Positions 1 through 64,000 of a stretch of 64,000 bases of DNA are shown in pieces. Positions within the stretch are counted from its first letter, which is position 1; every line of letters begins with the position of its first letter. The notes beneath the pieces are model-generated. The model was not told where the DNA came from, searched no databases, and saw only the letters and a list, made by a program, of their open reading frames with translations. Source of the stretch: an uncultured Methylomirabilota bacterium (GTDB taxonomy: Bacteria > Methylomirabilota > Methylomirabilia > CAVQYV01); the NCBI GenBank assembly GCA_963718295.1, contig CAVQYV010000005.1:25933-89932 (forward strand). Direction: 5' to 3'. Position numbers and translations under genes: made by a program.

Positions 1-1213
1 CCCAAGGACTACTACGCGACGAAGACATACACCGACAAGCTGATCGGATTCATCGACGCCAACCGTGGCGACGGCAAACCCTTCTTCGCCTACGTCGCCC
101 CCCAGGCGCCGCACGATCCGTACCACCTGCCGCGGGAGTGGCGCACTCGCCACGTCGGCGAGTACGACAAGGGTTGGGACGCGGTGCGGCAGGAGCGGCT
201 GAAGCGACAGATCGAGCTCGGCATCCTGCCCGCGGGTACGCAGCTCTCCGAGCGAATGTGGTTTATTCCCGATCCCATCGTGCTGGCTCCGGCGACCAGG
301 GCCATCCTCGGCAAGAAGATGGAGCTCTACGCGGGAATGGTGGAGAACCTCGACTTCCACGTCGGCCGCCTGATCGACCACCTCAAGAAGATCGGCGAGT
401 ACGAGAACACGATCTTCATCGTGTTCGGCGACAACGGCGCCGAGGGAACCGACCTCTTCAAGATGATCGCGGGTCAACCCAGGCACGCGTGACTACCTCT
501 TCGCGGCGATGCAAGTGGTCGCAGACCCATCCCAACGCGTGGGGCGATCCGGGCTCCTACGTTGGCTACGGCCCGATGTGGGCGCAGGTGTCGATGACGC
601 CCTTCAGCCAGTACAAGGGCTGGCTCGCGGAAGGCGGCATCCGGAACGCGCTCATCGTCAGCGGACCGGCCGTCAAGCGGCCCAAGGGGAGCATCAACCA
701 CGGGCTCATGCATGTGGCCGACCTCATGCCGACGCTGCTCGAAATCGCCGGCGCCAGCTATCCGAAGACCCGCGAGGGGCGCGAGCTGCCGGCGCTCATC
801 GGCAAGTCCTGGGGCCCGTTACTGGCGGGCCAGGCGGAGTCGCCACGGACGGAGCAGGACTACCTCGCCTGGGAAATCTTCGGCAACCGTGCGGTGCGGC
901 AGGGGGAGCTGGAAGCTCCGCTGGGAATACAAGCCGCTCGGCAAGGGCGATTGGGAGCTTTTCAACCTCGCGGCTGATCCCGCCGAGCGCAAAGGACCTC
1001 GCCGCAGAGCACCCCGACAAGGTGAAGGGGCTGATCGCGCTCTGGGACAGCTATGTCCGGGCGAACAACGTGATCCTGCCGAGTCGCTCCCCGTACGAGA
1101 CACTGGACGACCAGCTTCCGAAGCGCGTCCCGGACGACCCGGGCTTCCCGCCGCTGATCTACAAGCGACAGTTCGTGCCGCCCAAGGAGATGCTGGCCGA
1201 CCCCAAACCTTGA
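1..1213 (+). pseudogene. Arylsulfatase (sulfatase family). 5' end lies beyond the window start, and the gene is broken into four frame segments by at least three frameshifts.
   Basis: Sulfatase-like translation spread over frames 1/3/1/2. Frame 1 (1-492) reads GDNGAEGTD. Frame 3 reads YGPMWAQVSMTPFSQYKG. Frame 1 again reads KPLGKGDWELFNLAADPAE. Frame 2 reads the C-terminus, WDSYVRANNVILP, ending at a stop at 1211-1213. GC is ~68%, higher than the rest of the window. Confidence 0.6.
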
Positions 1214-1276
1214 GCGTTGCCGATCATAGAACAAATCAGGAAGGACGGAAATCTCTTGAAAAACAACGGAGGTCCG

Positions 1277-2257
1277 ATGAAACCGGTTGCTTGGTTGGGA
1301 TTGGTCGTCGCAATGATGCTCACCTTGGTCGCGCTTTGCCCACCGCAGACCCTGGCCCAGGTTCCGGCGCGCTTCTACTGGAAGACTCTGTCGAATGCCA
1401 ATGCGGTGCCGCTCATCGTCGAGTCGTTGAGCGGCAACACGAACCCGTTCGACCCAGCTCACACCGTGACGGCAGGAGCGGACGTCGACGCTATGTTGGC
1501 CCTGCCGGGTTATGCCCGCACCTTTTCTCTGTTCGATAGAGCGGCCATGGCTGCAATCATCCTGCCCATGGGGCATGTCTCGGGCGATGTCACAGTGGCC
1601 GGCAGGACGTTCAACCAATCGGCCAACGGGTTCGGCGATCCGATGCTTGAGTTCGACATCAATGTCCTCGGCCCGCCGGCGCAGAAGAACCTCCCCGACG
1701 TCCTGCGCTATGAGCCGGGGTTCTCTGTCGACCTGCTCGCCGACCTGGCGCTGCCGATCGGCGAGTACGACAGCGACCAGCCCCTGAATCTCGGGCAGAA
1801 CCGCTGGTATGCGCGCTTGGGCGTGCCCATCATCTGGCAGCTCGGCCCGTGGGTTCCGGGCCGGCGCACGACCTTGGAGTTCCTGCCCGCCGTGTGGTTC
1901 TTCGGAACCAACGACGACTATGTCGGGCAGACGTTGAAGACCGATCCATTGTTCCAGTTGGACGCGCACGTGACGCGCGACCTGACCGAGCACTTCTGGG
2001 CGTCGCTCGACGCCACCTGGTACTACGGCGGCGAATCGAGCATCAACGGCGTCTCGGGGGAAAGACTCAACAACCTCGGCTTCGGACTCACGCTCGGGTA
2101 CAACATCAACGACAACCTGAACCTCACCGTCGGCTACAAGTCGACCGTTAACGACAACGCTCCCGGGGACCTTCGCATGGACAATTTCATGGTCTCGCTC
2201 GTGTACGGGTGGCACCCGCTCATCGAAGGCGTGCAACGGCTGAAGGGCGAGAAGTAG
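1277..2257 (+). CDS. Outer-membrane beta-barrel porter of the MetA-pathway / phenol-degradation family (Transp_MetA-like), with a signal peptide.
   Basis: Long ORF. A GGAGG sits 6 nt upstream of the ATG at 1277. Signal peptide MKPVAWLGLVVAMMLTLVALCPPQTLAQV. C-terminal aromatic-rich beta-barrel-like repeats (LGFGLTLGYNINDNLNLTVGYK...VSLVYGW). Confidence 0.6.
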   Translation: MKPVAWLGLVVAMMLTLVALCPPQTLAQVPARFYWKTLSNANAVPLIVESLSGNTNPFDPAHTVTAGADVDAMLALPGYARTFSLFDRAAMAAIILPMGHVSGDVTVAGRTFNQSANGFGDPMLEFDINVLGPPAQKNLPDVLRYEPGFSVDLLADLALPIGEYDSDQPLNLGQNRWYARLGVPIIWQLGPWVPGRRTTLEFLPAVWFFGTNDDYVGQTLKTDPLFQLDAHVTRDLTEHFWASLDATWYYGGESSINGVSGERLNNLGFGLTLGYNINDNLNLTVGYKSTVNDNAPGDLRMDNFMVSLVYGWHPLIEGVQRLKGEK

Positions 2258-2270
2258 TCATCATGACTAC
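2254..2270. repeat. 17-bp perfect palindrome (gtagtcat-c-atgactac) overlapping the stop codon of the preceding gene. It sits at the point where GC content drops from ~68% to ~58%.
   Basis: Read directly from the sequence. Followed by a low-complexity gggcgagggggtca x2 tandem. Confidence 0.6.
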
Positions 2271-2591
2271 CTCCGGTGCAAAAAGGGCGAGAAAGGGCGA
2301 GGGGGTCAAGGGCGAGGGGGTCAGACCTACACTTTGCACAACGGGCACGATAGCGGGGATGAAGCTCCCAGCCGGCAGGACGGGGCTTCCGGGAAACGAC
2401 CTATCCGCCAATTTGGATTGTGCCTTTTGCTCTTGACCCCGCCTGCGAGGCACATCTTGCAGGGCGCGGGCCGGTCGCAGAAAGACAAAGGGTAATCCAG
2501 CCCTCTGGCTTGAGGAGGCCAAAGGCAGGATCACCCTTTCCGTTGCCCAAGATCCTTACCCAAGATCAAAGGAGCCGGTACAGGATCTCTT

Positions 2592-3005
2592 TCAGATGAT
2601 GAGTTTCTTCCCCATCTCAAAAATCCCCTTGAACTCGAATGGGGCCTCCGGGTTAGCCGGCTGATCGGGCTGCCAGAAGCAAGCCACGCACTCATGGATC
2701 TCCCTTCCCAACTGCAGCATGACCAGGCAGTAATTGAACTGGCCCTTTAGCAAATCCACCCTCTCCCTCCTGGTAACCTCCAGCAGGGTTACCTTATATC
2801 CATTCTCCGATGCATTTTCCTTTGTCCAATTCTGGTTGACATATCTTTCGATGAAGGAAGAATACCCGGAGATCTCCTCTTGGCTCGCCTGCACTGCGAT
2901 CGGGCTGGCCGGAACCTCCGCAGCCGCGAAGGCAAGGGAAACATGGATCAGAGACGATCCCAGCAGGATAGCGAGCAGCCATATCGATAAGCTCACCCTT
3001 TTCAT
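2592..3005 (-). CDS. Small secreted hypothetical protein (~137 aa) with an N-terminal signal peptide.
   Basis: ORF with internal start MKRVSLSIWLLAILLGSSLIHVSLAFAAA. AAGG lies upstream of the ATG. No recognizable family. Confidence 0.4.
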   Translation of the reverse strand: MKRVSLSIWLLAILLGSSLIHVSLAFAAAEVPASPIAVQASQEEISGYSSFIERYVNQNWTKENASENGYKVTLLEVTRRERVDLLKGQFNYCLVMLQLGREIHECVACFWQPDQPANPEAPFEFKGIFEMGKKLII

Positions 3006-3348
3006 TTCATTGACCTTTTCTCCCTGCATGGCAGGGCCAACCTGCGAATTTCCTTCTCGCGAGGTCATGCGGGTTGCCTCAGGCCCCACTCGCGGCCATC
3101 CGCAAACTTTGGGACATCGTCCCCCGCCCCCGCAATTCCGATCTAAGATTATCATCTATTGCCATCGATGTCAAACTCACATCCCTTTCATGTCCGTTTC
3201 AACGCGCCCGACCGGACCCTGCAAACAGGTGCAAACAAGTGTTGACTTTGAAGGCCAGTGGCGATACGTTTACCTTGTCACCATCGTTCGCGGGGAATCA
3301 CATGCCGCATGTCCGTCTTTCAACCAACCCGATTCCCGGAGGTCCTTC

Positions 3349-5424
3349 ATGAAAAGCCATCGTTGCCTGTCGGTCCTCACTGTCATCTTAACCCTCCTTA
3401 CCCTGGTGTCCCTAAGCTCGGCGGCCTATCAGAAGCGAGAGACCGAGCCGAAGAAAGAGAGCAAAGAGGCTGCCAAGGTGGACCTTGTGCTCCCAGCTGG
3501 CTCCGTGCCCGTCCCGCTTCCCTCTCGCCGGCAGATCATCGATGCCGACAAGGGCACGAGCTGCCTTCTGTGCCACCGCATGCCCTATCCCACCGCGCCT
3601 CAGAAGCCGGCCCAGTTGGGGGAACAGGTCCTTTCCTCCATCCAAGTCACCCCGCCGTGTGCATGGCAGCTTCTGACCACGCTTCCCTTCCCGTTCAACA
3701 AGAATATGGGGGCGTGGTCCCCGGATGGAAAGCGGATCGTTTATTCCGTCAGCGTCGTTCAGGGCGATTGGGATATCTGGTTAATGGATGCAGATGGCAA
3801 GAATCGGACTCCACTCCTGACGGGCGCCACCAGAGACGTGGCCTCGGATTGGAGCCCAGATGGCAGGTACATCCTCTTTCAATCCAATCGCTCAGGGAAC
3901 GACGATATCTGGATGATGGAGCTCGCCTCCCAGAAACTGACGCAGATCACCCGAGAGGCCAGCGAAGAGACCCACCCCAGATGCTCCCCGGACGGAAAGA
4001 AGATCGTATTTCAATCCAATCGCTCCGGAAACCAGGAGATTTGGGCCATGGAGGTGGCCTCCCGCCAGTGGACGCAGCTCACCAACCACCCAGGGGTTGA
4101 CGAGAGTCCCGCCTTCAGCCCCAGCGGGGACCAGATCGTTTTCGTCTCCGATCGCGCCGGCAACAAGGATATCTGGATCATGAATTCCAATGGTAGCGGC
4201 CAGAAGGCGCTGACCCAAAAACCGGGAGAGGACGTCACCCCCAATTGGAGCCCCGACGGCCAGAAGATCGTCTATGCCCACAAACGGGGCAGTAATCTCG
4301 ATCTCTGGGTGATGAATCGGGATGGCAGCCATCCCATTCGCCTGACCACCTATCCCGACGCCGAATTCGATCCCCGCTTCAGCCCCGACGGCAAATGGAT
4401 CCTCTTCTCCTCCAATGTGCGGGGCACCTGGGATGTGCTCTGCATGCAAGTGGATGCCTCCATGATCGATCCTGAGCATAGCCCCATCAAACGCCTCACC
4501 GACAGCGAGGCGAGGGAGGTGGGAGCAATCTTCAGTCCGGATGGGCAGAAGATCGCCTACAATTCGGATGCCAAGGGCCACTGGAGCCTCTGGGTGATGA
4601 ATGGGGACGGCTCCCAGAAAAAGCAGCTCACCGCCGACGATGAAGATGCCGGTTGGCCCGCTTGGAGCCCGGATGGGAAGAAGATCGTCTATTGGGGAAC
4701 CAAGAACGGAAATCAGGATGTCTGGGTCATCGATGTGGATGGAGCGAACAAGAAGCGCCTCACCGACCATCCGGCCCTGGACGGCGATGCCCAATGGAGC
4801 CCGGATGGGAAGAAGATCGTCTTCGTCTCCGAGCGGACGGGAAAGGGCGATCTCTACCTGATGGAATCCGACGGCTCCAATCAGAAACGGCTCACCTCCA
4901 CCGAAGCCCTCGATTGGACGCCTTACTGGTCCCCGGATGGCAAGACCATCGCCTATGTCTCCAATCAGACCAAGAATTTCGAAATCTGGACCCTGAACCT
5001 GGAGACCTTGGAGGCCAAGCACCTCACCCCCAATACTTGTGGCAGCTTCGTTCCCCGCTGGAGAGCAGATGGAACCCGGATCTCCTGTGTGACCTGGCGA
5101 GGCGGTGAGTACACCATCAAGGGGAGTTTTGATCTATCCACCATGAACATCGATGGCAGCGAGAAGACGGATTTGGTCCCCTCCCCCCTCGACGAGCGAT
5201 CGGCCCGTTGGATCCCGGACGGCAGTGGCATCGTCTTCTGGTCCTGGCGGACCGGAAATCCGGAAATCTTCACCATGAAACCCGATGGGAGCGACCTGAC
5301 CCAGATCACCGATAACCTCGCCTACGATGTCTTTCCCTCCTCCAGCCCGGATGGAAAGCGGATCGCCTTCGAATCGGACCGGATGGGGAACTTCGATATC
5401 TGGGTGGTGGAGATGCCCGATTGA
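3349..5424 (+). CDS. Exported protein with an N-terminal c-type heme-binding motif (CLLCH) fused to two TolB-like PD40/WD40-like beta-propeller repeat domains.
   Basis: GGAGG lies 7 nt upstream of the ATG at 3349. Signal peptide MKSHRCLSVLTVILTLLTLVSLSSAA. Motif SCLLCHRMPYPTAP. About 14 repeats of the SPDGKxIxFxSxRxGNxDIW type, typical of PD40 repeats (PF07676). Confidence 0.7.
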   Translation: MKSHRCLSVLTVILTLLTLVSLSSAAYQKRETEPKKESKEAAKVDLVLPAGSVPVPLPSRRQIIDADKGTSCLLCHRMPYPTAPQKPAQLGEQVLSSIQVTPPCAWQLLTTLPFPFNKNMGAWSPDGKRIVYSVSVVQGDWDIWLMDADGKNRTPLLTGATRDVASDWSPDGRYILFQSNRSGNDDIWMMELASQKLTQITREASEETHPRCSPDGKKIVFQSNRSGNQEIWAMEVASRQWTQLTNHPGVDESPAFSPSGDQIVFVSDRAGNKDIWIMNSNGSGQKALTQKPGEDVTPNWSPDGQKIVYAHKRGSNLDLWVMNRDGSHPIRLTTYPDAEFDPRFSPDGKWILFSSNVRGTWDVLCMQVDASMIDPEHSPIKRLTDSEAREVGAIFSPDGQKIAYNSDAKGHWSLWVMNGDGSQKKQLTADDEDAGWPAWSPDGKKIVYWGTKNGNQDVWVIDVDGANKKRLTDHPALDGDAQWSPDGKKIVFVSERTGKGDLYLMESDGSNQKRLTSTEALDWTPYWSPDGKTIAYVSNQTKNFEIWTLNLETLEAKHLTPNTCGSFVPRWRADGTRISCVTWRGGEYTIKGSFDLSTMNIDGSEKTDLVPSPLDERSARWIPDGSGIVFWSWRTGNPEIFTMKPDGSDLTQITDNLAYDVFPSSSPDGKRIAFESDRMGNFDIWVVEMPD
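4391..5424 (+). repeat. ~1.03-kb direct repeat, ~98-99% identical to 6540-7575. It covers the 3' halves of the two PD40 paralogs.
   Basis: Only a handful of substitutions when the two stretches are compared directly. The 5' halves of the genes are only ~60% identical. Confidence 0.85.
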
Positions 5425-5507
5425 GGCAGGCGGATGAACTGGTGGATTCTCCCGTATCTTCGCCCATTTTCAACAGAGTCTCACAGCACTTTCAGGGGGG
5501 TCCTTCG

Positions 5508-7587
5508 ATGAAGAGAAAACAGAAGATGTGGATGCTTTTCGCTGTGATGGGCTTCCTCGGCCTGATGATCCCTGAGTCCCAGGCCTATATGGATCAGATT
5601 TTGGCCGCCAAGGCCAAGGCGGCACTCGGAGAGGCCGTCCTCCAGATGGGGGCGGTACCCTCCCCCTCGCCCTCCCGGCGTCAGATCATCGATGCGGACA
5701 AGGGGGCTTCCTGCCTGGTGTGCCACCGCATGCCCTATCCAACAGCTCCCCAGAAACCTGCCAAAGTTGGCGAACAACCCCTGTCGTCCATTCAAACCAA
5801 TCCCCCCGGTGGATGGCGACTCCTGACCTCTCTCACCGCCTCCGTAAATGCGATCGCCGGTGGATGGAGCCCCGATGGCAAGCAGGTCTGCTACTCCTTG
5901 AACCTTTCCGGGAAGGATTGGGATATATGGACGGTCGATTCCGATGGCAAGAACCGACGCCCCCTGATCGCCAGCTCTGCCGCGGAGTTAGCCCCCGACT
6001 GGAGTCCGGACGGAAAGTCAATCGTCTTTCAATCCAATCGTGCAGGAGATCATGATGTCTGGATGATGGAGCTTGGCTCCAAGAAGCTGACCCAGGTCAC
6101 TCAGGGCCCAGGAGATGACATCATGCCCAGGTGGTCACCGGATGGCAAGGGGATCGTCTTTCAATCCAATCGGTCGGGCAACGAGGAGATCTGGCTCCTG
6201 GAGCTGGCGACCCAGAAACTAACTCAGCTGACGAACCATCCGGCAAAGGACGAGAACCCGATCTTCTCCCCGCAAGGGGATCGGATCTATTTCGTCTCCG
6301 ATCGCTCTGGCAACAAGGATATCTGGGCCATGAAGCTGGATGGCTCCGATCCCCAGGCATTGACCCACGCCCCGGAGGACGACATCGCCCCCCACCCCTC
6401 CTCCGACGGCCAGAAGATCGTCTTCTCCCATAAGCAGGGGGACAACCTGGACCTGTGGGCCATGGACGCCGATGGGAGCCATCCGATCCGTCTCACCACC
6501 CATCCTTCGGCAGAGCTGGGACCCTACTTCAGCCCGGACGGCAAATGGATCCTCTTCTCCTCCAATGTGCGGGGCACCTGGGATGTGCTCTGCATGCAAG
6601 TGGATGCCTCCATGATCGATCCTGAGCATAGCCCCATCAAACGCCTCACCGACAGCGAGGCGAGGGAGGTGGGAGCAATCTTCAGTCCGGATGGGCAAGA
6701 AGATCGCCTACAATTCGGATGCCAAGGGCCACTGGAGCCTCTGGGTGATGAATGCGGATGGCTCCCAGAAGAAGCAGCTCACCGCCGACGATGAAGATGC
6801 CGGTTGGCCCGCTTGGAGCCCGGATGGGAAGAAGATCGTCTATTGGGGAACCAAGAACGGAAATCAGGATGTCTGGGTCATCGATGTGGATGGAGCGAAC
6901 AAGAAGCGCCTCACCGACCATCCGGCCCTGGACGGCGATGCCCAATGGAGCCCGGATGGGAAGAAGATCGTCTTCGTCTCCGAGCGGACGGGAAAGGGCG
7001 ATCTCTACCTGATGGAATCCGACGGCTCCAATCAGAAACGGCTCACCTCCACCGAAGCCCTCGATTGGACGCCTTACTGGTCCCCGGATGGCAAGACCAT
7101 CGCCTATGTCTCCAATCAGACCAAGAATTTCGAAATCTGGACCCTGAACCTGGAGACCTTGGAGGCCAAGCACCTCACCCCCAATACTTGTGGCAGCTTC
7201 GTTCCCCGCTGGAGAGCAGATGGAACCCGGATCTCCTGTGTGACCTGGCGAGGCGGTGAGTACACCATCAAGGGGAGTTTTGATCTGTCCACCATGAACA
7301 TCGATGGCAGCGAGAAGACGGATTTGGTTCCCTCCCCCCTCGACGAGCGATCGCCCCGTTGGATCGCGGACGGCAGTGGCATCGTCTTCTGGTCCTGGCG
7401 GACGGGAAATCCGGAGATCTTCACCATCAGGCCCGATGGGAGCGACCTGACGCAGATCACCGATAATCTGGCCTACGATGTCTTTCCCTCCTCCAGCCCG
7501 GACGGAAAGCGGATCGCCTTCGAATCGGACCGGATGGGGAACTTCGATATCTGGGTGGTGGAGGTGCGTGATCACGTGATCAGTTGA
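5508..7587 (+). pseudogene. Tandem paralog of the preceding cytochrome-motif/PD40 beta-propeller protein. Interrupted by a 1-nt insertion near 6696, which may be a sequencing error.
   Basis: RBS GGGGGG. Signal peptide MKRKQKMWMLFAVMGFLGLMIPESQA. Motif SCLVCHRMPYPTAP. The frame breaks at 'gggcaagaagatc' (copy 1 has 'gggcagaagatc'). The ORF 6691-7587 then continues in another frame with the same PD40 repeats. Confidence 0.6.
6540..7575 (+). repeat. Second copy of the ~1.03-kb near-identical direct repeat (partner of 4391-5424).
   Basis: Same as above. Confidence 0.85.
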
Positions 7588-7596
7588 ATGGAAGAT

Positions 7597-7640
7597 CCAA
7601 AAGAATTGGCCTCCCATACAAGGAGGCCAATTCTTTTGCA
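7597..7640. terminator. Perfect 18-bp stem-loop (ccaaaagaattggcctcc / ggaggccaattcttttg) downstream of the PD40 paralog. The stem ends in TTTT.
   Basis: Inverted repeat read from the sequence. Lies between the convergent genes at 7587 (+) and 7922 (-). Confidence 0.5.
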
Positions 7641-7761
7641 AGCAAACTCACCACCCCTGGATCCCGCCTCAGCCCACTTCACCTTCCATTCGGACTAGTG
7701 CCCCGTCTCAGAAATTCATTGAAGAAGTTTTCTGGCCTTATCCTCTCACCCTCCCCTTTAT

Positions 7762-7830
7762 CCCCTCCCCTCAAGGGAGGGGAAAATCGAAGGGATTGCA
7801 GTAATTTCCCTCCCCATTGATGGGGGAGGG
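7762..7830. repeat. Two adjacent G/C-only 8-bp-stem hairpins (cccctccc-ctcaa-gggagggg and ccctcccc-attgat-ggggaggg) in a convergent intergenic region.
   Basis: Read from the sequence. No adjacent U-tract on either strand. Confidence 0.5.
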
Positions 7831-7921
7831 CGAGGGTGGGGGTGAAAAGAACATATGAAACCTACTTGTGGGACCAAACACTAGGTGCGGTGAGCGGGGG
7901 TTCCCAAGCAACGCATGGGCT

Positions 7922-9067
7922 TCATCCTACGGAATCCCTCCTTCCAGCCCGACAAAACCCCTCCTGCGGCTCGTGCACTTTCATGCCTTGAAGTCCAGAC
8001 CTCATGACCGCTTTCCTCAGACCAGGATTGAAGATAAAGTGGGACTTCAAGTTTTTCAGAAATATGTTCCTCCTCAATTGTCTTGTCTGCTCGTAGTAAC
8101 GCTCCTCGAAGCCATGCAGGGATGTGCGTAGACTTTCCGCCAGGATCAGCGCACTTCGAAATGCATAACTGATTCCTTCAGCAGAACTCGGACTGATCCA
8201 GCCCCCAGCCTCGCCCAGTAAGGCAATCCCGCCGCCGCCGGTGGACAGCTGCCGTGCCTTCACCGGCCGTAAGATATAGGCGCCCTCTCGCCATAGGGTC
8301 TTCCCAAACTGGAAGCCGTAGTGCCTCAGCTTCCTTTTCAACAGTTCGAACTTCTCAGATGTCTCTGCCTTCGGGTGAAGCGCTGCGCCGATGAGGAGGT
8401 GGTCGCCCTTTGGAATCATCCAGCAATAATAATCGGTGATTTCTGGGTCAAATAAGGAGGTGAAATAGGGGAAATCGCTCTCTCCTTCGACCCATTCCTG
8501 TATTGCGAAATATCTTTTCGGAAAAGCGTGGTTCGCTGACGATTGGGACCGAACCCTTGAGGACGCGCCGTCTGCTCCTACCAGGATTTTCGCCTTCTCT
8601 ACATAGCTCTTATGGTCCTGGAGGAGGATGAGCCTGAAACCGTCGTTTTCCAACGAGTATGATTTCAGCCGACAGGCGACTCTTATTTCCACGCTGGAGG
8701 GGATCAGAGACAATAGCCAGCCGTCGAATCTCTGCCGATTGATGTTGATATAGTGACGCTGATAATATCTCTCCAGGCCTTGCTGGATATCTATCGCCTT
8801 GACAACGAAAAGCTGAGGTTCTTCCAAAACGCTTTTGGGCAGACCCAGTCCCAATTGGGACAGCATCCCTTGTGCATCAGGAGCCAAAAGTCCACCACAG
8901 CACTTTCCTGCGGAAAAACTCTCAGGAGAGCTTATGATCTGCCTCTTATCGACCAGCAGCACTTTGTAGCTCTCCCCAATCAATCTCGCCAGGGTGGCTC
9001 CGGCTGGGCCCCCTCCAATGATAGCTACATCATACACGGGCCTTCTTGCTTCCCGGAGGCTGGGCAT
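7922..9067 (-). CDS. FAD-dependent oxidoreductase (geranylgeranyl-reductase / NAD(P)/FAD-binding family).
   Basis: N-terminal Rossmann motif YDVAIIGGGPAGATLA...VLLVDKR. Central GADGASSRVR. The start at 9067 is preferred. The ORF extends to 9094 and overlaps the ubiE 3' end. Confidence 0.7.
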   Translation of the reverse strand: MPSLREARRPVYDVAIIGGGPAGATLARLIGESYKVLLVDKRQIISSPESFSAGKCCGGLLAPDAQGMLSQLGLGLPKSVLEEPQLFVVKAIDIQQGLERYYQRHYININRQRFDGWLLSLIPSSVEIRVACRLKSYSLENDGFRLILLQDHKSYVEKAKILVGADGASSRVRSQSSANHAFPKRYFAIQEWVEGESDFPYFTSLFDPEITDYYCWMIPKGDHLLIGAALHPKAETSEKFELLKRKLRHYGFQFGKTLWREGAYILRPVKARQLSTGGGGIALLGEAGGWISPSSAEGISYAFRSALILAESLRTSLHGFEERYYEQTRQLRRNIFLKNLKSHFIFNPGLRKAVMRSGLQGMKVHEPQEGFCRAGRRDSVG

Positions 9068-9810
9068 GAGCCTTCCCCGTTTTTGGCCTTCCACCCCTGA
9101 TGAATAGCTGCCGCCCCGAAAAGCAACCGTTGAAAGGTGGTCTCCTCGAACCCGGCCTCGCGGATGATATCGGCCAATTCTTCCGCGGAGTAAAAGCGAG
9201 GTATTGTTTTCGCCAGATAGGCATAGGCAGTTCTGGATCCAGAGATCCGACTTCCTACGGATTCCACGAACAGCTTAACATACAGGTCCCGAAGCTCTCT
9301 GACGGGAACAAAGGAGGGCCTGCTGGTCTCGAGATTGACGAAACGGCCTCCTCGCTTCAGGACCCGGTAGAACTCAGCGAAGCTCTCGACCAAGATGCCT
9401 CTGTTCAGATTGAGGTTTCGGGTCGCAAATGACATAGTGACCAGGTCAAGGCTCTGGTCGGGAAAGGGCAATGACCTGATGTTGGACGAGACGAAAATGA
9501 TACGCTTTGCCTCCGGTTTTCTTTTCGCCTTTTCCAGCATGGAATGCGAGAAGTCCACTGCATAGATTTCTGTCTCCGTTGGTGCCAGATGGGCCAGGTA
9601 AGCCGCAGTTTCCCCGGTGCCTGTGCACATATCTGCCCATCGACTGCCACCAGCGGCGGCAGCGATTTTTGCAGCCCGTCTCCGCCATACGATATCAAGC
9701 CCAAGCGTCAAGAGATGGTTTATCTGCTCATATGTCGCTGGTACTTGGGCAAAAATTCTTTGGACGAACTCGGACGTTCCGACTGGCACTCTCTTGGACC
9801 CTTCTCCCAT
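9025..9810 (-). CDS. ubiE: Demethylmenaquinone / ubiquinone C-methyltransferase UbiE/MenG (class I SAM methyltransferase).
   Basis: Full-length similarity to UbiE. Motifs include VLDVCTGTG-like 'WADMCTGTGE' and the RVLKRGGRF region. Confidence 0.8.
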   Translation of the reverse strand: MGEGSKRVPVGTSEFVQRIFAQVPATYEQINHLLTLGLDIVWRRRAAKIAAAAGGSRWADMCTGTGETAAYLAHLAPTETEIYAVDFSHSMLEKAKRKPEAKRIIFVSSNIRSLPFPDQSLDLVTMSFATRNLNLNRGILVESFAEFYRVLKRGGRFVNLETSRPSFVPVRELRDLYVKLFVESVGSRISGSRTAYAYLAKTIPRFYSAEELADIIREAGFEETTFQRLLFGAAAIHQGWKAKNGEGSCPASGKQEGPCMM

Positions 9811-10006
9811 TCGGCTAACCTCTTAACCTCTGATCGGCGGCGCGGTTTGATCGCGCGCGCGGCGGGGGGCGCGGCGCGAGGCGGTCAGCGGAATCATGCG
9901 ACTCATCTTCTGTCTGCTGGTTCCAGCTTACCCTTTTCCGGGGAAAGACGGGTCTCCAATTCGGTCAGTTTCTTCTTCTGAGCGCTGATGTCAATTTATC
10001 CCGGAC

Positions 10007-10192
10007 TCACGCAGGTAGAAATACCAGCAGACTGATCAGGGCGCCCACACCCAAGGCAATCAGGAGGATGAGAGCCAGTGAACCCTGAAAGGTCCAGGTC
10101 ATGAAGGTGATGGTGGTTGGAATCCCGTTCTGCAGCGCAAAAACGATGGCCAGAGCGGCAACGAGCAGGGCGAAGATCAAGGACACTTGCAT
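10007..10192 (-). CDS. Small membrane protein with a LapA-like domain (DUF1049), ~61 aa.
   Basis: Internal start MQVSLIFALLVAALAIVFALQNGIPTTITFMTWTFQGSLALILLIALGVGALISLLVF. Two TM helices typical of LapA_dom. The longer upstream ORF extension is low-complexity. Confidence 0.45.
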   Translation of the reverse strand: MQVSLIFALLVAALAIVFALQNGIPTTITFMTWTFQGSLALILLIALGVGALISLLVFLPA

Positions 10193-10334
10193 GGAAGAGC
10201 TCCTTTCGTGAATGCTGAGAGAAGCTGAATGAGATTGGGCGGATCGTGCATGATCCTTCATACACCCATGGCCAGCCCGAGGGCCGACCCGACTCAGTGG
10301 CGTTGCCAGGGACGACTTCGGCTTCAAGGATCGG

Positions 10335-10976
10335 TTAAGGGGCGCTCCCTTTTTGGAAGTTCATGGTGAATGCGAAACACGTTCCAAAGGTCTCGTGCAG
10401 TCTGAACCCAGCCTCCTCCGCCATCCGACAAACCACACTCCTCCTCTGGTAGTGCGGATCGGGAAAGACCTCGGTGACGGATAGAATCCCTCCATCCTTC
10501 AGTGCTCCGTAAATCTTTTGTAAGGCCTGGCCTGGGTCGAGGATCTCACCCAGCACAGTCACCAGAAAAGCCCGATCGTAAGCGCTCTCCTTCAGTTCGC
10601 TTTGCCCCACATCGGCTACCTTTAACTCGACATTCTTGATTCCGAGGGTGGCAGTGCGCTCTCTCAATCGCTGCACCATTTTCTCCTGAAGGTCGATGGC
10701 CACAACCTTCCCCGCGGGGCCGACGCGGGCGGCGGCTGGCAAGGTCAGTCTCCCCGGACCCGCCCCCACATCGAGCACTTTCATGCCCGGCTCAAGGCGT
10801 GCTCGATCCAACAGGACCTCAGCACCCGCAACTGCTTTCACATATGGATTCTCCAATAGTGGAGCTAACCAGGTGGGGCAGGGCATAGCTCGGCGCTTTG
10901 ATGCGGCGCGCCAGGCCAAGCCACCGATGATGGCCGCCAGCAGCAGAATCAGGAGAAGGACAAAAAGACTGCTCAT
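10335..10976 (-). CDS. Membrane-anchored class I SAM-dependent methyltransferase.
   Basis: N-terminal TM helix. Motifs VLDVGAGPGRLT and LKDGGIL (Methyltransf_11/25-like). Confidence 0.7.
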   Translation of the reverse strand: MSSLFVLLLILLLAAIIGGLAWRAASKRRAMPCPTWLAPLLENPYVKAVAGAEVLLDRARLEPGMKVLDVGAGPGRLTLPAAARVGPAGKVVAIDLQEKMVQRLRERTATLGIKNVELKVADVGQSELKESAYDRAFLVTVLGEILDPGQALQKIYGALKDGGILSVTEVFPDPHYQRRSVVCRMAEEAGFRLHETFGTCFAFTMNFQKGSAP

Positions 10977-11325
10977 TGCCTATCCTTGCTTGATCCTCCG
11001 GATCTTATTTAGCCGAAGGGCCCATGGGGGTCAAGGAAAAATTGAAAAACGCTGCATGGATTGAAGTCCGGAATCAGCGCCCCACACCAATCGCATATAT
11101 ATAGGAGTCGTAAAGGAATTGACAACCAAGATCGGACAGAGTAAAACCAGATCCAGCAACCCGCCAAAGTGGCAAGAAGCTGGCCTTTGACCGGCCCATG
11201 CCCTGCAAGCTCCGCATGTAAGGGCGGAGTCAAAGGGTCATAATACGATATGGAATGAGACTGCCTTTTCGGGAAGCCTCGCCGGTAAGGGCGCAGAGCC
11301 TCACTATGCTAAGGAGGAAGAAACC

Positions 11326-12117
11326 ATGGATTTAGGACTGAAAGAAAAGGTCGCCTTCATCGCCGGGGCGGCTCGGGGACTGGGGGCGGCGACCGCCCTC
11401 CAACTCGCCCGGGAAGGAGCTCGGGTAGCCATCAATGACCGGGATGCCCCCAAGCTGCAGGCCGCTGTTGAGGCCATCTCCAGAGAGACCGGTGCACAGG
11501 TAATCGCCCTTTTAGGGGATGTCTCCGATCCCGAAGCGCCCTCTCATTTGGTAGAAGAGACAGTGCAGAGGTTGGGAGGGCTCGATATCCTGGTAACCAA
11601 CTCCGGCGGACCACCCCCCGGACGCTTCGAAGACTTCGATGATGCGGCGTGGCAAAGCGCGGTCAACCTGCTGCTGATGAGCGCGGTCCGCCTTACTCGG
11701 GCCTCCCTGCCCCACCTCCGCCAATCCAAGGCCCCGGCGGTCTTGACCATTACGTCCTTCTCCATCAAACAGCCCATTCCCAATCTCGTCCTGTCGAACT
11801 CCATCCGTGCGGCCGTAGCCGGCCTGACCAAGACCCTCGCTCTCGAATTGGGAAACGAAGGGATCCGCTTCAATAGCATTCTGCCCGCCTGGACGGAAAC
11901 CGAACGGGTAGTGGAATTGATGGCCGATCAGGCGCGGCGAGTCGGCACCACGGTGGAGGAAGAAACCCGCAAGATGTCCGCCAGCAGCCCCTTGGGCCGG
12001 ATGGCTCGCCCCGAGGAATTCGCAAAGGTGGCGACCTTCCTCTGCTCCCCCGCGGCCTCCTATGTGACCGGAGTGATGCTTACCGTGGACGGAGGGATGT
12101 ACAAGGGGACGTTCTGA
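11326..12117 (+). CDS. SDR-family oxidoreductase (3-oxoacyl-ACP-reductase-like).
   Basis: Motifs GAARGLG, NSG and a YxxxK-like catalytic region. GGAGG RBS. Confidence 0.85.
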   Translation: MDLGLKEKVAFIAGAARGLGAATALQLAREGARVAINDRDAPKLQAAVEAISRETGAQVIALLGDVSDPEAPSHLVEETVQRLGGLDILVTNSGGPPPGRFEDFDDAAWQSAVNLLLMSAVRLTRASLPHLRQSKAPAVLTITSFSIKQPIPNLVLSNSIRAAVAGLTKTLALELGNEGIRFNSILPAWTETERVVELMADQARRVGTTVEEETRKMSASSPLGRMARPEEFAKVATFLCSPAASYVTGVMLTVDGGMYKGTF

Positions 12118-12188
12118 TCTGATCCGCGAGGGAATACCAGGGGGGAGATAGCCAAAGAGGCCAGGGGGCCAAGGTGCCACTTCTGACC

Positions 12189-14135
12189 TTACGTGCCTTC
12201 GCCCTTCAGGCAGAGGATCCCCAGGGGGGGCAAGGTTAGGGATAGCGAGTAGGGCCTCCCATGGGAGGGCGTCGGACCTGCCTCTGCCCCCGGGGAGTTC
12301 CCCAGCCCGCTGCCTCCATATCTCTCCCCATCGCTGTTTAGGACTTCTCTCCAGAAGCCTCCTACCGGAACCCCCAACCTGTAGCCGAATCGGGGCACAG
12401 GAGTAAGGTTGCACACACAGAGGATGATCTCCCGGGTGGATTTCCCCCTGCGAATGAAGGCGAAGACGCTGCTCTCCCAATCCCGAAAGTCGATCCACTC
12501 AAACCCTCTTTGCTCGAAATCCAGCTCGTAAAGGGCCGGCTCTCCCCGATAGAAGCGGTTCAAATCCGCAACCCATCTTTGAATGCCTTGATGGGGTTCA
12601 AACTGGAGGACATGCCATTCCAAGCTCTCCTCATGAGCCCACTCCTTGATCTGTCCGAATTCTCCCCCCATAAACAGGAGCTTCTTGCCCGGATGGGTGT
12701 ACATATAGCCGAAGAGGAGTCTCAGGTTGGCAAACCTCTGCCATTCATCACCGGGCATCTTTCCGATCAGGGAACCCTTCCCGTGGACCACCTCGTCATG
12801 GGAGAGGGCCAGGAGAAAGTTCTCCGAGAAGGCATACCAGATGCTGAAGGTCAGCTGATTGTGGTGATACTTGCGAAAGAGGGGGTCCTGGGAGAAATAG
12901 GCCAGGGTGTCGTGCATCCAGCCCATGTTCCACTTCATGCCAAAGCCCAAGCCCCCCAGGTAGATGGGCTTGGTCACCATGGGCCAGGCGGTGGACTCTT
13001 CCGCGATGGCCTGGACATCGGGGAAGGCTCCATAGACGACCTCATTCAGGCGCTTGATGAAGTGGATCGCCTCGATGTTCTCCCTCCCTCCGTACTGGTT
13101 GGGGATCCACTCCCCCTGCTTTCGCGAGTAGTCCAGATAGAGCATGGAGGCGACCGCATCGATCCGAAGGCCATCGGCATGGTACGCGTCGAGCCAAAAT
13201 AGGGCATTGCTGATCAGAAAGGCCCGGACTTCGTTTCGGCCATAATTGAAGATGTAGCTGTTCCAGTCCGGGTGGATCCCCTTTCGGACATCGGCATGCT
13301 CGAAGAGATGGGTGCCATCAAAATAGACCGGCCCGTGCTCATCGGCGGGAAAGTGGGAGGGGACCCAGTCCAAGATCACCCCAATGCCGTTTTGATGGAG
13401 CACATCGATGAGATACATGAAGTCTTCGGGCGTCCCATAACGGCTGGTGGGGGCAAAGTATCCTACGGTCTGGTATCCCCAGGAGCCGTAGAAGGGGTGC
13501 TCCATCACGGGCAGCAGCTCCACATGGGTGAAACCGTTCTCCCTCACATAGTCCGCAAGGGGCTGGGCCATCTCCCGGTAGGTGAGGGGCCGTTTGCCCT
13601 CTTCCGGCACCCTCCGCCAGGATCCCAGGTGAACCTCATAGATGGCAAAGGGCGCCCCCAAGGCGTTGGCGCGATGGCGGTCCTTCATCCAATCCCCGTC
13701 TTTCCACTCGTAGGCAAGATCCCATACCACGGAGGCCGTCTTGGGGGGAGTCTCCCAATGGAGGGCAAAGGGGTCTCCCTTGTCCACCCGGTAGCGACGG
13801 TATCGGGAGACGATATGATATTTGTAGGTGGCCCCTTGGCGCAGGCCGGGGATGAAGCCCTCCCAAATGCCGGATCCGTCCCATCTCGCCCCCAGGGAAT
13901 GGCTGCGGGGGTTCCACCCGTTGAAATCGCCTATGACCGATACCGACTTGGCATTGGGGGCCCACACGGCAAAGTAGGTGCCCTCCCTGCCACCCACGGA
14001 GATCACATGGGCGCCCAATTTGTCATAGAGGCGGAAGTGATTCCCCTCCTTGAAGAGGTAGATATCCTGATCGGTGAGTAGGCTTCCCTCATGGGTTACC
14101 TTGCCAATCTCAGCCATCTTGTTTTCTTTCATCGT
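12189..14135 (-). CDS. glgB: 1,4-alpha-glucan branching enzyme GlgB.
   Basis: Full-length GlgB similarity (GDFNGWN, GH13 catalytic region). The start is set at the ATG with AGGAAG 6 nt upstream ([10 protein letters not shown]). Confidence 0.9.
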
Positions 14136-14215
14136 TTGCTTCCTTTGTATGATTTTGCGGGGGATGAGGAAGGACTGATTCAATTCATTTGCGTGCTTCG
14201 GCTTCCCCCAATTCG

Positions 14216-15661
14216 TCATCGAACCACGACCTGGATATAACCCGTATTGGCTGTCCGGTGGTCGAGCACCAGCAAGGTCGCCCGTTCATGGGTTCGCATG
14301 GAGCGGACCAGACCGACAAAGCCCGACCAGCTTTCGATGGCCTGACCATCGATCTCCAGGAGGATATCCCCCACCTCCATTCCAGCTTCCCCCAGGGGAC
14401 CTCTGGGATCCACTTCAGCAATTACCACTCCCTGCTCGGGATTCAGGCCATACCTCTCGCCCTCTCTCGCTCCTACCGGGCGTGCACTGATCCCCAGCCG
14501 ATCCTTGACCGACGAGGCCAAGGCCTTGGACGCCTCTTGCGGAGTCCCGATATGGATCGTGAGTTCCTGCTTTTGGCCCTTCCGCACGACGGTCAGCTTC
14601 ACTTCTTCGCCAGCCGGACTGGTAGCCACTTCGTTCTGGAGCTGGCTGGCGTCCGAGATCAGCCTTCCCTGATAGGCAACCACCACATCGCCCCTTTTGA
14701 GCCCTCCCTTATCCGCCGGCCCTCCCTTGGCCACATCAGTGACCAAAGCCCCCTGGGTCGACTCCAAGCCGAAGGACTTGGCTAACTCGGGAGTGAGGTT
14801 CTGAACGCTCACCCCGAAATAGCCTCTTTCCACCTTTCCATGGGCGATCAGGGTCTTGGCGATGTGCAGGGCCATATTGCTGGGGATGGCAAATCCGATG
14901 CCCTCAAACCCGCCCGATTCGGAAGCGATCGCCGCGTTCACGCCGATCACCTCGCCTTCCAGATTTAGCAATGGACCGCCGCTGTTGCCCGGATTGATGG
15001 CGGCATCGGTCTGGAGATAGTCCTGGTAGGTGGAAGGATCCATGATCCCCCGTCTATGTTTGGCGCTGATGATCCCCTGGGTGACCGTCTGGTCCAGGCC
15101 GCGGGGATGGCCAATGGTCACCACCCACTCCCCCACCTCCACCTTGTCAGAATCGCCAAAGGTGACATAGGGGAGTGGCTCTGGGGCGGAGATCTGGATC
15201 ACTGCCAGATCCGTCTTGGCATCGGTCCCCACCAATTTGGCCCGATATTGTTTGCCGTTGTCCAGCAGTACCTGGATCTCAGTAGCCCCCCCTACGACAT
15301 GGTTATTGGTGAGGATGTGGCCCTGGGAGTCGATGACCATTCCTGTTCCCAGTCCCTTCAATTCCCGCTTGAATTTCTTCGGCGCTCGGGGAATGTCGAA
15401 GAAGAACCGGAAGAATGGGTCATTCTCGAAGGGCGTGGAGGGGACCACCACCTCTTGGCGGGCAGTCACTTCGATATGAGCCACCGCGGGGATATTCTTC
15501 TTCGCAATCTCCACGATGGCGGTCCTCAAGTCTGCCGCCCCCTTTCCCTTTTCCGCCGCCAGGGTAAAAGCCGACGGAAGCAGGAGCAGGCTCATCAACA
15601 AGACCAGGCCTACAAAGCCGGCAGAAAGGAAATCACTGCGGCGAGAAGATCGTCTCGACAT
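14216..15661 (-). CDS. htrA: Periplasmic serine endoprotease DegP/HtrA (Do family) with two PDZ domains.
   Basis: TNNHVV...DLAV...GNSGGPL catalytic triad context, followed by two PDZ regions. The start has a GAGGAGGAAG RBS. The signal/TM region is [26 protein letters not shown]. Confidence 0.9.
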
Positions 15662-15792
15662 GGCACTTCCTCCTCTTTGCCGAATCGCGGGCTTTCGCAA
15701 TCCAAGAAGATGAATGCAAATTCGGCCCGGATAGTATTATTGGCCGAGAAAGTTGTCAATCTCTATGAAGTAAAGACCGACCAACTTCTTTC

Positions 15793-15823
15793 TTGACAGC
15801 CTTACATGCTCATGGGTATAAAT
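15793..15823 (+). promoter_or_regulatory. Sigma70-type promoter: TTGACA, 18-nt spacer, TATAAAT.
   Basis: Consensus -35 hexamer and near-consensus -10 hexamer read from the sequence. It lies ~20 nt upstream of conserved RNA element copy 1. Confidence 0.5.
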
Positions 15824-15844
15824 GGGTACACAAAAAAGACCCTG

Positions 15845-15998
15845 AACTCCGACCCGGCAACTCCTACAGCACTTGGTGCCATGGAGGCTGGGCGGTAGGG
15901 CTCATCTGGAAACGGGTGCGCCTCCCGTGCTTGGAAAGGAGTTCGAGTAGCAGCCGTGATCGGCCGGCGTGAGACTCATCTCCGTCGGCCTTCTTTTT
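15845..15998 (+). ncRNA. Candidate structured RNA, copy 1 (riboswitch-like leader or sRNA). A ~100-nt conserved domain is followed by an intrinsic terminator (8-bp G/C stem plus TTCTTTTT).
   Basis: ~90% identical to 17836-17940. The predicted helices (aactcct/aggagtt, agcac/gtgct, ggaggc/gcctcc) are preserved in copy 2 with G-U compensating changes. The terminator stem ggccggcg...cgtcggcc also co-varies between the copies. Confidence 0.45.
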
Positions 15999-16211
15999 CG
16001 TGATCCGGATGAGATCCGCAGGATTAAGCTGCGAAGCGACTCACTTCCCCACTCCCTCTCCTTTCCTCCCGGCGCGACCCCTTGTCTTCCTCCCAGAGAG
16101 CCCTCAGGCCTTTTCTCCCAACCAGCCTTAGTTGACAGAAAGGAGGGATGAAAGGAGATCACTGCATCCTCCTCCCGAAGAGGAAAACGTCATACTCACA
16201 GGAGAGGAATC

Positions 16212-17609
16212 ATGAAAAGAGCCAGATTGCTATCGATGATCGGTTTTGCGTTACTTGCGATGGGAATTGCGGCTGCCATTGCCTGGTCAGCCTACAGTTC
16301 CCATCAGAATGATGAGGATATTGCCAAGTTTCTGCAAGTTTATCCCTTTGCTCGCTCCACCAAGCTGGATGATTGCTCCCTTTGCCACCCGGGCGGAACC
16401 CTGAGTGGTAAGAGTTACGGAAGTTGCGATTATTGCCACGTCGCCTATGGGCTCAAGCCTCCTCATGGGCCAGTTCCTTTGAATCCCTATGGATTGGCTT
16501 ACAAGGATGCAGGGCGAAGCGTAGAGGCCATCCGCAGCATCGAGAGCGCCGACTCAGACGGAGATACCTTCGGCAACCTCGCTGAAATACAGGCCCTCGC
16601 TTTTCCGGGGGATCCCCGAGATTATCCGGGATTGGTTGCTGCCACTGCCGTATCTTTGAATCCAAAGCAGATCGAGCAACTCCCTCGTCACCAACAGTTT
16701 CTTTTCTTGAATGCCTCCAAATCCCAGGATTTCTATGCACAATATGGGGGGGTCAAGGTTGAAGACATCTTGAACAAGGTGCGTATTGCCCGGGGGGCAA
16801 CCCAGATTACCGTCTTTGCCCCGGATGGCTTTTCCAAAACCTTCCCCATCGACGCACCCGATCCCCAAATCCCTCCCAATATCAGCTACGACGTCTCGGG
16901 CCCTTATCCCAAGGGGGCCTACTACGGGGAATTGAATTTCGTGGATTATCCTTTGTCGCCGGTCTATCCGACGGGAAAGAAGATCCCCGATGAGCTCCGT
17001 TTGATCCTCGCTTATCAGAGGGATGGCAAGCCATTGAGCGTAGGCAAGCTGGTGCCAGATTCGAGGAATCCGGCAAGATTGGTGCTGGAGGGAGAGGGGC
17101 CTTACCGTCTGGTAAATCCCCAGAAGATAGCCGGAAGTCCTGATCGTCCGTCTACCTCTACTCCCGTCGGCGACGGCTGGGACTACGATCCCAACAAGGA
17201 CCACAACGCAGGCTCTTCGGTTCGCAGCGTGACGGCAATCCGGGTGGAGCCTCTTCCGAAAGGGACCACTGATTTCAGCTGGACGGAGGGGGGATGGAAC
17301 CTCGTAGATCAAGGCAGAGTGGTGATTTATGGGGCCATCGACCCCGTCAAGTATCCCATCAGGGGATCGATTTTGGACCCCAAAGGAAATCCGGTGGCTG
17401 GTGTCCAGATCTCCTTTGCTTTGGCCTCCATGAGCCAGGTGGGGATGGCTACCTCAGGGGCTGATGGGAAGTTCTGGAAAGATCTGCCCCAAGGGCAATA
17501 TGTCGTCGCTCCCATCAAAGTTGGATACATCTTCAAGCCTGACGCGGTACGAATCGACCTCTCCCATGGGGCAGACAGAATAGACTTCAAGGCCTATCCT
17601 GTCCCGTAA
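16212..17609 (+). CDS. Secreted diheme c-type cytochrome domain protein with a C-terminal carboxypeptidase-regulatory-like (transthyretin-fold) domain.
   Basis: Signal peptide. Two CxxCH motifs (CSLCH, CDYCH). C-terminal GADGKFWKDLPQGQYVV, typical of CarbopepD_reg. The middle region is weakly reminiscent of a sulfite-oxidase-family Moco domain (uncertain). Confidence 0.65.
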   Translation: MKRARLLSMIGFALLAMGIAAAIAWSAYSSHQNDEDIAKFLQVYPFARSTKLDDCSLCHPGGTLSGKSYGSCDYCHVAYGLKPPHGPVPLNPYGLAYKDAGRSVEAIRSIESADSDGDTFGNLAEIQALAFPGDPRDYPGLVAATAVSLNPKQIEQLPRHQQFLFLNASKSQDFYAQYGGVKVEDILNKVRIARGATQITVFAPDGFSKTFPIDAPDPQIPPNISYDVSGPYPKGAYYGELNFVDYPLSPVYPTGKKIPDELRLILAYQRDGKPLSVGKLVPDSRNPARLVLEGEGPYRLVNPQKIAGSPDRPSTSTPVGDGWDYDPNKDHNAGSSVRSVTAIRVEPLPKGTTDFSWTEGGWNLVDQGRVVIYGAIDPVKYPIRGSILDPKGNPVAGVQISFALASMSQVGMATSGADGKFWKDLPQGQYVVAPIKVGYIFKPDAVRIDLSHGADRIDFKAYPVP

Positions 17610-17647
17610 GCGTCTCAGGGCGTTGCTTGGGACCTGTATGGGATTCT

Positions 17648-17691
17648 GTCAATCCCGTCAGCTTCAGACCTGCTGACGGGATTGACTTTTT
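17648..17691 (+). terminator. Rho-independent terminator: 15-bp perfect stem (gtcaatcccgtcagc / gctgacgggattgac) followed by TTTTT.
   Basis: Read directly from the sequence. It lies 40 nt after the stop of the cytochrome gene. Confidence 0.75.
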
Positions 17692-17791
17692 CAGGGCGAG
17701 TGGAAGGTTTCATTTTCTTTTCTCTGAATTCCCCTGCTGTAAGCCCGTGATATCGGGTTCGAAAAAATGCCGGAGGCTATGGATTTATGGC

Positions 17792-17821
17792 TTGACAGTC
17801 CAGCAGGGGCGGAAGTATAAG
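17792..17821 (+). promoter_or_regulatory. Sigma70-type promoter: TTGACA, 18-nt spacer, TATAAG.
   Basis: Same architecture and position relative to the conserved RNA element as the promoter at 15793. Confidence 0.5.
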
Positions 17822-17835
17822 TGGACAAATATCGA

Positions 17836-17988
17836 AACTCCGACCCGGCAATTCCTAAAGCACCCGGTGCCATGGATGCCGGGCGGTAGGGCTCATCTGG
17901 AAACGGATGCGCCTCCCGTGCTTGGAAAGGAGTTCGAGTGGCAGCTCAGATTGGCCGACGTGGGGCTCAACTCCGTTGGCCTTTTTTG
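17836..17988 (+). ncRNA. Candidate structured RNA, copy 2 (paralog of 15845-15998), with its own intrinsic terminator (ggccgacg...cgttggcc plus TTTTTT).
   Basis: See copy 1. It is followed by ~240 nt of divergent leader and then the porin gene. Confidence 0.45.
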
Positions 17989-18226
17989 CTGTTACTCAGG
18001 TGCGGCCCGCAGCTGACACCCCCAGAGAATCCCTTCCCCTCTCCTTCCCAGCCCGGCCCTTTATCCTCCCGGCAAGAGAGCTACCCAGCTCTCTTCCGCC
18101 CATCCAGGCCTACGGCCTTAATTAACAAGAAAGGAGGGATGCCAAAGAGGAAAGAAAAACGGGCAGGGAATATCGTTTCAGAACCTTGACCTTTTGCCCC
18201 TAACAAGTGAGAGAAAGGAGTCTCTT

Positions 18227-19783
18227 ATGAAAGGCATCCGAGGCACCCTCATCGCAATCATTGCCTTGGCCCTTCTCTTCTTCCTCCCCGGCTCGGGATT
18301 CGCGGCGGAAAAGTCTCTGGCCGACATCCTCAAGGAAAAGGGGATCCTCACCGAGGAAGAATACCAACAAGTCAAGGAGTTGGAGGAATCCCAGAAGGCG
18401 GGAGAGGCCAAAAAGGCAGAAGAGGCGACCAAGCAGGCAGAGGAAGCAACCAAGCAGGCAGAAGAGGCGACCAAGCAGGCCGAAGAGGCAACCAAGAAGG
18501 CAGAAGAGCTGGCCAAGAAGGCGGCGGCCGAGAAACCCGCCCCCGTGGTTGCCGGCTACAAGAAAGGGTTCTTCATTCAGACCCCGGATGAGAAGTACAA
18601 GCTGGTCTTCAACGGATACGTCCGGGGCATGCTTGAGCTTTACGAGAACAACACCTCCCAGGACAACCAATTCGATATCAACCGGGCCCGCCTGAACCTC
18701 AAAGGATATTATGGGAAGTACTGGATGGGGGAGGTATCGGCAGAGCTCACCACCGCCAGCGATAGCAGATTCCTCAAGTACGCCTATATCAATAACAGCT
18801 ATCTCCCCTACTTGCAGGCTCGGGTCGGACAGTTCAAGGCCCCCTTCAGCCGGGAATATCTGATCACCCTGGCCGATGTGGAGACCATCATGCGGGCCAT
18901 GATCACCGATGCCGGCGGAACCTTACCCAAGTATGACATCGGTGCCATGCTGTGGAGCCCTAACGTCTTCAACGGGCTGCTCTGGTATGGAGCGGGAATC
19001 TTCAATGGCAACGGGGCCAATAATTTCGATTCCAACGATGACATGGATTTCATTGGCCGCCTGGTCGTGGCCCCCTTTGCCCCCACCCAGATCTCCGCTT
19101 TGAAGGGCCTGGAATTCGGGGGTTCCGTGCAAACTGGAAGGCAGACCCCTAACCAGAGCTATTCGCCCAGGCTCCCCACCAATTGGTCCCTATTCGGGAA
19201 CAACAAAACCAGCTTCAGTTACCGCGGACAGCGGGACCGCTACGCCCTGGAGGCATCCTACAAGTGGGGTCCCCTCACCCTGCGGGGGGAATGGATCTAC
19301 CAGCGCCTGGAGCGGGAGAATCAGGTCAGGGTCGATCCGACTACCAATGCCATCAGCTCCTCGGGAGAGCTGATGGATGCCCCGGATCTGATCTCCTGGG
19401 GCTGGTACGTCCTGGGCAGCTATTTTGTCTGGGGGAATCAGGATAAAGGCATCCAACTGGTAGCCCGCTACGAGCAGTTCGATGTGGATGATGATCCAGC
19501 CGCCGAGAAGTACCGTAAGGCCAATCCCATGGCGGAGAACTCGGTCACCAACCCCTGGGGCAATGACCTCAACATCAGGGGAAATACGGCGGATGTCCTG
19601 ACTCTGGGCATCAACTATTTCCCCTATCCCAATGTCCGATTGGCCTTCAACTGGTTCTATCAGACCCTCGACAACACGTACACCACCGATAAGATCAAGC
19701 ACAACAACGATGGAGGTGAGTTCTTCACCGGTGGAGGGGGAGCCATGAATTCCTTCTGGCTCATGGCCCAGGTGAAGTGGTAA
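18227..19783 (+). CDS. Phosphate/anion-selective porin of the OprO/OprP family, with an N-terminal coiled-coil heptad-repeat region.
   Basis: GGAG RBS. Signal peptide MKGIRGTLIAIIALALLFFLPGSGFA. Four copies of (AEEATKQ). A long beta-barrel region with a C-terminal aromatic residue (…AQVKW). Confidence 0.7.
   Translation: MKGIRGTLIAIIALALLFFLPGSGFAAEKSLADILKEKGILTEEEYQQVKELEESQKAGEAKKAEEATKQAEEATKQAEEATKQAEEATKKAEELAKKAAAEKPAPVVAGYKKGFFIQTPDEKYKLVFNGYVRGMLELYENNTSQDNQFDINRARLNLKGYYGKYWMGEVSAELTTASDSRFLKYAYINNSYLPYLQARVGQFKAPFSREYLITLADVETIMRAMITDAGGTLPKYDIGAMLWSPNVFNGLLWYGAGIFNGNGANNFDSNDDMDFIGRLVVAPFAPTQISALKGLEFGGSVQTGRQTPNQSYSPRLPTNWSLFGNNKTSFSYRGQRDRYALEASYKWGPLTLRGEWIYQRLERENQVRVDPTTNAISSSGELMDAPDLISWGWYVLGSYFVWGNQDKGIQLVARYEQFDVDDDPAAEKYRKANPMAENSVTNPWGNDLNIRGNTADVLTLGINYFPYPNVRLAFNWFYQTLDNTYTTDKIKHNNDGGEFFTGGGGAMNSFWLMAQVKW
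18416..18520 (+). repeat. Tandem 21-nt repeat (about 5 units, gcagaagaggcgaccaagcag) encoding EEATKQA heptads inside the porin gene.
   Basis: Read from the sequence. Confidence 0.75.
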
Positions 19784-19845
19784 GGGGAAGGATTGCCACG
19801 AATTGAGGCTGCACAGTCCCATCTGAATTCATGGAGAGAGAGGGT

Positions 19846-20720
19846 ATGCTTCGAGACACCGGGAATATCTTGAAAGTGGGGTATCTGCTGTTGCCCATAT
19901 GCTTCTGGCTGGTCCTGCCTGCCTTGGTGCAGGCCCAGGGCCAATATGACGGGGCCTACGGGAGTGGCGCGAATCCTTTCATCCTGGCCACCGGCAGCCC
20001 GGGGGAATTGGGACTGCTGAAGGCGCTGGGAGAGGCCTACGCCACGAAGGAGAATGCTACGCTCCTCTGGAAGAAGGCGGGCTCGGGGGAAGCCCTGAAA
20101 CTGCTGAAAGAAAAAAGGTGGACGCCATCATGGTCCACGATCCTGATGGGGAGAAGAAGGCCATTGCGGAGGGATGGGCGGTGGGGCGCACCCTGATCGG
20201 ATCCAACGAGTTCTTCATCGTGGGTCCGGTCGGCGACCCTGCTGGCATCAGCCAGGCCAAGTCTGCCGCACAGGTCTACCAGCGAATTGCAGCAAGTCGT
20301 TCCAAATTCTTCTCCCGAGGGGATCATTCGGGAACCCACAAGAAGGAATTGGCGATCTGGAAGAAGGCGGGGATCGAACCCCAAGGTGAGTGGTACCTAA
20401 TTGCGGGCGGATTTATGAGGGCAACCCTGAAACGAGCCAATGATGAACAAGGATATTTCATGACCGATAGCAGCACCTGGATCATGGAAAAGGGCAATTT
20501 GCCCGGCCTGAAGGTCCTGTTCAGGGGAGACAAGTTCTTGGTGAACACCTATCACGCCCTCTGCCAGCCGCCAAAGGCGACTCCGGGCGCTCCATGGGCT
20601 GCTGAATTCATTGAGTTCGTGGCCTCAGCGGATGGGCAGGAGATCATCCGCACTTACGGGAAGGAGGACTTCAAAGAGGCACTTTACAACGACGCCGTCT
20701 ATGCCAAGCAATACGAATGA
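19846..20720 (+). pseudogene. tupA: Tungstate ABC transporter substrate-binding protein TupA (copy 1). A frameshift sits in an A6 run near 20112-20117.
   Basis: Two ORFs, 19831-20196 and 20118-20720, together align over the full length with the downstream tupA paralog (LLKALGEAY...GSGEALKL / VDAIMVHDPD...). Signal peptide present. Confidence 0.65.
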
Positions 20721-20739
20721 TGAGATGAAGGAGATCAAG

Positions 20740-21588
20740 ATGAGAACTCACCAATGGAGATTTATTCTCCTCGCGGTTCTTTCGTTGTTGCTGGTCTTCT
20801 CTCTTCCGGCCTTTGCCCAGGAGAGATTAAAGCTCGCGACCACGACCAGCACGGAAAATACCGGGTTACTAAAGGCCCTGCTTCCCCCATTTGAAGAGAA
20901 GAATCATTGTAAGGTGGATGTAATCGCCGTGGGATCTGGGCAATCCATCAAGCTGGGCGAACAGGGAGACGTGGATGTCGTCCTGGCTCATGCCCCGGAT
21001 CTGGAAGAGAAATTCATGAAGGACGGCTTCGGGGTGAATCGCCGCTATGTCATGTATAATGACTTCATCATTGTCGGTCCCCCGGAGGATCCGGCGCAGA
21101 TCAAAGGCCTGAAAGAGGCCAAGGTGGCCTTCAAGAGGATCGCCGACACCCAGTCTTCCTTCATCTCCCGGGGAGACAAATCGGGGACCCATGTCAAGGA
21201 GCTCGCGATTTGGAAGGCCGCAGGGATCAAGGTGGAAGGCATGAAGGGGAAATGGTATCTGGAGGCGGGCAAGGGAATGGGAGAGGTCTTGAATATGGCC
21301 CATGAGAAAAAGGCCTATACCCTTGCCGATCGAGGGACCTACCTCGCCTATCAGGATAAGACCAGCTCGGTCATCCTATGTGAGGGAGACCCGATGCTCT
21401 TCAATCCCTATCACATCATGGCGGTGAACCCGGCCAAGTTCCCCCATGTGAAATTTGAATTGGCCACCAAGCTGGTCGAATGGGTCACCTCCCCCGCGGG
21501 ACAGAAGATCATTCGAGAGTTCAAGGACAAGAAGGGAAATCCTCTATTCGTCCCCACCGCCGAGGTTAAAGGGACAGGCACCCATTGA
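20740..21588 (+). CDS. tupA: Tungstate ABC transporter substrate-binding protein TupA (copy 2, intact).
   Basis: AGGAG RBS 6 nt upstream. Signal peptide. TupA-like motifs TTTSTENTGLL, IAVGSGQSIKLGEQGDVDVVLAH, YNDFIIVGP. Confidence 0.8.
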   Translation: MRTHQWRFILLAVLSLLLVFSLPAFAQERLKLATTTSTENTGLLKALLPPFEEKNHCKVDVIAVGSGQSIKLGEQGDVDVVLAHAPDLEEKFMKDGFGVNRRYVMYNDFIIVGPPEDPAQIKGLKEAKVAFKRIADTQSSFISRGDKSGTHVKELAIWKAAGIKVEGMKGKWYLEAGKGMGEVLNMAHEKKAYTLADRGTYLAYQDKTSSVILCEGDPMLFNPYHIMAVNPAKFPHVKFELATKLVEWVTSPAGQKIIREFKDKKGNPLFVPTAEVKGTGTH

Positions 21589-22043
21589 TCGCATAGTGCC
21601 CCCCAATCCCCTGGCTGGTGGGCGAGGTCAAGGGGCGCGGCACAAGTAGACCCTCTATCGCCTCGGGAGAAGCCCCGTCCCGGGGCAGGGGGCTTAATTG
21701 TCAAGGTAGTTCAGCCCTGCCCTTCACCTCCGAGGGCGGGCCGCCTTTCCGCCTGTACTCTATTCTGCCTTGAAGGATCACCCCGAGTATCGGCTGGTAT
21801 TCGGGGTGATCCCCTATCCTCCCGACACCTCTATTAATAGGATCTTTATGTTCATTATGTTTATGTCCATTCTCTATGCTCTCTCATTCACCTCGTCAGA
21901 GCCCAAGCAGTTGCCCGCCCCACGAAAAGGACTTCCTTGGGAAGAGATTATGATGTAATATGCAAGGAAGAGTATATCCGCTGCTTAGTGCCATATCTCA
22001 AATGGCGTAACATCCATTTCTGCCTCCCGCGGAGAATCAGAGC

Positions 22044-22772
22044 ATGCAATTCTACATCGGCTTTGATGACACAGATACCGTCGATTCCGACCGTGGTACG
22101 GGAAAATTGGCTCGCTGGTTTGAGGGCCAACTGCCTCAGGCCTGCCGCATGTGGGGTGTCGTTCGCCAACAACTCTTGATGGATGATTCCATTCCCTACA
22201 CCTCTCACAATAGCTCGGCCTGTGTCGTCGTGGAAGCCCCCAACATGGACATCATGAATGAGTTGCTTGCCAGGGCGATCGATCATATTGAGCGGCATTC
22301 CTTGCCGGGGAGCGATCCGGGGTTGTGCTTGAGCCATGAAGGCCATCCCTCATTGTCTGAATTGATCCACTTTGGACGAGCGTGCGCCACCAGGGTGGTT
22401 ACCCAAAAAGATGCCCTTCGAGCCGCTAACGGGGTTCATCTCTCGGGCCATGGGGGTACCAATGACGGCATCATAGGGGCTGCTGCGGCCGTCGGTCTAA
22501 CGGCCTACGGATGGGGTGGCAGATTCATTGAGTTCGGAAAATTGCGGGGTTTTCCTGAGCAGGTCTATGTATCAGATCTGGAAGGGGCGGGGATCGCGGT
22601 GGTCTCCATGGATCGGGACGCCCGAGTTCCGGGTCCGGAGGATGTGGTCAAGACCAATGGCTGGCTGCGCCCCCGGCTTTGGGGAGGGAGCCCGGGATTG
22701 CCGGTGACATCCAGAGGTGAAAACCTTTGGGAGACCTTGGGAGAGAAGAAAAGGAAGGAAAAGGAAACATAG
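22044..22772 (+). CDS. Conserved hypothetical protein, 242 aa (N-terminal IGFDDTD motif and a Gly-rich GHGGTNDGIIGAAAAVG segment). Family not recognized.
   Basis: Long ORF in operon position between tupA and the MoSto-like gene. No identifiable domain from the sequence alone. Confidence 0.5.
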   Translation: MQFYIGFDDTDTVDSDRGTGKLARWFEGQLPQACRMWGVVRQQLLMDDSIPYTSHNSSACVVVEAPNMDIMNELLARAIDHIERHSLPGSDPGLCLSHEGHPSLSELIHFGRACATRVVTQKDALRAANGVHLSGHGGTNDGIIGAAAAVGLTAYGWGGRFIEFGKLRGFPEQVYVSDLEGAGIAVVSMDRDARVPGPEDVVKTNGWLRPRLWGGSPGLPVTSRGENLWETLGEKKRKEKET

Positions 22773-22783
22773 GAGGAATTGAA

Positions 22784-23011
22784 ATGGCTGGGAAGATCTT
22801 TTATCGAGAGAGAGGAAAGGTGGGCGAGGGGGAGAAGAAGCCGCGGTTCAAGTTAGTGGCCGTGGCAGATGTCAATCTAAAGGTCTATGGAAAGCACCTT
22901 CGCAGAAGCGAGCTCGAGCAGATCGCAAAGGGTGTCGGCGCTGATTTGATACTGCTCTCTGGCGGCGAAGGGAAATACGAAAAAGAGGAAGAGGTGGAGG
23001 TCGCGGACTGA
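22784..23011 (+). CDS. Small hypothetical protein, 75 aa.
   Basis: Strong AGGAGG RBS 4 nt upstream of the ATG. Sequence MAGKIFYRERGKVGEGEKKPRFKLVAVADVNLKVYGKHL. Family not recognized. Confidence 0.4.
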   Translation: MAGKIFYRERGKVGEGEKKPRFKLVAVADVNLKVYGKHLRRSELEQIAKGVGADLILLSGGEGKYEKEEEVEVAD

Positions 23012-23080
23012 GGTCAAGCAGCCTCTTGCGGCTGTTGGCCCTTCCTTACAACCCGTGAGATCCGAATAGGAGTCCATTCG

Positions 23081-23911
23081 ATGGCTTTAGTGCGCGAACG
23101 CGACGGGCGCCGCCTGCATGTCAAAAGCAAGTTGATGGGAGAGAGTCTGGTCAGCAAATCATTCGTTGAGGGGTTAGAAATAGCCCCTCAACAGCGTCTT
23201 TTCCCGGATGTGAATATCCTCAAGGTAGGAGGGCAATCCATTTGTGACCGCGGGGTGAAGGCGGTCCCCGATGTGATTCAAGAGATCGTTGCCAATAAAG
23301 GGGAGCACAAGATGCTGGTGACCACCGGGGGTGGGACGCGGAGCCGCCACATCTATTCCATCGGGCTGGAGCTGGGCATGCCCACCGGGATCATTGCCAA
23401 ATTTGGAAGTTCGGTCTCGGAACAGAACGCCCTCCTCATCAGCACGCTCCTCTCCCCCTGGGGAGGAATCAAGATCGGCCACGACGAGATCGTCAAGCTC
23501 CCCACTTACTTTGCCCAGGGCTGTATTCCGGTCACCCACGGCATGCCTCCCTACGACTTTTTTGCCATTCCGCCCGAAAAGGGACGGATCCCCGTCCATC
23601 GAACCGATGTGGGCACATTGCTCTTGGCCGATCTGATCGGTGCCAGAAGCTGCATCTTCATAAAGGACGAGAAGGGACTTTACACGGACGATCCCAAAAA
23701 GAACCCCAAAGTGGAATTCATCGCTGAGATTGGGGCCAAGGAGCTTCTGCGCAGAGGTCTGGACGATCTGATCATCGAACGGCCCTGCCTGGAGATCCTT
23801 CAGAATAGCCAGGTAATCACCCGGATTTACATCATCAACGGTCTCGAGAAAGGGAATATCACCCGAGCCCTCCAGGGCGAAAATGTAGGGACCATCATTT
23901 ACAAAGAATAG
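23081..23911 (+). CDS. Amino-acid-kinase-family protein resembling the molybdenum/tungsten storage protein subunits MosA/MosB (UMP-kinase fold).
   Basis: Motifs LKVGGQSICDRG, VTTGGGTRSRHIYSIG, GSSVSEQNA, and C-terminal NGLEKGNITRALQGENVGTII. It is ~276 aa, the same size as MoSto subunits. AGGAG RBS. It is embedded between tupA and tupBC. Confidence 0.65.
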   Translation: MALVRERDGRRLHVKSKLMGESLVSKSFVEGLEIAPQQRLFPDVNILKVGGQSICDRGVKAVPDVIQEIVANKGEHKMLVTTGGGTRSRHIYSIGLELGMPTGIIAKFGSSVSEQNALLISTLLSPWGGIKIGHDEIVKLPTYFAQGCIPVTHGMPPYDFFAIPPEKGRIPVHRTDVGTLLLADLIGARSCIFIKDEKGLYTDDPKKNPKVEFIAEIGAKELLRRGLDDLIIERPCLEILQNSQVITRIYIINGLEKGNITRALQGENVGTIIYKE

Positions 23912-24092
23912 TGGGCGACCCGAACCATTTCCTCTAAAGGCCTTGGGTCCATGAGGAATGGTCGATAGGGTATTGTGGGAAACGACAATGCCTCCCGTGT
24001 TTGGAAAGGGTGAAGACGTGCTGAGTAGAATGCCAGTGCCTGATCCAACGAGGCCACTGGCATTTGTTTCTTGCCCCAACTGAGGAATACAG

Positions 24093-24782
24093 GTGGACTT
24101 CATCATAGAGGCTATCGTTACGTCGTTTCGACTCATCATCACCTTGAATCCTGAGGTGTTTGAGGTGGTCTACTTTACTCTCAAAGTATCCTTCTGGGGG
24201 ACCCTGCTCTCGACGCTCTTCGGGGTTCCCATCGGGTTCCTCATAGGGATCAGGGAATTCCCGGGGAAAGGGATGGTGCGCACCATCCTCAACACCCTCA
24301 TGGCGCTTCCCACTGTGGTGGTAGGCCTCACGGTATATGCTTTCATCTCCCGACAGGGGCCGTTGGGACAATGGGGGCTTCTCTTCAGCCCCAAGGCGGT
24401 CATCATTGGCCAGTGGGTGTTGGCTGCTCCATTGATTACCGCCCTGACTCTATCCGCCACCCAGTCCGTTGATCCGCGGGTTGCCCTTTCAGCCCAGACC
24501 CTGGGGGCCAGCCGCAGTCAAGAGGCAATCGCGGTCCTCAAAGAAGCCAAGTTTGCCCTTATGGCTGCCATAACGGCGGGATTCGGCCGAGTCATTGCGG
24601 AAGTGGGGGCTGCGATGATGTTGGGCGGCAACATCCGCGGTTATACCCGAACCATGACCACGGCCATCGCCCTGGAATCCAGCAAGGGGGAATTTGGCTT
24701 TGGTTTGGCCTTGGGCCTTATCCTGATGGCTCTGGCCTTAGCCATCAACTTCTTCTTCACCTATCTTCAGGGGAGGAAGTGA
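24093..24782 (+). CDS. tupB: Tungstate ABC transporter permease TupB.
   Basis: GTG start with a GAGGAA RBS. Multiple TM helices and the ABC permease EAA-like region (AIALESSKGEFGFGLALG). Confidence 0.8.
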   Translation: MDFIIEAIVTSFRLIITLNPEVFEVVYFTLKVSFWGTLLSTLFGVPIGFLIGIREFPGKGMVRTILNTLMALPTVVVGLTVYAFISRQGPLGQWGLLFSPKAVIIGQWVLAAPLITALTLSATQSVDPRVALSAQTLGASRSQEAIAVLKEAKFALMAAITAGFGRVIAEVGAAMMLGGNIRGYTRTMTTAIALESSKGEFGFGLALGLILMALALAINFFFTYLQGRK

Positions 24783-25799
24783 ATGGTCTCGAATTCTTCC
24801 GGCGGTTTTGAACTTGAAGTCCACCAAATCAAGCACCTCTATAATGATAGAGCCGCACTGGATATCGCTGAGCTTTCCTTCCAGAAGGGAAAGATCTATG
24901 GTTTAGCGGGATCCAATGGGGCAGGCAAGAGCACCCTGATGCTCATTCTCAGCCTCCTTCTCAAGCCAAGCTCGGGCCGTGTCCTTTTCCGGGGGGTGGA
25001 GGTCACCGATGGAAATCGGAGGGATCTGAGGGGGCGGATCAGTATGCTTCTCCAGGATCCCCTCCTCTTCCGCAATACGGTCGCCAGGAACGTGGAGTAC
25101 GGCCTGAGGATTCGGCATATCGCGAGAACGGAGAGGAAGAAAAGGGTCATGAAGAGTTTGGAAATGTTGGGGTTGGAAGATTTCGCCGACCGAAAGGCGA
25201 GGGAGCTCTCTGGAGGGGAGGCCCAGAGGGTCGCCATCGCCCGCGCCCTGGCGATCCAACCGGAAATCCTTCTTCTCGACGAGCTTACCGCCAATGTGGA
25301 TGAGGGCAATGTCAAGATTGTGGAGGAGATCGTCCGATCCTTGAGTAGGGAATCGGGCGCCACCGTGATCTTTTCGACCCATGACAAAGATCAGGCCCAC
25401 CGACTGGCCGATGAGACGATCATCCTCTTGGAAGGAAGGATCACTCCCTTTTCCCCGGAGAACATCTTCAAAGGGAAGACTATCCGGGATGGAGAAGGGA
25501 CCTGGTTCGACACGGGCAGGATCAGGGTCTTCCTGCCCAATGGAGAAGAGGCCAGGGCCATCTCTATAAGCCCCGAGGAAATCGTGGTTTCTCTGTCCCC
25601 GTTCAACTCCAGTGCCCAAAACCGGGTGGAAGGCACAATTGAGAGTATGGTCGTCGACGGGGACGGCGTGAGGCTCTTGATAAATGCCCCGGAGCAGTTC
25701 CACGTGCTCATCACCAAGAAATCCTTGTGCGAGTTGAACCTCAATGTGGGGATGCGGGTTTATCTCACCTTCAAGAGCACCGCAGTAAAGGTATTCTGA
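24783..25799 (+). CDS. tupC: Tungstate ABC transporter ATP-binding protein TupC with a C-terminal TOBE/Mop molybdate-binding domain.
   Basis: Walker A GSNGAGKST. Signature LSGGEAQRV. Walker B LLLDE. The C-terminal ~110 aa have a TOBE-like fold (RVEGTIESMVVDGDGVRLLI...). The start overlaps the tupB stop. Confidence 0.85.
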   Translation: MVSNSSGGFELEVHQIKHLYNDRAALDIAELSFQKGKIYGLAGSNGAGKSTLMLILSLLLKPSSGRVLFRGVEVTDGNRRDLRGRISMLLQDPLLFRNTVARNVEYGLRIRHIARTERKKRVMKSLEMLGLEDFADRKARELSGGEAQRVAIARALAIQPEILLLDELTANVDEGNVKIVEEIVRSLSRESGATVIFSTHDKDQAHRLADETIILLEGRITPFSPENIFKGKTIRDGEGTWFDTGRIRVFLPNGEEARAISISPEEIVVSLSPFNSSAQNRVEGTIESMVVDGDGVRLLINAPEQFHVLITKKSLCELNLNVGMRVYLTFKSTAVKVF

Positions 25800-25929
25800 A
25801 AGCGCTCCAGACTCTCCCCAGCTGCCTTTCCTTATCCTCTTTTCCATCATCTTCTCCTCAACTTTTCCTTGACAAGCCAAAGCCAACGATTGTAATTACC
25901 TCAGAGCGACGCTTTTTCAGGAGGGAATT

Positions 25930-26844
25930 GTGCCCGACTTTAAGATTCATCCTCTGGATTTGCATTTCAATTACTGGCCGGAATCCATCGCCTCCTTTCT
26001 GGTGATCGGGCCGGAAGGCCCGGTGCTCGTGGAAACGGGCCCTGGCTCGACCCTCCCAACGCTCTTGGCCGATCTGGCCCGGCATCATGTGTCGCCCAGT
26101 GATGTGCGCCATGTCCTGGTGACCCATATCCATCTCGATCACGCGGGTGCGTCTGGCTGGTGGGCACAGCAGGGCGCCACCGTTCATGTCCATCGCTTCG
26201 GCGCGCAACACCTGATCGATCCCTCCAAGCTTCTTTCCAGCGCCCAACGCATCTATGGAGATATGACGGACCGCCTGTGGGGAGGGATCATCCCGGTTCC
26301 CCCTGATCGCGTTCACCCCCTGCAGGATGGCGATCCGATTCAAGCCGGCGGCCTGACCTTCGTGGCCCTTGACACCCCGGGCCATGCGCGCCACCACATG
26401 ACCTATGGCCTCGGTGATGTGGCCTTTACCGGCGATATGGCTGGGGTCCGTCTTCCTGGACGGGCACATATCCAGGTGCCGACCGTCCCTCCCGAATTTG
26501 ATCTGGAGGACTGGAAGGCGAGCCTGGAGCGGGTGCGAGCTTGGGGTTTCGCCCGGATCTATCTCACCCATTTTGGCCCGGTGGACGAGGTGGAAGTTCA
26601 CCTTACGACCACGGCTGCATTGCTCGCCGAATACGCCGAACGGGTTCGACAGGAGATGGTTCGGGGAGCTACCCGGGGAGAGATCATCCAGCAGGTTGTG
26701 GAATGGGAAGCGGACAACCAGAACCGAGAGGGCTCTTGCGCCCAAGGAGAAGCGACCCAAACCGGCTTCGGCTCGATCAGCACCTACGTGGACGGGATCA
26801 TGCGGTACTGGAACAAGCGCCTTGAACTGCCACCTGGCAGGTAA
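25930..26844 (+). CDS. MBL-fold metallo-hydrolase.
   Basis: THIHLDHAG motif. GTG start with an AGGAGGG RBS. Confidence 0.75.
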   Translation: MPDFKIHPLDLHFNYWPESIASFLVIGPEGPVLVETGPGSTLPTLLADLARHHVSPSDVRHVLVTHIHLDHAGASGWWAQQGATVHVHRFGAQHLIDPSKLLSSAQRIYGDMTDRLWGGIIPVPPDRVHPLQDGDPIQAGGLTFVALDTPGHARHHMTYGLGDVAFTGDMAGVRLPGRAHIQVPTVPPEFDLEDWKASLERVRAWGFARIYLTHFGPVDEVEVHLTTTAALLAEYAERVRQEMVRGATRGEIIQQVVEWEADNQNREGSCAQGEATQTGFGSISTYVDGIMRYWNKRLELPPGR

Positions 26845-26873
26845 CGGGACCACCCGAAATGGAATGATGACCT

Positions 26874-28164
26874 ATGGCTATCGTCCGCCCCTTTAGGGGC
26901 CTTCGCTTTAACCCAAAGAAGATTGCCGATCTCGCCTCGGTCATGTCTTTGCCCTATGACGTCCTGACCGATAGAGATCGGGAGGAGCTCTATCAGGCCC
27001 ACCCCTGCAATATCATCCGCATCATCTGGGGAAAGGATCTCCCGGGAGATGGACCCCAGGAGAACAAGTATCTCCGGGCGGGCCGCCTCCTCAAGGAATG
27101 GGAGGCAGAAGAGATCCTGATCCAGGAGGTGCGCGAATCCTTCTATCTCTACGCCCAGGACTTCCCGATGGAAAAAGAGATGAAATCGCGCCAAGGGATC
27201 ATCGCCCGGGTCAAACTGGGAAACAGAGACTCGGATGCCATTCTGGGGCACGAGAATACCTTTCTGGAACAACGGACCGACCGCCTCGATCTGATCCGTG
27301 CTACCGCGGCGAATCTCGACCCCATTTTCGCCCTGTATGAGGGGAAAGGCACCAGCCTGGAGGCGGGCATGAAGGAAGAAACAGGGCGATCTCCGCTCCT
27401 CGATATTCGAGATCGATGGGGCGTGCGGCAGCGCCTCTGGGCCATCCAGGACACGGACCAACACCGCCTCATCATGCAGGAGATGGCACAACGGCGATTA
27501 TTCATTGCAGACGGGCATCACCGCTTTGACGCGGCCCTCCAATATCGCCGGGAGAGGATGGCGGGAGACAAGGGAGGGCCCAAGATAGACCCCGGATATC
27601 ACTATACCCTGATGACCCTGGTCGCCATGGAGGATCCTGGTCTGATCGTCCTGCCCTACCACCGACTCCTCCGTGAAGTCCGGGGCTGGGATCTCCAGAA
27701 ATTCCTGCCCCAGGCGCGAGGCGTTTTTTCCGTAGACGGAAGTGGCACTTCCCTCCCAAGGAGAGGAAAGGGAAGCCTTTGTGCGCCAGCAACTGGAAAA
27801 GGAGGATCATCCGGCGCATCGTTTCGCCCTGTATGCGGGTGGAGATTCTCTATTTCTCCTCACCCGGACCCGCTCGGAAGCCTCTCCCCAGTTGGACGTG
27901 GCCATTTTGGAAGAGGTGATCCTGCAAGGACTCTTAGGGCTTCAGGGTCCCGATAAAGAAGGGAAAATCAATTACACTCACGATATGAAGGAGGCGTTGG
28001 GCCAGGTGGAGGGAGGAGCCGCTGATCTGGCCTTTCTTCTCCGGCCCACCTCGCTGGAGGAGATCCAGTACGTCTCCTTGGCGGGAGAGAAAATGCCCCA
28101 GAAATCGACCTACTTTTATCCCAAGCTCCTCTCCGGGCTGGTGATCAACCCCTTGGATCCCTGA
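26874..28164 (+). pseudogene. DUF1015-family protein, frameshifted near 27730-27770 (T6 and C-run region).
   Basis: The N-terminal ORF 26874-27956 contains the DUF1015 hallmark IADGHHRFDAA. The ORF 27742-28164 supplies the conserved C-terminus KSTYFYPKLLSGLV in another frame. Confidence 0.6.
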
Positions 28165-28192
28165 GCCAGAAGGAGGGAGGAAAGGAGGAATT

Positions 28193-29233
28193 ATGAACAG
28201 GCGTGAATTCTTGAAGAGTGCTGCCGTGGCCACCTTGATGATGGGTGCAGGCCCTGAGGCCTGGACGAAGTTGGCCCAGGCAAACGAATCACGGAAGGAA
28301 ATCGTCAGCAGAAGCCGGGTGGTGGTGTCCCATCATCCGGAGGCCACCGATTCCGAGGGAAGGATAGACAGGAACACCTTGAGCAGCCTGTTGGGGGAGG
28401 CGGTGAAGGGTTACACGGAGAAGGATGATTTGCGGGATGCCTGGGCTTCCCTGCTGCAGCCCTTCAGCCCTTCGGATATCTTCGGCATCCGGGTCAACTG
28501 TATCGCCGCCAAATGCCCCACGCGTCCGGAAGTGGTCGAGGCCATCGTGGAAGGCCTCAGTCTGATTGGAATCCCCAAAGAGCAGATCATCGTGTGGGAC
28601 CGCACCGGCTGGGAGATGACCAAGGCCGGGTATACCCTGAACCAGGGCGACAAGGGCGTCCAGTATTATGGTCTGGACGCGGAAGGCGTAGGCTTCGATG
28701 AGGGAGCTACGGTTGAGATTCCCAGCGCGGGATTGATTCTGCCCCTGGGAAGGCTCCTTTCCACCATCTGTGATCATATCATCAATGTCCCGGTCATCAA
28801 GGACCATTCCACTTCCGGATCCACCTTCGCCCTGAAGAGCGCCTATGCCTATCTCCCGCTCTACAAAGCGATTCCGAGGAATGACCAATGGGTCAAGGCG
28901 ATGCATTCCCATCGTTGTGATCCTCAGATTGCGGAGTTGAACCTTTGTCCTACCATCCGAAAAAAGAATCGGGTGGTGATCGGCGACGCCCTGTTGGGGG
29001 TTTATGACAAGGGACCCATTGCCCCGGCCAATTGGAGGTCCAACCGCCTGATCATTGGAAAGGATATGGTGGCGACGGACGCCGTTGCATTGGATATTTT
29101 GGATGGAAAAAGGGCTGAGCAGGGCCTGCCTTCCGTCAGGGAAAAGGCCAGCCACATCCATACGGCAGCAAGCTACGGGCTGGGCCAGGATGATCCAGCC
29201 CAGATCGATAAGGTGGAGCTGAACCTGGGTTAG
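28193..29233 (+). CDS. Tat-exported DUF362-domain protein.
   Basis: Twin-arginine signal MNRREFLKSAAVATLMMGAG. DUF362-like core (VKDHSTSGSTFALKS, DAVALD). Confidence 0.7.
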   Translation: MNRREFLKSAAVATLMMGAGPEAWTKLAQANESRKEIVSRSRVVVSHHPEATDSEGRIDRNTLSSLLGEAVKGYTEKDDLRDAWASLLQPFSPSDIFGIRVNCIAAKCPTRPEVVEAIVEGLSLIGIPKEQIIVWDRTGWEMTKAGYTLNQGDKGVQYYGLDAEGVGFDEGATVEIPSAGLILPLGRLLSTICDHIINVPVIKDHSTSGSTFALKSAYAYLPLYKAIPRNDQWVKAMHSHRCDPQIAELNLCPTIRKKNRVVIGDALLGVYDKGPIAPANWRSNRLIIGKDMVATDAVALDILDGKRAEQGLPSVREKASHIHTAASYGLGQDDPAQIDKVELNLG

Positions 29234-29325
29234 AGGGTGGGTCCTTGGGCGCCATGGGGATCGCACAATTTGACGCATGAAATGACGGCACGAAATAGCA
29301 ACCAGGGAAGGGAGAGGTAGCAAGT

Positions 29326-30236
29326 ATGGAAAGAAGGGATTTCTTGAAGCTGTTGCTTGGCACCGGAGGAGGATTGCTGCTCCCGCCCATAGACTCCCTA
29401 TGGAGCGGGGAGCAGGTGGGTGCGCAGCCGGACCTGCCGGCTCTGGCGGTGGCCACGGGATCCATCCCCTCCCGAACGACGGTGGCCGCGATCCAGGCAT
29501 TGGGAGGGATGAAGCGATTCATCAAGACCGGTGATGTGGTGGTCGTCAAGCCCAACATCGGATGGGATCGCACCCCGGAGCAGGCTGCAGACACGAATCC
29601 GGAGGTCGTCGCCACGATTGTGGCTTTGTGTTTGGAGGCAGGAGCCAAACAGGTGAAGGTTTTTGACAACTCGGTGAATGATCCGCGGCGAACCTACACC
29701 CGCTCCGGCATCGCGGAGGCAGCCAGAAAAGCGGGAGCTTCAGTCCTATATGTGGATCACAGCAAGTTCAAGGACATGAAGATCCCGGGGGGAGAGGCCT
29801 TGAAGAGCTGGCCCATCTATACCGAGGTAATGGAGGCAGACAAGCTCATCAATGTCCCCATTGGCAAGCAGCACGGTCTCTCCAAACTGACCCTGGGCCT
29901 GAAGAACTGGATGGGTGCCATCGGGGGACGCCGCTCCCTCCTCCACCAGCAGATCGATCTGGCCTTGGCGGATTTAGCCACGGTCATCAAACCCCATCTG
30001 GTCGTCCTGGATGCCATCCGCATCCTGGTGGCCAACGGCCCCCAGGGGGAAGCCCCAAGGATGTTCGCAATACCAATACCATTGTGGCGGGAACGGATCA
30101 GGTGGCCGTCGACTCTTACGGGGCCACGCTTTTCGGCTTGAAGGGCAGCGATCTCGGCTACCTCCGAGAGGCCCAGTCCCGAGGCCTGGGACAACTGGAT
30201 TATAGGCGGCTGTCGATGAAGACCGTGAGCGCCTGA
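29326..30236 (+). pseudogene. Tat-exported DUF362-domain protein (second paralog) with a 1-nt deletion in a G-run near 30055.
   Basis: Twin-arginine signal MERRDFLKLLLGTGGG. After ANGPQG the conserved C-terminus (SPKDVRNTNTIVAGTDQVAVDSYGATLFGLKGSDLGYLREAQSRGLG) continues in the -1 frame to a stop at 30234-30236. Confidence 0.6.
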
Positions 30237-30245
30237 GGACAAGCA

Positions 30246-30854
30246 ATGCAGGCCAGGAGGTCTTCCCTGTTCCTTCTTTCTGCGCTCTCTGCGCTTGGGC
30301 TTATCGCCATGGCTCCGGTGGTCGCAATGGTTACCCCTTTCCCCGCCTATGCCAACCAGATCGAGCCCTCGATCGCCGATTCTCTCCTCTCTGCAACTCC
30401 CAAGGACGGAGAAATGCCGGGCTGGGCTCGCGACGGGGCCCCGGCCCTCTGTTTCGATGAGTCCTCCCTATCCGAATATATCGACGGGGCGGCCCCCTAC
30501 TATCTGGAGCGAGGGGCGGTAGCGGTCCTATTCCAGTATTATGTGGGCCCAACGGCAGGAGAGGACGTAAGGATTGAGATCTATCGGATGAGGGATGATA
30601 CCTCGGCTCGCGGGCTTTTTGGGGACATCGTGAAGGACAGGCCCGCCTCGGAGCAAGACGAGACCAGGGAAATCGGCCAGGGTCGGCATCTGGATCAGGC
30701 TTTATTGGGCGTCTACCTCCTCGAATTCCATGAGGGTCCTTTCTTCGTTCGAGTGGACGGAAAGGGAGAGGGCCTCCAGGCGAAGAGGGCCGTGATCGAA
30801 TTCGGCGGTCGAATCTCCCGCGCCCTCAGAGCCAAAGGGCCGGCCGGCCGATGA
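30246..30854 (+). CDS. Secreted hypothetical protein (signal peptide) in the DUF362 / polyferredoxin operon.
   Basis: Signal peptide MQARRSSLFLLSALSALGLIAMAPVVA. Its stop overlaps the next start (ATGA). Confidence 0.5.
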   Translation: MQARRSSLFLLSALSALGLIAMAPVVAMVTPFPAYANQIEPSIADSLLSATPKDGEMPGWARDGAPALCFDESSLSEYIDGAAPYYLERGAVAVLFQYYVGPTAGEDVRIEIYRMRDDTSARGLFGDIVKDRPASEQDETREIGQGRHLDQALLGVYLLEFHEGPFFVRVDGKGEGLQAKRAVIEFGGRISRALRAKGPAGR

Positions 30855-32455
30855 GGAACCTTCGGCGCATCTCCCAGGCCCTCTTCCTGCTCCTTTTCCT
30901 GCTCCTGGTCCTTGCCACGCGCTACGGGGGCAGCGACGAGATCCGCTATCCGGTAAAGGCCTTCCTGGACTTTGATCCCCTGATTGCCCTCTCCACCTTC
31001 TTGGCCGCCCACTCCTTGCCCCGGGTTCTCCTCTGGTCTCTCACCATCGTGCTGCTGACGGCCCTATTGGGGAGGATATTCTGTGGGTGGATCTGCCCTC
31101 TGGGCACCCTTCATAACCTGATGAGCTCCCTGCGGAAGAAATCCTCCTGGGCGGATCAGGAGAAGCGGCTTCATCGATGGCAATCTCTCAAATACTATCT
31201 CCTCGTGGGCCTGCTCGTCTCCTCCCTCTTCTCGCTCCAACTGGTGGGATTCTTCGACCCCCTTTCTCTGCTGATTCGATCCTTTGCGGTCTTCATCGAC
31301 CCTGTCCTGAATATGATCAGCCAAACCCTCCTGGCCGCCCTCTCCCACACCGGAATTCCCCTCCTGGAGAGGACTGCGGGCACCCTCCAATCCTGGGGAC
31401 TGGATACCTTTTTGGCCTATGAGCCGCCTCACTTTCGCCAGGCCGAGGTTATTGGCATCATCTTCCTGGCCATCCTGCTCCTCAATCTCCTGGGCGCTCG
31501 GTTCTGGTGTGTGACCCTTTGTCCATTGGGCGCCCTCCTGGGCCTTCTCTCTCGATTCAGCCTTCCTCGTCTCCAGATCTCGGAGAATTGCAGGAGCTGC
31601 CGAATCTGCAATCTTCATTGCCAGACAGCGGCGAGTCCTTTTCCCGTCGATTCCTGGAAGAAGTCCGAATGCGTTTATTGCTGGAATTGCCAGAAACTCT
31701 GCCCGGAAAAGGCCGTCCAAATCCATCTCCCGGGGAGAGCCCCGGGGACGAAACAAGCCTCCTCCGGAGTAAACCTGGTAAATCTGGAGCGGAGGCGGCT
31801 CCTGGGATCCGCCCTTGGCGGCGCCCTCTTGGTGCCCCTGCTCAGGAGTGGCCCATTTATCACCCTTCCTTCTCCTCAGCTGATTCGACCCCCCGGCGCC
31901 CTGCCGGAGGAGGAATTTCTGCAGCGCTGCATCCGGTGCGGGGAGTGCATGAAGGTCTGCCCCACTCATGGTCTGCAGCCTACCTTCTTCGAGGGAGGGC
32001 TCCAGGGCCTCTGGACCCCGGTCCTAGTTCCACGCATGGGTTACTGTGAATACTCCTGCACCCTCTGCGGTCAGGTTTGCCCCACCGGGGCCATTCAGCG
32101 GCTCCACCTTACTGAAAAGCAAAAGGTCCGCATCGGTCTGGCCTTCGTCGACCGCGACCGTTGCCTGCCCTACCATCAGGGCATTGCTTGCATCGTCTGC
32201 GAGGAGCTCTGTCCCACCCCTAAGAAGGCCATCTGGCTGGAGGAGGGCTCGGTGAAAGATCGAGTGGGAAGGGTGAAGAGGGTGAAACTGCCCAGGGTGG
32301 ATCTGGATCTTTGCATCGGCTGTGGAATCTGCGAAGAGCGCTGTCCCATCGTGGATTGCCCAGCAATCCGGGTCAGCAGCATCGGCGAATCCCGTTCCTC
32401 CCAGAATCAGCCTTTATTGCCTGGCGGGGGCATGACCCCGATCCCGCAAGATTGA
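30851..32455 (+). CDS. Membrane-bound polyferredoxin of the NapH/MauN/NosR-C-terminal type, with multiple 4Fe-4S ferredoxin motifs.
   Basis: TM helices carrying FCGWICPLG and WCVTLCPLG motifs. Four CxxCxxCxxxCP clusters (CIRCGECMKVCP, CTLCGQVCP, CIVCEELCP, CIGCGICEERCP). Confidence 0.8.
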   Translation: MRNLRRISQALFLLLFLLLVLATRYGGSDEIRYPVKAFLDFDPLIALSTFLAAHSLPRVLLWSLTIVLLTALLGRIFCGWICPLGTLHNLMSSLRKKSSWADQEKRLHRWQSLKYYLLVGLLVSSLFSLQLVGFFDPLSLLIRSFAVFIDPVLNMISQTLLAALSHTGIPLLERTAGTLQSWGLDTFLAYEPPHFRQAEVIGIIFLAILLLNLLGARFWCVTLCPLGALLGLLSRFSLPRLQISENCRSCRICNLHCQTAASPFPVDSWKKSECVYCWNCQKLCPEKAVQIHLPGRAPGTKQASSGVNLVNLERRRLLGSALGGALLVPLLRSGPFITLPSPQLIRPPGALPEEEFLQRCIRCGECMKVCPTHGLQPTFFEGGLQGLWTPVLVPRMGYCEYSCTLCGQVCPTGAIQRLHLTEKQKVRIGLAFVDRDRCLPYHQGIACIVCEELCPTPKKAIWLEEGSVKDRVGRVKRVKLPRVDLDLCIGCGICEERCPIVDCPAIRVSSIGESRSSQNQPLLPGGGMTPIPQD

Positions 32456-32572
32456 GTCCGCAAGATTGAGATTGACCCTCAAGAGGCAATTGTGGTAAGG
32501 AGCAAAAGCGCGGGGCATGTAACGGCGACGGAATGCCCCGGTCGAAATCGAATCGGAAAGGAGGTGAGATAG

Positions 32573-32818
32573 ATGCCGGTCAAGAAGGCGGAAAGCAAGA
32601 CCAAGAAGGCGGGGACCAAGGTGGCCGCTCCAGCGAAGAAGACTGCCCCAGCAACGAAGAAAGCCTCGAGCCAGAAGAAGGTTGCGGTGGGCGACGGTTT
32701 CGAATGCAAGGTATGTGGGCTGGTCGTGTCGGTAATCGATGATTGTGGATGCGTGGAGGTGTGCGATCTGATCTGCTGCGAGAAGCCCATGAAGCCCAAG
32801 AAGGTGAAGGCCGCTTGA
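32573..32818 (+). CDS. Small (81 aa) protein with a Lys/Ala-rich histone-H1-like N-terminal tail and a C-terminal 7-Cys cluster (CKVCG...DDCGC...C...CC).
   Basis: Strong GGAGGTG RBS. Sequence MPVKKAESKTKKAGTKVAAPAKKTAPATKK...ECKVCGLVVSVIDDCGCVEVCDLICCEKP. Confidence 0.55.
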   Translation: MPVKKAESKTKKAGTKVAAPAKKTAPATKKASSQKKVAVGDGFECKVCGLVVSVIDDCGCVEVCDLICCEKPMKPKKVKAA

Positions 32819-32834
32819 GCCGATCGGGCCCAGG

Positions 32835-33356
32835 CTAAGCCTGAACGTCTGTGGAAGGCTCTTTGCCACGGGTGACCGAGGCCACGGTGAGCCGAGGACC
32901 TAAGATCTCCCGGAGGGAGCGGGGATCCAGAAGGATTTGACATCCCCACCGCCCAGCACTGATGGAAATCTGATCCTGTTCCAGGACAGAGGAATCCATG
33001 ATTAAAGGGAGGTCCCGGCGAGTGCCGAGGGGACTTACTCCCCCGATGAAATACCCAGTTACTTTGTACACTTCGTCTTTGGCGGCGAGATCGACTCGCT
33101 TTTCCTTCAATACGGGGGCAAGGGTCCTGAGGTCCACCTGGCGGTCACCCGGGCAGAGGACCAGGAAAAATTCGTTGGCCGGAGTCTTCAGCAGGAGCGT
33201 CTTGACGACCTGGCAGAGGGGAATCTCCAGGCTTCGTGACACCTCTTCCGCATTTTTCTCCTGGGAGGGAAAGGTGGCCAGACGAAAACGGACCTGCCTC
33301 TCCGTCAGGATCTTCAAGGCCGGAGTGGAAGAGCTACTCTTCTTTTGCCCTTTCAT
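32835..33356 (-). CDS. ybaK: Cys-tRNA(Pro)/Cys-tRNA(Cys) deacylase YbaK-family protein.
   Basis: YbaK/ProX deacylase-like sequence (TPALKILTERQV...HLCQVVKTLLLK...GYFIGGVSPLG). The ATG at 33356 is preferred over the TTG at 33392. Confidence 0.7.
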   Translation of the reverse strand: MKGQKKSSSSTPALKILTERQVRFRLATFPSQEKNAEEVSRSLEIPLCQVVKTLLLKTPANEFFLVLCPGDRQVDLRTLAPVLKEKRVDLAAKDEVYKVTGYFIGGVSPLGTRRDLPLIMDSSVLEQDQISISAGRWGCQILLDPRSLREILGPRLTVASVTRGKEPSTDVQA

Positions 33357-33795
33357 GGCATGCGCCGTTCTCTTTGGACTTTCGATGGACAATTCCCTGA
33401 CAGGAGGCTATCCGAATTCCCTCCCCGCTTGAGATCTCCATGAGATAGGTTCCGGTGCGGCGGCTGAGGTGAAGCTCGTGCGCCTCTGCCATCAGGGTGG
33501 ATCCCGGAGGAGGAACGGAGAAATAGGTGATATCCAGATGGAGCGCCACGGCAGGAACTCCGTGGCTATTGGAGGCGGCGGCAAAGGCGTGATCTGCCAG
33601 CGCGAAAATTGCGCCTCCATGAATTGAGCCCATGAAGTTAGACATCTGGGGTCCAAGCTCCATTTCAAGCTTCGCGAATCCCTCGCCCAATTCCAGGACG
33701 CGAATCCCCAAATGACGGGCGAAGGGATCGTCCTCCAGCCTCTCTTTCAGGCCCGTCAGGCTCCGGCCCCCCTCTCCTGCCTTTCCTTCTTCCAT
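33334..33795 (-). CDS. PaaI-family hotdog-fold thioesterase.
   Basis: HGGAIFALADHAFAAAS motif typical of PaaI/YbgC-type thioesterases. Confidence 0.7.
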   Translation of the reverse strand: MEEGKAGEGGRSLTGLKERLEDDPFARHLGIRVLELGEGFAKLEMELGPQMSNFMGSIHGGAIFALADHAFAAASNSHGVPAVALHLDITYFSVPPPGSTLMAEAHELHLSRRTGTYLMEISSGEGIRIASCQGIVHRKSKENGACHERAKEE

Positions 33796-34083
33796 TTCTT
33801 TTTCCTCTTTTCTCGTCACCGGACCTTTCGCCCAATGTCCCCGCGGCTGACTTCCTTTTCTGCCGGCCGCACCTCTCATCTCCTTATATCATCAACTCCT
33901 CTGCCAGGGCAATCCTGAGTCCATGGGAGTAATCGATCAGGGAAGCGGCCCGCGGCGGCCACAAGGCATGCCGGGGCGGCAAGACATCTCGGGGCGGTTG
34001 ACAGCCCTTCTCCCTTGGGATAAGGTCTATCCGGATCGGTCTGCGTTTGCCAACTCCATTCCGATGAGAAAGGGCTTGCAAAG

Positions 34084-35118
34084 ATGATGAAAGGCCTAAT
34101 GAAGACCCGTCTGGGAGCAGGAAATGTGGAGATCCAGGAGATCCCGGAGCCCAAGCCCGGTCCGGGAGAGGTGCTGATCGAGGTGAAGGCCGCCGGGATT
34201 TGCGGGACCGATATTCACATCTGGAAGGATGAATACAAGTCGGTCCCTCCCATGGTGATGGGCCATGAGGGGAGCGGCGTGATCGCAGCTCTGGGCGAAG
34301 GGGTGGAAGGCCTCTCGGTGGGGGATCGAGTCACCTCCGAGACCTTTGCCCGGTTCTGCGGAAACTGCTTCTTCTGCAAGCAGGGAAGACCCAACCTCTG
34401 CCCGGGGCGAAAGTCCATCGGCACCCACCTGAATGGCTTCTTCACCAAATATCTCATCATTCGCGCCACAGCGGTCCATCGCCTCCCGGAAAATGTCAGC
34501 TTCCGGGCAGGCGCCCTGTCCGAGCCTCTGGCCTGCTGCACCCATGGGATCCTGGAGAGGACTCCGGTCACTGCTGGGGATTGGGTCCTGGTCTCCGGGC
34601 CGGGGACCATCGGCCTTCTCAGCCTTCAGCTGGCCAAAGCAGATGGAGGAAAGGCCATCGTGTTGGGCACGGACAAGGACGAAGAGAGGCTGGCCTTGGC
34701 GAAGGAATTGGGGGCCGATGAGGCGATCAATGTGGACAAACAGGACCCCACTGCCCTGATCCAGGAACGGACCGACGGGCTGGGGGTGGATCTGGCGATC
34801 GAGTGCGCCGGGGCGGCCGCCTCTTTCAACCAGTGCTTGAAGCTGGTGCGTAAAGGGGGGCGGATCAGTCAGGGAGGCTTGTTTGGAAAACCCATCACCT
34901 CAGATGTAGAGCTCGTAGCCATGAAGGAGTTGGAGGTCTTCGGCTTCTTTAGCCACGTGCCGAGCGCATGGGATCGTGCCCTCAGGCTCATGGCGGAAGG
35001 GAAAGTGCTCACCGAACCCCTGGTCTCCCATCGTCTCCCCCTCACCGAGTGGCAAAAGGGATTCTCCCTGATGGAGAGGGGCGAAGGCCTGAAGATCCTC
35101 CTCTTTCCCGAGGATTGA
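34084..35118 (+). CDS. Zn-dependent alcohol dehydrogenase (MDR family, threonine / sorbitol-DH-like).
   Basis: GHEGSG, structural-zinc cluster CGNCFFCKQGRPNLC, and the GxGxxG nucleotide motif VSGPGTIG. Confidence 0.85.
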   Translation: MMKGLMKTRLGAGNVEIQEIPEPKPGPGEVLIEVKAAGICGTDIHIWKDEYKSVPPMVMGHEGSGVIAALGEGVEGLSVGDRVTSETFARFCGNCFFCKQGRPNLCPGRKSIGTHLNGFFTKYLIIRATAVHRLPENVSFRAGALSEPLACCTHGILERTPVTAGDWVLVSGPGTIGLLSLQLAKADGGKAIVLGTDKDEERLALAKELGADEAINVDKQDPTALIQERTDGLGVDLAIECAGAAASFNQCLKLVRKGGRISQGGLFGKPITSDVELVAMKELEVFGFFSHVPSAWDRALRLMAEGKVLTEPLVSHRLPLTEWQKGFSLMERGEGLKILLFPED

Positions 35119-35132
35119 CCCAGGAAGGTGGA

Positions 35133-35159
35133 CCGCCCGCGAGTTTACTCGCAGGCGGG
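35133..35159. terminator. G/C-rich hairpin (ccgcccgcgag-tttac-tcgcaggcggg) between the convergent ADH and apbE genes. Possible bidirectional terminator, though it lacks a U-tract.
   Basis: Read from the sequence. Confidence 0.3.
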
Positions 35160-35231
35160 GGATATGAGTCACATATGATTCGCGGTCCAGGCTGCGGGGC
35201 CGCCGGGCACGATCCGGTCAACCCGCTTCCC

Positions 35232-36311
35232 TTATTCTGCTTCCGTCATGTCGAGGTGGGCAGGCAGAGGGGCCTCCAGAAAGCCTGAGAGGTTGGAGGT
35301 GGTGAGCACCCCTCCCTCGGAGGTGATGATCAGGCCCGCCATCTCGGGGCGATCCTGAAGCAGGGTCATCCCCCGATCTGGGCCCAGGAGAAAAACGGCC
35401 ACCGAGGGCAGATAATCGTGGCTGAGCCGCGGGGCCAGGATGGTAACCGCCGAACAGCCGGGGGCAGGATATCCAGATCGGGCATCGATGATGTGGTGGT
35501 ATCGCTTTCCATCGATCTGAAAATAGCGCTCATAATCCCCGGAGGTTAGAGAGCAGCCATCCTTGATCCACAGCATTCCGATGAGCTCTCCGCTCCTGCG
35601 GGGTTGTTGGATGCCGATTCGCCAGCCTTTTCCCTCTCTTCCCTCGCCTCTCGCCAGGATATCCCCTCCGATATTGACCAGGTAATTGTCCAGGCCTTGA
35701 TCCTGCAACACTCCTCCGGCCCGAGCTACGGCATGGCCCTTGGCGATCCCCCCCAGGTTGATCCTCATCCCCGGCAGCATCAATTTGACCTCCTGGGTCT
35801 TTCGCATCAGACAGACCTTCCGGTAGTCCACCGAGGACTTGGCCTGAGCCAGCTCCATCGAAGAGGGGAGCCTCCTCTCCTTGGCGCACTTTCCCCAGAG
35901 CTCCCAGAGCGGAGCAAAAGTGATATCGAATGCCCCCTCGGTGAGGCAAGAGATGGTTTGGGCATGATCCAGGAGCCCAAATACCTCAGGTGACACCCTC
36001 ACCTCTTGGCCGGCGGGGGCGGCGTTGATCCGCGAGACCTCGCTATTCGGCCGGTAGTAGCTCATCAGATCCTCGATGCGGCGGATTTCGGAAAAGGCCT
36101 GATCCATCGCCCTTTGAACCTTTGATTCATCCGGATCGATGACCGTGATCTCTACCAGGGTGCCCAAGAGGGACCGGGCTTCCTTGACGATCGCAGCATG
36201 GCAAGGGACAACAAGGCCTAAAGAAATTGCCAGGAGAAGGGTGGCGATCGCACTGGATCGCTTCTGATGGCCTCGAGGCTCACGCAATAGACGCCACATG
36301 GCGGATCTCAA
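35232..36311 (-). CDS. apbE: FAD:protein FMN transferase ApbE (lipoprotein).
   Basis: ApbE family similarity (…GGIAKGHAV…). Lipobox-like LGLVVPC. The start ATG overlaps the stop of the upstream FMN-binding gene (ATGA). Confidence 0.8.
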   Translation of the reverse strand: MRSAMWRLLREPRGHQKRSSAIATLLLAISLGLVVPCHAAIVKEARSLLGTLVEITVIDPDESKVQRAMDQAFSEIRRIEDLMSYYRPNSEVSRINAAPAGQEVRVSPEVFGLLDHAQTISCLTEGAFDITFAPLWELWGKCAKERRLPSSMELAQAKSSVDYRKVCLMRKTQEVKLMLPGMRINLGGIAKGHAVARAGGVLQDQGLDNYLVNIGGDILARGEGREGKGWRIGIQQPRRSGELIGMLWIKDGCSLTSGDYERYFQIDGKRYHHIIDARSGYPAPGCSAVTILAPRLSHDYLPSVAVFLLGPDRGMTLLQDRPEMAGLIITSEGGVLTTSNLSGFLEAPLPAHLDMTEAE

Positions 36312-36862
36312 TTCGTCCCGGCACGCAGTTCCTTCTGGAAGATCCTCATCGCCTCCGCCATGGCACCCATCACCGCCCGCGAAGATACGGTGGCGGAGGT
36401 GATGGCATCGATGTTTCCGGAGGGATCATCCCTCTTGAGGATGAAGGGACCCTTCTTTCCCACGAATTGAGTCATGAATTGCCGCAAAACCCCATCGCCC
36501 GCCAGCGCAGGAGTCTCATTATGGGAGAGCGGGATGGCGCCGGTGATCTTTCCCTCCGAATCGATGCCGGTCATGACCTCCAGAGGGCCGGCGTAACCAA
36601 TCCCCTGGGTTTTGAAGACCCCGCCTATCCGATCGGAGCCGCGGAAGGCCACCCAGTAAGGGGTCCCCATGTATTGGGCTGGCTCGAATCGCTCCGCTTC
36701 CGGCATGACTTGCTTGAGATGCCCTGCATCTTTCTTCCCCTGTTCCTGCTCCGCCGCGAGGGCGCCGGACCCGCATATCATGCCGCCTACCATGCCCAAA
36801 GCCGCCAGGAACAAGACACAGAGCGTCAGAGTTCTCAATGAAAAAAGATGGGTGCCCCTCAT
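36308..36862 (-). CDS. FMN-binding-domain protein (NqrC/RnfG-like FMN_bind). Likely the flavinylation substrate of the adjacent ApbE.
   Basis: Internal start MRGTHLFSLRTLTLCVLFLAALG (signal/TM). The SATVSSRAV motif matches the covalent-FMN threonine context (S/T-x-S/T) of FMN_bind domains. Confidence 0.7.
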   Translation of the reverse strand: MRGTHLFSLRTLTLCVLFLAALGMVGGMICGSGALAAEQEQGKKDAGHLKQVMPEAERFEPAQYMGTPYWVAFRGSDRIGGVFKTQGIGYAGPLEVMTGIDSEGKITGAIPLSHNETPALAGDGVLRQFMTQFVGKKGPFILKRDDPSGNIDAITSATVSSRAVMGAMAEAMRIFQKELRAGTN

Positions 36863-37066
36863 AACGACCTCCTTCGCCTTGAAATGCCAGTGAATATAAT
36901 ACTGAACCTCCTTCGCTTCAAGAAAAATCCCTCTCCTCAGAAAAATCTCTCTCCGCCGTCTTTTTGCCGAATATCCCTTGACCAACTGGAGCGATCCCGA
37001 TAATGATTGGGCCGGATTTCAGAAGGCACTGCGGCAGCCCAAAGGGCAAGAGGAGGAATCGGCTAT

Positions 37067-38989
37067 ATGGCGCAGTTGATCTGGGAAGGCAAAGAGGGCA
37101 AAGGGCGGAGGCGGCGCTCTGATCACCAGGTCCCCCTGCCCCTTCGTGCCGCAGAGATCCTCTGCCCGAATCGCTCAGGCCCCCCTGGCCTTTCCCCTGG
37201 GTACTCTCCCCCTGCGATGGAAGCGCGCCGGGACGCGGATTGGCGTAACAAGCTGATCTGGGGCGATAACCAATATGCCATGGCCAGCCTCCTGCCCGCT
37301 TTTGCCGGCAAGATCGACCTGATCTACATCGACCCGCCCTTCGCCACCGGAGGCAACTTCTCCATTACCATCCCCGTGGGGGAGGCAAAGCATACCAGAA
37401 AAGGCTCGGTCATTGCGGAGAGGGCCTATTGCGATCAATGGGAAAATGGCATAGATTCCTATCTACAAATGATGCATGCCCGCCTGATCTTGATGCGGGA
37501 TCTCCTGGCCGATACCGGATCCATCTATGTCCACCTGGACTGGCACGCGGGACACTATGTGAAGGTCCTCCTGGATGAGATCTTCGGCAAGGAGAATTTC
37601 CGGAACGAGATCGTATGGTGCTACCGGACCATGCAGACCACCAAGAGGGGATGGGCAAGGAAGCACGATGTCATCCTCTTCTATACTCAAGGCAAGAGAT
37701 ATGTCTTCAATCAGAATGCGGTCTTGGAGCCCTACCCCGAGGATTACCAGAGGCGCTTCCGATATGTGGATGATCATGGAAGAAGGTTCATGATTCGGGG
37801 GAAGGGAGGCCCATTCGGCTTTGGACAAGGCGATGTAAGCATCGAGGACGAAAAAAAATACCCCCAATTCACCTATCGCCAATACATGCAAAATGGAAGC
37901 ATCCCCAAGGACTGGTGGAAAATCGACATGCTCAATAGCAATTCCCGTGAGCGAGTGGGCTATGACACCCAGAAACCAGAGGCCCTGCTGGAGCGCATCC
38001 TCAAGGCCTCCTCCAACCCGGGAGACCTGGTGGCCGATTTCTTTTCCGGATCCGGGACCACTGTGGCGGTGGCGGAGAAACTGGGCAGGCGATGGATCGG
38101 GATGGACCTATCCAGACATGCCATCCACACCACTCGGAAGCGTCTGCTGCAGATCCCCGGATGCCAGCCTTTTGAGATCCTGGACCTGGCCAATTATCAA
38201 AAGGCGAAGCTCAAAGAGAATGGGGTTCATCATCCCACCGAATTCATCCTGAAACTCTATGGGGCCAGGCCGATTTTCGGCCACGCCACGCTACACGGGC
38301 AGAAGGCAGGCAGGATGGTGCATGTTGCGGATTCTGGATCGGCCGTATCGGCGCCGGAGATCAACAAGGTGGCCAAGGAATGTGCCTCCGCGGAGATGAA
38401 GTCAGTGGACATCTTAGGTTGGGCATTCGAGCCTGGAATTGCTGATCTCGCTCATACAATCGGCAGCCAGCACTCGGTTAACATTAGCCTGGTAGAGATT
38501 CCGAGGGAAGCCCTGGAGGTTCAGCCGAGGGACGCTACCAGGAAACCAGAGGTCAGGTTTTCTGCCCTCGGCCGCCTCGAGGTGGAAGCCCGTTGGAATC
38601 ACAAGACCCTGACCCTCACCCTCAAGGACTTCATCCCCTCCGACCCCGAGGTTCTCCCTCAAGGGCTCAGGGGCAAAGTAAAGCATTTCAGCGACTTCAT
38701 CGATTACTGGGCCGTGGATTTCGATTACCAGGCGGGCGGGGCCTTTCGGCCGATGTGGCAGTCCTTCAGGACCAGGAGGAGCCATCGGCCGGAGACGAAA
38801 TGCTGCCACACGTATGAACAAGAGGGGACCTATTGCGTTCTCATCAAAGTGGTGGATATCTTTGGGAACGAGACCACTGAATGGCTTGACTTGAACCCAT
38901 CAGACTCAATCTCTCAGAAAGGAGAAAGGAAATGTCGGAGTCGGAAAGAAAAAGTGAAGGAGTTGGAAATCTGCAAGGGCAGGTCATGA
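37067..38989 (+). CDS. N6-adenine / N4-cytosine DNA methyltransferase (beta-class, Type III Mod-like / N6_N4_Mtase), with a ~250-aa C-terminal extension. No cognate restriction gene nearby.
   Basis: IYIDPPF (DPPY-type motif IV) near the N-terminus. FFSGSGTTVAVAEKLGRRWIGMD (motif I / AdoMet-binding) in the C-terminal part. GGAGGAA RBS. Confidence 0.75.
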   Translation: MAQLIWEGKEGKGRRRRSDHQVPLPLRAAEILCPNRSGPPGLSPGYSPPAMEARRDADWRNKLIWGDNQYAMASLLPAFAGKIDLIYIDPPFATGGNFSITIPVGEAKHTRKGSVIAERAYCDQWENGIDSYLQMMHARLILMRDLLADTGSIYVHLDWHAGHYVKVLLDEIFGKENFRNEIVWCYRTMQTTKRGWARKHDVILFYTQGKRYVFNQNAVLEPYPEDYQRRFRYVDDHGRRFMIRGKGGPFGFGQGDVSIEDEKKYPQFTYRQYMQNGSIPKDWWKIDMLNSNSRERVGYDTQKPEALLERILKASSNPGDLVADFFSGSGTTVAVAEKLGRRWIGMDLSRHAIHTTRKRLLQIPGCQPFEILDLANYQKAKLKENGVHHPTEFILKLYGARPIFGHATLHGQKAGRMVHVADSGSAVSAPEINKVAKECASAEMKSVDILGWAFEPGIADLAHTIGSQHSVNISLVEIPREALEVQPRDATRKPEVRFSALGRLEVEARWNHKTLTLTLKDFIPSDPEVLPQGLRGKVKHFSDFIDYWAVDFDYQAGGAFRPMWQSFRTRRSHRPETKCCHTYEQEGTYCVLIKVVDIFGNETTEWLDLNPSDSISQKGERKCRSRKEKVKELEICKGRS

Positions 38990-39282
38990 AGCTGGCCGCC
39001 CTGGTGGATTACCAGGGGGGATCGGTGGTGAGTCGAGAGATCGTCAAAAAGGACACCGGGACCGTGACCCTCTTTGCCTTCGATGCAGGGCAAGGATTGA
39101 GCGAGCACACCGCCCCCTTCGATGCCCTGGTTTACGTGGTGGAGGGTACAGTGGAGATCAAGATCTCGGGAAATCCCCATCGAGTGCAGCAGGGTGAGAT
39201 GATTATCATGCCCGCCCATGAACCCCATGGCTTGAAGGCCCTGGGAAAGTTCAAGATGCTGTTGGTGATGATCAGATCCTGA
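38986..39282 (+). CDS. Cupin-domain protein.
   Basis: Two-His cupin motifs (…SEHTAPFDALVYVVEGTVEI… and …PAHEPHGLKA…). Its start overlaps the MTase stop (ATGA). Confidence 0.6.
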   Translation: MKLAALVDYQGGSVVSREIVKKDTGTVTLFAFDAGQGLSEHTAPFDALVYVVEGTVEIKISGNPHRVQQGEMIIMPAHEPHGLKALGKFKMLLVMIRS

Positions 39283-39292
39283 GCCAAGGGAA

Positions 39293-40657
39293 ATGATTCG
39301 CGAGGAAAGGATCCAGCCTCTCAACCAGAAGCCCATCAGGCGCGGGAGAATCGTCCTGTATTGGATGCAGGCATCTCAGAGGACCGAATGTAATCATGCT
39401 CTGGAGTACGCCATCTTGCGGTCCAACGAGATGAAGCAGCCTCTGGTGGTCTATTTCGGGCTCACCGACCGGTTCCCCGAGGCCAACCAGCGACATTACC
39501 ATTTCATGCTGGAGGGGCTCAGGGAGGTGCAATCTTCCCTGCGGGAACGGGGCGTCAAGATGGTAGTGCGAGAGGAATCCCCCGAAGTGGGCGTTTTGAA
39601 GTTGTCCGGGGACACCTCCCTGGTAGTAACGGACCGGGGCTACTTAAGGATCCAGGGAAAATGGCGCAGCCATGCGGCAGAGCGAATCGATTGCCCCCTG
39701 ATCCAGGTGGAGACCGATGTGATCGTCCCGGTGGAAGAGGCATCGCCCAAAGAAGAATATTCCGCCGCCACCTTCCGGCCCAAGATCAAGAAAAGGCTGG
39801 AGGCCTTTCTCACCCCTCTGAGCCAGCATGACCCGAAGGTTTCCTCCCTCGCTCTGGATCTCGATTCCTTGGACTTGAAGGATCCGGAGCGCCTCATCTC
39901 CCATCTCGACATCGAGCGCGGGGTCAAAAGGGCGAGAGACTTTCGCGGGGGGGCGGAGCAAGCGAAAAGCCGCCTGCGGGCCTTCCTGGAAACTCGACTG
40001 GACCGCTACCCTGAGGACCGCAACGATCCCAATCTCGATTCCCTCTCGGGCATGAGCCCCTATCTCCATTTCGGGCAGATCTCCCCCCTCCACATCGCCC
40101 TGGAAGTATTGAAAACGGGCAGCCCCGGGACAGAGAGCTATCTCGAAGAGCTGATCGTACGCAGGGAGTTGAGCATGAATTTCGTGTTCTACAATCCCAA
40201 CTACGACTCCTGGGAAGGACTGCCCGGTTGGGCAAGGCGAAGCCTGCAGGAGCACGAAGGGGATCGCAGGGAGTTCGTCTATACGTTAGAAGACCTGGAG
40301 GGCGCCAAGACGCATGATCCTTACTGGAATGCGGCCCAGCGAGAGATGACCGGCATGGGGAAGATGCACGGCTATATGCGGATGTATTGGGGCAAGAAGA
40401 TCCTCGAATGGAGCCCATCCCCGGAGGAGGGACTCAAGAATGCCCTCTATCTGAACAACAAGTATGAGATCGATGGAAGGGACCCCAACGGGTTTGCCGG
40501 GGTAGCCTGGTGCTGGGGCAAGCACGACCGCCCCTGGCAGAAGAGGCCAATCTTCGGCAACATCCGCTACATGAACGCGGCCGGCCTGAAAAGAAAGTTC
40601 GATGCAGATGGTTATGTGGAAAAGATCGAGCGGCAGATTGCGGGGGCTCCTGGATGA
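39293..40657 (+). CDS. phr: Class II CPD deoxyribodipyrimidine photolyase.
   Basis: Full-length similarity to class II photolyases (…GKMHGYMRMYWGKKILEW…NGFAGVAWCWGKHDRPW…). Confidence 0.85.
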   Translation: MIREERIQPLNQKPIRRGRIVLYWMQASQRTECNHALEYAILRSNEMKQPLVVYFGLTDRFPEANQRHYHFMLEGLREVQSSLRERGVKMVVREESPEVGVLKLSGDTSLVVTDRGYLRIQGKWRSHAAERIDCPLIQVETDVIVPVEEASPKEEYSAATFRPKIKKRLEAFLTPLSQHDPKVSSLALDLDSLDLKDPERLISHLDIERGVKRARDFRGGAEQAKSRLRAFLETRLDRYPEDRNDPNLDSLSGMSPYLHFGQISPLHIALEVLKTGSPGTESYLEELIVRRELSMNFVFYNPNYDSWEGLPGWARRSLQEHEGDRREFVYTLEDLEGAKTHDPYWNAAQREMTGMGKMHGYMRMYWGKKILEWSPSPEEGLKNALYLNNKYEIDGRDPNGFAGVAWCWGKHDRPWQKRPIFGNIRYMNAAGLKRKFDADGYVEKIERQIAGAPG

Positions 40658-40878
40658 GGTCGACCACCCGCGATGTCCTGATCCTACTCCTGATCCTACT
40701 CCACGTCTCCCCAAGAGGGGCGCGAAGACGTGATCTCCTCACCCTGCTGCGACCCTCTTGCCCCTCGCCGGCCGGGAGTCCATGCGAAGATGGCCCGTTT
40801 CTTTGGAGTGATTACTTCTGCCGTCGACCGCCTGGCAGCCACTTGGAAGGTCAAAGGGACGGAGCGTGCAAGTTCATA

Positions 40879-40916
40879 AGACGAGCCAAACAAGTTGTTT
40901 TAGAACCAACGTCCCC
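40879..40916 (+). repeat. 38-nt direct repeat, copy A (gacgagccaaacaagttgttttagaaccaacgtccccc). Its partner is at 45614-45651.
   Basis: 36 of 38 nt are identical between the copies. Both are intergenic and together flank a 4.7-kb segment. Confidence 0.7.
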
Positions 40917-40972
40917 CTTTAGTTTTCCCTTTACGGGGCTGCTTGTACGCGGCCCCGTTGGGTGAGCTTTCC

Positions 40973-41845
40973 CTACTTGATCTCGGCCACTCCGTTGCCC
41001 GGGGTGGGCCATTTTTGGTAAACCTTGGGATCGTGGCCGGGGACAATGAGATCGGGAGAAGAGGCCACCTCCTTGATCCTTTCCAGAGTCTTGTAGGCTT
41101 CCCAACTGCCCTGACCCGTCCCGATAGGCGTCATGGTCTCGATGTTCTCAAACATATAGACGATGTCAGAGGCCAGGACGACCCTCCCTGATGCGGTGTT
41201 GACCGAGATCCACTGGAATCCGTAGGTGTGCTTTCCTCCGAGATAGCACCTGATTCCGGGGATGATCTCCTTATCGCCTTCGATCAGCTTCACTCGCCCG
41301 TCCCAGTTCCAATTTACCAGGGCCAGGACATCCTCCCTGCTCAAGCCGATCTTCCCGAAGTTGCTCTGAGCCGCCGCTCCGGCCGCGAACTCCAGTTCAT
41401 CCTTTTGTATCCAAATGGTGGCCTTAGGATTGAAGTTCTTGATGTTGCCGGCATGATCCCAGTGGGCATGGGTGAGGATGATATCGGTAACTTCTTCCGG
41501 CTTCAGGCCGATCTTGGAGAGCAACTTGTCGGTTCGGGTCCAGTCCTTGATGCCCCACTTGGTCACGAGCTTCTCGTCGGAAAAGCCTGTGTCCACAACG
41601 ATCACCTTGCCATCGCCCGTGATGACCCAGAAGGACCAGTCCAGGATCATCTTCTCCCCGGGGTTGCCCAGGTTGAAGAGATAGCTCCTGTCATAGCCCT
41701 CCATCGTTCCGTAATGAATGGCGTAGACCTGGTATTGAGGTATAGAGGCATGTTTACAGGCGTGGGCTGCCCAAGCAGGACTGAAGGTCCCTACCGCCAA
41801 GACCACAAAGATCAGCGCCAGAACCACCCATATTCTCTTCATCTT
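40973..41845 (-). CDS. Secreted MBL-fold metallo-hydrolase (AHL-lactonase-like HxHxDH family).
   Basis: Signal peptide MKRIWVVLALIFVVLAVGTFSPAWA. ILTHAHWDHAG motif. Confidence 0.7.
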   Translation of the reverse strand, partial: KMKRIWVVLALIFVVLAVGTFSPAWAAHACKHASIPQYQVYAIHYGTMEGYDRSYLFNLGNPGEKMILDWSFWVITGDGKVIVVDTGFSDEKLVTKWGIKDWTRTDKLLSKIGLKPEEVTDIILTHAHWDHAGNIKNFNPKATIWIQKDELEFAAGAAAQSNFGKIGLSREDVLALVNWNWDGRVKLIEGDKEIIPGIRCYLGGKHTYGFQWISVNTASGRVVLASDIVYMFENIETMTPIGTGQGSWEAYKTLERIKEVASSPDLIVPGHDPKVYQKWPTPGNGVAEIK

Positions 41846-42276
41846 CGCTCCTTTTCGAAAGGGTTGTTGGCTCCCAGATGCAACACAATAGAGCACGCTG
41901 CCTTGCTTTTCTATGACAGCGCCTTCGATTTGTCAACCGCTAATCGGATGGGGCCGCGGTGGAAAAGACTTTGAGAGAGTCAGAGAATCTAATTGGTATC
42001 CAGTCAAGATTCTATGGGCACCCCTCTCTCCCCTCTCTCCTTGACCAGGCCTTGGTCCTGCTCATTGATTTGATTGCCTCGACCATCAAGGACCGCCCCA
42101 CCTAAGGCGATTTGAGACGATCAGCAAGATGAAGGCCTTTTGTGGTTCCCCCCGCCTGGCCCGATCCAAATGGCCCGAAAGCAGGGCAAAGGATTTGACA
42201 AGGCAGACGGGGAGGTATAATAAGAGAGGGGGGCGGCTTCTGCAGTCGGACGATCACCAACGAGGAGGAGCAAGAG

Positions 42277-43329
42277 ATGGCAGGTGGGATTCGGATCGCA
42301 TTTGGCCAGTTCCGGGAGTTGACCGAGAAAGATCTCCTTTTTGCCCGGCAGTTGGGCGCGAGCGGGGTCACGCTGAACACACCCCTCTTCCAGGGGAAAT
42401 CCCTTTATGGGGTGGACATCTTCATCAATGCCCGAAAAGGGGCGCCGGAGGCATCCCCGCCGGCAGCCCGATGGGACTTCATGGAGATCGTGCAGCTTTG
42501 CTCCATGGTGGAGGACTACGGGCTCAGACTGGAAGCCATCGAGAACACGCCCATCTCTTTCTATGATAAGGCGATGCTCGGGCTTCCCGGCCGGGATGAG
42601 CAGATCGAGCATTACCAGGAGATCATCCGCATGCTGGGCAAGGCCGGGATCCCCATACTGGGATATCACTGGATGCCTGCCCAAGTCTGGCGTACCTCCA
42701 AGAGCACCCCTGGCCGTGGAGGGTCGCTGGTGAGCTCATATGACCAGCGCCTGGCAAAGGATGCACCCCTTGCCTTCGCTCGAGCTATCACCGAGGAAGA
42801 GCTTTGGGCCAACTACAAGTACTTCATCCAGGCCGTCCTTCCCATAGCCGAGGAGGTCGGCGTGAAGTTGGCTCTCCATCCGGACGATCCACCCACGGAA
42901 GAGCCCCTGGGCGGTGTGGCGCGGATCATGGGAGGGCTCAAAGGTTTCCAGCGTGCCATGGAGATAGGGGACAGCCCGAATCACGGATTGGATTTTTGCA
43001 TCGGGAGTTGGGCATCTAAATCCGTCGGTGAGATGATGGAAGGGTTGCAGTATTTTGGCCCTCGAGGGAAGCTCTTCTATGCCCACCTTCGAAACGTCAG
43101 GGGATCGGTCCCCAGGTTTCAGGAGACCTTCATCGACGAGGGGGACGTGGATGTAGTGGCAGTCCTGCGGGAGATGCTCGAGGTAGGATTTGACGGCTTC
43201 ATCATCGATGATCACGTTCCCAAGATGGTGAACGATACCGCCTGGGGACATCGAGGGCGAGCCTTTGCCACCGGGTACATCACGGGTGTGCTGAGGGCCA
43301 TTCAGACTCCTGGCTCGCAACTGTCATGA
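42277..43329 (+). CDS. uxuA: D-mannonate dehydratase UxuA-family protein.
   Basis: UxuA-like sequence including LALHPDDPP and the xylose-isomerase-like TIM-barrel context. GAGGAGGAG RBS. Confidence 0.7.
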   Translation: MAGGIRIAFGQFRELTEKDLLFARQLGASGVTLNTPLFQGKSLYGVDIFINARKGAPEASPPAARWDFMEIVQLCSMVEDYGLRLEAIENTPISFYDKAMLGLPGRDEQIEHYQEIIRMLGKAGIPILGYHWMPAQVWRTSKSTPGRGGSLVSSYDQRLAKDAPLAFARAITEEELWANYKYFIQAVLPIAEEVGVKLALHPDDPPTEEPLGGVARIMGGLKGFQRAMEIGDSPNHGLDFCIGSWASKSVGEMMEGLQYFGPRGKLFYAHLRNVRGSVPRFQETFIDEGDVDVVAVLREMLEVGFDGFIIDDHVPKMVNDTAWGHRGRAFATGYITGVLRAIQTPGSQLS

Positions 43330-43455
43330 ATTCCTCTGGCAGCCACGACCCCGATCGCTTCGGCTTGGCAACATGGGAAATATAACATCCATAACTTCAT
43401 AAGTTTCTATCTCTTCCCCTCGCGAACCAGAAACTCCGAGTTGTATTTCGAAAAG

Positions 43456-44580
43456 CTAACCAGCCTCGGCCAAACGAATCTGATAGATCCGTGCGTCGTT
43501 GCCGTGGATAACGCCGAGTTGGGCACTCGGTTCTGTAACTGCAACGCCGCTTTCAGCGAGCGGATAGGTACAGTTCTCGATCCACGCGCCCAGATCCATT
43601 AAGAGCATTGGCCTTCCTCCACTCGGCCTGCATAGAGTCAGGGACGCCTTATGGGTGTGCCCCATCGTGACCACTCTCACATGCTGGCCTGGCAGGTCCC
43701 TCTCTTGTGCGATATCGATTGATCGATAGAGCTTTTGAAAATAGGGATTGGCGGCGCTATCCGGCGATGGTATCTCCTGACAAACGAAAGGAGGGAGCGT
43801 CTTCTCCGGGATGACCTGAATCGCCCCTCCAGGAGCTTCGAGATTGTGTTCAGGATCTGTGATCGCCTTCTCGAGTTCCCTTATGGGTTTGTTAATCCCC
43901 GCGGTCTTCTTGCTCCACTCCATCACCGGATACTTATTCGGCTCAACCCATGCGCCGATAAAATATACCCCAAACTCCTCGATAGCATCGGGGAGGGTGG
44001 TTTCGAGGATATCAAAGGCGTCGCCGTGGGTGCCAAAGAGGAAGGGCTTTTCGTCCTGTGCCCTGTTGAAAAATTTGTAGCGAAAAGGAATCTCCTGTAA
44101 AGGGTCGCTTCTTTTCGTGTCATGGTTTCCCAAGAGCATAGTCGCTTTGAGGCATGGCCCTCCCCGGTCAATCCCCCGATAGAGAAGGTCCCGCAGGTCA
44201 CCATGGGCATCATCGGGTATTTCCGCTGGCTTTGCCGATCCAGGAAATTCCCTCCAGAGGTCAAAGAAATCTCCGAGTTGAACCGTGACCAGTTTCCTGA
44301 TGCGATTTGACTCCCAGGAATTCCTCAGAGCAACCATGCCCTCCAACAGTGGTACAAGCAGCCCGGACTCGCTGTGATTGAAGCCGTACTTGAAACGCTG
44401 CCGTCTTTGCGGGGAGAGTAAATGGAGATCGGGGATGAGAAAGAACACTTCCCTCTCCGAGGCATTTCCAAGGACAGGATCACTGACACGGCCGAGGAGC
44501 CTGATTTCCCCCCTGAGAGGGCCAAGGACTTCAAGCATTGCCGAGACTACTTCGTCGTGGGGATTCATCGGCATCGTCAA
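43456..44580 (-). CDS. Calcineurin-like metallophosphoesterase.
   Basis: Metallophosphoesterase motifs GDFFD, GNHD, GHTH. Confidence 0.7.
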   Translation of the reverse strand: MTMPMNPHDEVVSAMLEVLGPLRGEIRLLGRVSDPVLGNASEREVFFLIPDLHLLSPQRRQRFKYGFNHSESGLLVPLLEGMVALRNSWESNRIRKLVTVQLGDFFDLWREFPGSAKPAEIPDDAHGDLRDLLYRGIDRGGPCLKATMLLGNHDTKRSDPLQEIPFRYKFFNRAQDEKPFLFGTHGDAFDILETTLPDAIEEFGVYFIGAWVEPNKYPVMEWSKKTAGINKPIRELEKAITDPEHNLEAPGGAIQVIPEKTLPPFVCQEIPSPDSAANPYFQKLYRSIDIAQERDLPGQHVRVVTMGHTHKASLTLCRPSGGRPMLLMDLGAWIENCTYPLAESGVAVTEPSAQLGVIHGNDARIYQIRLAEAG

Positions 44581-44584
44581 CCTC

Positions 44585-45313
44585 CTATTGGGGTTTCTTG
44601 GCTGGGAAATCCTGGGCCTTTCCCTTTTCGGGAGCTACTACTAACCGCGAATAGCGGTTACTGCCGGGGAGCTGATAAAGAATGAACCAGAACTTTTCGA
44701 AGCGAAAGGCGAGCACGTCTGCAAAGGCACGGAGGCGATAACGGGAATCCATCACAGCATCAGCAAAGTCGACATTCAGATTGGACAATTGACGGATCAC
44801 CTGAGTCCTTCCTCCAGACAGCTGTTCTCGTGATCCGAGAAACTCCAGCACAGGCGAATAGGCGATCTGGGCGGATCTAATATCTCCCGTGGTTTCACCA
44901 GGCTGGACGCCTGCTTGTGCATAAGGTCCCTCGGCCAGGAAATCGATGAGGTCGTCACGATCGCTCCGTCCGTCCTGGATCGAAGCGGCGGCAAGGGGAA
45001 GGGGCACCCCGGTGAAGAGGGGAACGACATTCGCTGCGGGAAGGGCATCGGGAGCAGATCCATTCTCTGAGTATTGCGCCTTCGGGAAATATTCCGAACC
45101 AGAGGGCCTATAGACCTCATCGACAGGTACCCTGCTCACCGTTTCCGCCGATCCAGCCGTTACTGAGGTAAGGATTGCCCTCGTCCTGTTATGGTCATAC
45201 CTGTCATAAGGCGATCCCACATGAACGACTTTCGCAGCGCAGCCTGCAACGAGAAACACAAAGATGAGAATGACTGCAAAGGGCCAGTTTCTGATGCGAT
45301 GGTTTCCTGCCAT
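44585..45313 (-). CDS. Hypothetical lipoprotein.
   Basis: Lipobox LVAGC after a signal peptide. GAGGGAGG RBS. It lies 4 nt upstream of the phosphoesterase gene on the same strand. Confidence 0.5.
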   Translation of the reverse strand: MAGNHRIRNWPFAVILIFVFLVAGCAAKVVHVGSPYDRYDHNRTRAILTSVTAGSAETVSRVPVDEVYRPSGSEYFPKAQYSENGSAPDALPAANVVPLFTGVPLPLAAASIQDGRSDRDDLIDFLAEGPYAQAGVQPGETTGDIRSAQIAYSPVLEFLGSREQLSGGRTQVIRQLSNLNVDFADAVMDSRYRLRAFADVLAFRFEKFWFILYQLPGSNRYSRLVVAPEKGKAQDFPAKKPQ

Positions 45314-45325
45314 GACCTCCCTCCC

Positions 45326-45478
45326 TCACCTGCGGAATTTCTTCCTCTTGGACTTTTTTCTCTTCATCTTCCCGCTTATGGTCTTCGCCAGCTCATCCAT
45401 GAACTCAACCCTCCTCGGATACTCATAGGGTGCCGTGTGCTTCCACACGAATTCCTGGAGCTTCCTTGCCGGCGCGCC
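45326..45478 (-). pseudogene. C-terminal ~50-aa remnant of an AMP-dependent synthetase/ligase (acyl-/acetyl-CoA synthetase). The upstream portion of the gene is absent.
   Basis: The minus-strand translation is [44 protein letters not shown], which matches the conserved AMP-binding C-terminus (…YKxPRxVEFVDELPKTxSGKIxR). An in-frame TAG lies immediately upstream. Confidence 0.55.
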
Positions 45479-45613
45479 CTATGGCTGAGGTCACCTCATG
45501 AGAACTGCAAAAGCCCTAACACATTATCCCTAAGTTCATCAGGATTTGCAATGACGGCGCATTCTTTCACCGCGGGATGCTTTGGTGGGATGGGCGCAGG
45601 GTACGATTCATTT

Positions 45614-45651
45614 GACGAGTCTAACAAGTTGTTTTAGAACCAACGTCCCCC
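45614..45651 (+). repeat. 38-nt direct repeat, copy B (gacgagtctaacaagttgttttagaaccaacgtccccc).
   Basis: See copy A at 40879-40916. Confidence 0.7.
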
Positions 45652-45847
45652 AGGCCAAGGCCCCGTTCTCGGAACGAATAATCTACCCGGTGCCTTACTT
45701 TTCCACCTCCTGCCCGATGGGGGCTAAACTTCAACGTCGGCGTGGAAATGGGGCGTGATCCTGCAAATGTTGACTGCCTGATTACTATCTGGTAACCTCA
45801 TAGGCAAAAACATGGCCCCCTTGACTGGTTTTGTCAATACCTCTTGC

Positions 45848-46205
45848 CTACTCCTTCTCCCGCAGGCGCATGATCTCCTGGTAGATTGCCCTCGCCTGCT
45901 GCTCAGAGCAGCTTTCCGTCGAAAAGGGGGGCATGATGCTGTCGGATCCATCACGCGCCTTAGGGCTTCGGATATAGGACAGAAAGGTGTCGAAGTCCTC
46001 CAACTGAGGCGCTCCTTTCAGGGGCAGGTGGGGCTTGAATACATTGCCGCCATCGGGGTGACAGGCGCCGCAGGTTTGGTTGAATTGTTCCGCGGCGGGC
46101 TGGCCTTCCGGCACCTCCGCCGCCATCAGCTTCCCCTGGGCTTTTACAGGGCTTCTCCCCAGTGGGCAGGGAGATCAAAAAAAGAAGGGTGATGACAAAT
46201 AGCAT
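45848..46205 (-). pseudogene. Small class I c-type cytochrome (CGACH). Its signal peptide and heme domain are in different frames (the shift lies between a T7 run and the heme motif).
   Basis: ORF 45960-46244 gives the signal MLFVITLLFLISLP. ORF 45848-46126 gives AAEVPEGQPAAEQFNQTCGACHPDGGN...MPPF (CxxCH plus a distal Met region). Confidence 0.5.
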
Positions 46206-46297
46206 CACACACCGGGGGAAATCGGATAGAGTTCCCTTTCGCATTGGAATTGACCTCCGGGGCGATTTGTCAATCTACGGATAAGACCAAGCTGCGC

Positions 46298-47507
46298 TCA
46301 TAGACCCAGGATGTGGGCTCGTACGGTGGAAAATATCCCGGAAGGGGTGAGGGCCGGGATTTCTTTGACCCGCTGAAATGTCTTGGTATCGAGGATAACT
46401 ACTTTGTTTTCCTTGTAACAAGACACATAGATATTCTTTCCCTTGGGGGTGAATGCCATGTGGAAGACCCGATCACCGATCTCCAAGGTCTTGATGACCT
46501 CCAGCTTCAGAGAATCGATGACCTGCAAAAACCGGTGATTCTCGCCCGAGAAGTTGACCCACACATGGCGGCCATCTGGGCTGGCCATGGAGAACATGGG
46601 GGTGCCTGCCAGATCGATGGATTTCATAAGCTTCCAGGAACCTACCTCATAAACCGCCAGACGCTCCTCCCCCACCACGGGCGCGAAGAGAAGATTGTTG
46701 GCGATGGCCCATCCGCCCAGATGAGGGACCTTCGTCACGGCCACCTTAGGGCTTTTCCCGTGAGGGCTCTTGCAGGGAAATCTCGTCCACCTTGTCGAGG
46801 GTCCATGTATCCAGCCTCGCCAGGTGATCGGAGTGATACAGGGCGGCGATATAATATCGGCCGTCGGGAGTGAGTAACGCATCAAAAGGCATTCTGCCCA
46901 CATTCCAGAACTTCTTGATCACCGGAAACTCGGGTTGATCGGCATCCAGAACCCAGATGCCGTCGGCATCCATCAGGGAAAAGATCAGAAGGTTCCCGGG
47001 AGCCTCCACTATACCCACGGCTCGGGAAGGGATCTCTCCCCCGCCCCCTTCCTTATCCTCTCTCAGCGCTGGAACGGTGTGCACGATGGTGAGATTTTCG
47101 GCATCGACGATCTTCACATCAGCCGGCTTATAGTTGGCTACGGCGACGAATCGGTTGTCTTGGGTCACCGCCAGACCGATGGAGCTCTCACCCACTTTGA
47201 TCCTGGCGGTGCACTTCAGGGCCAGAAGATCCAGCTTATTGAGCCAGCCATCGCGAGTGACGAGATAGGCATAGCGGGCGTCGTGGGAAAAGGAGATTGT
47301 GGCATGGTGCAACACACCCAGATCGGGGATTCGCCCCAGGATTTCATGGCGAAGGGAGTCGACCACGACGACGCTGGAATTTTCTCGTTCGATGATGACC
47401 ATCAGAGCCCCGGTCCCCCACTGGGCCCCGGAAATGGCGGGGAGAAGAAGGAGCCCGCAAATCACTGCCCAGACTGCCCACACGCCGATGCACAAGTATC
47501 GCTTCAT
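46298..47507 (-). pseudogene. nirF: Cytochrome-d1-type 8-bladed beta-propeller protein (NirF-like heme d1 biosynthesis/insertion protein) with a frameshift near 46765-46790.
   Basis: Two ORFs, 46746-47507 and 46298-46903, both carry cd1-propeller-like repeats. An N-terminal signal peptide is present and there is no heme c motif. The genomic context is next to nirJ and a cd1 nitrite reductase. Confidence 0.55.
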
Positions 47508-47510
47508 GGC

Positions 47511-48710
47511 TTACCTCAAGAGGATCAATGATTCCTGGTTCATAGAGATCTCTTCATGGGTCAGATAGCACGAGGGATCGGATCCCCACCAATCGGAGGA
47601 TTGGGCAAAGGCCCTGGCGCGGGAGTTTCCGCCGCACAAGTTCACGAACCGGCACCCTCCGCAGCGTCCGTGAAATGGCCCTCTGCGCCCTCCCAGCCCG
47701 ATGAAGAAATGTTCGGACGAATCGGACAAGATCTGTCCGAGCGGGGTTTGCCTCACGTTGCCCAGCGAGATTCCTCTGCAAAATGGATCAGGATGGACGC
47801 TGCCCCAGGGATCGATGTTGATCAATCGAACCCCGACCCCAGAGCCACCTCCCCTGTCCTGTATCAGGAGATCGTGCATCCTCTTTGCCACCACTGGGCT
47901 TTCCCGCTCCACTGACAACAGGAGAAACGGGGCATCGGCCTCATTGTTACCGGTTACGATTTCGCGGGGGGAGGATTCGTCTTGCACATAATCCATCGCC
48001 TTTCGAATGAGGAGGCTCATGGCTTCCCGCGTCTCGGCCTGCCCCAGGGCCATCCTCCCCATCGCTCTATCCGAGTAATTCAAGTGGGAAACATATAGCT
48101 TTCTCAGGTTTTCTCGTTCAAAAAGATCGATGACAAAGGGAAACTGGGAAGCGGTGTAGGAGTCAAGGAAAAGCGGAGCCCCACCTTGATCCCCGCATCC
48201 CGGCACAGCCGAATGCCTGCCAAGGATGCCTCGTAAGCCCCTGCCTGCCCGCGAAATGCATCGTGCTTCCCTCGCGATCCGTCGATGCTGATTCCCACAT
48301 AGTCAATGCCGCTATCCGAGATCTTCCTCACTTGAGCTTCATCTATGAGGGTTCCATTGGTGGAAAGGGCGCAGGATATACCCTTGGCCCGTTGCATAGG
48401 CGGCCAATGGGTAAAGGTCCTGCCTGAGCATGGGCTCCCCGCCCGATAGGATCAGGACGAAAACATCCAGCCTGGCCAGATCATCGATGACAACTTTGGC
48501 CTCCTGGGTGCTCAGCTCGCCCTTGCCGCCCTCCCCTTCCCCCGAGCTGCCTGAGTTCGCATCTGCATAGCAGTGGCGGCACGCAAGATTGCAGCGGTTG
48601 GTCAGATTCCATATGACCACATGTCCAGACCGTCGATGTCTGGTTCCGGGCGCAGGCGATGGGGCGCAAGGATTATAGGCTTCTCTGAGCAGGCTGCTGA
48701 TCCTCAACAT
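47511..48710 (-). pseudogene. nirJ: Radical SAM/SPASM protein NirJ-like (heme d1 biosynthesis), split by two frameshifts (~48350-48400 and ~48110-48200).
   Basis: Fragment 48339-48710 has the CNLACRHC radical-SAM cluster motif. Fragment 48104-48397 has ISCALSTNGTL. Fragment 47511-48206 has SPASM-type Cys motifs (CGGCRFVNLCGGNSRARA). Confidence 0.6.
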
Positions 48711-48727
48711 CGATCTCTACCCTACCC

Positions 48728-49386
48728 TCATTTCTCTAAAGCGCGGAAGTGATACACATAGGCGCCCAAATTCTTGATTTCCTCGTCCGTCAGGTCGAAT
48801 TTCGGCATCGTCTGCTCGGTGTAGCCGAGGATCTTGCTGCTGGTGTAGGGAAACTTGATCTGGCCTACGATGGCTCTGACGTCCCTCTGGCGAGCTACAG
48901 TTCTGTAGGCGGGGGCGAAGGCCTCGTATTCAGGGTGATGGCATCCCATGCAATACTCGCCAAATAGGGAATTGCCTCTTTCAATGCCCCGGGGATCATC
49001 CCACCAGGCCGACGCCTCGGCCACTCCGAGGTTGCCATTCTCCTTGACCCGGATCTCTTTCCTGCTTTCGGGGCGCGTGGTCTTGAAATAGTGAGCCAAC
49101 AGGCGCAGCTCATCGAGGCTCAACCGGCAGTCCCAGGCGGGCATCAAGGTGTCCAGGATCCCATATCGAACCAATGATCGGATGCCAGCCTCGCTGAGCG
49201 CGCCCAGGTCTGCAGGAATCAGGGGAACGCCGACAAATCCCATCCGGTCAAAGCCATGGCAGCCAGCGCAGTTTTCCAGGTAGATCTGCCTTGCCGCCCA
49301 TTCATCCCTCGAATCTTCCCCCCAGAGACCGCCAGAAAGATGAGAAGGACGATCGCAGCGGACAGGAAAGGCAAGATTCCTTTCAT
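48728..49386 (-). pseudogene. Diheme c-type cytochrome (NirC/NirB-like). A 1-nt deletion in a G6 run separates the signal peptide from the first heme motif.
   Basis: Signal MKGILPFLSAAIVLLIFLAVSGG. In the +1 frame it continues ...EDSRDEWAARQIYLENCAGCHGFDRMGFVGV..., and the second motif is CMGCHH. Confidence 0.6.
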
Positions 49387-49396
49387 GAATGGATCC

Positions 49397-50977
49397 CTAC
49401 TGGATCGATTTCTCCAAGCCCACCGTGATGATCTTGGGGCGGACATGGGAGAAGATCCCTGCAGGCACCTCCATCGAAAATTCCCCAACCCTCTCGAAGG
49501 TGTCGGACTTGTAGATCACGAGCTTGTCCCCCTGGTATCCGGCGCTCACGTAGAGATAGTCGCCCCTGGCGGTGTACTCCGGGAAGTGAGCATGACCGCC
49601 GACCGTGACGGTCTTGACCACATCGAGGCTTTCCTTGTCAATGAGCTGGATCTTACCGGCATTAGGCCCCGTGCCCACGATATCCACCACGATGTACCGA
49701 GCTTGGGGATGAGCTGCGGGCGATTCCGTGGGTCCGAGCACCGGTATCTGCTTCACCACCTGCCAGGTATCCAAATCCCAGACGGAGACCACGCTCTTGT
49801 CGCAGCCACCGATGTTGGTCCCCACACCCAGAGTTCGGCCCCCCACCTTCACCACCGCACCTGAGCCGACATGGGGCTGGCATCCCCCGGGTATCTTCTG
49901 GACGATCTTCTTCTCCTTCAGATCAATGGCCGAATACACATTGTCCTCATAGGAGGCGATCATCAAATAGCGCCCATCCGGGGAAAGAAATCCGTCGTGC
50001 AGGCGCCTACCCACGTTCTCCACCTTGGTGATGGGCATGCCAGGCTTGTTGTACTCGATGATCCAGACCTGGCCCGCATCCTTCAAGGCGATCACCAAAT
50101 AATCCGCGAAGGGCGTCCCGGTCACCATTCCGGAGCGAGATTCGACCCTATTGCCGTCCGGGTCCGTCCCTTTCAGCTCCATGAACTTCACTGGCTCCAG
50201 CGTCTTGGCATCCAGGATGACTGCGGTTTGGGGGACAAACGAACCGGCCATCACATAGCGGCCATCCCTCGATACCGCAAGGGGAGGCCCGTTGAATCCG
50301 ATGCGGACCCTTCGCACCGCCTGCAGGGAATAGAGGTCCATCTTGTACACATGGCCCGAGTCGGTCTTGATGTAGGCCCAGCGCGGGTCAGTGGGGTGGT
50401 AATCGACCAGATGGGGGGCATGGCTGGTGGGAATTTCGCCGACCTTCCGGTTGGTCTTTCCATCGAAGAATACCACCTTGCTGTTGCCAGTGGCGTAACG
50501 CCCTCGGGACATGACCGCCATCAGGTCATCCAGATCCTCGATGGGATAGGTCGGCTGGGACGGAAGTGCAGATTCATCCTCGACATAGACCTCCAGCGAC
50601 TTCTGGATGTCTTCCATGCCCCAGGATACATTGGCCTTGGAAGTGCTCTTGAAAAGGGCGGCCAGCTTGCGGATGTCGGCTGGGGGAAGTTTGCCTCCCC
50701 AGGGCGGCATCAGGGTATCCATGACCCCGGTCGTGATCATGGTCCTGAGGGCAGCTTCACTCAATGGCTTCAGGGCTTCCTTCGTCAAAGCCGGCCCTAT
50801 GAAACCGCCCCGGTCCGCACCATGGCAAACGGCACAGTTCTTGGCGAAGATCCCCTCGGCGTCCTCCAGGTCCCCAGCGATTGCCGTGGCCCAGGGAAAG
50901 ACGAAAAGCGCCCCTACGATGACCGCTCCGTAAATGGCCTTTGTCAACCGATCATAGGTTCCGCGATAGGTTCTCAT
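49397..50977 (-). CDS. Cytochrome cd1 nitrite reductase family protein (NirS or NirN). It has an N-terminal c-heme domain plus a d1 beta-propeller.
   Basis: CAVCH heme motif with a distal Met region (…LMPPW). The long beta-propeller portion has conserved His residues. 526 aa. Confidence 0.75.
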   Translation of the reverse strand: MRTYRGTYDRLTKAIYGAVIVGALFVFPWATAIAGDLEDAEGIFAKNCAVCHGADRGGFIGPALTKEALKPLSEAALRTMITTGVMDTLMPPWGGKLPPADIRKLAALFKSTSKANVSWGMEDIQKSLEVYVEDESALPSQPTYPIEDLDDLMAVMSRGRYATGNSKVVFFDGKTNRKVGEIPTSHAPHLVDYHPTDPRWAYIKTDSGHVYKMDLYSLQAVRRVRIGFNGPPLAVSRDGRYVMAGSFVPQTAVILDAKTLEPVKFMELKGTDPDGNRVESRSGMVTGTPFADYLVIALKDAGQVWIIEYNKPGMPITKVENVGRRLHDGFLSPDGRYLMIASYEDNVYSAIDLKEKKIVQKIPGGCQPHVGSGAVVKVGGRTLGVGTNIGGCDKSVVSVWDLDTWQVVKQIPVLGPTESPAAHPQARYIVVDIVGTGPNAGKIQLIDKESLDVVKTVTVGGHAHFPEYTARGDYLYVSAGYQGDKLVIYKSDTFERVGEFSMEVPAGIFSHVRPKIITVGLEKSIQ

Positions 50978-51696
50978 CCTCGTCCCCTCCTTTCTTTTCC
51001 TCTGCTCTCATGATTCCCCTTTGATTCGATTTGTCTATGATCCAAATCATAAGCGGCCTTTCCATATCCCCTTGATCAGGTCCACCACCAGGGCGACTTG
51101 GGCCTTGCCTGCCTGGTGGGACGGAAACGTACTTCTGGACATAGAGGTCCAAGGACTTGGGAGAGAGGGATTGGGTCATGATGGGGTAACAATATCCGCC
51201 GTTTGCCCTGAGCCTGTCAGGAAAGATGGCCATCAGCCCATGAAAATTGCCTTTTCCGGCGGAATCGCCCTCAGATAGGGCGTAGCGCAATGGGCGGCGA
51301 TGACCTTGACCCCCAGATCCAGGGCCTTTTTCAGCCTTCTTGGATCATTGAATTTATGGGAGCCGGATTTGGAGGTCGACACAGCCAGTTCGGCACCGGT
51401 ATGGCTGAGGAGGGGGACCTTTTATTGGGCGAGGATTTCATGGAAGGGGATACATCGGTCATCTTTGGGATCGATCTGCTGGCTGGATCGGATTCACTTG
51501 AAAAGCACGGCACCTTGGTCCAGGCATCGCCGGGTCTCCGTTACCTCAATAATTACCCGCACCTTAGCTCATGATTTTAATGTAATCTCCTCTCTCGGCT
51601 GAGTCAATACCTTATTTTCATTTGATTTTCTGATCTCGCTGGAGCAAAGCATAAAAGCATTATGCATGATGGGAGTGGTCTGGTCCCCAAGGAGGG

Positions 51697-52431
51697 TCAG
51701 TGGGCGGGGGAGGAAGCTGTAGGCCGGGATTCCACGCGGGCGGAGGCGCGAGCCCTCAGGACGTCCTGCTGGATATCGATTTTCACCCCCGTCGGCTCCA
51801 GGTGGAGGAGATGATCGGATTCCCATCGGCTCTCCTGCAGGGAGAACTCCTGGGGGACCATGTAGGGTGAAAGGTCCAGGATCTCCAGCCTCATGCCTTG
51901 GAGGGCCTTGTTGACCTGGGATCTTACGATTCTCTCGAAACCCGGGATGAGGCGAAGCACCTCATAGAATCCTTCGGAGCTCTTTAGATCGAGGCTCAAT
52001 ACCTCCACCTTCAGCAGGAGCTTCTTGGCAGCCTCATCGATCCACGGAACCAAGGAGAGATCGGAGCTGAAGTCCACGCTGGTATTGACCTGCATCGGCT
52101 TACCCAAGGGGATGCCCAGCGCCTCGCCGGCTCGAAGGTCATAGAGGATCCAAATGGTCCCCTCCAGGCCCGTGAAGATCTTTCCCTCCCCCATCTTGGT
52201 CACCCAGGTTCGGTGGATGAGCAGCCTCGCCGACTGAAGGTCATCGCGGCTTTTGCCCCAATAGGAAATGGTGGTCCCTTCGAGGGACTTCAGCAGCGTT
52301 GCCAGTGATTCCCGAGGGAAGGAGATATCGAAGTGAACCTCCTGAGCCAGCGCCACCGGGGCCACGGACAGGGCCAGTGCCGCTCCCGTCAAGGCCATGC
52401 TCATGCAGATCGCGATCCAACGAATTTTCAT
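51697..52431 (-). CDS. Secreted hypothetical protein.
   Basis: Signal peptide MKIRWIAICMSMALTGAALALSVAPVALA. No recognizable family. Confidence 0.45.
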   Translation of the reverse strand: MKIRWIAICMSMALTGAALALSVAPVALAQEVHFDISFPRESLATLLKSLEGTTISYWGKSRDDLQSARLLIHRTWVTKMGEGKIFTGLEGTIWILYDLRAGEALGIPLGKPMQVNTSVDFSSDLSLVPWIDEAAKKLLLKVEVLSLDLKSSEGFYEVLRLIPGFERIVRSQVNKALQGMRLEILDLSPYMVPQEFSLQESRWESDHLLHLEPTGVKIDIQQDVLRARASARVESRPTASSPAH

Positions 52432-52437
52432 GGAATC

Positions 52438-53142
52438 CTAATCCTTCTTTTCAGGTGAGAGGGCCTCGATACCGAAAGGAAATACGCATTCCTCCACCTC
52501 CAGGCCCTTGTCCGCCAAAACGAAAGAGGTCTTCAGGGCCGCTATCTTGGCCTTGGGGTGAAGAGAACCGAAGAGGACCAATCCTTGTCTGGACTCCCCG
52601 GGAAGGATGGGAGCGGGGGAAAAGAGCAGGCCGGCCAGGACCTTGATCTTCTGCTGCCCCCCTCCCTCTTCGGACAGATTCCGATAGAGCTCCGTATACT
52701 CGATGGGCTGCAGCTCGCTTCCCTTGTCGCCCCCGAAGGTGGCGAAGCGCCCTCCCGTGACCATGGGTACTTTGGAGCTGTTGGTCGCGGTGATGAGGAA
52801 TGCGTTGGTGCCCTCAAACCAGGCGGGAGCGGGATCGAAGAGGGCGGGGTTCGGAGAGTGGGAGGCCAGATGGGCCTGCAACTCCGGCTTCTTGAGATAT
52901 TTCACCTCCACCGTCGATCTCTCGGAGCCGCAGACCAGAAAGCCATCCTTGATCTCGTGGCCCGCTTCCACCCAGGCGGGGCTGGGGGCCAGCTGCCTTT
53001 CCCCTACGATCTGGGGGGCGCATCCCGAGAGGGCCGCGCCCAGGACGAGCGAAGAGAGGACGACAAAGGAGAGGAGAAGGAATCGGATCCGGGGAACCCG
53101 TCCCCGCCCTCCCCTGGCTCGCCTACCGGGCCCGCTCTTCAA
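52438..53142 (-). CDS. Hypothetical lipoprotein.
   Basis: Lipobox ALSGC. Its start overlaps the htpX stop. Confidence 0.45.
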
Positions 53143-53993
53143 GCGATCCTCATGGCCCGCAGGCGTGCAACCCGTTCCTCGATGGGCGGATGGGTGGAAA
53201 AGAGGGAGAGAAAGCTTCTCCCTCTCAGAGGGTTCACGATGAAGAGATGGGAGGTGGCGGGATTGGCAGCCATAGGAATCCTCTCCGCCCCTAACTCCAA
53301 TTTCTGCAGGGCATCGGCCAGCCTCCCCGGGCTTTTGGTGATGCGGGCAGAGCCCTCATCGGCCAGATACTCCCGGGAGCGGGATATGGCCAACTGGATG
53401 AGCGTGGCGGCAACGGGGGCCAGGATCGCCATGAAGATAAAGCCCAGGGCCCCTCCGCCCCGGTCCTCCTCATCCCGCCCTCCAAACCCACCGAAGATGG
53501 CAGTCCACTTGGCCATATTAGCCAACATGACGATCACGCCCGCCATGGTGGCAGCAATGGTGGCAATCAGGGTATCCCGGTGCTTGATATGGGAGAGCTC
53601 ATGGGCGAGAACCCCTTCCAATTCCCCGCTGGAAAGGATCCGGAGGATCCCCTCGGTCACCGCCACCGCCGCGTGCTGGGGCGAGCGCCCGGTGGCAAAG
53701 GCATTGGGGGTTTCATTGGGCACGATATAGACCTTGGGCATGGGGATGCCGGCCCTCTGGGCCAAGCCCCGCACGACCCGAAACAGCTCCGGGGCATCTG
53801 CCTCCTGAACCTCCCGGGCACGATACAGGGCGAGAACGATCCGATCGGAGAACCAGTAACTCCCGAAATTCATGACCCCCGCAAAGATCAACGCAACCAT
53901 CATTCCCTGCCGCCCCCCCAAGTAGTTGCCGAGCAGGACAAACAGCCCTGTCAGCAGTCCTAAAAGCAGAGCGGTCTTAAAGGTGTTCGACAT
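53139..53993 (-). CDS. htpX: Zinc metalloprotease HtpX (M48 family).
   Basis: HELSH zinc motif, TM helices, full-length HtpX similarity. Confidence 0.85.
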
Positions 53994-54046
53994 CTTGACT
54001 CCTCCCTATTGTCAGCCTATCGTCAGCCTGATCGAGCTTGCGCTCC

Positions 54047-54442
54047 CTATGCATCTTTTACCCTTCGCCTGAGGCCCATCTTCCCTACTGGCACCAGGGT
54101 TTCCTTGTTGTCCATATTAGCCGAATCGATCTCGTTTTTCAACTGTTCTCGGAGGACCAGAATGGTATTCTCCATCTGTCGTCCCATCTCCTCCATCCTC
54201 TCCCGCATATTGAGGACCACTTCCACGCCCGCCAGATTGACTCCCAAATCGCGAATGAGGCGGGTGATCATCTCGATGCGGTCCACGTCCTCCTGAGAAT
54301 AGAGGCGCGTGTTCCCCCCCGTCCGCGAGGGCCTGATCAATCCCTGCTTTTCATAAGCCCGGAGCGTCTGGGGATGAATCGAGAACATCTCTGCCACTAT
54401 GCTGATCATGTAAAGCGGTTTCTTTTCCTGGTTCGATTTCAT
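54047..54442 (-). CDS. hspR: MerR-family heat-shock repressor HspR.
   Basis: N-terminal MerR HTH (YMISIVAEMFSIHPQTLRAYEKQGLIRPSRTGGNTRLYSQEDV). Located immediately downstream of dnaJ in the dnaK operon, which is the canonical HspR arrangement. Confidence 0.75.
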   Translation of the reverse strand: MKSNQEKKPLYMISIVAEMFSIHPQTLRAYEKQGLIRPSRTGGNTRLYSQEDVDRIEMITRLIRDLGVNLAGVEVVLNMRERMEEMGRQMENTILVLREQLKNEIDSANMDNKETLVPVGKMGLRRRVKDA

Positions 54443-54459
54443 CTCTGCCTCTCAAAAGC

Positions 54460-55638
54460 TCAAAAGATGCGGGGAATATCCCTGCGGGGGTCTTCCGGAT
54501 TCAACCTTTCAAAATCCTTGAGCAATTGCTGGGAGCGATCGTCCAAGCCTTTGGGGACCACGATCTTCACCTCTACATATTGATCTCCCCGGCCTGAGCC
54601 CTTCAAATGAGGCACCCCCTTTCCCCGCAACCGAAATACCTGGCCACTGGAGGTCTCGGGAGGGATCCTCATCGAGGTCATCCCATCTACCGTAGGCACT
54701 TCGATCGCCGCCCCGAGAGCTGACTCCGATATGGAAATCGGCATCTTGCAATAGATATTATCCCCCTTGCGCTCGAAGAAGACGTGAGGACGAATGCGGG
54801 TAGTGATGTAAAGGTCCCCCGGGGGGGCTCCCATGGGACCTGCCTCCCCCTTTTCTGCCAATCGGACCTTCGATCCGTTATCCACGCCGGCGGGAATCTT
54901 CACCGAGAGGCGCTCGTTTTGCAGGGCGACCCCCCTGCCGGCGCAGGCGACGCAGGAAATCCTCTTTCTGCCCCGACCCCCACAAGCCGGGCAGGTCTGG
55001 CTCAAGCTCAGTGACCCCCTCGATACCTGCCTCTTCCCGGTTCCCCTGCATTCGGGACAGACCTGCTGGCTGGAGTCAGGTGCCTCCCCGGTCCCCTGAC
55101 AGGCGGAGCAGGCCACATGCCTCTGAACATTGACCTGGGTGGTCAATCCCCGCACCGCGTCCATGAAGTCCAGGTCCACGGTGTAATAGATATCCTCTCC
55201 CCTTCCCGGCTGCTGCGCCTCCTCCTGATACGATGGATACGATCCGCGCGAACTGCGGCGAAAGAGATCGGAGAAGAGATCGGAGAAACCGCCAGCGCCG
55301 CCGCCACCTCCGCCTGCGCCGGCCTCAAATCTCAGGTTGGAAAAATCGATATTGCTGAAATCGAAGCCCCCGAATCCGCCACCTGCGCCGGCGTCCGCCG
55401 GTCCCGGGCGATACGAGGGTCCCTGGTGTCCGAAGAGATCATACTGCTTCCGTTTCTCCGGATTGCTGAGGACTTCATAGGCCTCATTGATCTCCTTGAA
55501 TTTCGCCTCGGCCCCTTTGTCATTGGGATTGACATCCGGATGGTGTTTGCGGGCCAACCTGCGGTAGGCCTTTTTGATTTCCTTTTCGGCAGCCCCCTTG
55601 GGAACCCCCAAGACCTCATAGTAGTCTCTTTTGGCCAC
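54460..55638 (-). CDS. dnaJ: Molecular chaperone DnaJ.
   Basis: J domain with HPD. G/F-rich region. Four CxxCxGxG zinc-finger repeats. Confidence 0.9.
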
Positions 55639-55809
55639 CCCACTTGCCCCTGTCGCTCCCGACGGTATGTTCGTTCGGTATTCCGCCTGACATCTGATGC
55701 TTAGGTATGATCGCTATGATAACGGGGGGAGGCCACGAAGGGAATGAAGTCGAGCCTTCTCGATCCCTCCTTCGTGGCCGCCGCCCCGAATCTTCAGTAA
55801 CTCCTGCTC

Positions 55810-56289
55810 CTATTTGACTTGCACTTGGATCTGCTTCGGCTTCGCCTCTTCCGCCTTGGGCAGGGAGATCTCCAGGATACCATCTTTGAAGGTGGCCTCG
55901 ATCCCTTCCTGCTTGACGGTATTGGGCAGCGTAAACGACCTCTGGAAGGTTCCGTAGGTCCGTTCCACCCGATGGTAATTCTCCTGCTGGACCTCCTTTT
56001 CGAACTTCTTCTTGCCCTTCAGGGTGAAGGTGTTGTCCTGAACCCGGATGTCGATATCCTCCTTCTTCAGGCCCGGAAGCTCCGCCTTGAGCACCAGCTT
56101 CTCTTCCGTCTCATAGATATCCATGGCTGGAGCCCAGGCGCCGGCAGCCAGGCCCTCTTCCTCGGTTCCCTTCATCTTGCCGAAGTACTCGCTGAAGAGC
56201 CGGTCCATTTCCCTCTGCAGGGAAGAAATCTCCCCCAAGGGCCCCCAGCGCCTCAGCCCGCGAAAAGGTTCCCACCTGGTGATTGCCAT
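55810..56289 (-). CDS. Hsp20 / alpha-crystallin family small heat-shock protein.
   Basis: Alpha-crystallin domain (…DIYETEEKLVLKAELPGLKKEDIDIRV…GILEISLPK). Confidence 0.85.
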   Translation of the reverse strand: MAITRWEPFRGLRRWGPLGEISSLQREMDRLFSEYFGKMKGTEEEGLAAGAWAPAMDIYETEEKLVLKAELPGLKKEDIDIRVQDNTFTLKGKKKFEKEVQQENYHRVERTYGTFQRSFTLPNTVKQEGIEATFKDGILEISLPKAEEAKPKQIQVQVK

Positions 56290-56365
56290 CTCCTTTCACC
56301 TCCCTTCTACTGAGATGATCGTTATAGGATCACAGGGCCGGTACGCCCCTCGATCTTCTTCAAAC

Positions 56366-58303
56366 TTACTTCTTACCCAGATCCTCGAATTCCGCATCCA
56401 CTACGTCGCCGGCGGGCTTGCCGCCATCTCCGCCCGAAGAGGGGCCAGCACTCCGATCCTCCCCTCCAGCATCTTTGGGGGCGGATCCGGAGGCGGCGCG
56501 GGCCTGGGCCTCTTTGTACATCACTTCGGCCAAATTATGGGAGGCCTTGGTGAGCTGATCCATCGCCTTCTTGATCCGATCCATATCCTGGCTTTCCAGC
56601 GCCTTTTTCCCCTCGGAGATGCCCTCTTCAATCGGGGAGATCTCGCTGATGGGGATCTTTTCCCGGTTCTCGTTAAGGGTCTTCTCCGTGGCGTAGATCA
56701 AATTATCGAGGTGGTTCCGGGTCTCGATGTCCTGGCGCCTCCGCTTGTCCTCCTCGGAATGGGCGTCGGCGTCCCTCACCATCTTCTTGATTTCCTCGTC
56801 GGTGAGGCCACTGGAGGCGGTGATGGTGATTTGCTGTTCCTTTCCGGTTCCCAGATCCTTCGCTGAGACATTGACGATGCCGTTGGCGTCGATATCGAAT
56901 GTCACCTCCACCTGGGGGATGCCTCGCGGCGCCGGGGGAATTCCCACCAGATGGAACTTGCCCAGGGTCCGGTTATCGGCCGCCATCTCCCGCTCCCCCT
57001 GGAGCACATGGATCTCCACACTGGTCTGGCTATCCGCGGCGGTGGTGAAGATCTCGCTCTTGCGGGTGGGGATGGTGGTATTGCGCTCGATCAGGCGGGT
57101 CATCACCCCTCCCAGGGTTTCGATTCCCAGGGAGAGCGGGGTGACATCGAGAAGGACCACATCCTTCACATCACCCGCCAGGACTCCGGCCTGTATGGCG
57201 GCTCCCACCGCGACCACCTCATCGGGGTTGACCCCCTTGTGGGGCTCCTTCCCGAAGAGCTCCTTGACCACCTGCTGCACCTTGGGCATGCGGGTCTGTC
57301 CACCCACCAGGATCACCTCATCGATATCCGAGGACTTGAAGCCTGCGTCCTCCAGGGCCCTCTTGCAGGGCCCGACGCTCCGCTGGATCAGATCATCCAC
57401 CAGCTGCTCCAGCTTCGCCCGGCTTAGCTTCATGGAGAGGTGCTTGGGGCCCGAGGCATCGGCAGTAATGAAGGGGAGATTGATCTCCGTCTCCATGGTG
57501 GTGGAGAGCTCGCACTTGGCTTTTTCCGCCGCCTCCTTCAGACGCTGCAACGCCATCCGGTCCTGGGAGAGATCGATACCCTGGTCTTTTTTGTACTCCT
57601 CGACGATCCAACGCATGACGCGCTCATCGAAGTCATCTCCACCCAGATGGGTATCTCCATTGGTGGATTTCACCTCGAACACGCCCTCCCCGATCTCCAG
57701 GATGGAGATATCAAAGGTCCCGCCGCCCAGATCATAGACGGCTATCTTCTGATCCTTCTTTTTATCCAGGCCGTAGGCCAGGGCTGAAGCCGTGGGCTCA
57801 TTGATGATCCGCAGTACCTCCAGTCCGGCAATCCTGCCGGCGTCCTTGGTGGCCTGCCGCTGGCTATCGTTGAAGTAAGCCGGAACGGTGATGACCGCCT
57901 GGGTAACTTTCTGGCCCAGGTAGGCCTCAGCAGACTCCTTCATCTTCTGCAGGACCATGGCCGAGATCTCGGGGGGGGAATACCCCTTCCCCTTGATCTC
58001 CACCGTGGCATCTCCGTTCTGGGCCCTGACGACCTTGAAGGGAACCAGCTTGATCTCCTGTTGCACCTCATCGTACTTGCGGCCCATAAATCGTTTGATG
58101 GAAAAGACGGTATTCTCCGAGTTGGTTACTGCCTGGCGCTTAGCCACCTGGCCTACCACTCTGTCCCCATCTTTGGTGAAGGCTACGACGGAAGGGGTTG
58201 TCCGGCCTCCCTCCGCACTGGGGATGACGACGGGATCGCCACCTTCCATAACCGACACCACCGAGTTGGTAGTTCCCAGGTCAATTCCAATTACCTTGCT
58301 CAC
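56366..58303 (-). CDS. dnaK: Molecular chaperone DnaK (Hsp70).
   Basis: Full-length Hsp70 with [16 protein letters not shown] and a C-terminal EEVD-like acidic tail. Confidence 0.95.
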
Positions 58304-58810
58304 CGTAAACCTCCTTTTTTTCTCTTAAGAGATCCTGCTCTCTTGTTTTGGAGTCGATAAGAACAGCAGTTGCAAATGGAAATCGATGACTTCATTGAGT
58401 GGATAATATAAAATATGAGCCCCATCTTGTCAAGTCATTTTACAAAAAAATAGTAAACTTTTCAAATTGATGGCAGGAGGGGGCCTGGAGGGAGGAACGA
58501 CGCTTTGAGTCTATGCCCAGTTCGGCGGGATTCCCGACCGCCCGTCCCAGAAGTTGCTGAGATCTCTTGCAGAAACCGCCATCCCTGCCCCTCGAAGCGC
58601 TTGACAAATGATCTTGGAAGCGGTATTAAGTTCCTGCCCTTTTCTGCCTCCCTCCGTGACCCAAAGAGATATTTTCTCTGCACCTCGAGGGAACTCGGAT
58701 GGCCGAGGGAGGAGAAACCAAAATGGATTGGGGCTCCCCGCAGCGATCTGCGAGGATTGTGTGCGCCATGCACTTTCGTGCCCTGTAGTAAGGAGAGGAA
58801 GGAATCCCTC

Positions 58811-59476
58811 ATGACTTTCGACCCTGGGAGGAAACGGCCGGTTGACCTCCTGATCTTCGACCTGGACTGCACCTTGGCCGACACCAAATTTGATATCGCC
58901 CAGGCCACAAACTACGCCCTGAGGCATCTGGGCCTGCCGATGCTCCCCGTGGAAACGATCTATGGGTATATCGGCAATGGGGTGGAGAAGATCATCGAGC
59001 GGGCGCTGACCCAAGAACATGCATCTCTGCGGAAAGAAGCGCTGAACTTTTTCGGCGAGCACTACGATCGGCACCTTCTGGATCACACCCGCCTGTACCC
59101 CCGTGTTCGCGAGACCCTGGAGCATTTCCAGGGAAAGAAAAAGGCGGTAGCCACCAACAAGACCCTCAAATATACCTTGAAGATGCTCGAAGGTCTAAAA
59201 ATACGGTCCCACTTCGAGATGGTGTTGGGTGGAGACAGCACCGAACACAAAAAGCCCAATCCCGAACCCCTGGAGAAGATCATCCAGGGCCTGCAAGTGG
59301 AGCCCAACCGCGCAGTGATGGTGGGAGACAGTGTGCCAGATGTCTTGGCCGGCAAACGAGCTGGGTTGATTACCTGCGCCCTTAGCTATGGCCTGGGAAA
59401 GCGGGAGGATCTCCTTCAGGCGGCGCCTGATTACCTGCTGGATGACATGTGGCAGCTTACGGAGATATTGGCCTAA
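58811..59476 (+). CDS. HAD-family hydrolase (phosphoglycolate-phosphatase-like).
   Basis: DLDCTLADT motif I, a lysine-containing motif III and the GDSVPD motif. AGGAGAGGAAGG RBS. The upstream part of the long ORF is not coding. Confidence 0.7.
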   Translation: MTFDPGRKRPVDLLIFDLDCTLADTKFDIAQATNYALRHLGLPMLPVETIYGYIGNGVEKIIERALTQEHASLRKEALNFFGEHYDRHLLDHTRLYPRVRETLEHFQGKKKAVATNKTLKYTLKMLEGLKIRSHFEMVLGGDSTEHKKPNPEPLEKIIQGLQVEPNRAVMVGDSVPDVLAGKRAGLITCALSYGLGKREDLLQAAPDYLLDDMWQLTEILA

Positions 59477-59496
59477 GGGATTTAGCAAGGGGCTCA

Positions 59497-59823
59497 CCGA
59501 TGTTCCAATGTGGCCATTGCGGCCAGGAGTTGAAGATTGAAGGGCAGATCCGACGCGAGGAGGCCTGTCCGTCCTGCGGCGGCTACCTGCACTGTTGCCT
59601 GAATTGCAGGTTCTTCGCCGACGGCATTTCCCGCAGATGCAGCGAGCCCCAGGCGGAAGAGGTGCGGGATCGGTCGGCGGCCAATTTCTGCGGCTTCTTC
59701 GTCCTGGGTCGGGGCGGGGCTTCCTTTGCCTCGCTTCACTCGGATGCCAAGGCAGAAGAGGCCAAGGCCCGGTTCGAGGCACTCTTTCGCAAGGAGCCCA
59801 AGGGGGGCATGATACCGTCGTGA
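59497..59823 (+). CDS. Small Cys-rich (zinc-ribbon-like) hypothetical protein.
   Basis: CGHCG…CPSCG…CCLNC cysteine pairs. Its stop overlaps the nth GTG start. Confidence 0.4.
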   Translation, partial: PMFQCGHCGQELKIEGQIRREEACPSCGGYLHCCLNCRFFADGISRRCSEPQAEEVRDRSAANFCGFFVLGRGGASFASLHSDAKAEEAKARFEALFRKEPKGGMIPS

Positions 59824-60578
59824 AAGAAGGCCCCCGCATCCGTGAGATATGGAAGAAGCTGGAGGCCGAATATCGTGGAACGACCGTCGCCCTTCATTTC
59901 CAGAATCCTCTCCAGCTCTTGATTGCCACGATTCTGGCCGCCCAGTGTACCGATGAGAGGGTTAACGAGGTCACCCAGAGGCTCTTCCAGAAATATCCTA
60001 CGGCGGAGTCCTTCGCCAACGCAGATCCGGCGGAGCTGGAAGTGGACATTCGCCCCACCGGCTTCTTTCGCAACAAGGCGAAGGCGGTCATCGGCTCCTG
60101 CAGGAAGATCGTGGACTCCTTCGGAGGGCGGGTGCCGGCACGCCTGGAGGATCTGATGAATCTCCCGGGGGTGGGGCGAAAGACGGCCAATATCCTGCTG
60201 GGGAATGCCTTTGACCAGCAGGCGATTGCGGTGGACACCCATGTCTTCCGGGTCTCCCATCGCCTGGGCCTCACCCAGAGTTCGGATCCAGATCAGGTGG
60301 AGGAGGAGCTCACCCGCCTCATCCCCAAGCAGAATTGGACCCAAGCCACTCACTGGCTGGGTTGGCATGGCCGCAAGATCTGCCAGGCTAAGAAGCCCCT
60401 CTGCACCGTCTGCATCCTTTATGATCTCTGCCCTTGGGAGGGAAAACCGGTCGAGGCGGGGAAGGATTTCCGAGCCAAGAAAGATTCAAAGGAAAGGGCA
60501 GCGATCCGATCGCAGAAGACTGCTTCTTGCCCCTCAACCCTTTGGGCATTTGCCGGCAGACCTATCCATCCGATCTGA
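59820..60578 (+). CDS. nth: Endonuclease III (Nth), with a C-terminal extension.
   Basis: HhH-GPD motif LPGVGRKTANIL, catalytic Lys and Asp, and the 4Fe-4S cluster CxxxxxxCxxCxxxxxC (CQAKKPLCTVCILYDLC). GTG start overlaps the upstream stop. Confidence 0.8.
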   Translation: MKEGPRIREIWKKLEAEYRGTTVALHFQNPLQLLIATILAAQCTDERVNEVTQRLFQKYPTAESFANADPAELEVDIRPTGFFRNKAKAVIGSCRKIVDSFGGRVPARLEDLMNLPGVGRKTANILLGNAFDQQAIAVDTHVFRVSHRLGLTQSSDPDQVEEELTRLIPKQNWTQATHWLGWHGRKICQAKKPLCTVCILYDLCPWEGKPVEAGKDFRAKKDSKERAAIRSQKTASCPSTLWAFAGRPIHPI

Positions 60579-60648
60579 GGCACCCATTGTAGTACTAAGA
60601 GCAAGGCTACGTCTTACATCATCTCAGGAATAGAAAGGTAACCGAACT

Positions 60649-60741
60649 ATGGGGAGCGTGGTCAAGAAGAGGCGCAAGAAGATGAGCAGGCATAAATTCA
60701 AAAAGCGACTTCGCGCCACCCGCCACCAGCGAAAGAAGTAA
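60649..60741 (+). CDS. 30-aa highly basic microprotein resembling ribosomal protein bS22 / AURKAIP1-family (MGSVVKKRRKKMSRHKFKKRLRATRHQRKK). Not present in the ORF track.
   Basis: GAAAGG RBS 8 nt upstream of the ATG. Followed by a strong hairpin at 60785-60821. Its composition is typical of the conserved actinobacterial / Bacteroidetes bS22 microprotein. Confidence 0.5.
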   Translation: MGSVVKKRRKKMSRHKFKKRLRATRHQRKK

Positions 60742-60784
60742 GGGGAAGTAACAGGCAGGGCAAAAAGACCCTGATGAAGCACTT

Positions 60785-60821
60785 CAGGGTGCGGGCTTCT
60801 CCTTTGAGGGCCCGCACCCTG
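60785..60821 (+). terminator. 12-bp G/C stem hairpin (cagggtgcgggc / gcccgcaccctg) downstream of the microprotein ORF. No U-tract.
   Basis: Read from the sequence. Confidence 0.4.
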
Positions 60822-61196
60822 GCCGCCAGAGTTCCTTTCTCGAAATCTCGTCCGGCCATCGGCCTGAAATGACCACCCCTTGCTGATTGCAAACTCGTTT
60901 TTCCACCCATCCGTCAGATCCGACCTTTACTTCCGTAGATCCCATCTCTCGATGCCTCCCAATCCTCCTTCTTTTACGGTTGGGAGTCCGGAGCACAGAA
61001 GCTCGCGAAGGGCACTCCGGGGCAACCCAGGCCTCCCTCCCCCTTGATGCCATCATGCGTAACATAAGGTTCGACATGGGATCGAACTCTTGGCATAGGT
61101 GATGCGCGGGCCATCCACCATTCGATTTTGATATCTTTCCTTCGCCCGGATGTGGTAGAGGAGAGTGGTAAGTCAGAAAGAAGGGAGGCAAGTGCC

Positions 61197-62105
61197 ATGG
61201 GTAATTGGGAAAATCGGATAGGAAGGGAGGAAGGGGCCATGATCGGTAAGGGAATCGAAGGACTCAGGGGAGCAGCGAACATCGGCAGGAGGATCGGAGG
61301 CAAGTCCCTGGTCCTGGCTGTGATCATCTTCGTCCTGTTGTGGGGCACCTTCGTGCTCGTACCCGCCGGCCACCGGGGCGTGGTGTTGCTCTGGGGCTCC
61401 GTGGAAAAGCGGGTTATGGGGGAAGGCCTCAATTTCAAGGTTCCCCTCGCCGAACGGGTGATCAAGGTGGACGTGCGGGTCCAGCCCCATCCCTTCCGGG
61501 AGATCGACGCCGCTTCCAAGGAGTATCAGGCGGTGAAGCTCACGGGAATGATGAACTTCCACATCGATCCGGCCTATGTAAATGAGCTCTACCAAAAGGT
61601 GGGATCCGATTTTGCCGACAAGGTGATCGATCCCGCCTTCAACGACTTCATCAAAGAGGTAGTCCCCACCTACACCGTCCAGGAGATCCTTCCCAAGCGG
61701 GAGGAGATTCGGAAAACAGCCATGGCCAAGCTGGGAGGAAACCTCTCTCGCTACCACATCATCGTGGACGATATCTATCTCTCCAATATCCGCTTCAGCC
61801 CCGAATACGAACAGGCCATTGAGGCGAAGCAGGTGGCGCAACAACAGGTGGAGACCCAGAAGCAGGTGCTCGCCCAGCGGGAGATCGAGGCCAAGCAAAA
61901 GGTGGCGTCGGCCAAGGGTGAGGCGGAGTCAACGGTCATCGTGGCCGAAGGTATGGCGAAGGGAAATGAGGTCCTGGCTCGCTCCATCAGCCCTCTCCTT
62001 GTCCAATACAAGAGCATCGAGAAATGGAACGGGAGCCTGCCCCAGGTGGCGGGAGGGGCTTTGCCCTTCATCAATCTGGGGAGGATGGGAGAAGCTTCCA
62101 AGTAG
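61197..62105 (+). CDS. SPFH/Band-7 (prohibitin/HflC-like) membrane protein.
   Basis: GAAGGGAGG RBS. N-terminal TM helix. SPFH core. C-terminal coiled-coil (EAKQVAQQQVETQKQVLAQREIEAKQKVA). Confidence 0.8.
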   Translation: MGNWENRIGREEGAMIGKGIEGLRGAANIGRRIGGKSLVLAVIIFVLLWGTFVLVPAGHRGVVLLWGSVEKRVMGEGLNFKVPLAERVIKVDVRVQPHPFREIDAASKEYQAVKLTGMMNFHIDPAYVNELYQKVGSDFADKVIDPAFNDFIKEVVPTYTVQEILPKREEIRKTAMAKLGGNLSRYHIIVDDIYLSNIRFSPEYEQAIEAKQVAQQQVETQKQVLAQREIEAKQKVASAKGEAESTVIVAEGMAKGNEVLARSISPLLVQYKSIEKWNGSLPQVAGGALPFINLGRMGEASK

Positions 62106-62137
62106 TCGGAGGGGCCGAGCGAGGATCTGGATCCAGT

Positions 62138-64000
62138 TTATTTGCCCAGGAGCACCACCGTGCTTCGCGGGTTGGCAAGGTAGAAATCCGAAGGATGAAG
62201 GGGGATCTCCTCGCCTGGATCCAGGAAATCCGCACCGGCTTCCAGGCTGGTATCGATCACCCGATACCACCTCTGCCCTTCTTGCGGCGGCGGAACGCGG
62301 ATGTACTGAGGGGATGGATCGGCGTTCAGGATCACGAAGAGAAGATAATCGCCGATTTCGGATGGCTCTTCGCTTCCATCCAGCAAATAGCACAGGGTAC
62401 GAAGCTCAGGGTCTTCCCAGGATGGCGTTTCCAGGTCCTTGCCATACCAGGTGATATCAGGCAGATGGTCCGCTTCCAGGTCCCTCCCCAAAAAGAATTT
62501 CCTCCTCTGCAGGATGGTATGCCTCCTGGTAAAGGCGACGGCCTTCCGGTAGAATTCGAAGACGTCTGAGTTCTTCTGGATCTCATTCCAATCGAACCAG
62601 CTGATCTCGTTGTCCTGGCAATAGGCATTGTTATTGCCCCGCTGCGTCCTCAGGAATTCGTCCCCACCGAGGGCCATGGGGGTGCCCGCAGAAAAGAAGA
62701 GATAACAGAAATAGTTCTTCGCAAGTTGCTTTCTCAGCTGGATGATCCGAAGATCGTCGGTTTCCCCCTCCACCCCACAATTCCAGGAGTGATTGTCATT
62801 GCTGCCGTCTCGGTTATCCTCCAGGTTGGCTTGGTTGTGTTTGAAATCGTATGAGACCAGGTCCCACAGGGTAAAGCCGTCGTGGCAGGTAATGAAGTTG
62901 ATGCTGTTGTATGCCGACCTACCGTCATCTCCATAGAGGTCCGCAGAGCCAGTAAGCCTCCATCCCAGGTCCTTGACCTGCCCTTTATCTCCCTTCCCGA
63001 ACCTCCGCATGGTATCTCGAAACTTGCCATTCCATTCTAACCAGTCCACCGGAAAGTTCCCCACCTCGTAGGTCCCGAGGTCCCAGGGCTCAGCAATGAG
63101 CTTGATCCGACTCAGCACCGGATCCTGGGAGATCACATCGAAGAAGGAGGCTGACTTCTGGAAAAACCCTTCCTGTCGTCCCAATACCGAGGCCAGGTCG
63201 AAGCGAAAACCATCCACATGCATCACTTCCACCCAGTAGCGCAGGGAGTCCATGACGAGTCGGATCACCGCGGGATGGGCCAGATTGAAGGTATTGCCGC
63301 AGCCCGTATAATTCATATAGCGGCGGTAGGGCTCGTGAGAGGCTCCCGTCAGACAGTAGTAGACCGGGTTATCGATCCCCTTGAAGGAGAGGCAGGGCCC
63401 CAGTTCATTCCCCTCCGCGGTATGGTTGTAGACCACATCCAGGATGACCTCGATGCCGGCCTGGTGGAGCTCCCGCACTACGGTCTTGAACTCCTCCACC
63501 TGGCATCCGGGGAAGTTCTGGGTGCTGTAGGAGGACTCGGGGGCGAAAAAGCCGATCGTGTTGTATCCCCAGTAGTTCGTCAGGCCTTTCTCCAGGAGGA
63601 AATCCTCCACGTAGAGTTCCTGGAGGGGGAGAAATTCGACGGCATTGATCCCCAAGCCCTGCAGGTAAGGGATCTTCTCGATGAATCCCCTATAGGTCCC
63701 AGGATGGGAAACCCCCGAGGAGGGGTGCGCGGTAAATCCCTTCAGATGCACCTCATAGAGGATCAGCTTCTCGGGGGGGATATGGGGGGACACATCGCCC
63801 TGCCAGTCGAAGCGATCGTCGATTACAATGGAAAGCGGAACCACATGGGTGTTATCCCGCTGATCCATGTACAGGTCCTTATCGGGTGCGTTAGGGTCAT
63901 AGGGCAGGAGCAGGTTGTCGGCGTTTCTAAACTTGCCCGTCAGGGCCTTCGCATAGGGATCCATCAGGAGCTTGTTCTCATTGAATCGCATCCCATATTG
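62138..64000 (-). CDS. glgX: Glycogen debranching enzyme GlgX (isoamylase). Partial: the N-terminus lies beyond the window end.
   Basis: GH13 catalytic motifs (GFRFDLASV, EPWD). The reading frame is open to the window edge. Confidence 0.85.
   Translation of the reverse strand, partial: QYGMRFNENKLLMDPYAKALTGKFRNADNLLLPYDPNAPDKDLYMDQRDNTHVVPLSIVIDDRFDWQGDVSPHIPPEKLILYEVHLKGFTAHPSSGVSHPGTYRGFIEKIPYLQGLGINAVEFLPLQELYVEDFLLEKGLTNYWGYNTIGFFAPESSYSTQNFPGCQVEEFKTVVRELHQAGIEVILDVVYNHTAEGNELGPCLSFKGIDNPVYYCLTGASHEPYRRYMNYTGCGNTFNLAHPAVIRLVMDSLRYWVEVMHVDGFRFDLASVLGRQEGFFQKSASFFDVISQDPVLSRIKLIAEPWDLGTYEVGNFPVDWLEWNGKFRDTMRRFGKGDKGQVKDLGWRLTGSADLYGDDGRSAYNSINFITCHDGFTLWDLVSYDFKHNQANLEDNRDGSNDNHSWNCGVEGETDDLRIIQLRKQLAKNYFCYLFFSAGTPMALGGDEFLRTQRGNNNAYCQDNEISWFDWNEIQKNSDVFEFYRKAVAFTRRHTILQRRKFFLGRDLEADHLPDITWYGKDLETPSWEDPELRTLCYLLDGSEEPSEIGDYLLFVILNADPSPQYIRVPPPQEGQRWYRVIDTSLEAGADFLDPGEEIPLHPSDFYLANPRSTVVLLGK

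Follow-up and report, generated by a model that had tools for sequence, protein, structure and literature searches.

The window (the whole 64-kb stretch of DNA that was analysed) carries two same-orientation repeats around a 4.7-kb segment, and these repeats are very probably decayed, immobile right-end fragments of an IS-like element of about 1.07 kb, each consisting of the 3'-side terminal inverted repeat (TIR) and a stub of the transposase tail. Both window copies are 3'-side ends. The features discussed here are as follows.

40745..40879, + strand: C-terminal (HTH) remnant of a Y1 HUH transposase (TIRYT), a pseudogene fragment (tblastn, profile, register)
40873..40891, + strand: inner tail common to both window copies, lineage-specific, TTCATAAGACGAGCCAAAC; last codons/stop region of the transposase gene
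40892..40917, + strand: TIR core, copy 1, AAGTTGTTTTAGAACCAACGTCCCCC (nhmmer E 9.6e-13; boundaries from 211 unique instances elsewhere)
40973..41896, - strand: secreted MBL-fold hydrolase, a host gene outside the element (Pfam Lactamase_B; signal peptide)
42277..43329, + strand: uxuA (mannonate dehydratase), a host gene (Pfam UxuA, E 4e-60)
43456..45313, - strand: two-gene module of a metallophosphoesterase-like protein and a lipoprotein
43456-44580, - strand: 374-aa metallophosphoesterase-like protein (DxH / GD / GNHD / GHTH motifs)
44585-45313, - strand: 242-aa lipoprotein (LVAGC lipobox)
45329..45582, - strand: acyl-CoA synthetase (acs) C-terminal remnant, AMP-binding_C (Pfam PF13193, two frames joined)
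45586..45625, + strand: inner tail of copy 2, homologous to the copy 1 tail and truncated at ~45586 (alignments)
45626..45651, + strand: TIR core, copy 2, oriented as copy 1 (nhmmer E 5.2e-12)

The initial annotation described two intergenic copies in the same orientation, identical at 36 of 38 nt, and this description is confirmed, including the two differences within the 38-mer (40880-40917 and 45614-45651). A repeat search of the window places the copies at 40873-40917 and 45607-45651, being 45 nt long, 91% identical, exact over 29 nt and spaced by 4734 from start to start. The 29-mer AACAAGTTGTTTTAGAACCAACGTCCCCC, identical in both, has no third window copy at up to 3 mismatches and no match in 100 shuffles. 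The right edge of the similarity is abrupt, directly after CCCCC, and on the inner side an alignment with one indel suggests that it may extend a further ~20 nt, to ~40852 and ~45586. A longer paralogous duplication with the repeat as its tail was rejected, the 700-nt flanks aligning over only ~45-65 nt. The flanking genes bear out the intergenic location: copy 1 lies between the convergent photolyase (39293-40657, + strand) and MBL genes, and copy 2 has the lipoprotein gene with the acs remnant on one side and, on the other, a cytochrome c gene (45848-46126, - strand). No third or inverted TIR copy is present in the window, so there is no MITE-type inverted partner there. Several other identities were tried for the repeat and set aside. 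Rfam gave nothing near the repeats at gathering or permissive thresholds and ARAGORN found no tRNA, which rejects a known RNA or tRNA fragment. The core folds at only -1.6 to -2.5 kcal/mol as RNA or single-stranded DNA, no better than shuffles, and the best stem in the repeat is an AT-rich one of 4+2 bp, which rejects a structured hairpin. A CRISPR-like repeat was rejected for want of an array, and a promoter because no promoter or terminator signal rises above shuffles.

In the window, the link to a transposase comes from the DNA beside copy 1. An intact TIRYT used as tblastn query matches 40772-40852 (E 0.008), and a profile of 9 TIRYTs matches 40784-40861 (E 4e-4), with AKMARFFGVITSAVDRLAATWKVKGT aligned to aevarflGvttsavnrlavseelael. 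At the DNA level, too, the remnant matches the 3' ends of intact genes and keeps their register with respect to the TIR. Genes of intact elements finish in ...KLF*, with the TAG lying inside the TIR, and the same window frame reads ...DEPNKLF*; the remnant itself ends at a TAA (40877-40879). Copy 1 retains ~130 nt of the transposase C-terminus and copy 2 ~40 nt of the same tail. The core of copy 1 forms the element's outer (3'-side) end, with the DNA to its right lying outside the element. Within the 64-kb window there is no intact element, and the assignment therefore draws on this short remnant, at the E-values given, together with the positional register. The earlier statement that no transposase is present holds inside the 4.7-kb segment but not just left of copy 1, where the Y1 transposase C-terminal remnant lies.

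The intact element is found in other genomes. It is ~1.07 kb long and contains one gene of ~333 aa between inverted TIRs of 26-30 bp, GGGG(G)ACGTTGGTTCTAAAACAACTT ... AAGTTGTTTTAGAACCAACGTC(C)CCC. The enclosed ORF matches Pfam Y1_Tnp in all 15 members, and the transposase alignment has invariant HxH and Y..HxNP columns. The domain order is an N-terminal Y1 HUH (IS200/RAYT-like) nuclease followed by a DnaA_C-like helix-turn-helix at the C-terminus; the latter weakly matches Bac_DnaA_C in 10 of the 15 members (E 5.4e-5 at best, with no match reaching the gathering score). The NCBIfam model REP_Tyr_transpos matches the transposase at E 2e-15, and the RAYT equivalog NF047646 gives 56.9 bits, below its cutoff of 80. 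A profile search of the PDB returned ISDra2 TnpA and E. coli TnpA-REP as best matches, marginal at E~0.16-0.19, and a PDB search with a single sequence had no match.

Dispersal of the TIR is broad, the element being common in NC10 and in bacteria of the sulfate-reducer type. The 26-nt core AAGTTGTTTTAGAACCAACGTCCC(C/T) occurs at more than 200 loci in Thermodesulfobacteriota, NC10 and other MAGs: its 20-mer core has 98 genome loci, nearly all in Thermodesulfobacteriota/'Deltaproteobacteria' MAGs plus NC10, and the 26-mer has 116 metagenome loci. The sole Flavobacterium match is about the one chance match estimated from database size. By the 20-mer matches, many genomes have several copies and many copies sit at contig ends. 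In a logo built from 211 unique instances, conservation is confined to the stretch from AA to CCC(C/T) and some 5 weak nt besides. Classifiable copies comprise ~96 solo ones, 37 in full elements and 33 that are MITE-like. More than 20 of the inverted TIR pairs (n=37) are spaced exactly 1068-1072 bp, and others, at 170-375 bp, are internally deleted, MITE-like derivatives in other genomes. No target-site duplication is visible at family elements. In at least one MAG (Syntrophaceae L.E.D.11_1), repeat units with transposase gene ends recur near-identically, some at contig ends; the only one of them that could be read from end to end (L092) has lost part of its interior. A plasmid search returned only catalytic domains of 30-40% identity and no close plasmid-borne copy, and a literature search on the TIR sequence gave nothing relevant. 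The suggestion of a dispersed REP/MITE-like family was essentially right, given the genome and metagenome loci, the MITE-like derivatives and the RAYT-like tyrosine transposase. The repeat is a terminal inverted repeat without a stable hairpin and not a palindromic REP.

The family matches the TIRYT/TIRtron class, the counterpart of HUH subclass 2.1, in which we would place it on domain architecture. TIRYT genes are flanked by long TIRs, some but not all of which share GGGGWSAS, and these TIRs make up repeat families of moderate abundance (PMC3733652, Di Nocera, De Gregorio & Rocco 2013). Subclass 2.1 proteins have Bac_DnaA_C / HTH_23 / HTH_28-like C-terminal extensions and no REP hairpins, and were equated with TIRYT by the authors (PMC6006769, Quentin et al. 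2018). Like a TIRYT, the present family has a RAYT-like Y1 gene between long TIRs instead of REP hairpins, a GGGG-type TIR start, one TIR that overlaps the 3' end of the gene, and TIRs that are also found, in moderate abundance, as solo, dimeric and clustered repeats. It differs in that neither its TIR sequence nor its hosts (Thermodesulfobacteriota, NC10) feature in the examples described, and its outer end GGGGACGT, GGGG(G)ACGT, agrees with just 6 of the 8 positions of GGGGWSAS; the window itself holds only two dead same-orientation 3'-side ends, whereas inverted pairs are seen in related loci. With subclass 2.1 it shares a long Y1 protein and the absence of REP-like hairpins nearby, and probably a C-terminal Bac_DnaA_C/HTH-like extension, the Bac_DnaA_C match here being below the Pfam cutoff. 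The REP/REPIN-RAYT systems (Nunvar 2010; Bertels & Rainey 2011) are similar in that a single Y1 HUH transposase is flanked by short, dispersed extragenic repeats that depend on it and form inverted doublets (here MITE-like, 170-375 bp) and many singletons. However, the present repeat is not a 20-40-bp palindromic stem-loop, and the present protein falls below the RAYT equivalog cutoff. Of the REP tags GTAG and CGTC, the latter is found within ...CAACGTCCCC, though away from an 8-9-bp stem of the sort by which CGTC REPs are defined. The IS200/IS605 elements (IS608, ISDra2) likewise have a Y1 HUH catalytic domain, no target-site duplication and a probable single-strand mechanism; their ends are non-inverted subterminal hairpins, in contrast to the true TIRs without stable hairpins and the extra HTH domain found here.

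The genes between the repeats were correctly listed in the initial annotation, acyl-CoA synthetase remnant included. The 374-aa metallophosphoesterase-like protein is without a Pfam match, and PADLOC found no defence-system match for the lipoprotein/phosphoesterase pair. The acs remnant aligns with positions 8-76 of 76 in PF13193 (E 2.6e-11, 44.7 bits) and has a frameshift near 45478-45499; the identical sequence is present, gap-free, in an independent Logan contig (L099). Its 5' break (~45582) adjoins the inner edge of TIR copy 2 (~45586), so that the point of truncation coincides with the element or with a deletion that began within it. An earlier proposal had the repeats as recombination sites responsible for the truncation. 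It survives in that copy 2 adjoins the acs break, but nothing indicates recombination between the copies.

Relatives do not treat the 4.7 kb as a block that is present or absent as a whole. Two relatives (L222 and L223) have only uxuA in common with the window, plus the MBL gene in another order, and three others (L226-L228) only the lipoprotein/phosphoesterase pair. The homology breakpoints, at 42258, 43328/43447 and 40966, are none of them at the repeats. Close relatives carry uxuA alone in other contexts, and the pair recurs elsewhere as a conserved unit amid unrelated genes. Relatives at 92% nucleotide identity have only uxuA in common or differ in gene order, and uxuA relatives at 75-82% amino acid identity have no neighbours in common with the window. 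Since uxuA and the lipoprotein/phosphoesterase pair occur apart, the 4.7 kb is no unit. On the left, a relative (JGI 3300075153 contig) has the same photolyase-MBL order with a spacer of similar length, 298 versus 315 nt. On the lipoprotein side, relatives at 98% and 93% end 69-138 nt short of copy 2, and relatives at ~75% amino acid identity have no acs beside the lipoprotein gene. The exact protein of the cytochrome c neighbour is absent from the records searched.

These observations bear on the other ways in which such a pair could arise. It had been proposed that the repeats are att-like scars, that is, direct repeats from the site-specific integration of a 4.7-kb element that is excisable as a unit. 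Direct repeats of suitable length around accessory-looking genes, in a region variable among relatives, are what such an event would leave. However, gene and domain calls show no integrase or recombinase in 40918-45606 and the segment has no tRNA; the repeat is a transposon terminal repeat present in more than 200 unrelated contexts, the same end appears twice in direct orientation, the transposase remnant lies outside the segment, and uxuA and the lipoprotein/phosphoesterase pair each stand alone elsewhere, with breakpoints away from the repeats. This origin is not supported, and we consider it extremely improbable. A function for the host, with the repeats as REP-like RNA or DNA elements (terminators, mRNA stabilisers or protein-binding sites) under selection, is also very hard to sustain. 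Both copies are placed downstream of genes or between them, copy 1 is followed by a strong GC-rich hairpin (40933-40958), and the core is extremely conserved across taxa; yet the core lacks a stable hairpin beyond those of shuffles and has no Rfam match, its conservation tracks the transposase gene ends, and copy 2 is without a terminator-like context.

A different role for the pair would be that of a capture device, in which the transposase mobilised the 4.7-kb block through two same-orientation ends (one-ended or read-through, as in IS91/ISCR) and the pair marks the transduced segment. HUH enzymes are strand-specific, and other genomes repeatedly show same-orientation TIR pairs with 1.4-3.4 kb of host DNA between them; among neighbours separated by more than 1.4 kb, 13 are direct and 4 inverted. 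A local strand bias of insertion accounts equally well for this excess, however, the block was not found a second time, copy 2 has a broken host gene on its inner side and not an element terminus, and parts of the block occur in other arrangements in close relatives, all of which makes capture a quite unlikely reading of this locus. Slightly less doubtful, though still unlikely, is the wider proposal of an active cross-phylum IS family of subclass 2.1, whose near-invariant 26-nt TIR, tandem CGTCCCC(+4-5 nt) units and same-strand solo ends would reveal a distinct mode of cleavage and rejoining, able to truncate neighbours and to carry host DNA between like-oriented ends, the 4.7-kb block being an example.

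Decayed right ends of a transposable element remain the preferred reading, and a course of events can be proposed for them. The element would move by the HUH tyrosine mechanism, in which one strand is cut and rejoined at the TIR ends, the HTH tail assisting in TIR recognition. Deletions may then have stripped both window copies of the interior and the other end of the element, and the one at copy 2 probably also took ~85% of the acyl-CoA synthetase gene, from its 5' side. The 4.7 kb between these relics of two independent insertions would be host DNA of an ordinary, if variable, kind.

For this NC10 (Methylomirabilota) genome, the finding turns an apparent island border into two transposon relics, avoids a false call of an integrative element, and explains one pseudogene, the truncated acyl-CoA synthetase. 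To our knowledge, TIRYT / HUH subclass 2.1 was reported in 2013 and 2018, and we know of no experimental study of it. The present family illustrates the TIR-flanked tyrosine transposases of this class in a compact form that is defined by sequence, and with dozens of intact copies of 1068 bp, natural deletion derivatives and a nearly invariant 26-nt end it offers an entry to experiments. Additionally, the 26-mer is a marker for these elements in anaerobic sediment MAGs, where they are a likely cause of contig breaks.

A repeat search of the window recovers two 45-nt direct repeats, copy 1 at 40873-40917 and copy 2 at 45607-45651, which are 91% identical and lie 4734 nt apart, start to start. 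The initial annotation, which had described a same-orientation pair of 38-mers here, is thereby borne out; the two 38-mers differ at 2 positions, and the innermost 29 nt of the repeat are identical. No third copy occurs in the window at up to 3 mismatches, and shuffled sequence predicts none. When both copies are aligned with 700 nt of surroundings, the similarity is the repeat plus at most about 20 nt to its left, with a sharp right-hand limit just past CCCCC. Both copies, and the same frameshift in the acyl-CoA synthetase gene (acs), are present in L099, an independent short-read contig that is 99.97% identical to the window and gapless.

Three readings had been offered for the pair, namely att-like scars of an integrated or excised element, recombination sites behind the truncation of acs, or members of a dispersed REP/MITE-like family. 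The last is right in spirit. The 20-mer GTTGTTTTAGAACCAACGTC, scanned for exact matches in a set with each species represented by one genome, gives 98 loci, nearly all in MAGs of Thermodesulfobacteriota ('Deltaproteobacteria'), with NC10 and a few others, and a metagenome scan with the 26-mer adds 116 further loci. Many genomes hold multiple copies, and contig ends are a frequent position. About one chance match is expected from the database size, which the sole Flavobacterium locus, being without the flanking AA and CCC, fits. Across 211 unique instances the conserved stretch begins at AA and stops at CCC(C/T), beyond which about five positions are weakly T-rich. The left flanks of the repeat form a few multi-copy families and the right flanks are unique; therefore, the left side is the element interior.

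In many loci this interior is an ORF of about 333 aa, whose ATG lies about 27 nt from an inverted copy of the repeat and whose end (...KLF, with the TAG stop within the repeat) overlaps the other terminal inverted repeat (TIR). The protein carries HUH and catalytic-tyrosine motifs. Pfam Y1_Tnp matches 15 of 15 transposase members and Bac_DnaA_C, weakly, 10 of the 15. In a PDB profile search the top matches, ISDra2 TnpA and E. coli TnpA-REP, have marginal E-values. No close copy of the transposase is found among PLSDB plasmids. A fuzzy search detects 37 inverted TIR pairs, more than 20 at exactly 1068-1072 bp; other inverted pairs, at 170-375 bp, resemble MITEs because only N- and C-terminal gene stubs remain. 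This architecture and its derivatives are directly observed, and no target-site duplication is visible. Classifiable copies comprise about 96 solo TIRs, 37 in full elements and 33 in MITE-like units. The latter retain about 50 N-terminal and 45 C-terminal transposase codons between inverted TIRs, with the interior deleted; their presence in multiple copies in some genomes seems often to be responsible for contig breaks.

MITE-like derivatives (L-numbers denote loci or contigs from other genomes and metagenomes)
L092 6714-7001
L055, L076, L077 and L087, 226 bp
L040 and L143, 195 bp

Same-orientation TIR neighbours with host genes between them are common (48 pairs), and at distances above 1.4 kb there are 13 direct versus 4 inverted neighbours. 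The layout in the window, two like-oriented TIRs around host genes, is typical of the family and not special. Units of gene tail plus TIR are also tandemly duplicated whole, 38-75 nt apart (L194, L165, L196, L114, L150, L085, L111). At 15 of 179 loci, versus 2-4 in control windows, tandem reiterations of the terminal CGTCCCC (+4-5 nt) directly adjoin the outer side of the TIR (L147, L150, L151, L165, L196, L199, L204 and others), and copy 1 has an imperfect form, CCCCCTTTAG/TTCCCTTTACG. This reiteration may be a trace of end cleavage and rejoining.

The window, part of a 105.8-kb contig of an NC10 (Methylomirabilota) MAG, contains no intact transposase gene. A C-terminal transposase remnant adjoins copy 1 on its left, in the register of intact elements (tblastn, 40772-40852, E 0.008; profile search, 40784-40861, E 4e-4), and its DNA aligns clearly to the 3' ends of intact transposase genes. 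Both copies share a lineage-specific tail, GACGAG.C.AAC, which corresponds to the final codons of the transposase gene; they are therefore both 3'-side ends of one subfamily in direct orientation. The window junctions are seen directly: the tail of copy 2 ends at about 45586 and acs homology starts at about 45582, thus the element fragment is joined directly to the broken gene.

The gene content described for the 4.7-kb block between the copies stands after domain and motif checks. The MBL-fold hydrolase carries a signal peptide, uxuA is confirmed, the 242-aa protein has a lipobox, and the 374-aa protein shows DxH/GD/GNHD/GHTH metallophosphoesterase motifs with no Pfam match.

Features of the block and related contigs
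~45329-45582, minus strand, acyl-CoA synthetase C-terminal remnant (AMP-binding_C, E 2.6e-11, two frames joined)
L222 5809-7540 and L223 2981-4051, uxuA contigs
L226 8001-9861, L227 8001-9840 and L228 1180-3019, lipoprotein/phosphoesterase pair

Comparison with relatives argues against the block being a unit that is present or absent as a whole, as its parts occur separately with breakpoints away from the repeats. The uxuA gene (shared region 42258-43447) recurs at 92% nucleotide identity in two contigs, among toxin-antitoxin genes. In L222 the MBL gene directly follows uxuA, in the order opposite to the window (junction of 43447 with 40966). Homology in these contigs breaks at 42258, 43328/43447 and 40966, none at the repeats. 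The L222 uxuA-MBL spacer contains GGGGGACGT...GGTTCTA, which resembles the TIR outer end. The lipoprotein and metallophosphoesterase-like pair (43456-45313) is a conserved two-gene module of varied contexts, found at about 75% amino acid identity in quite different neighbourhoods. In one of these, the pair adjoins CHAT, WYL and type I-E Cas3/Cse1 genes; the pair itself is not recognised by PADLOC. Two contigs, 98% and 93% identical, share 43247-45538 and 43831-45469 with the window, respectively, and both end before copy 2. A photolyase relative has the photolyase-MBL order of the window with a similar spacer, judged from gene layout.

The att-scar reading is accordingly rejected, the repeats being transposon ends and the block apparently no unit. 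The truncation reading holds for copy 2, which adjoins the broken acs, and not for copy 1. For the transposon-end reading, Y1 HUH enzymes (IS608, ISDra2, TnpA-REP) carry out strand-specific single-strand cleavage and rejoining by a catalytic tyrosine, and by analogy the family transposase would do the same, its additional HTH tail plausibly binding the TIR. The two 3'-end stubs in the window would be what remained after deletions that began inside elements; at copy 2, the deletion would have taken the 5' ~85% of acs with it.

Rfam families give no match at the repeat, permissive thresholds included, and a tRNA fragment is ruled out. So is a structured hairpin, as the repeat folds no better than shuffles, as RNA or as ssDNA; the repeat also shows no conspicuous promoter or terminator signal. 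The gap from copy 1 to the MBL stop codon holds a GC-rich hairpin, ACGGGGC...GCCCCGT (40933-40958), probably a terminator serving the convergent genes. It is this hairpin, not the repeat, that gives the 106-nt region its z = -3.6 fold.

The only Rfam matches in the window, away from the repeats, are three Moco riboswitch aptamers (64-76 bits; 15835-15957, 17826-17948 and 23906-24026, plus strand), two of them within 177-nt direct repeats, 84% identical and 1991 nt apart. A PD40/TolB-like beta-propeller repeat coding region (3500-7560, 132-nt periodicity) contains 300-nt blocks that are 99-100% identical at a distance of 2150 nt, pointing to a gene recently duplicated in tandem. At 18390-18533, a 21-nt coding repeat in about 6 tandem units (CCAAGCAGGCAGAAGAGGCGA) encodes a K/Q/A/E-rich stretch. 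To the right of copy 2 lies a nir/heme-d1-type cluster (45848-50977, minus strand), whose split genes point to several frameshifts, pseudogenes or assembly errors.

Genes of the nir/heme-d1-type cluster, all minus strand
within 45848-50977, cytochrome c gene (Pfam)
46298-46903 / 46746-47507, split cd1/NirF-like gene, overlapping ORFs (first fragment Pfam, second from translation)
47511-48710, radical-SAM gene split into three ORFs (from translation)
49397-50977, 526-aa ORF, resembles nirS, the gene for cytochrome cd1 nitrite reductase (from translation)

Among the searchable papers, none has the repeat sequence in a relevant context, and just two mention TIRYT. Strictly, the family is not a REP/RAYT system: its repeat is no palindrome, and the protein scores under the NCBIfam RAYT equivalog cutoff. 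Nor is it classical IS200/IS605, because the element ends are true inverted repeats. RAYT-like genes with long flanking TIRs have been described as 'TIRYT' and 'TIRtrons', with TIRs that form moderately abundant repeat families and in some cases share GGGGWSAS (Di Nocera et al. 2013, PMC3733652); the outer motif GGGGACGT of the present family agrees at 6 of 8 positions. TIRYT has been equated with HUH subclass 2.1, whose long proteins end in Bac_DnaA_C/HTH tails and whose genes lack REP hairpins in their vicinity (Quentin et al. 2018, PMC6006769), and the present family is alike in architecture. The repeats are best read as ends of an element of the TIRYT type, a known but little studied group.
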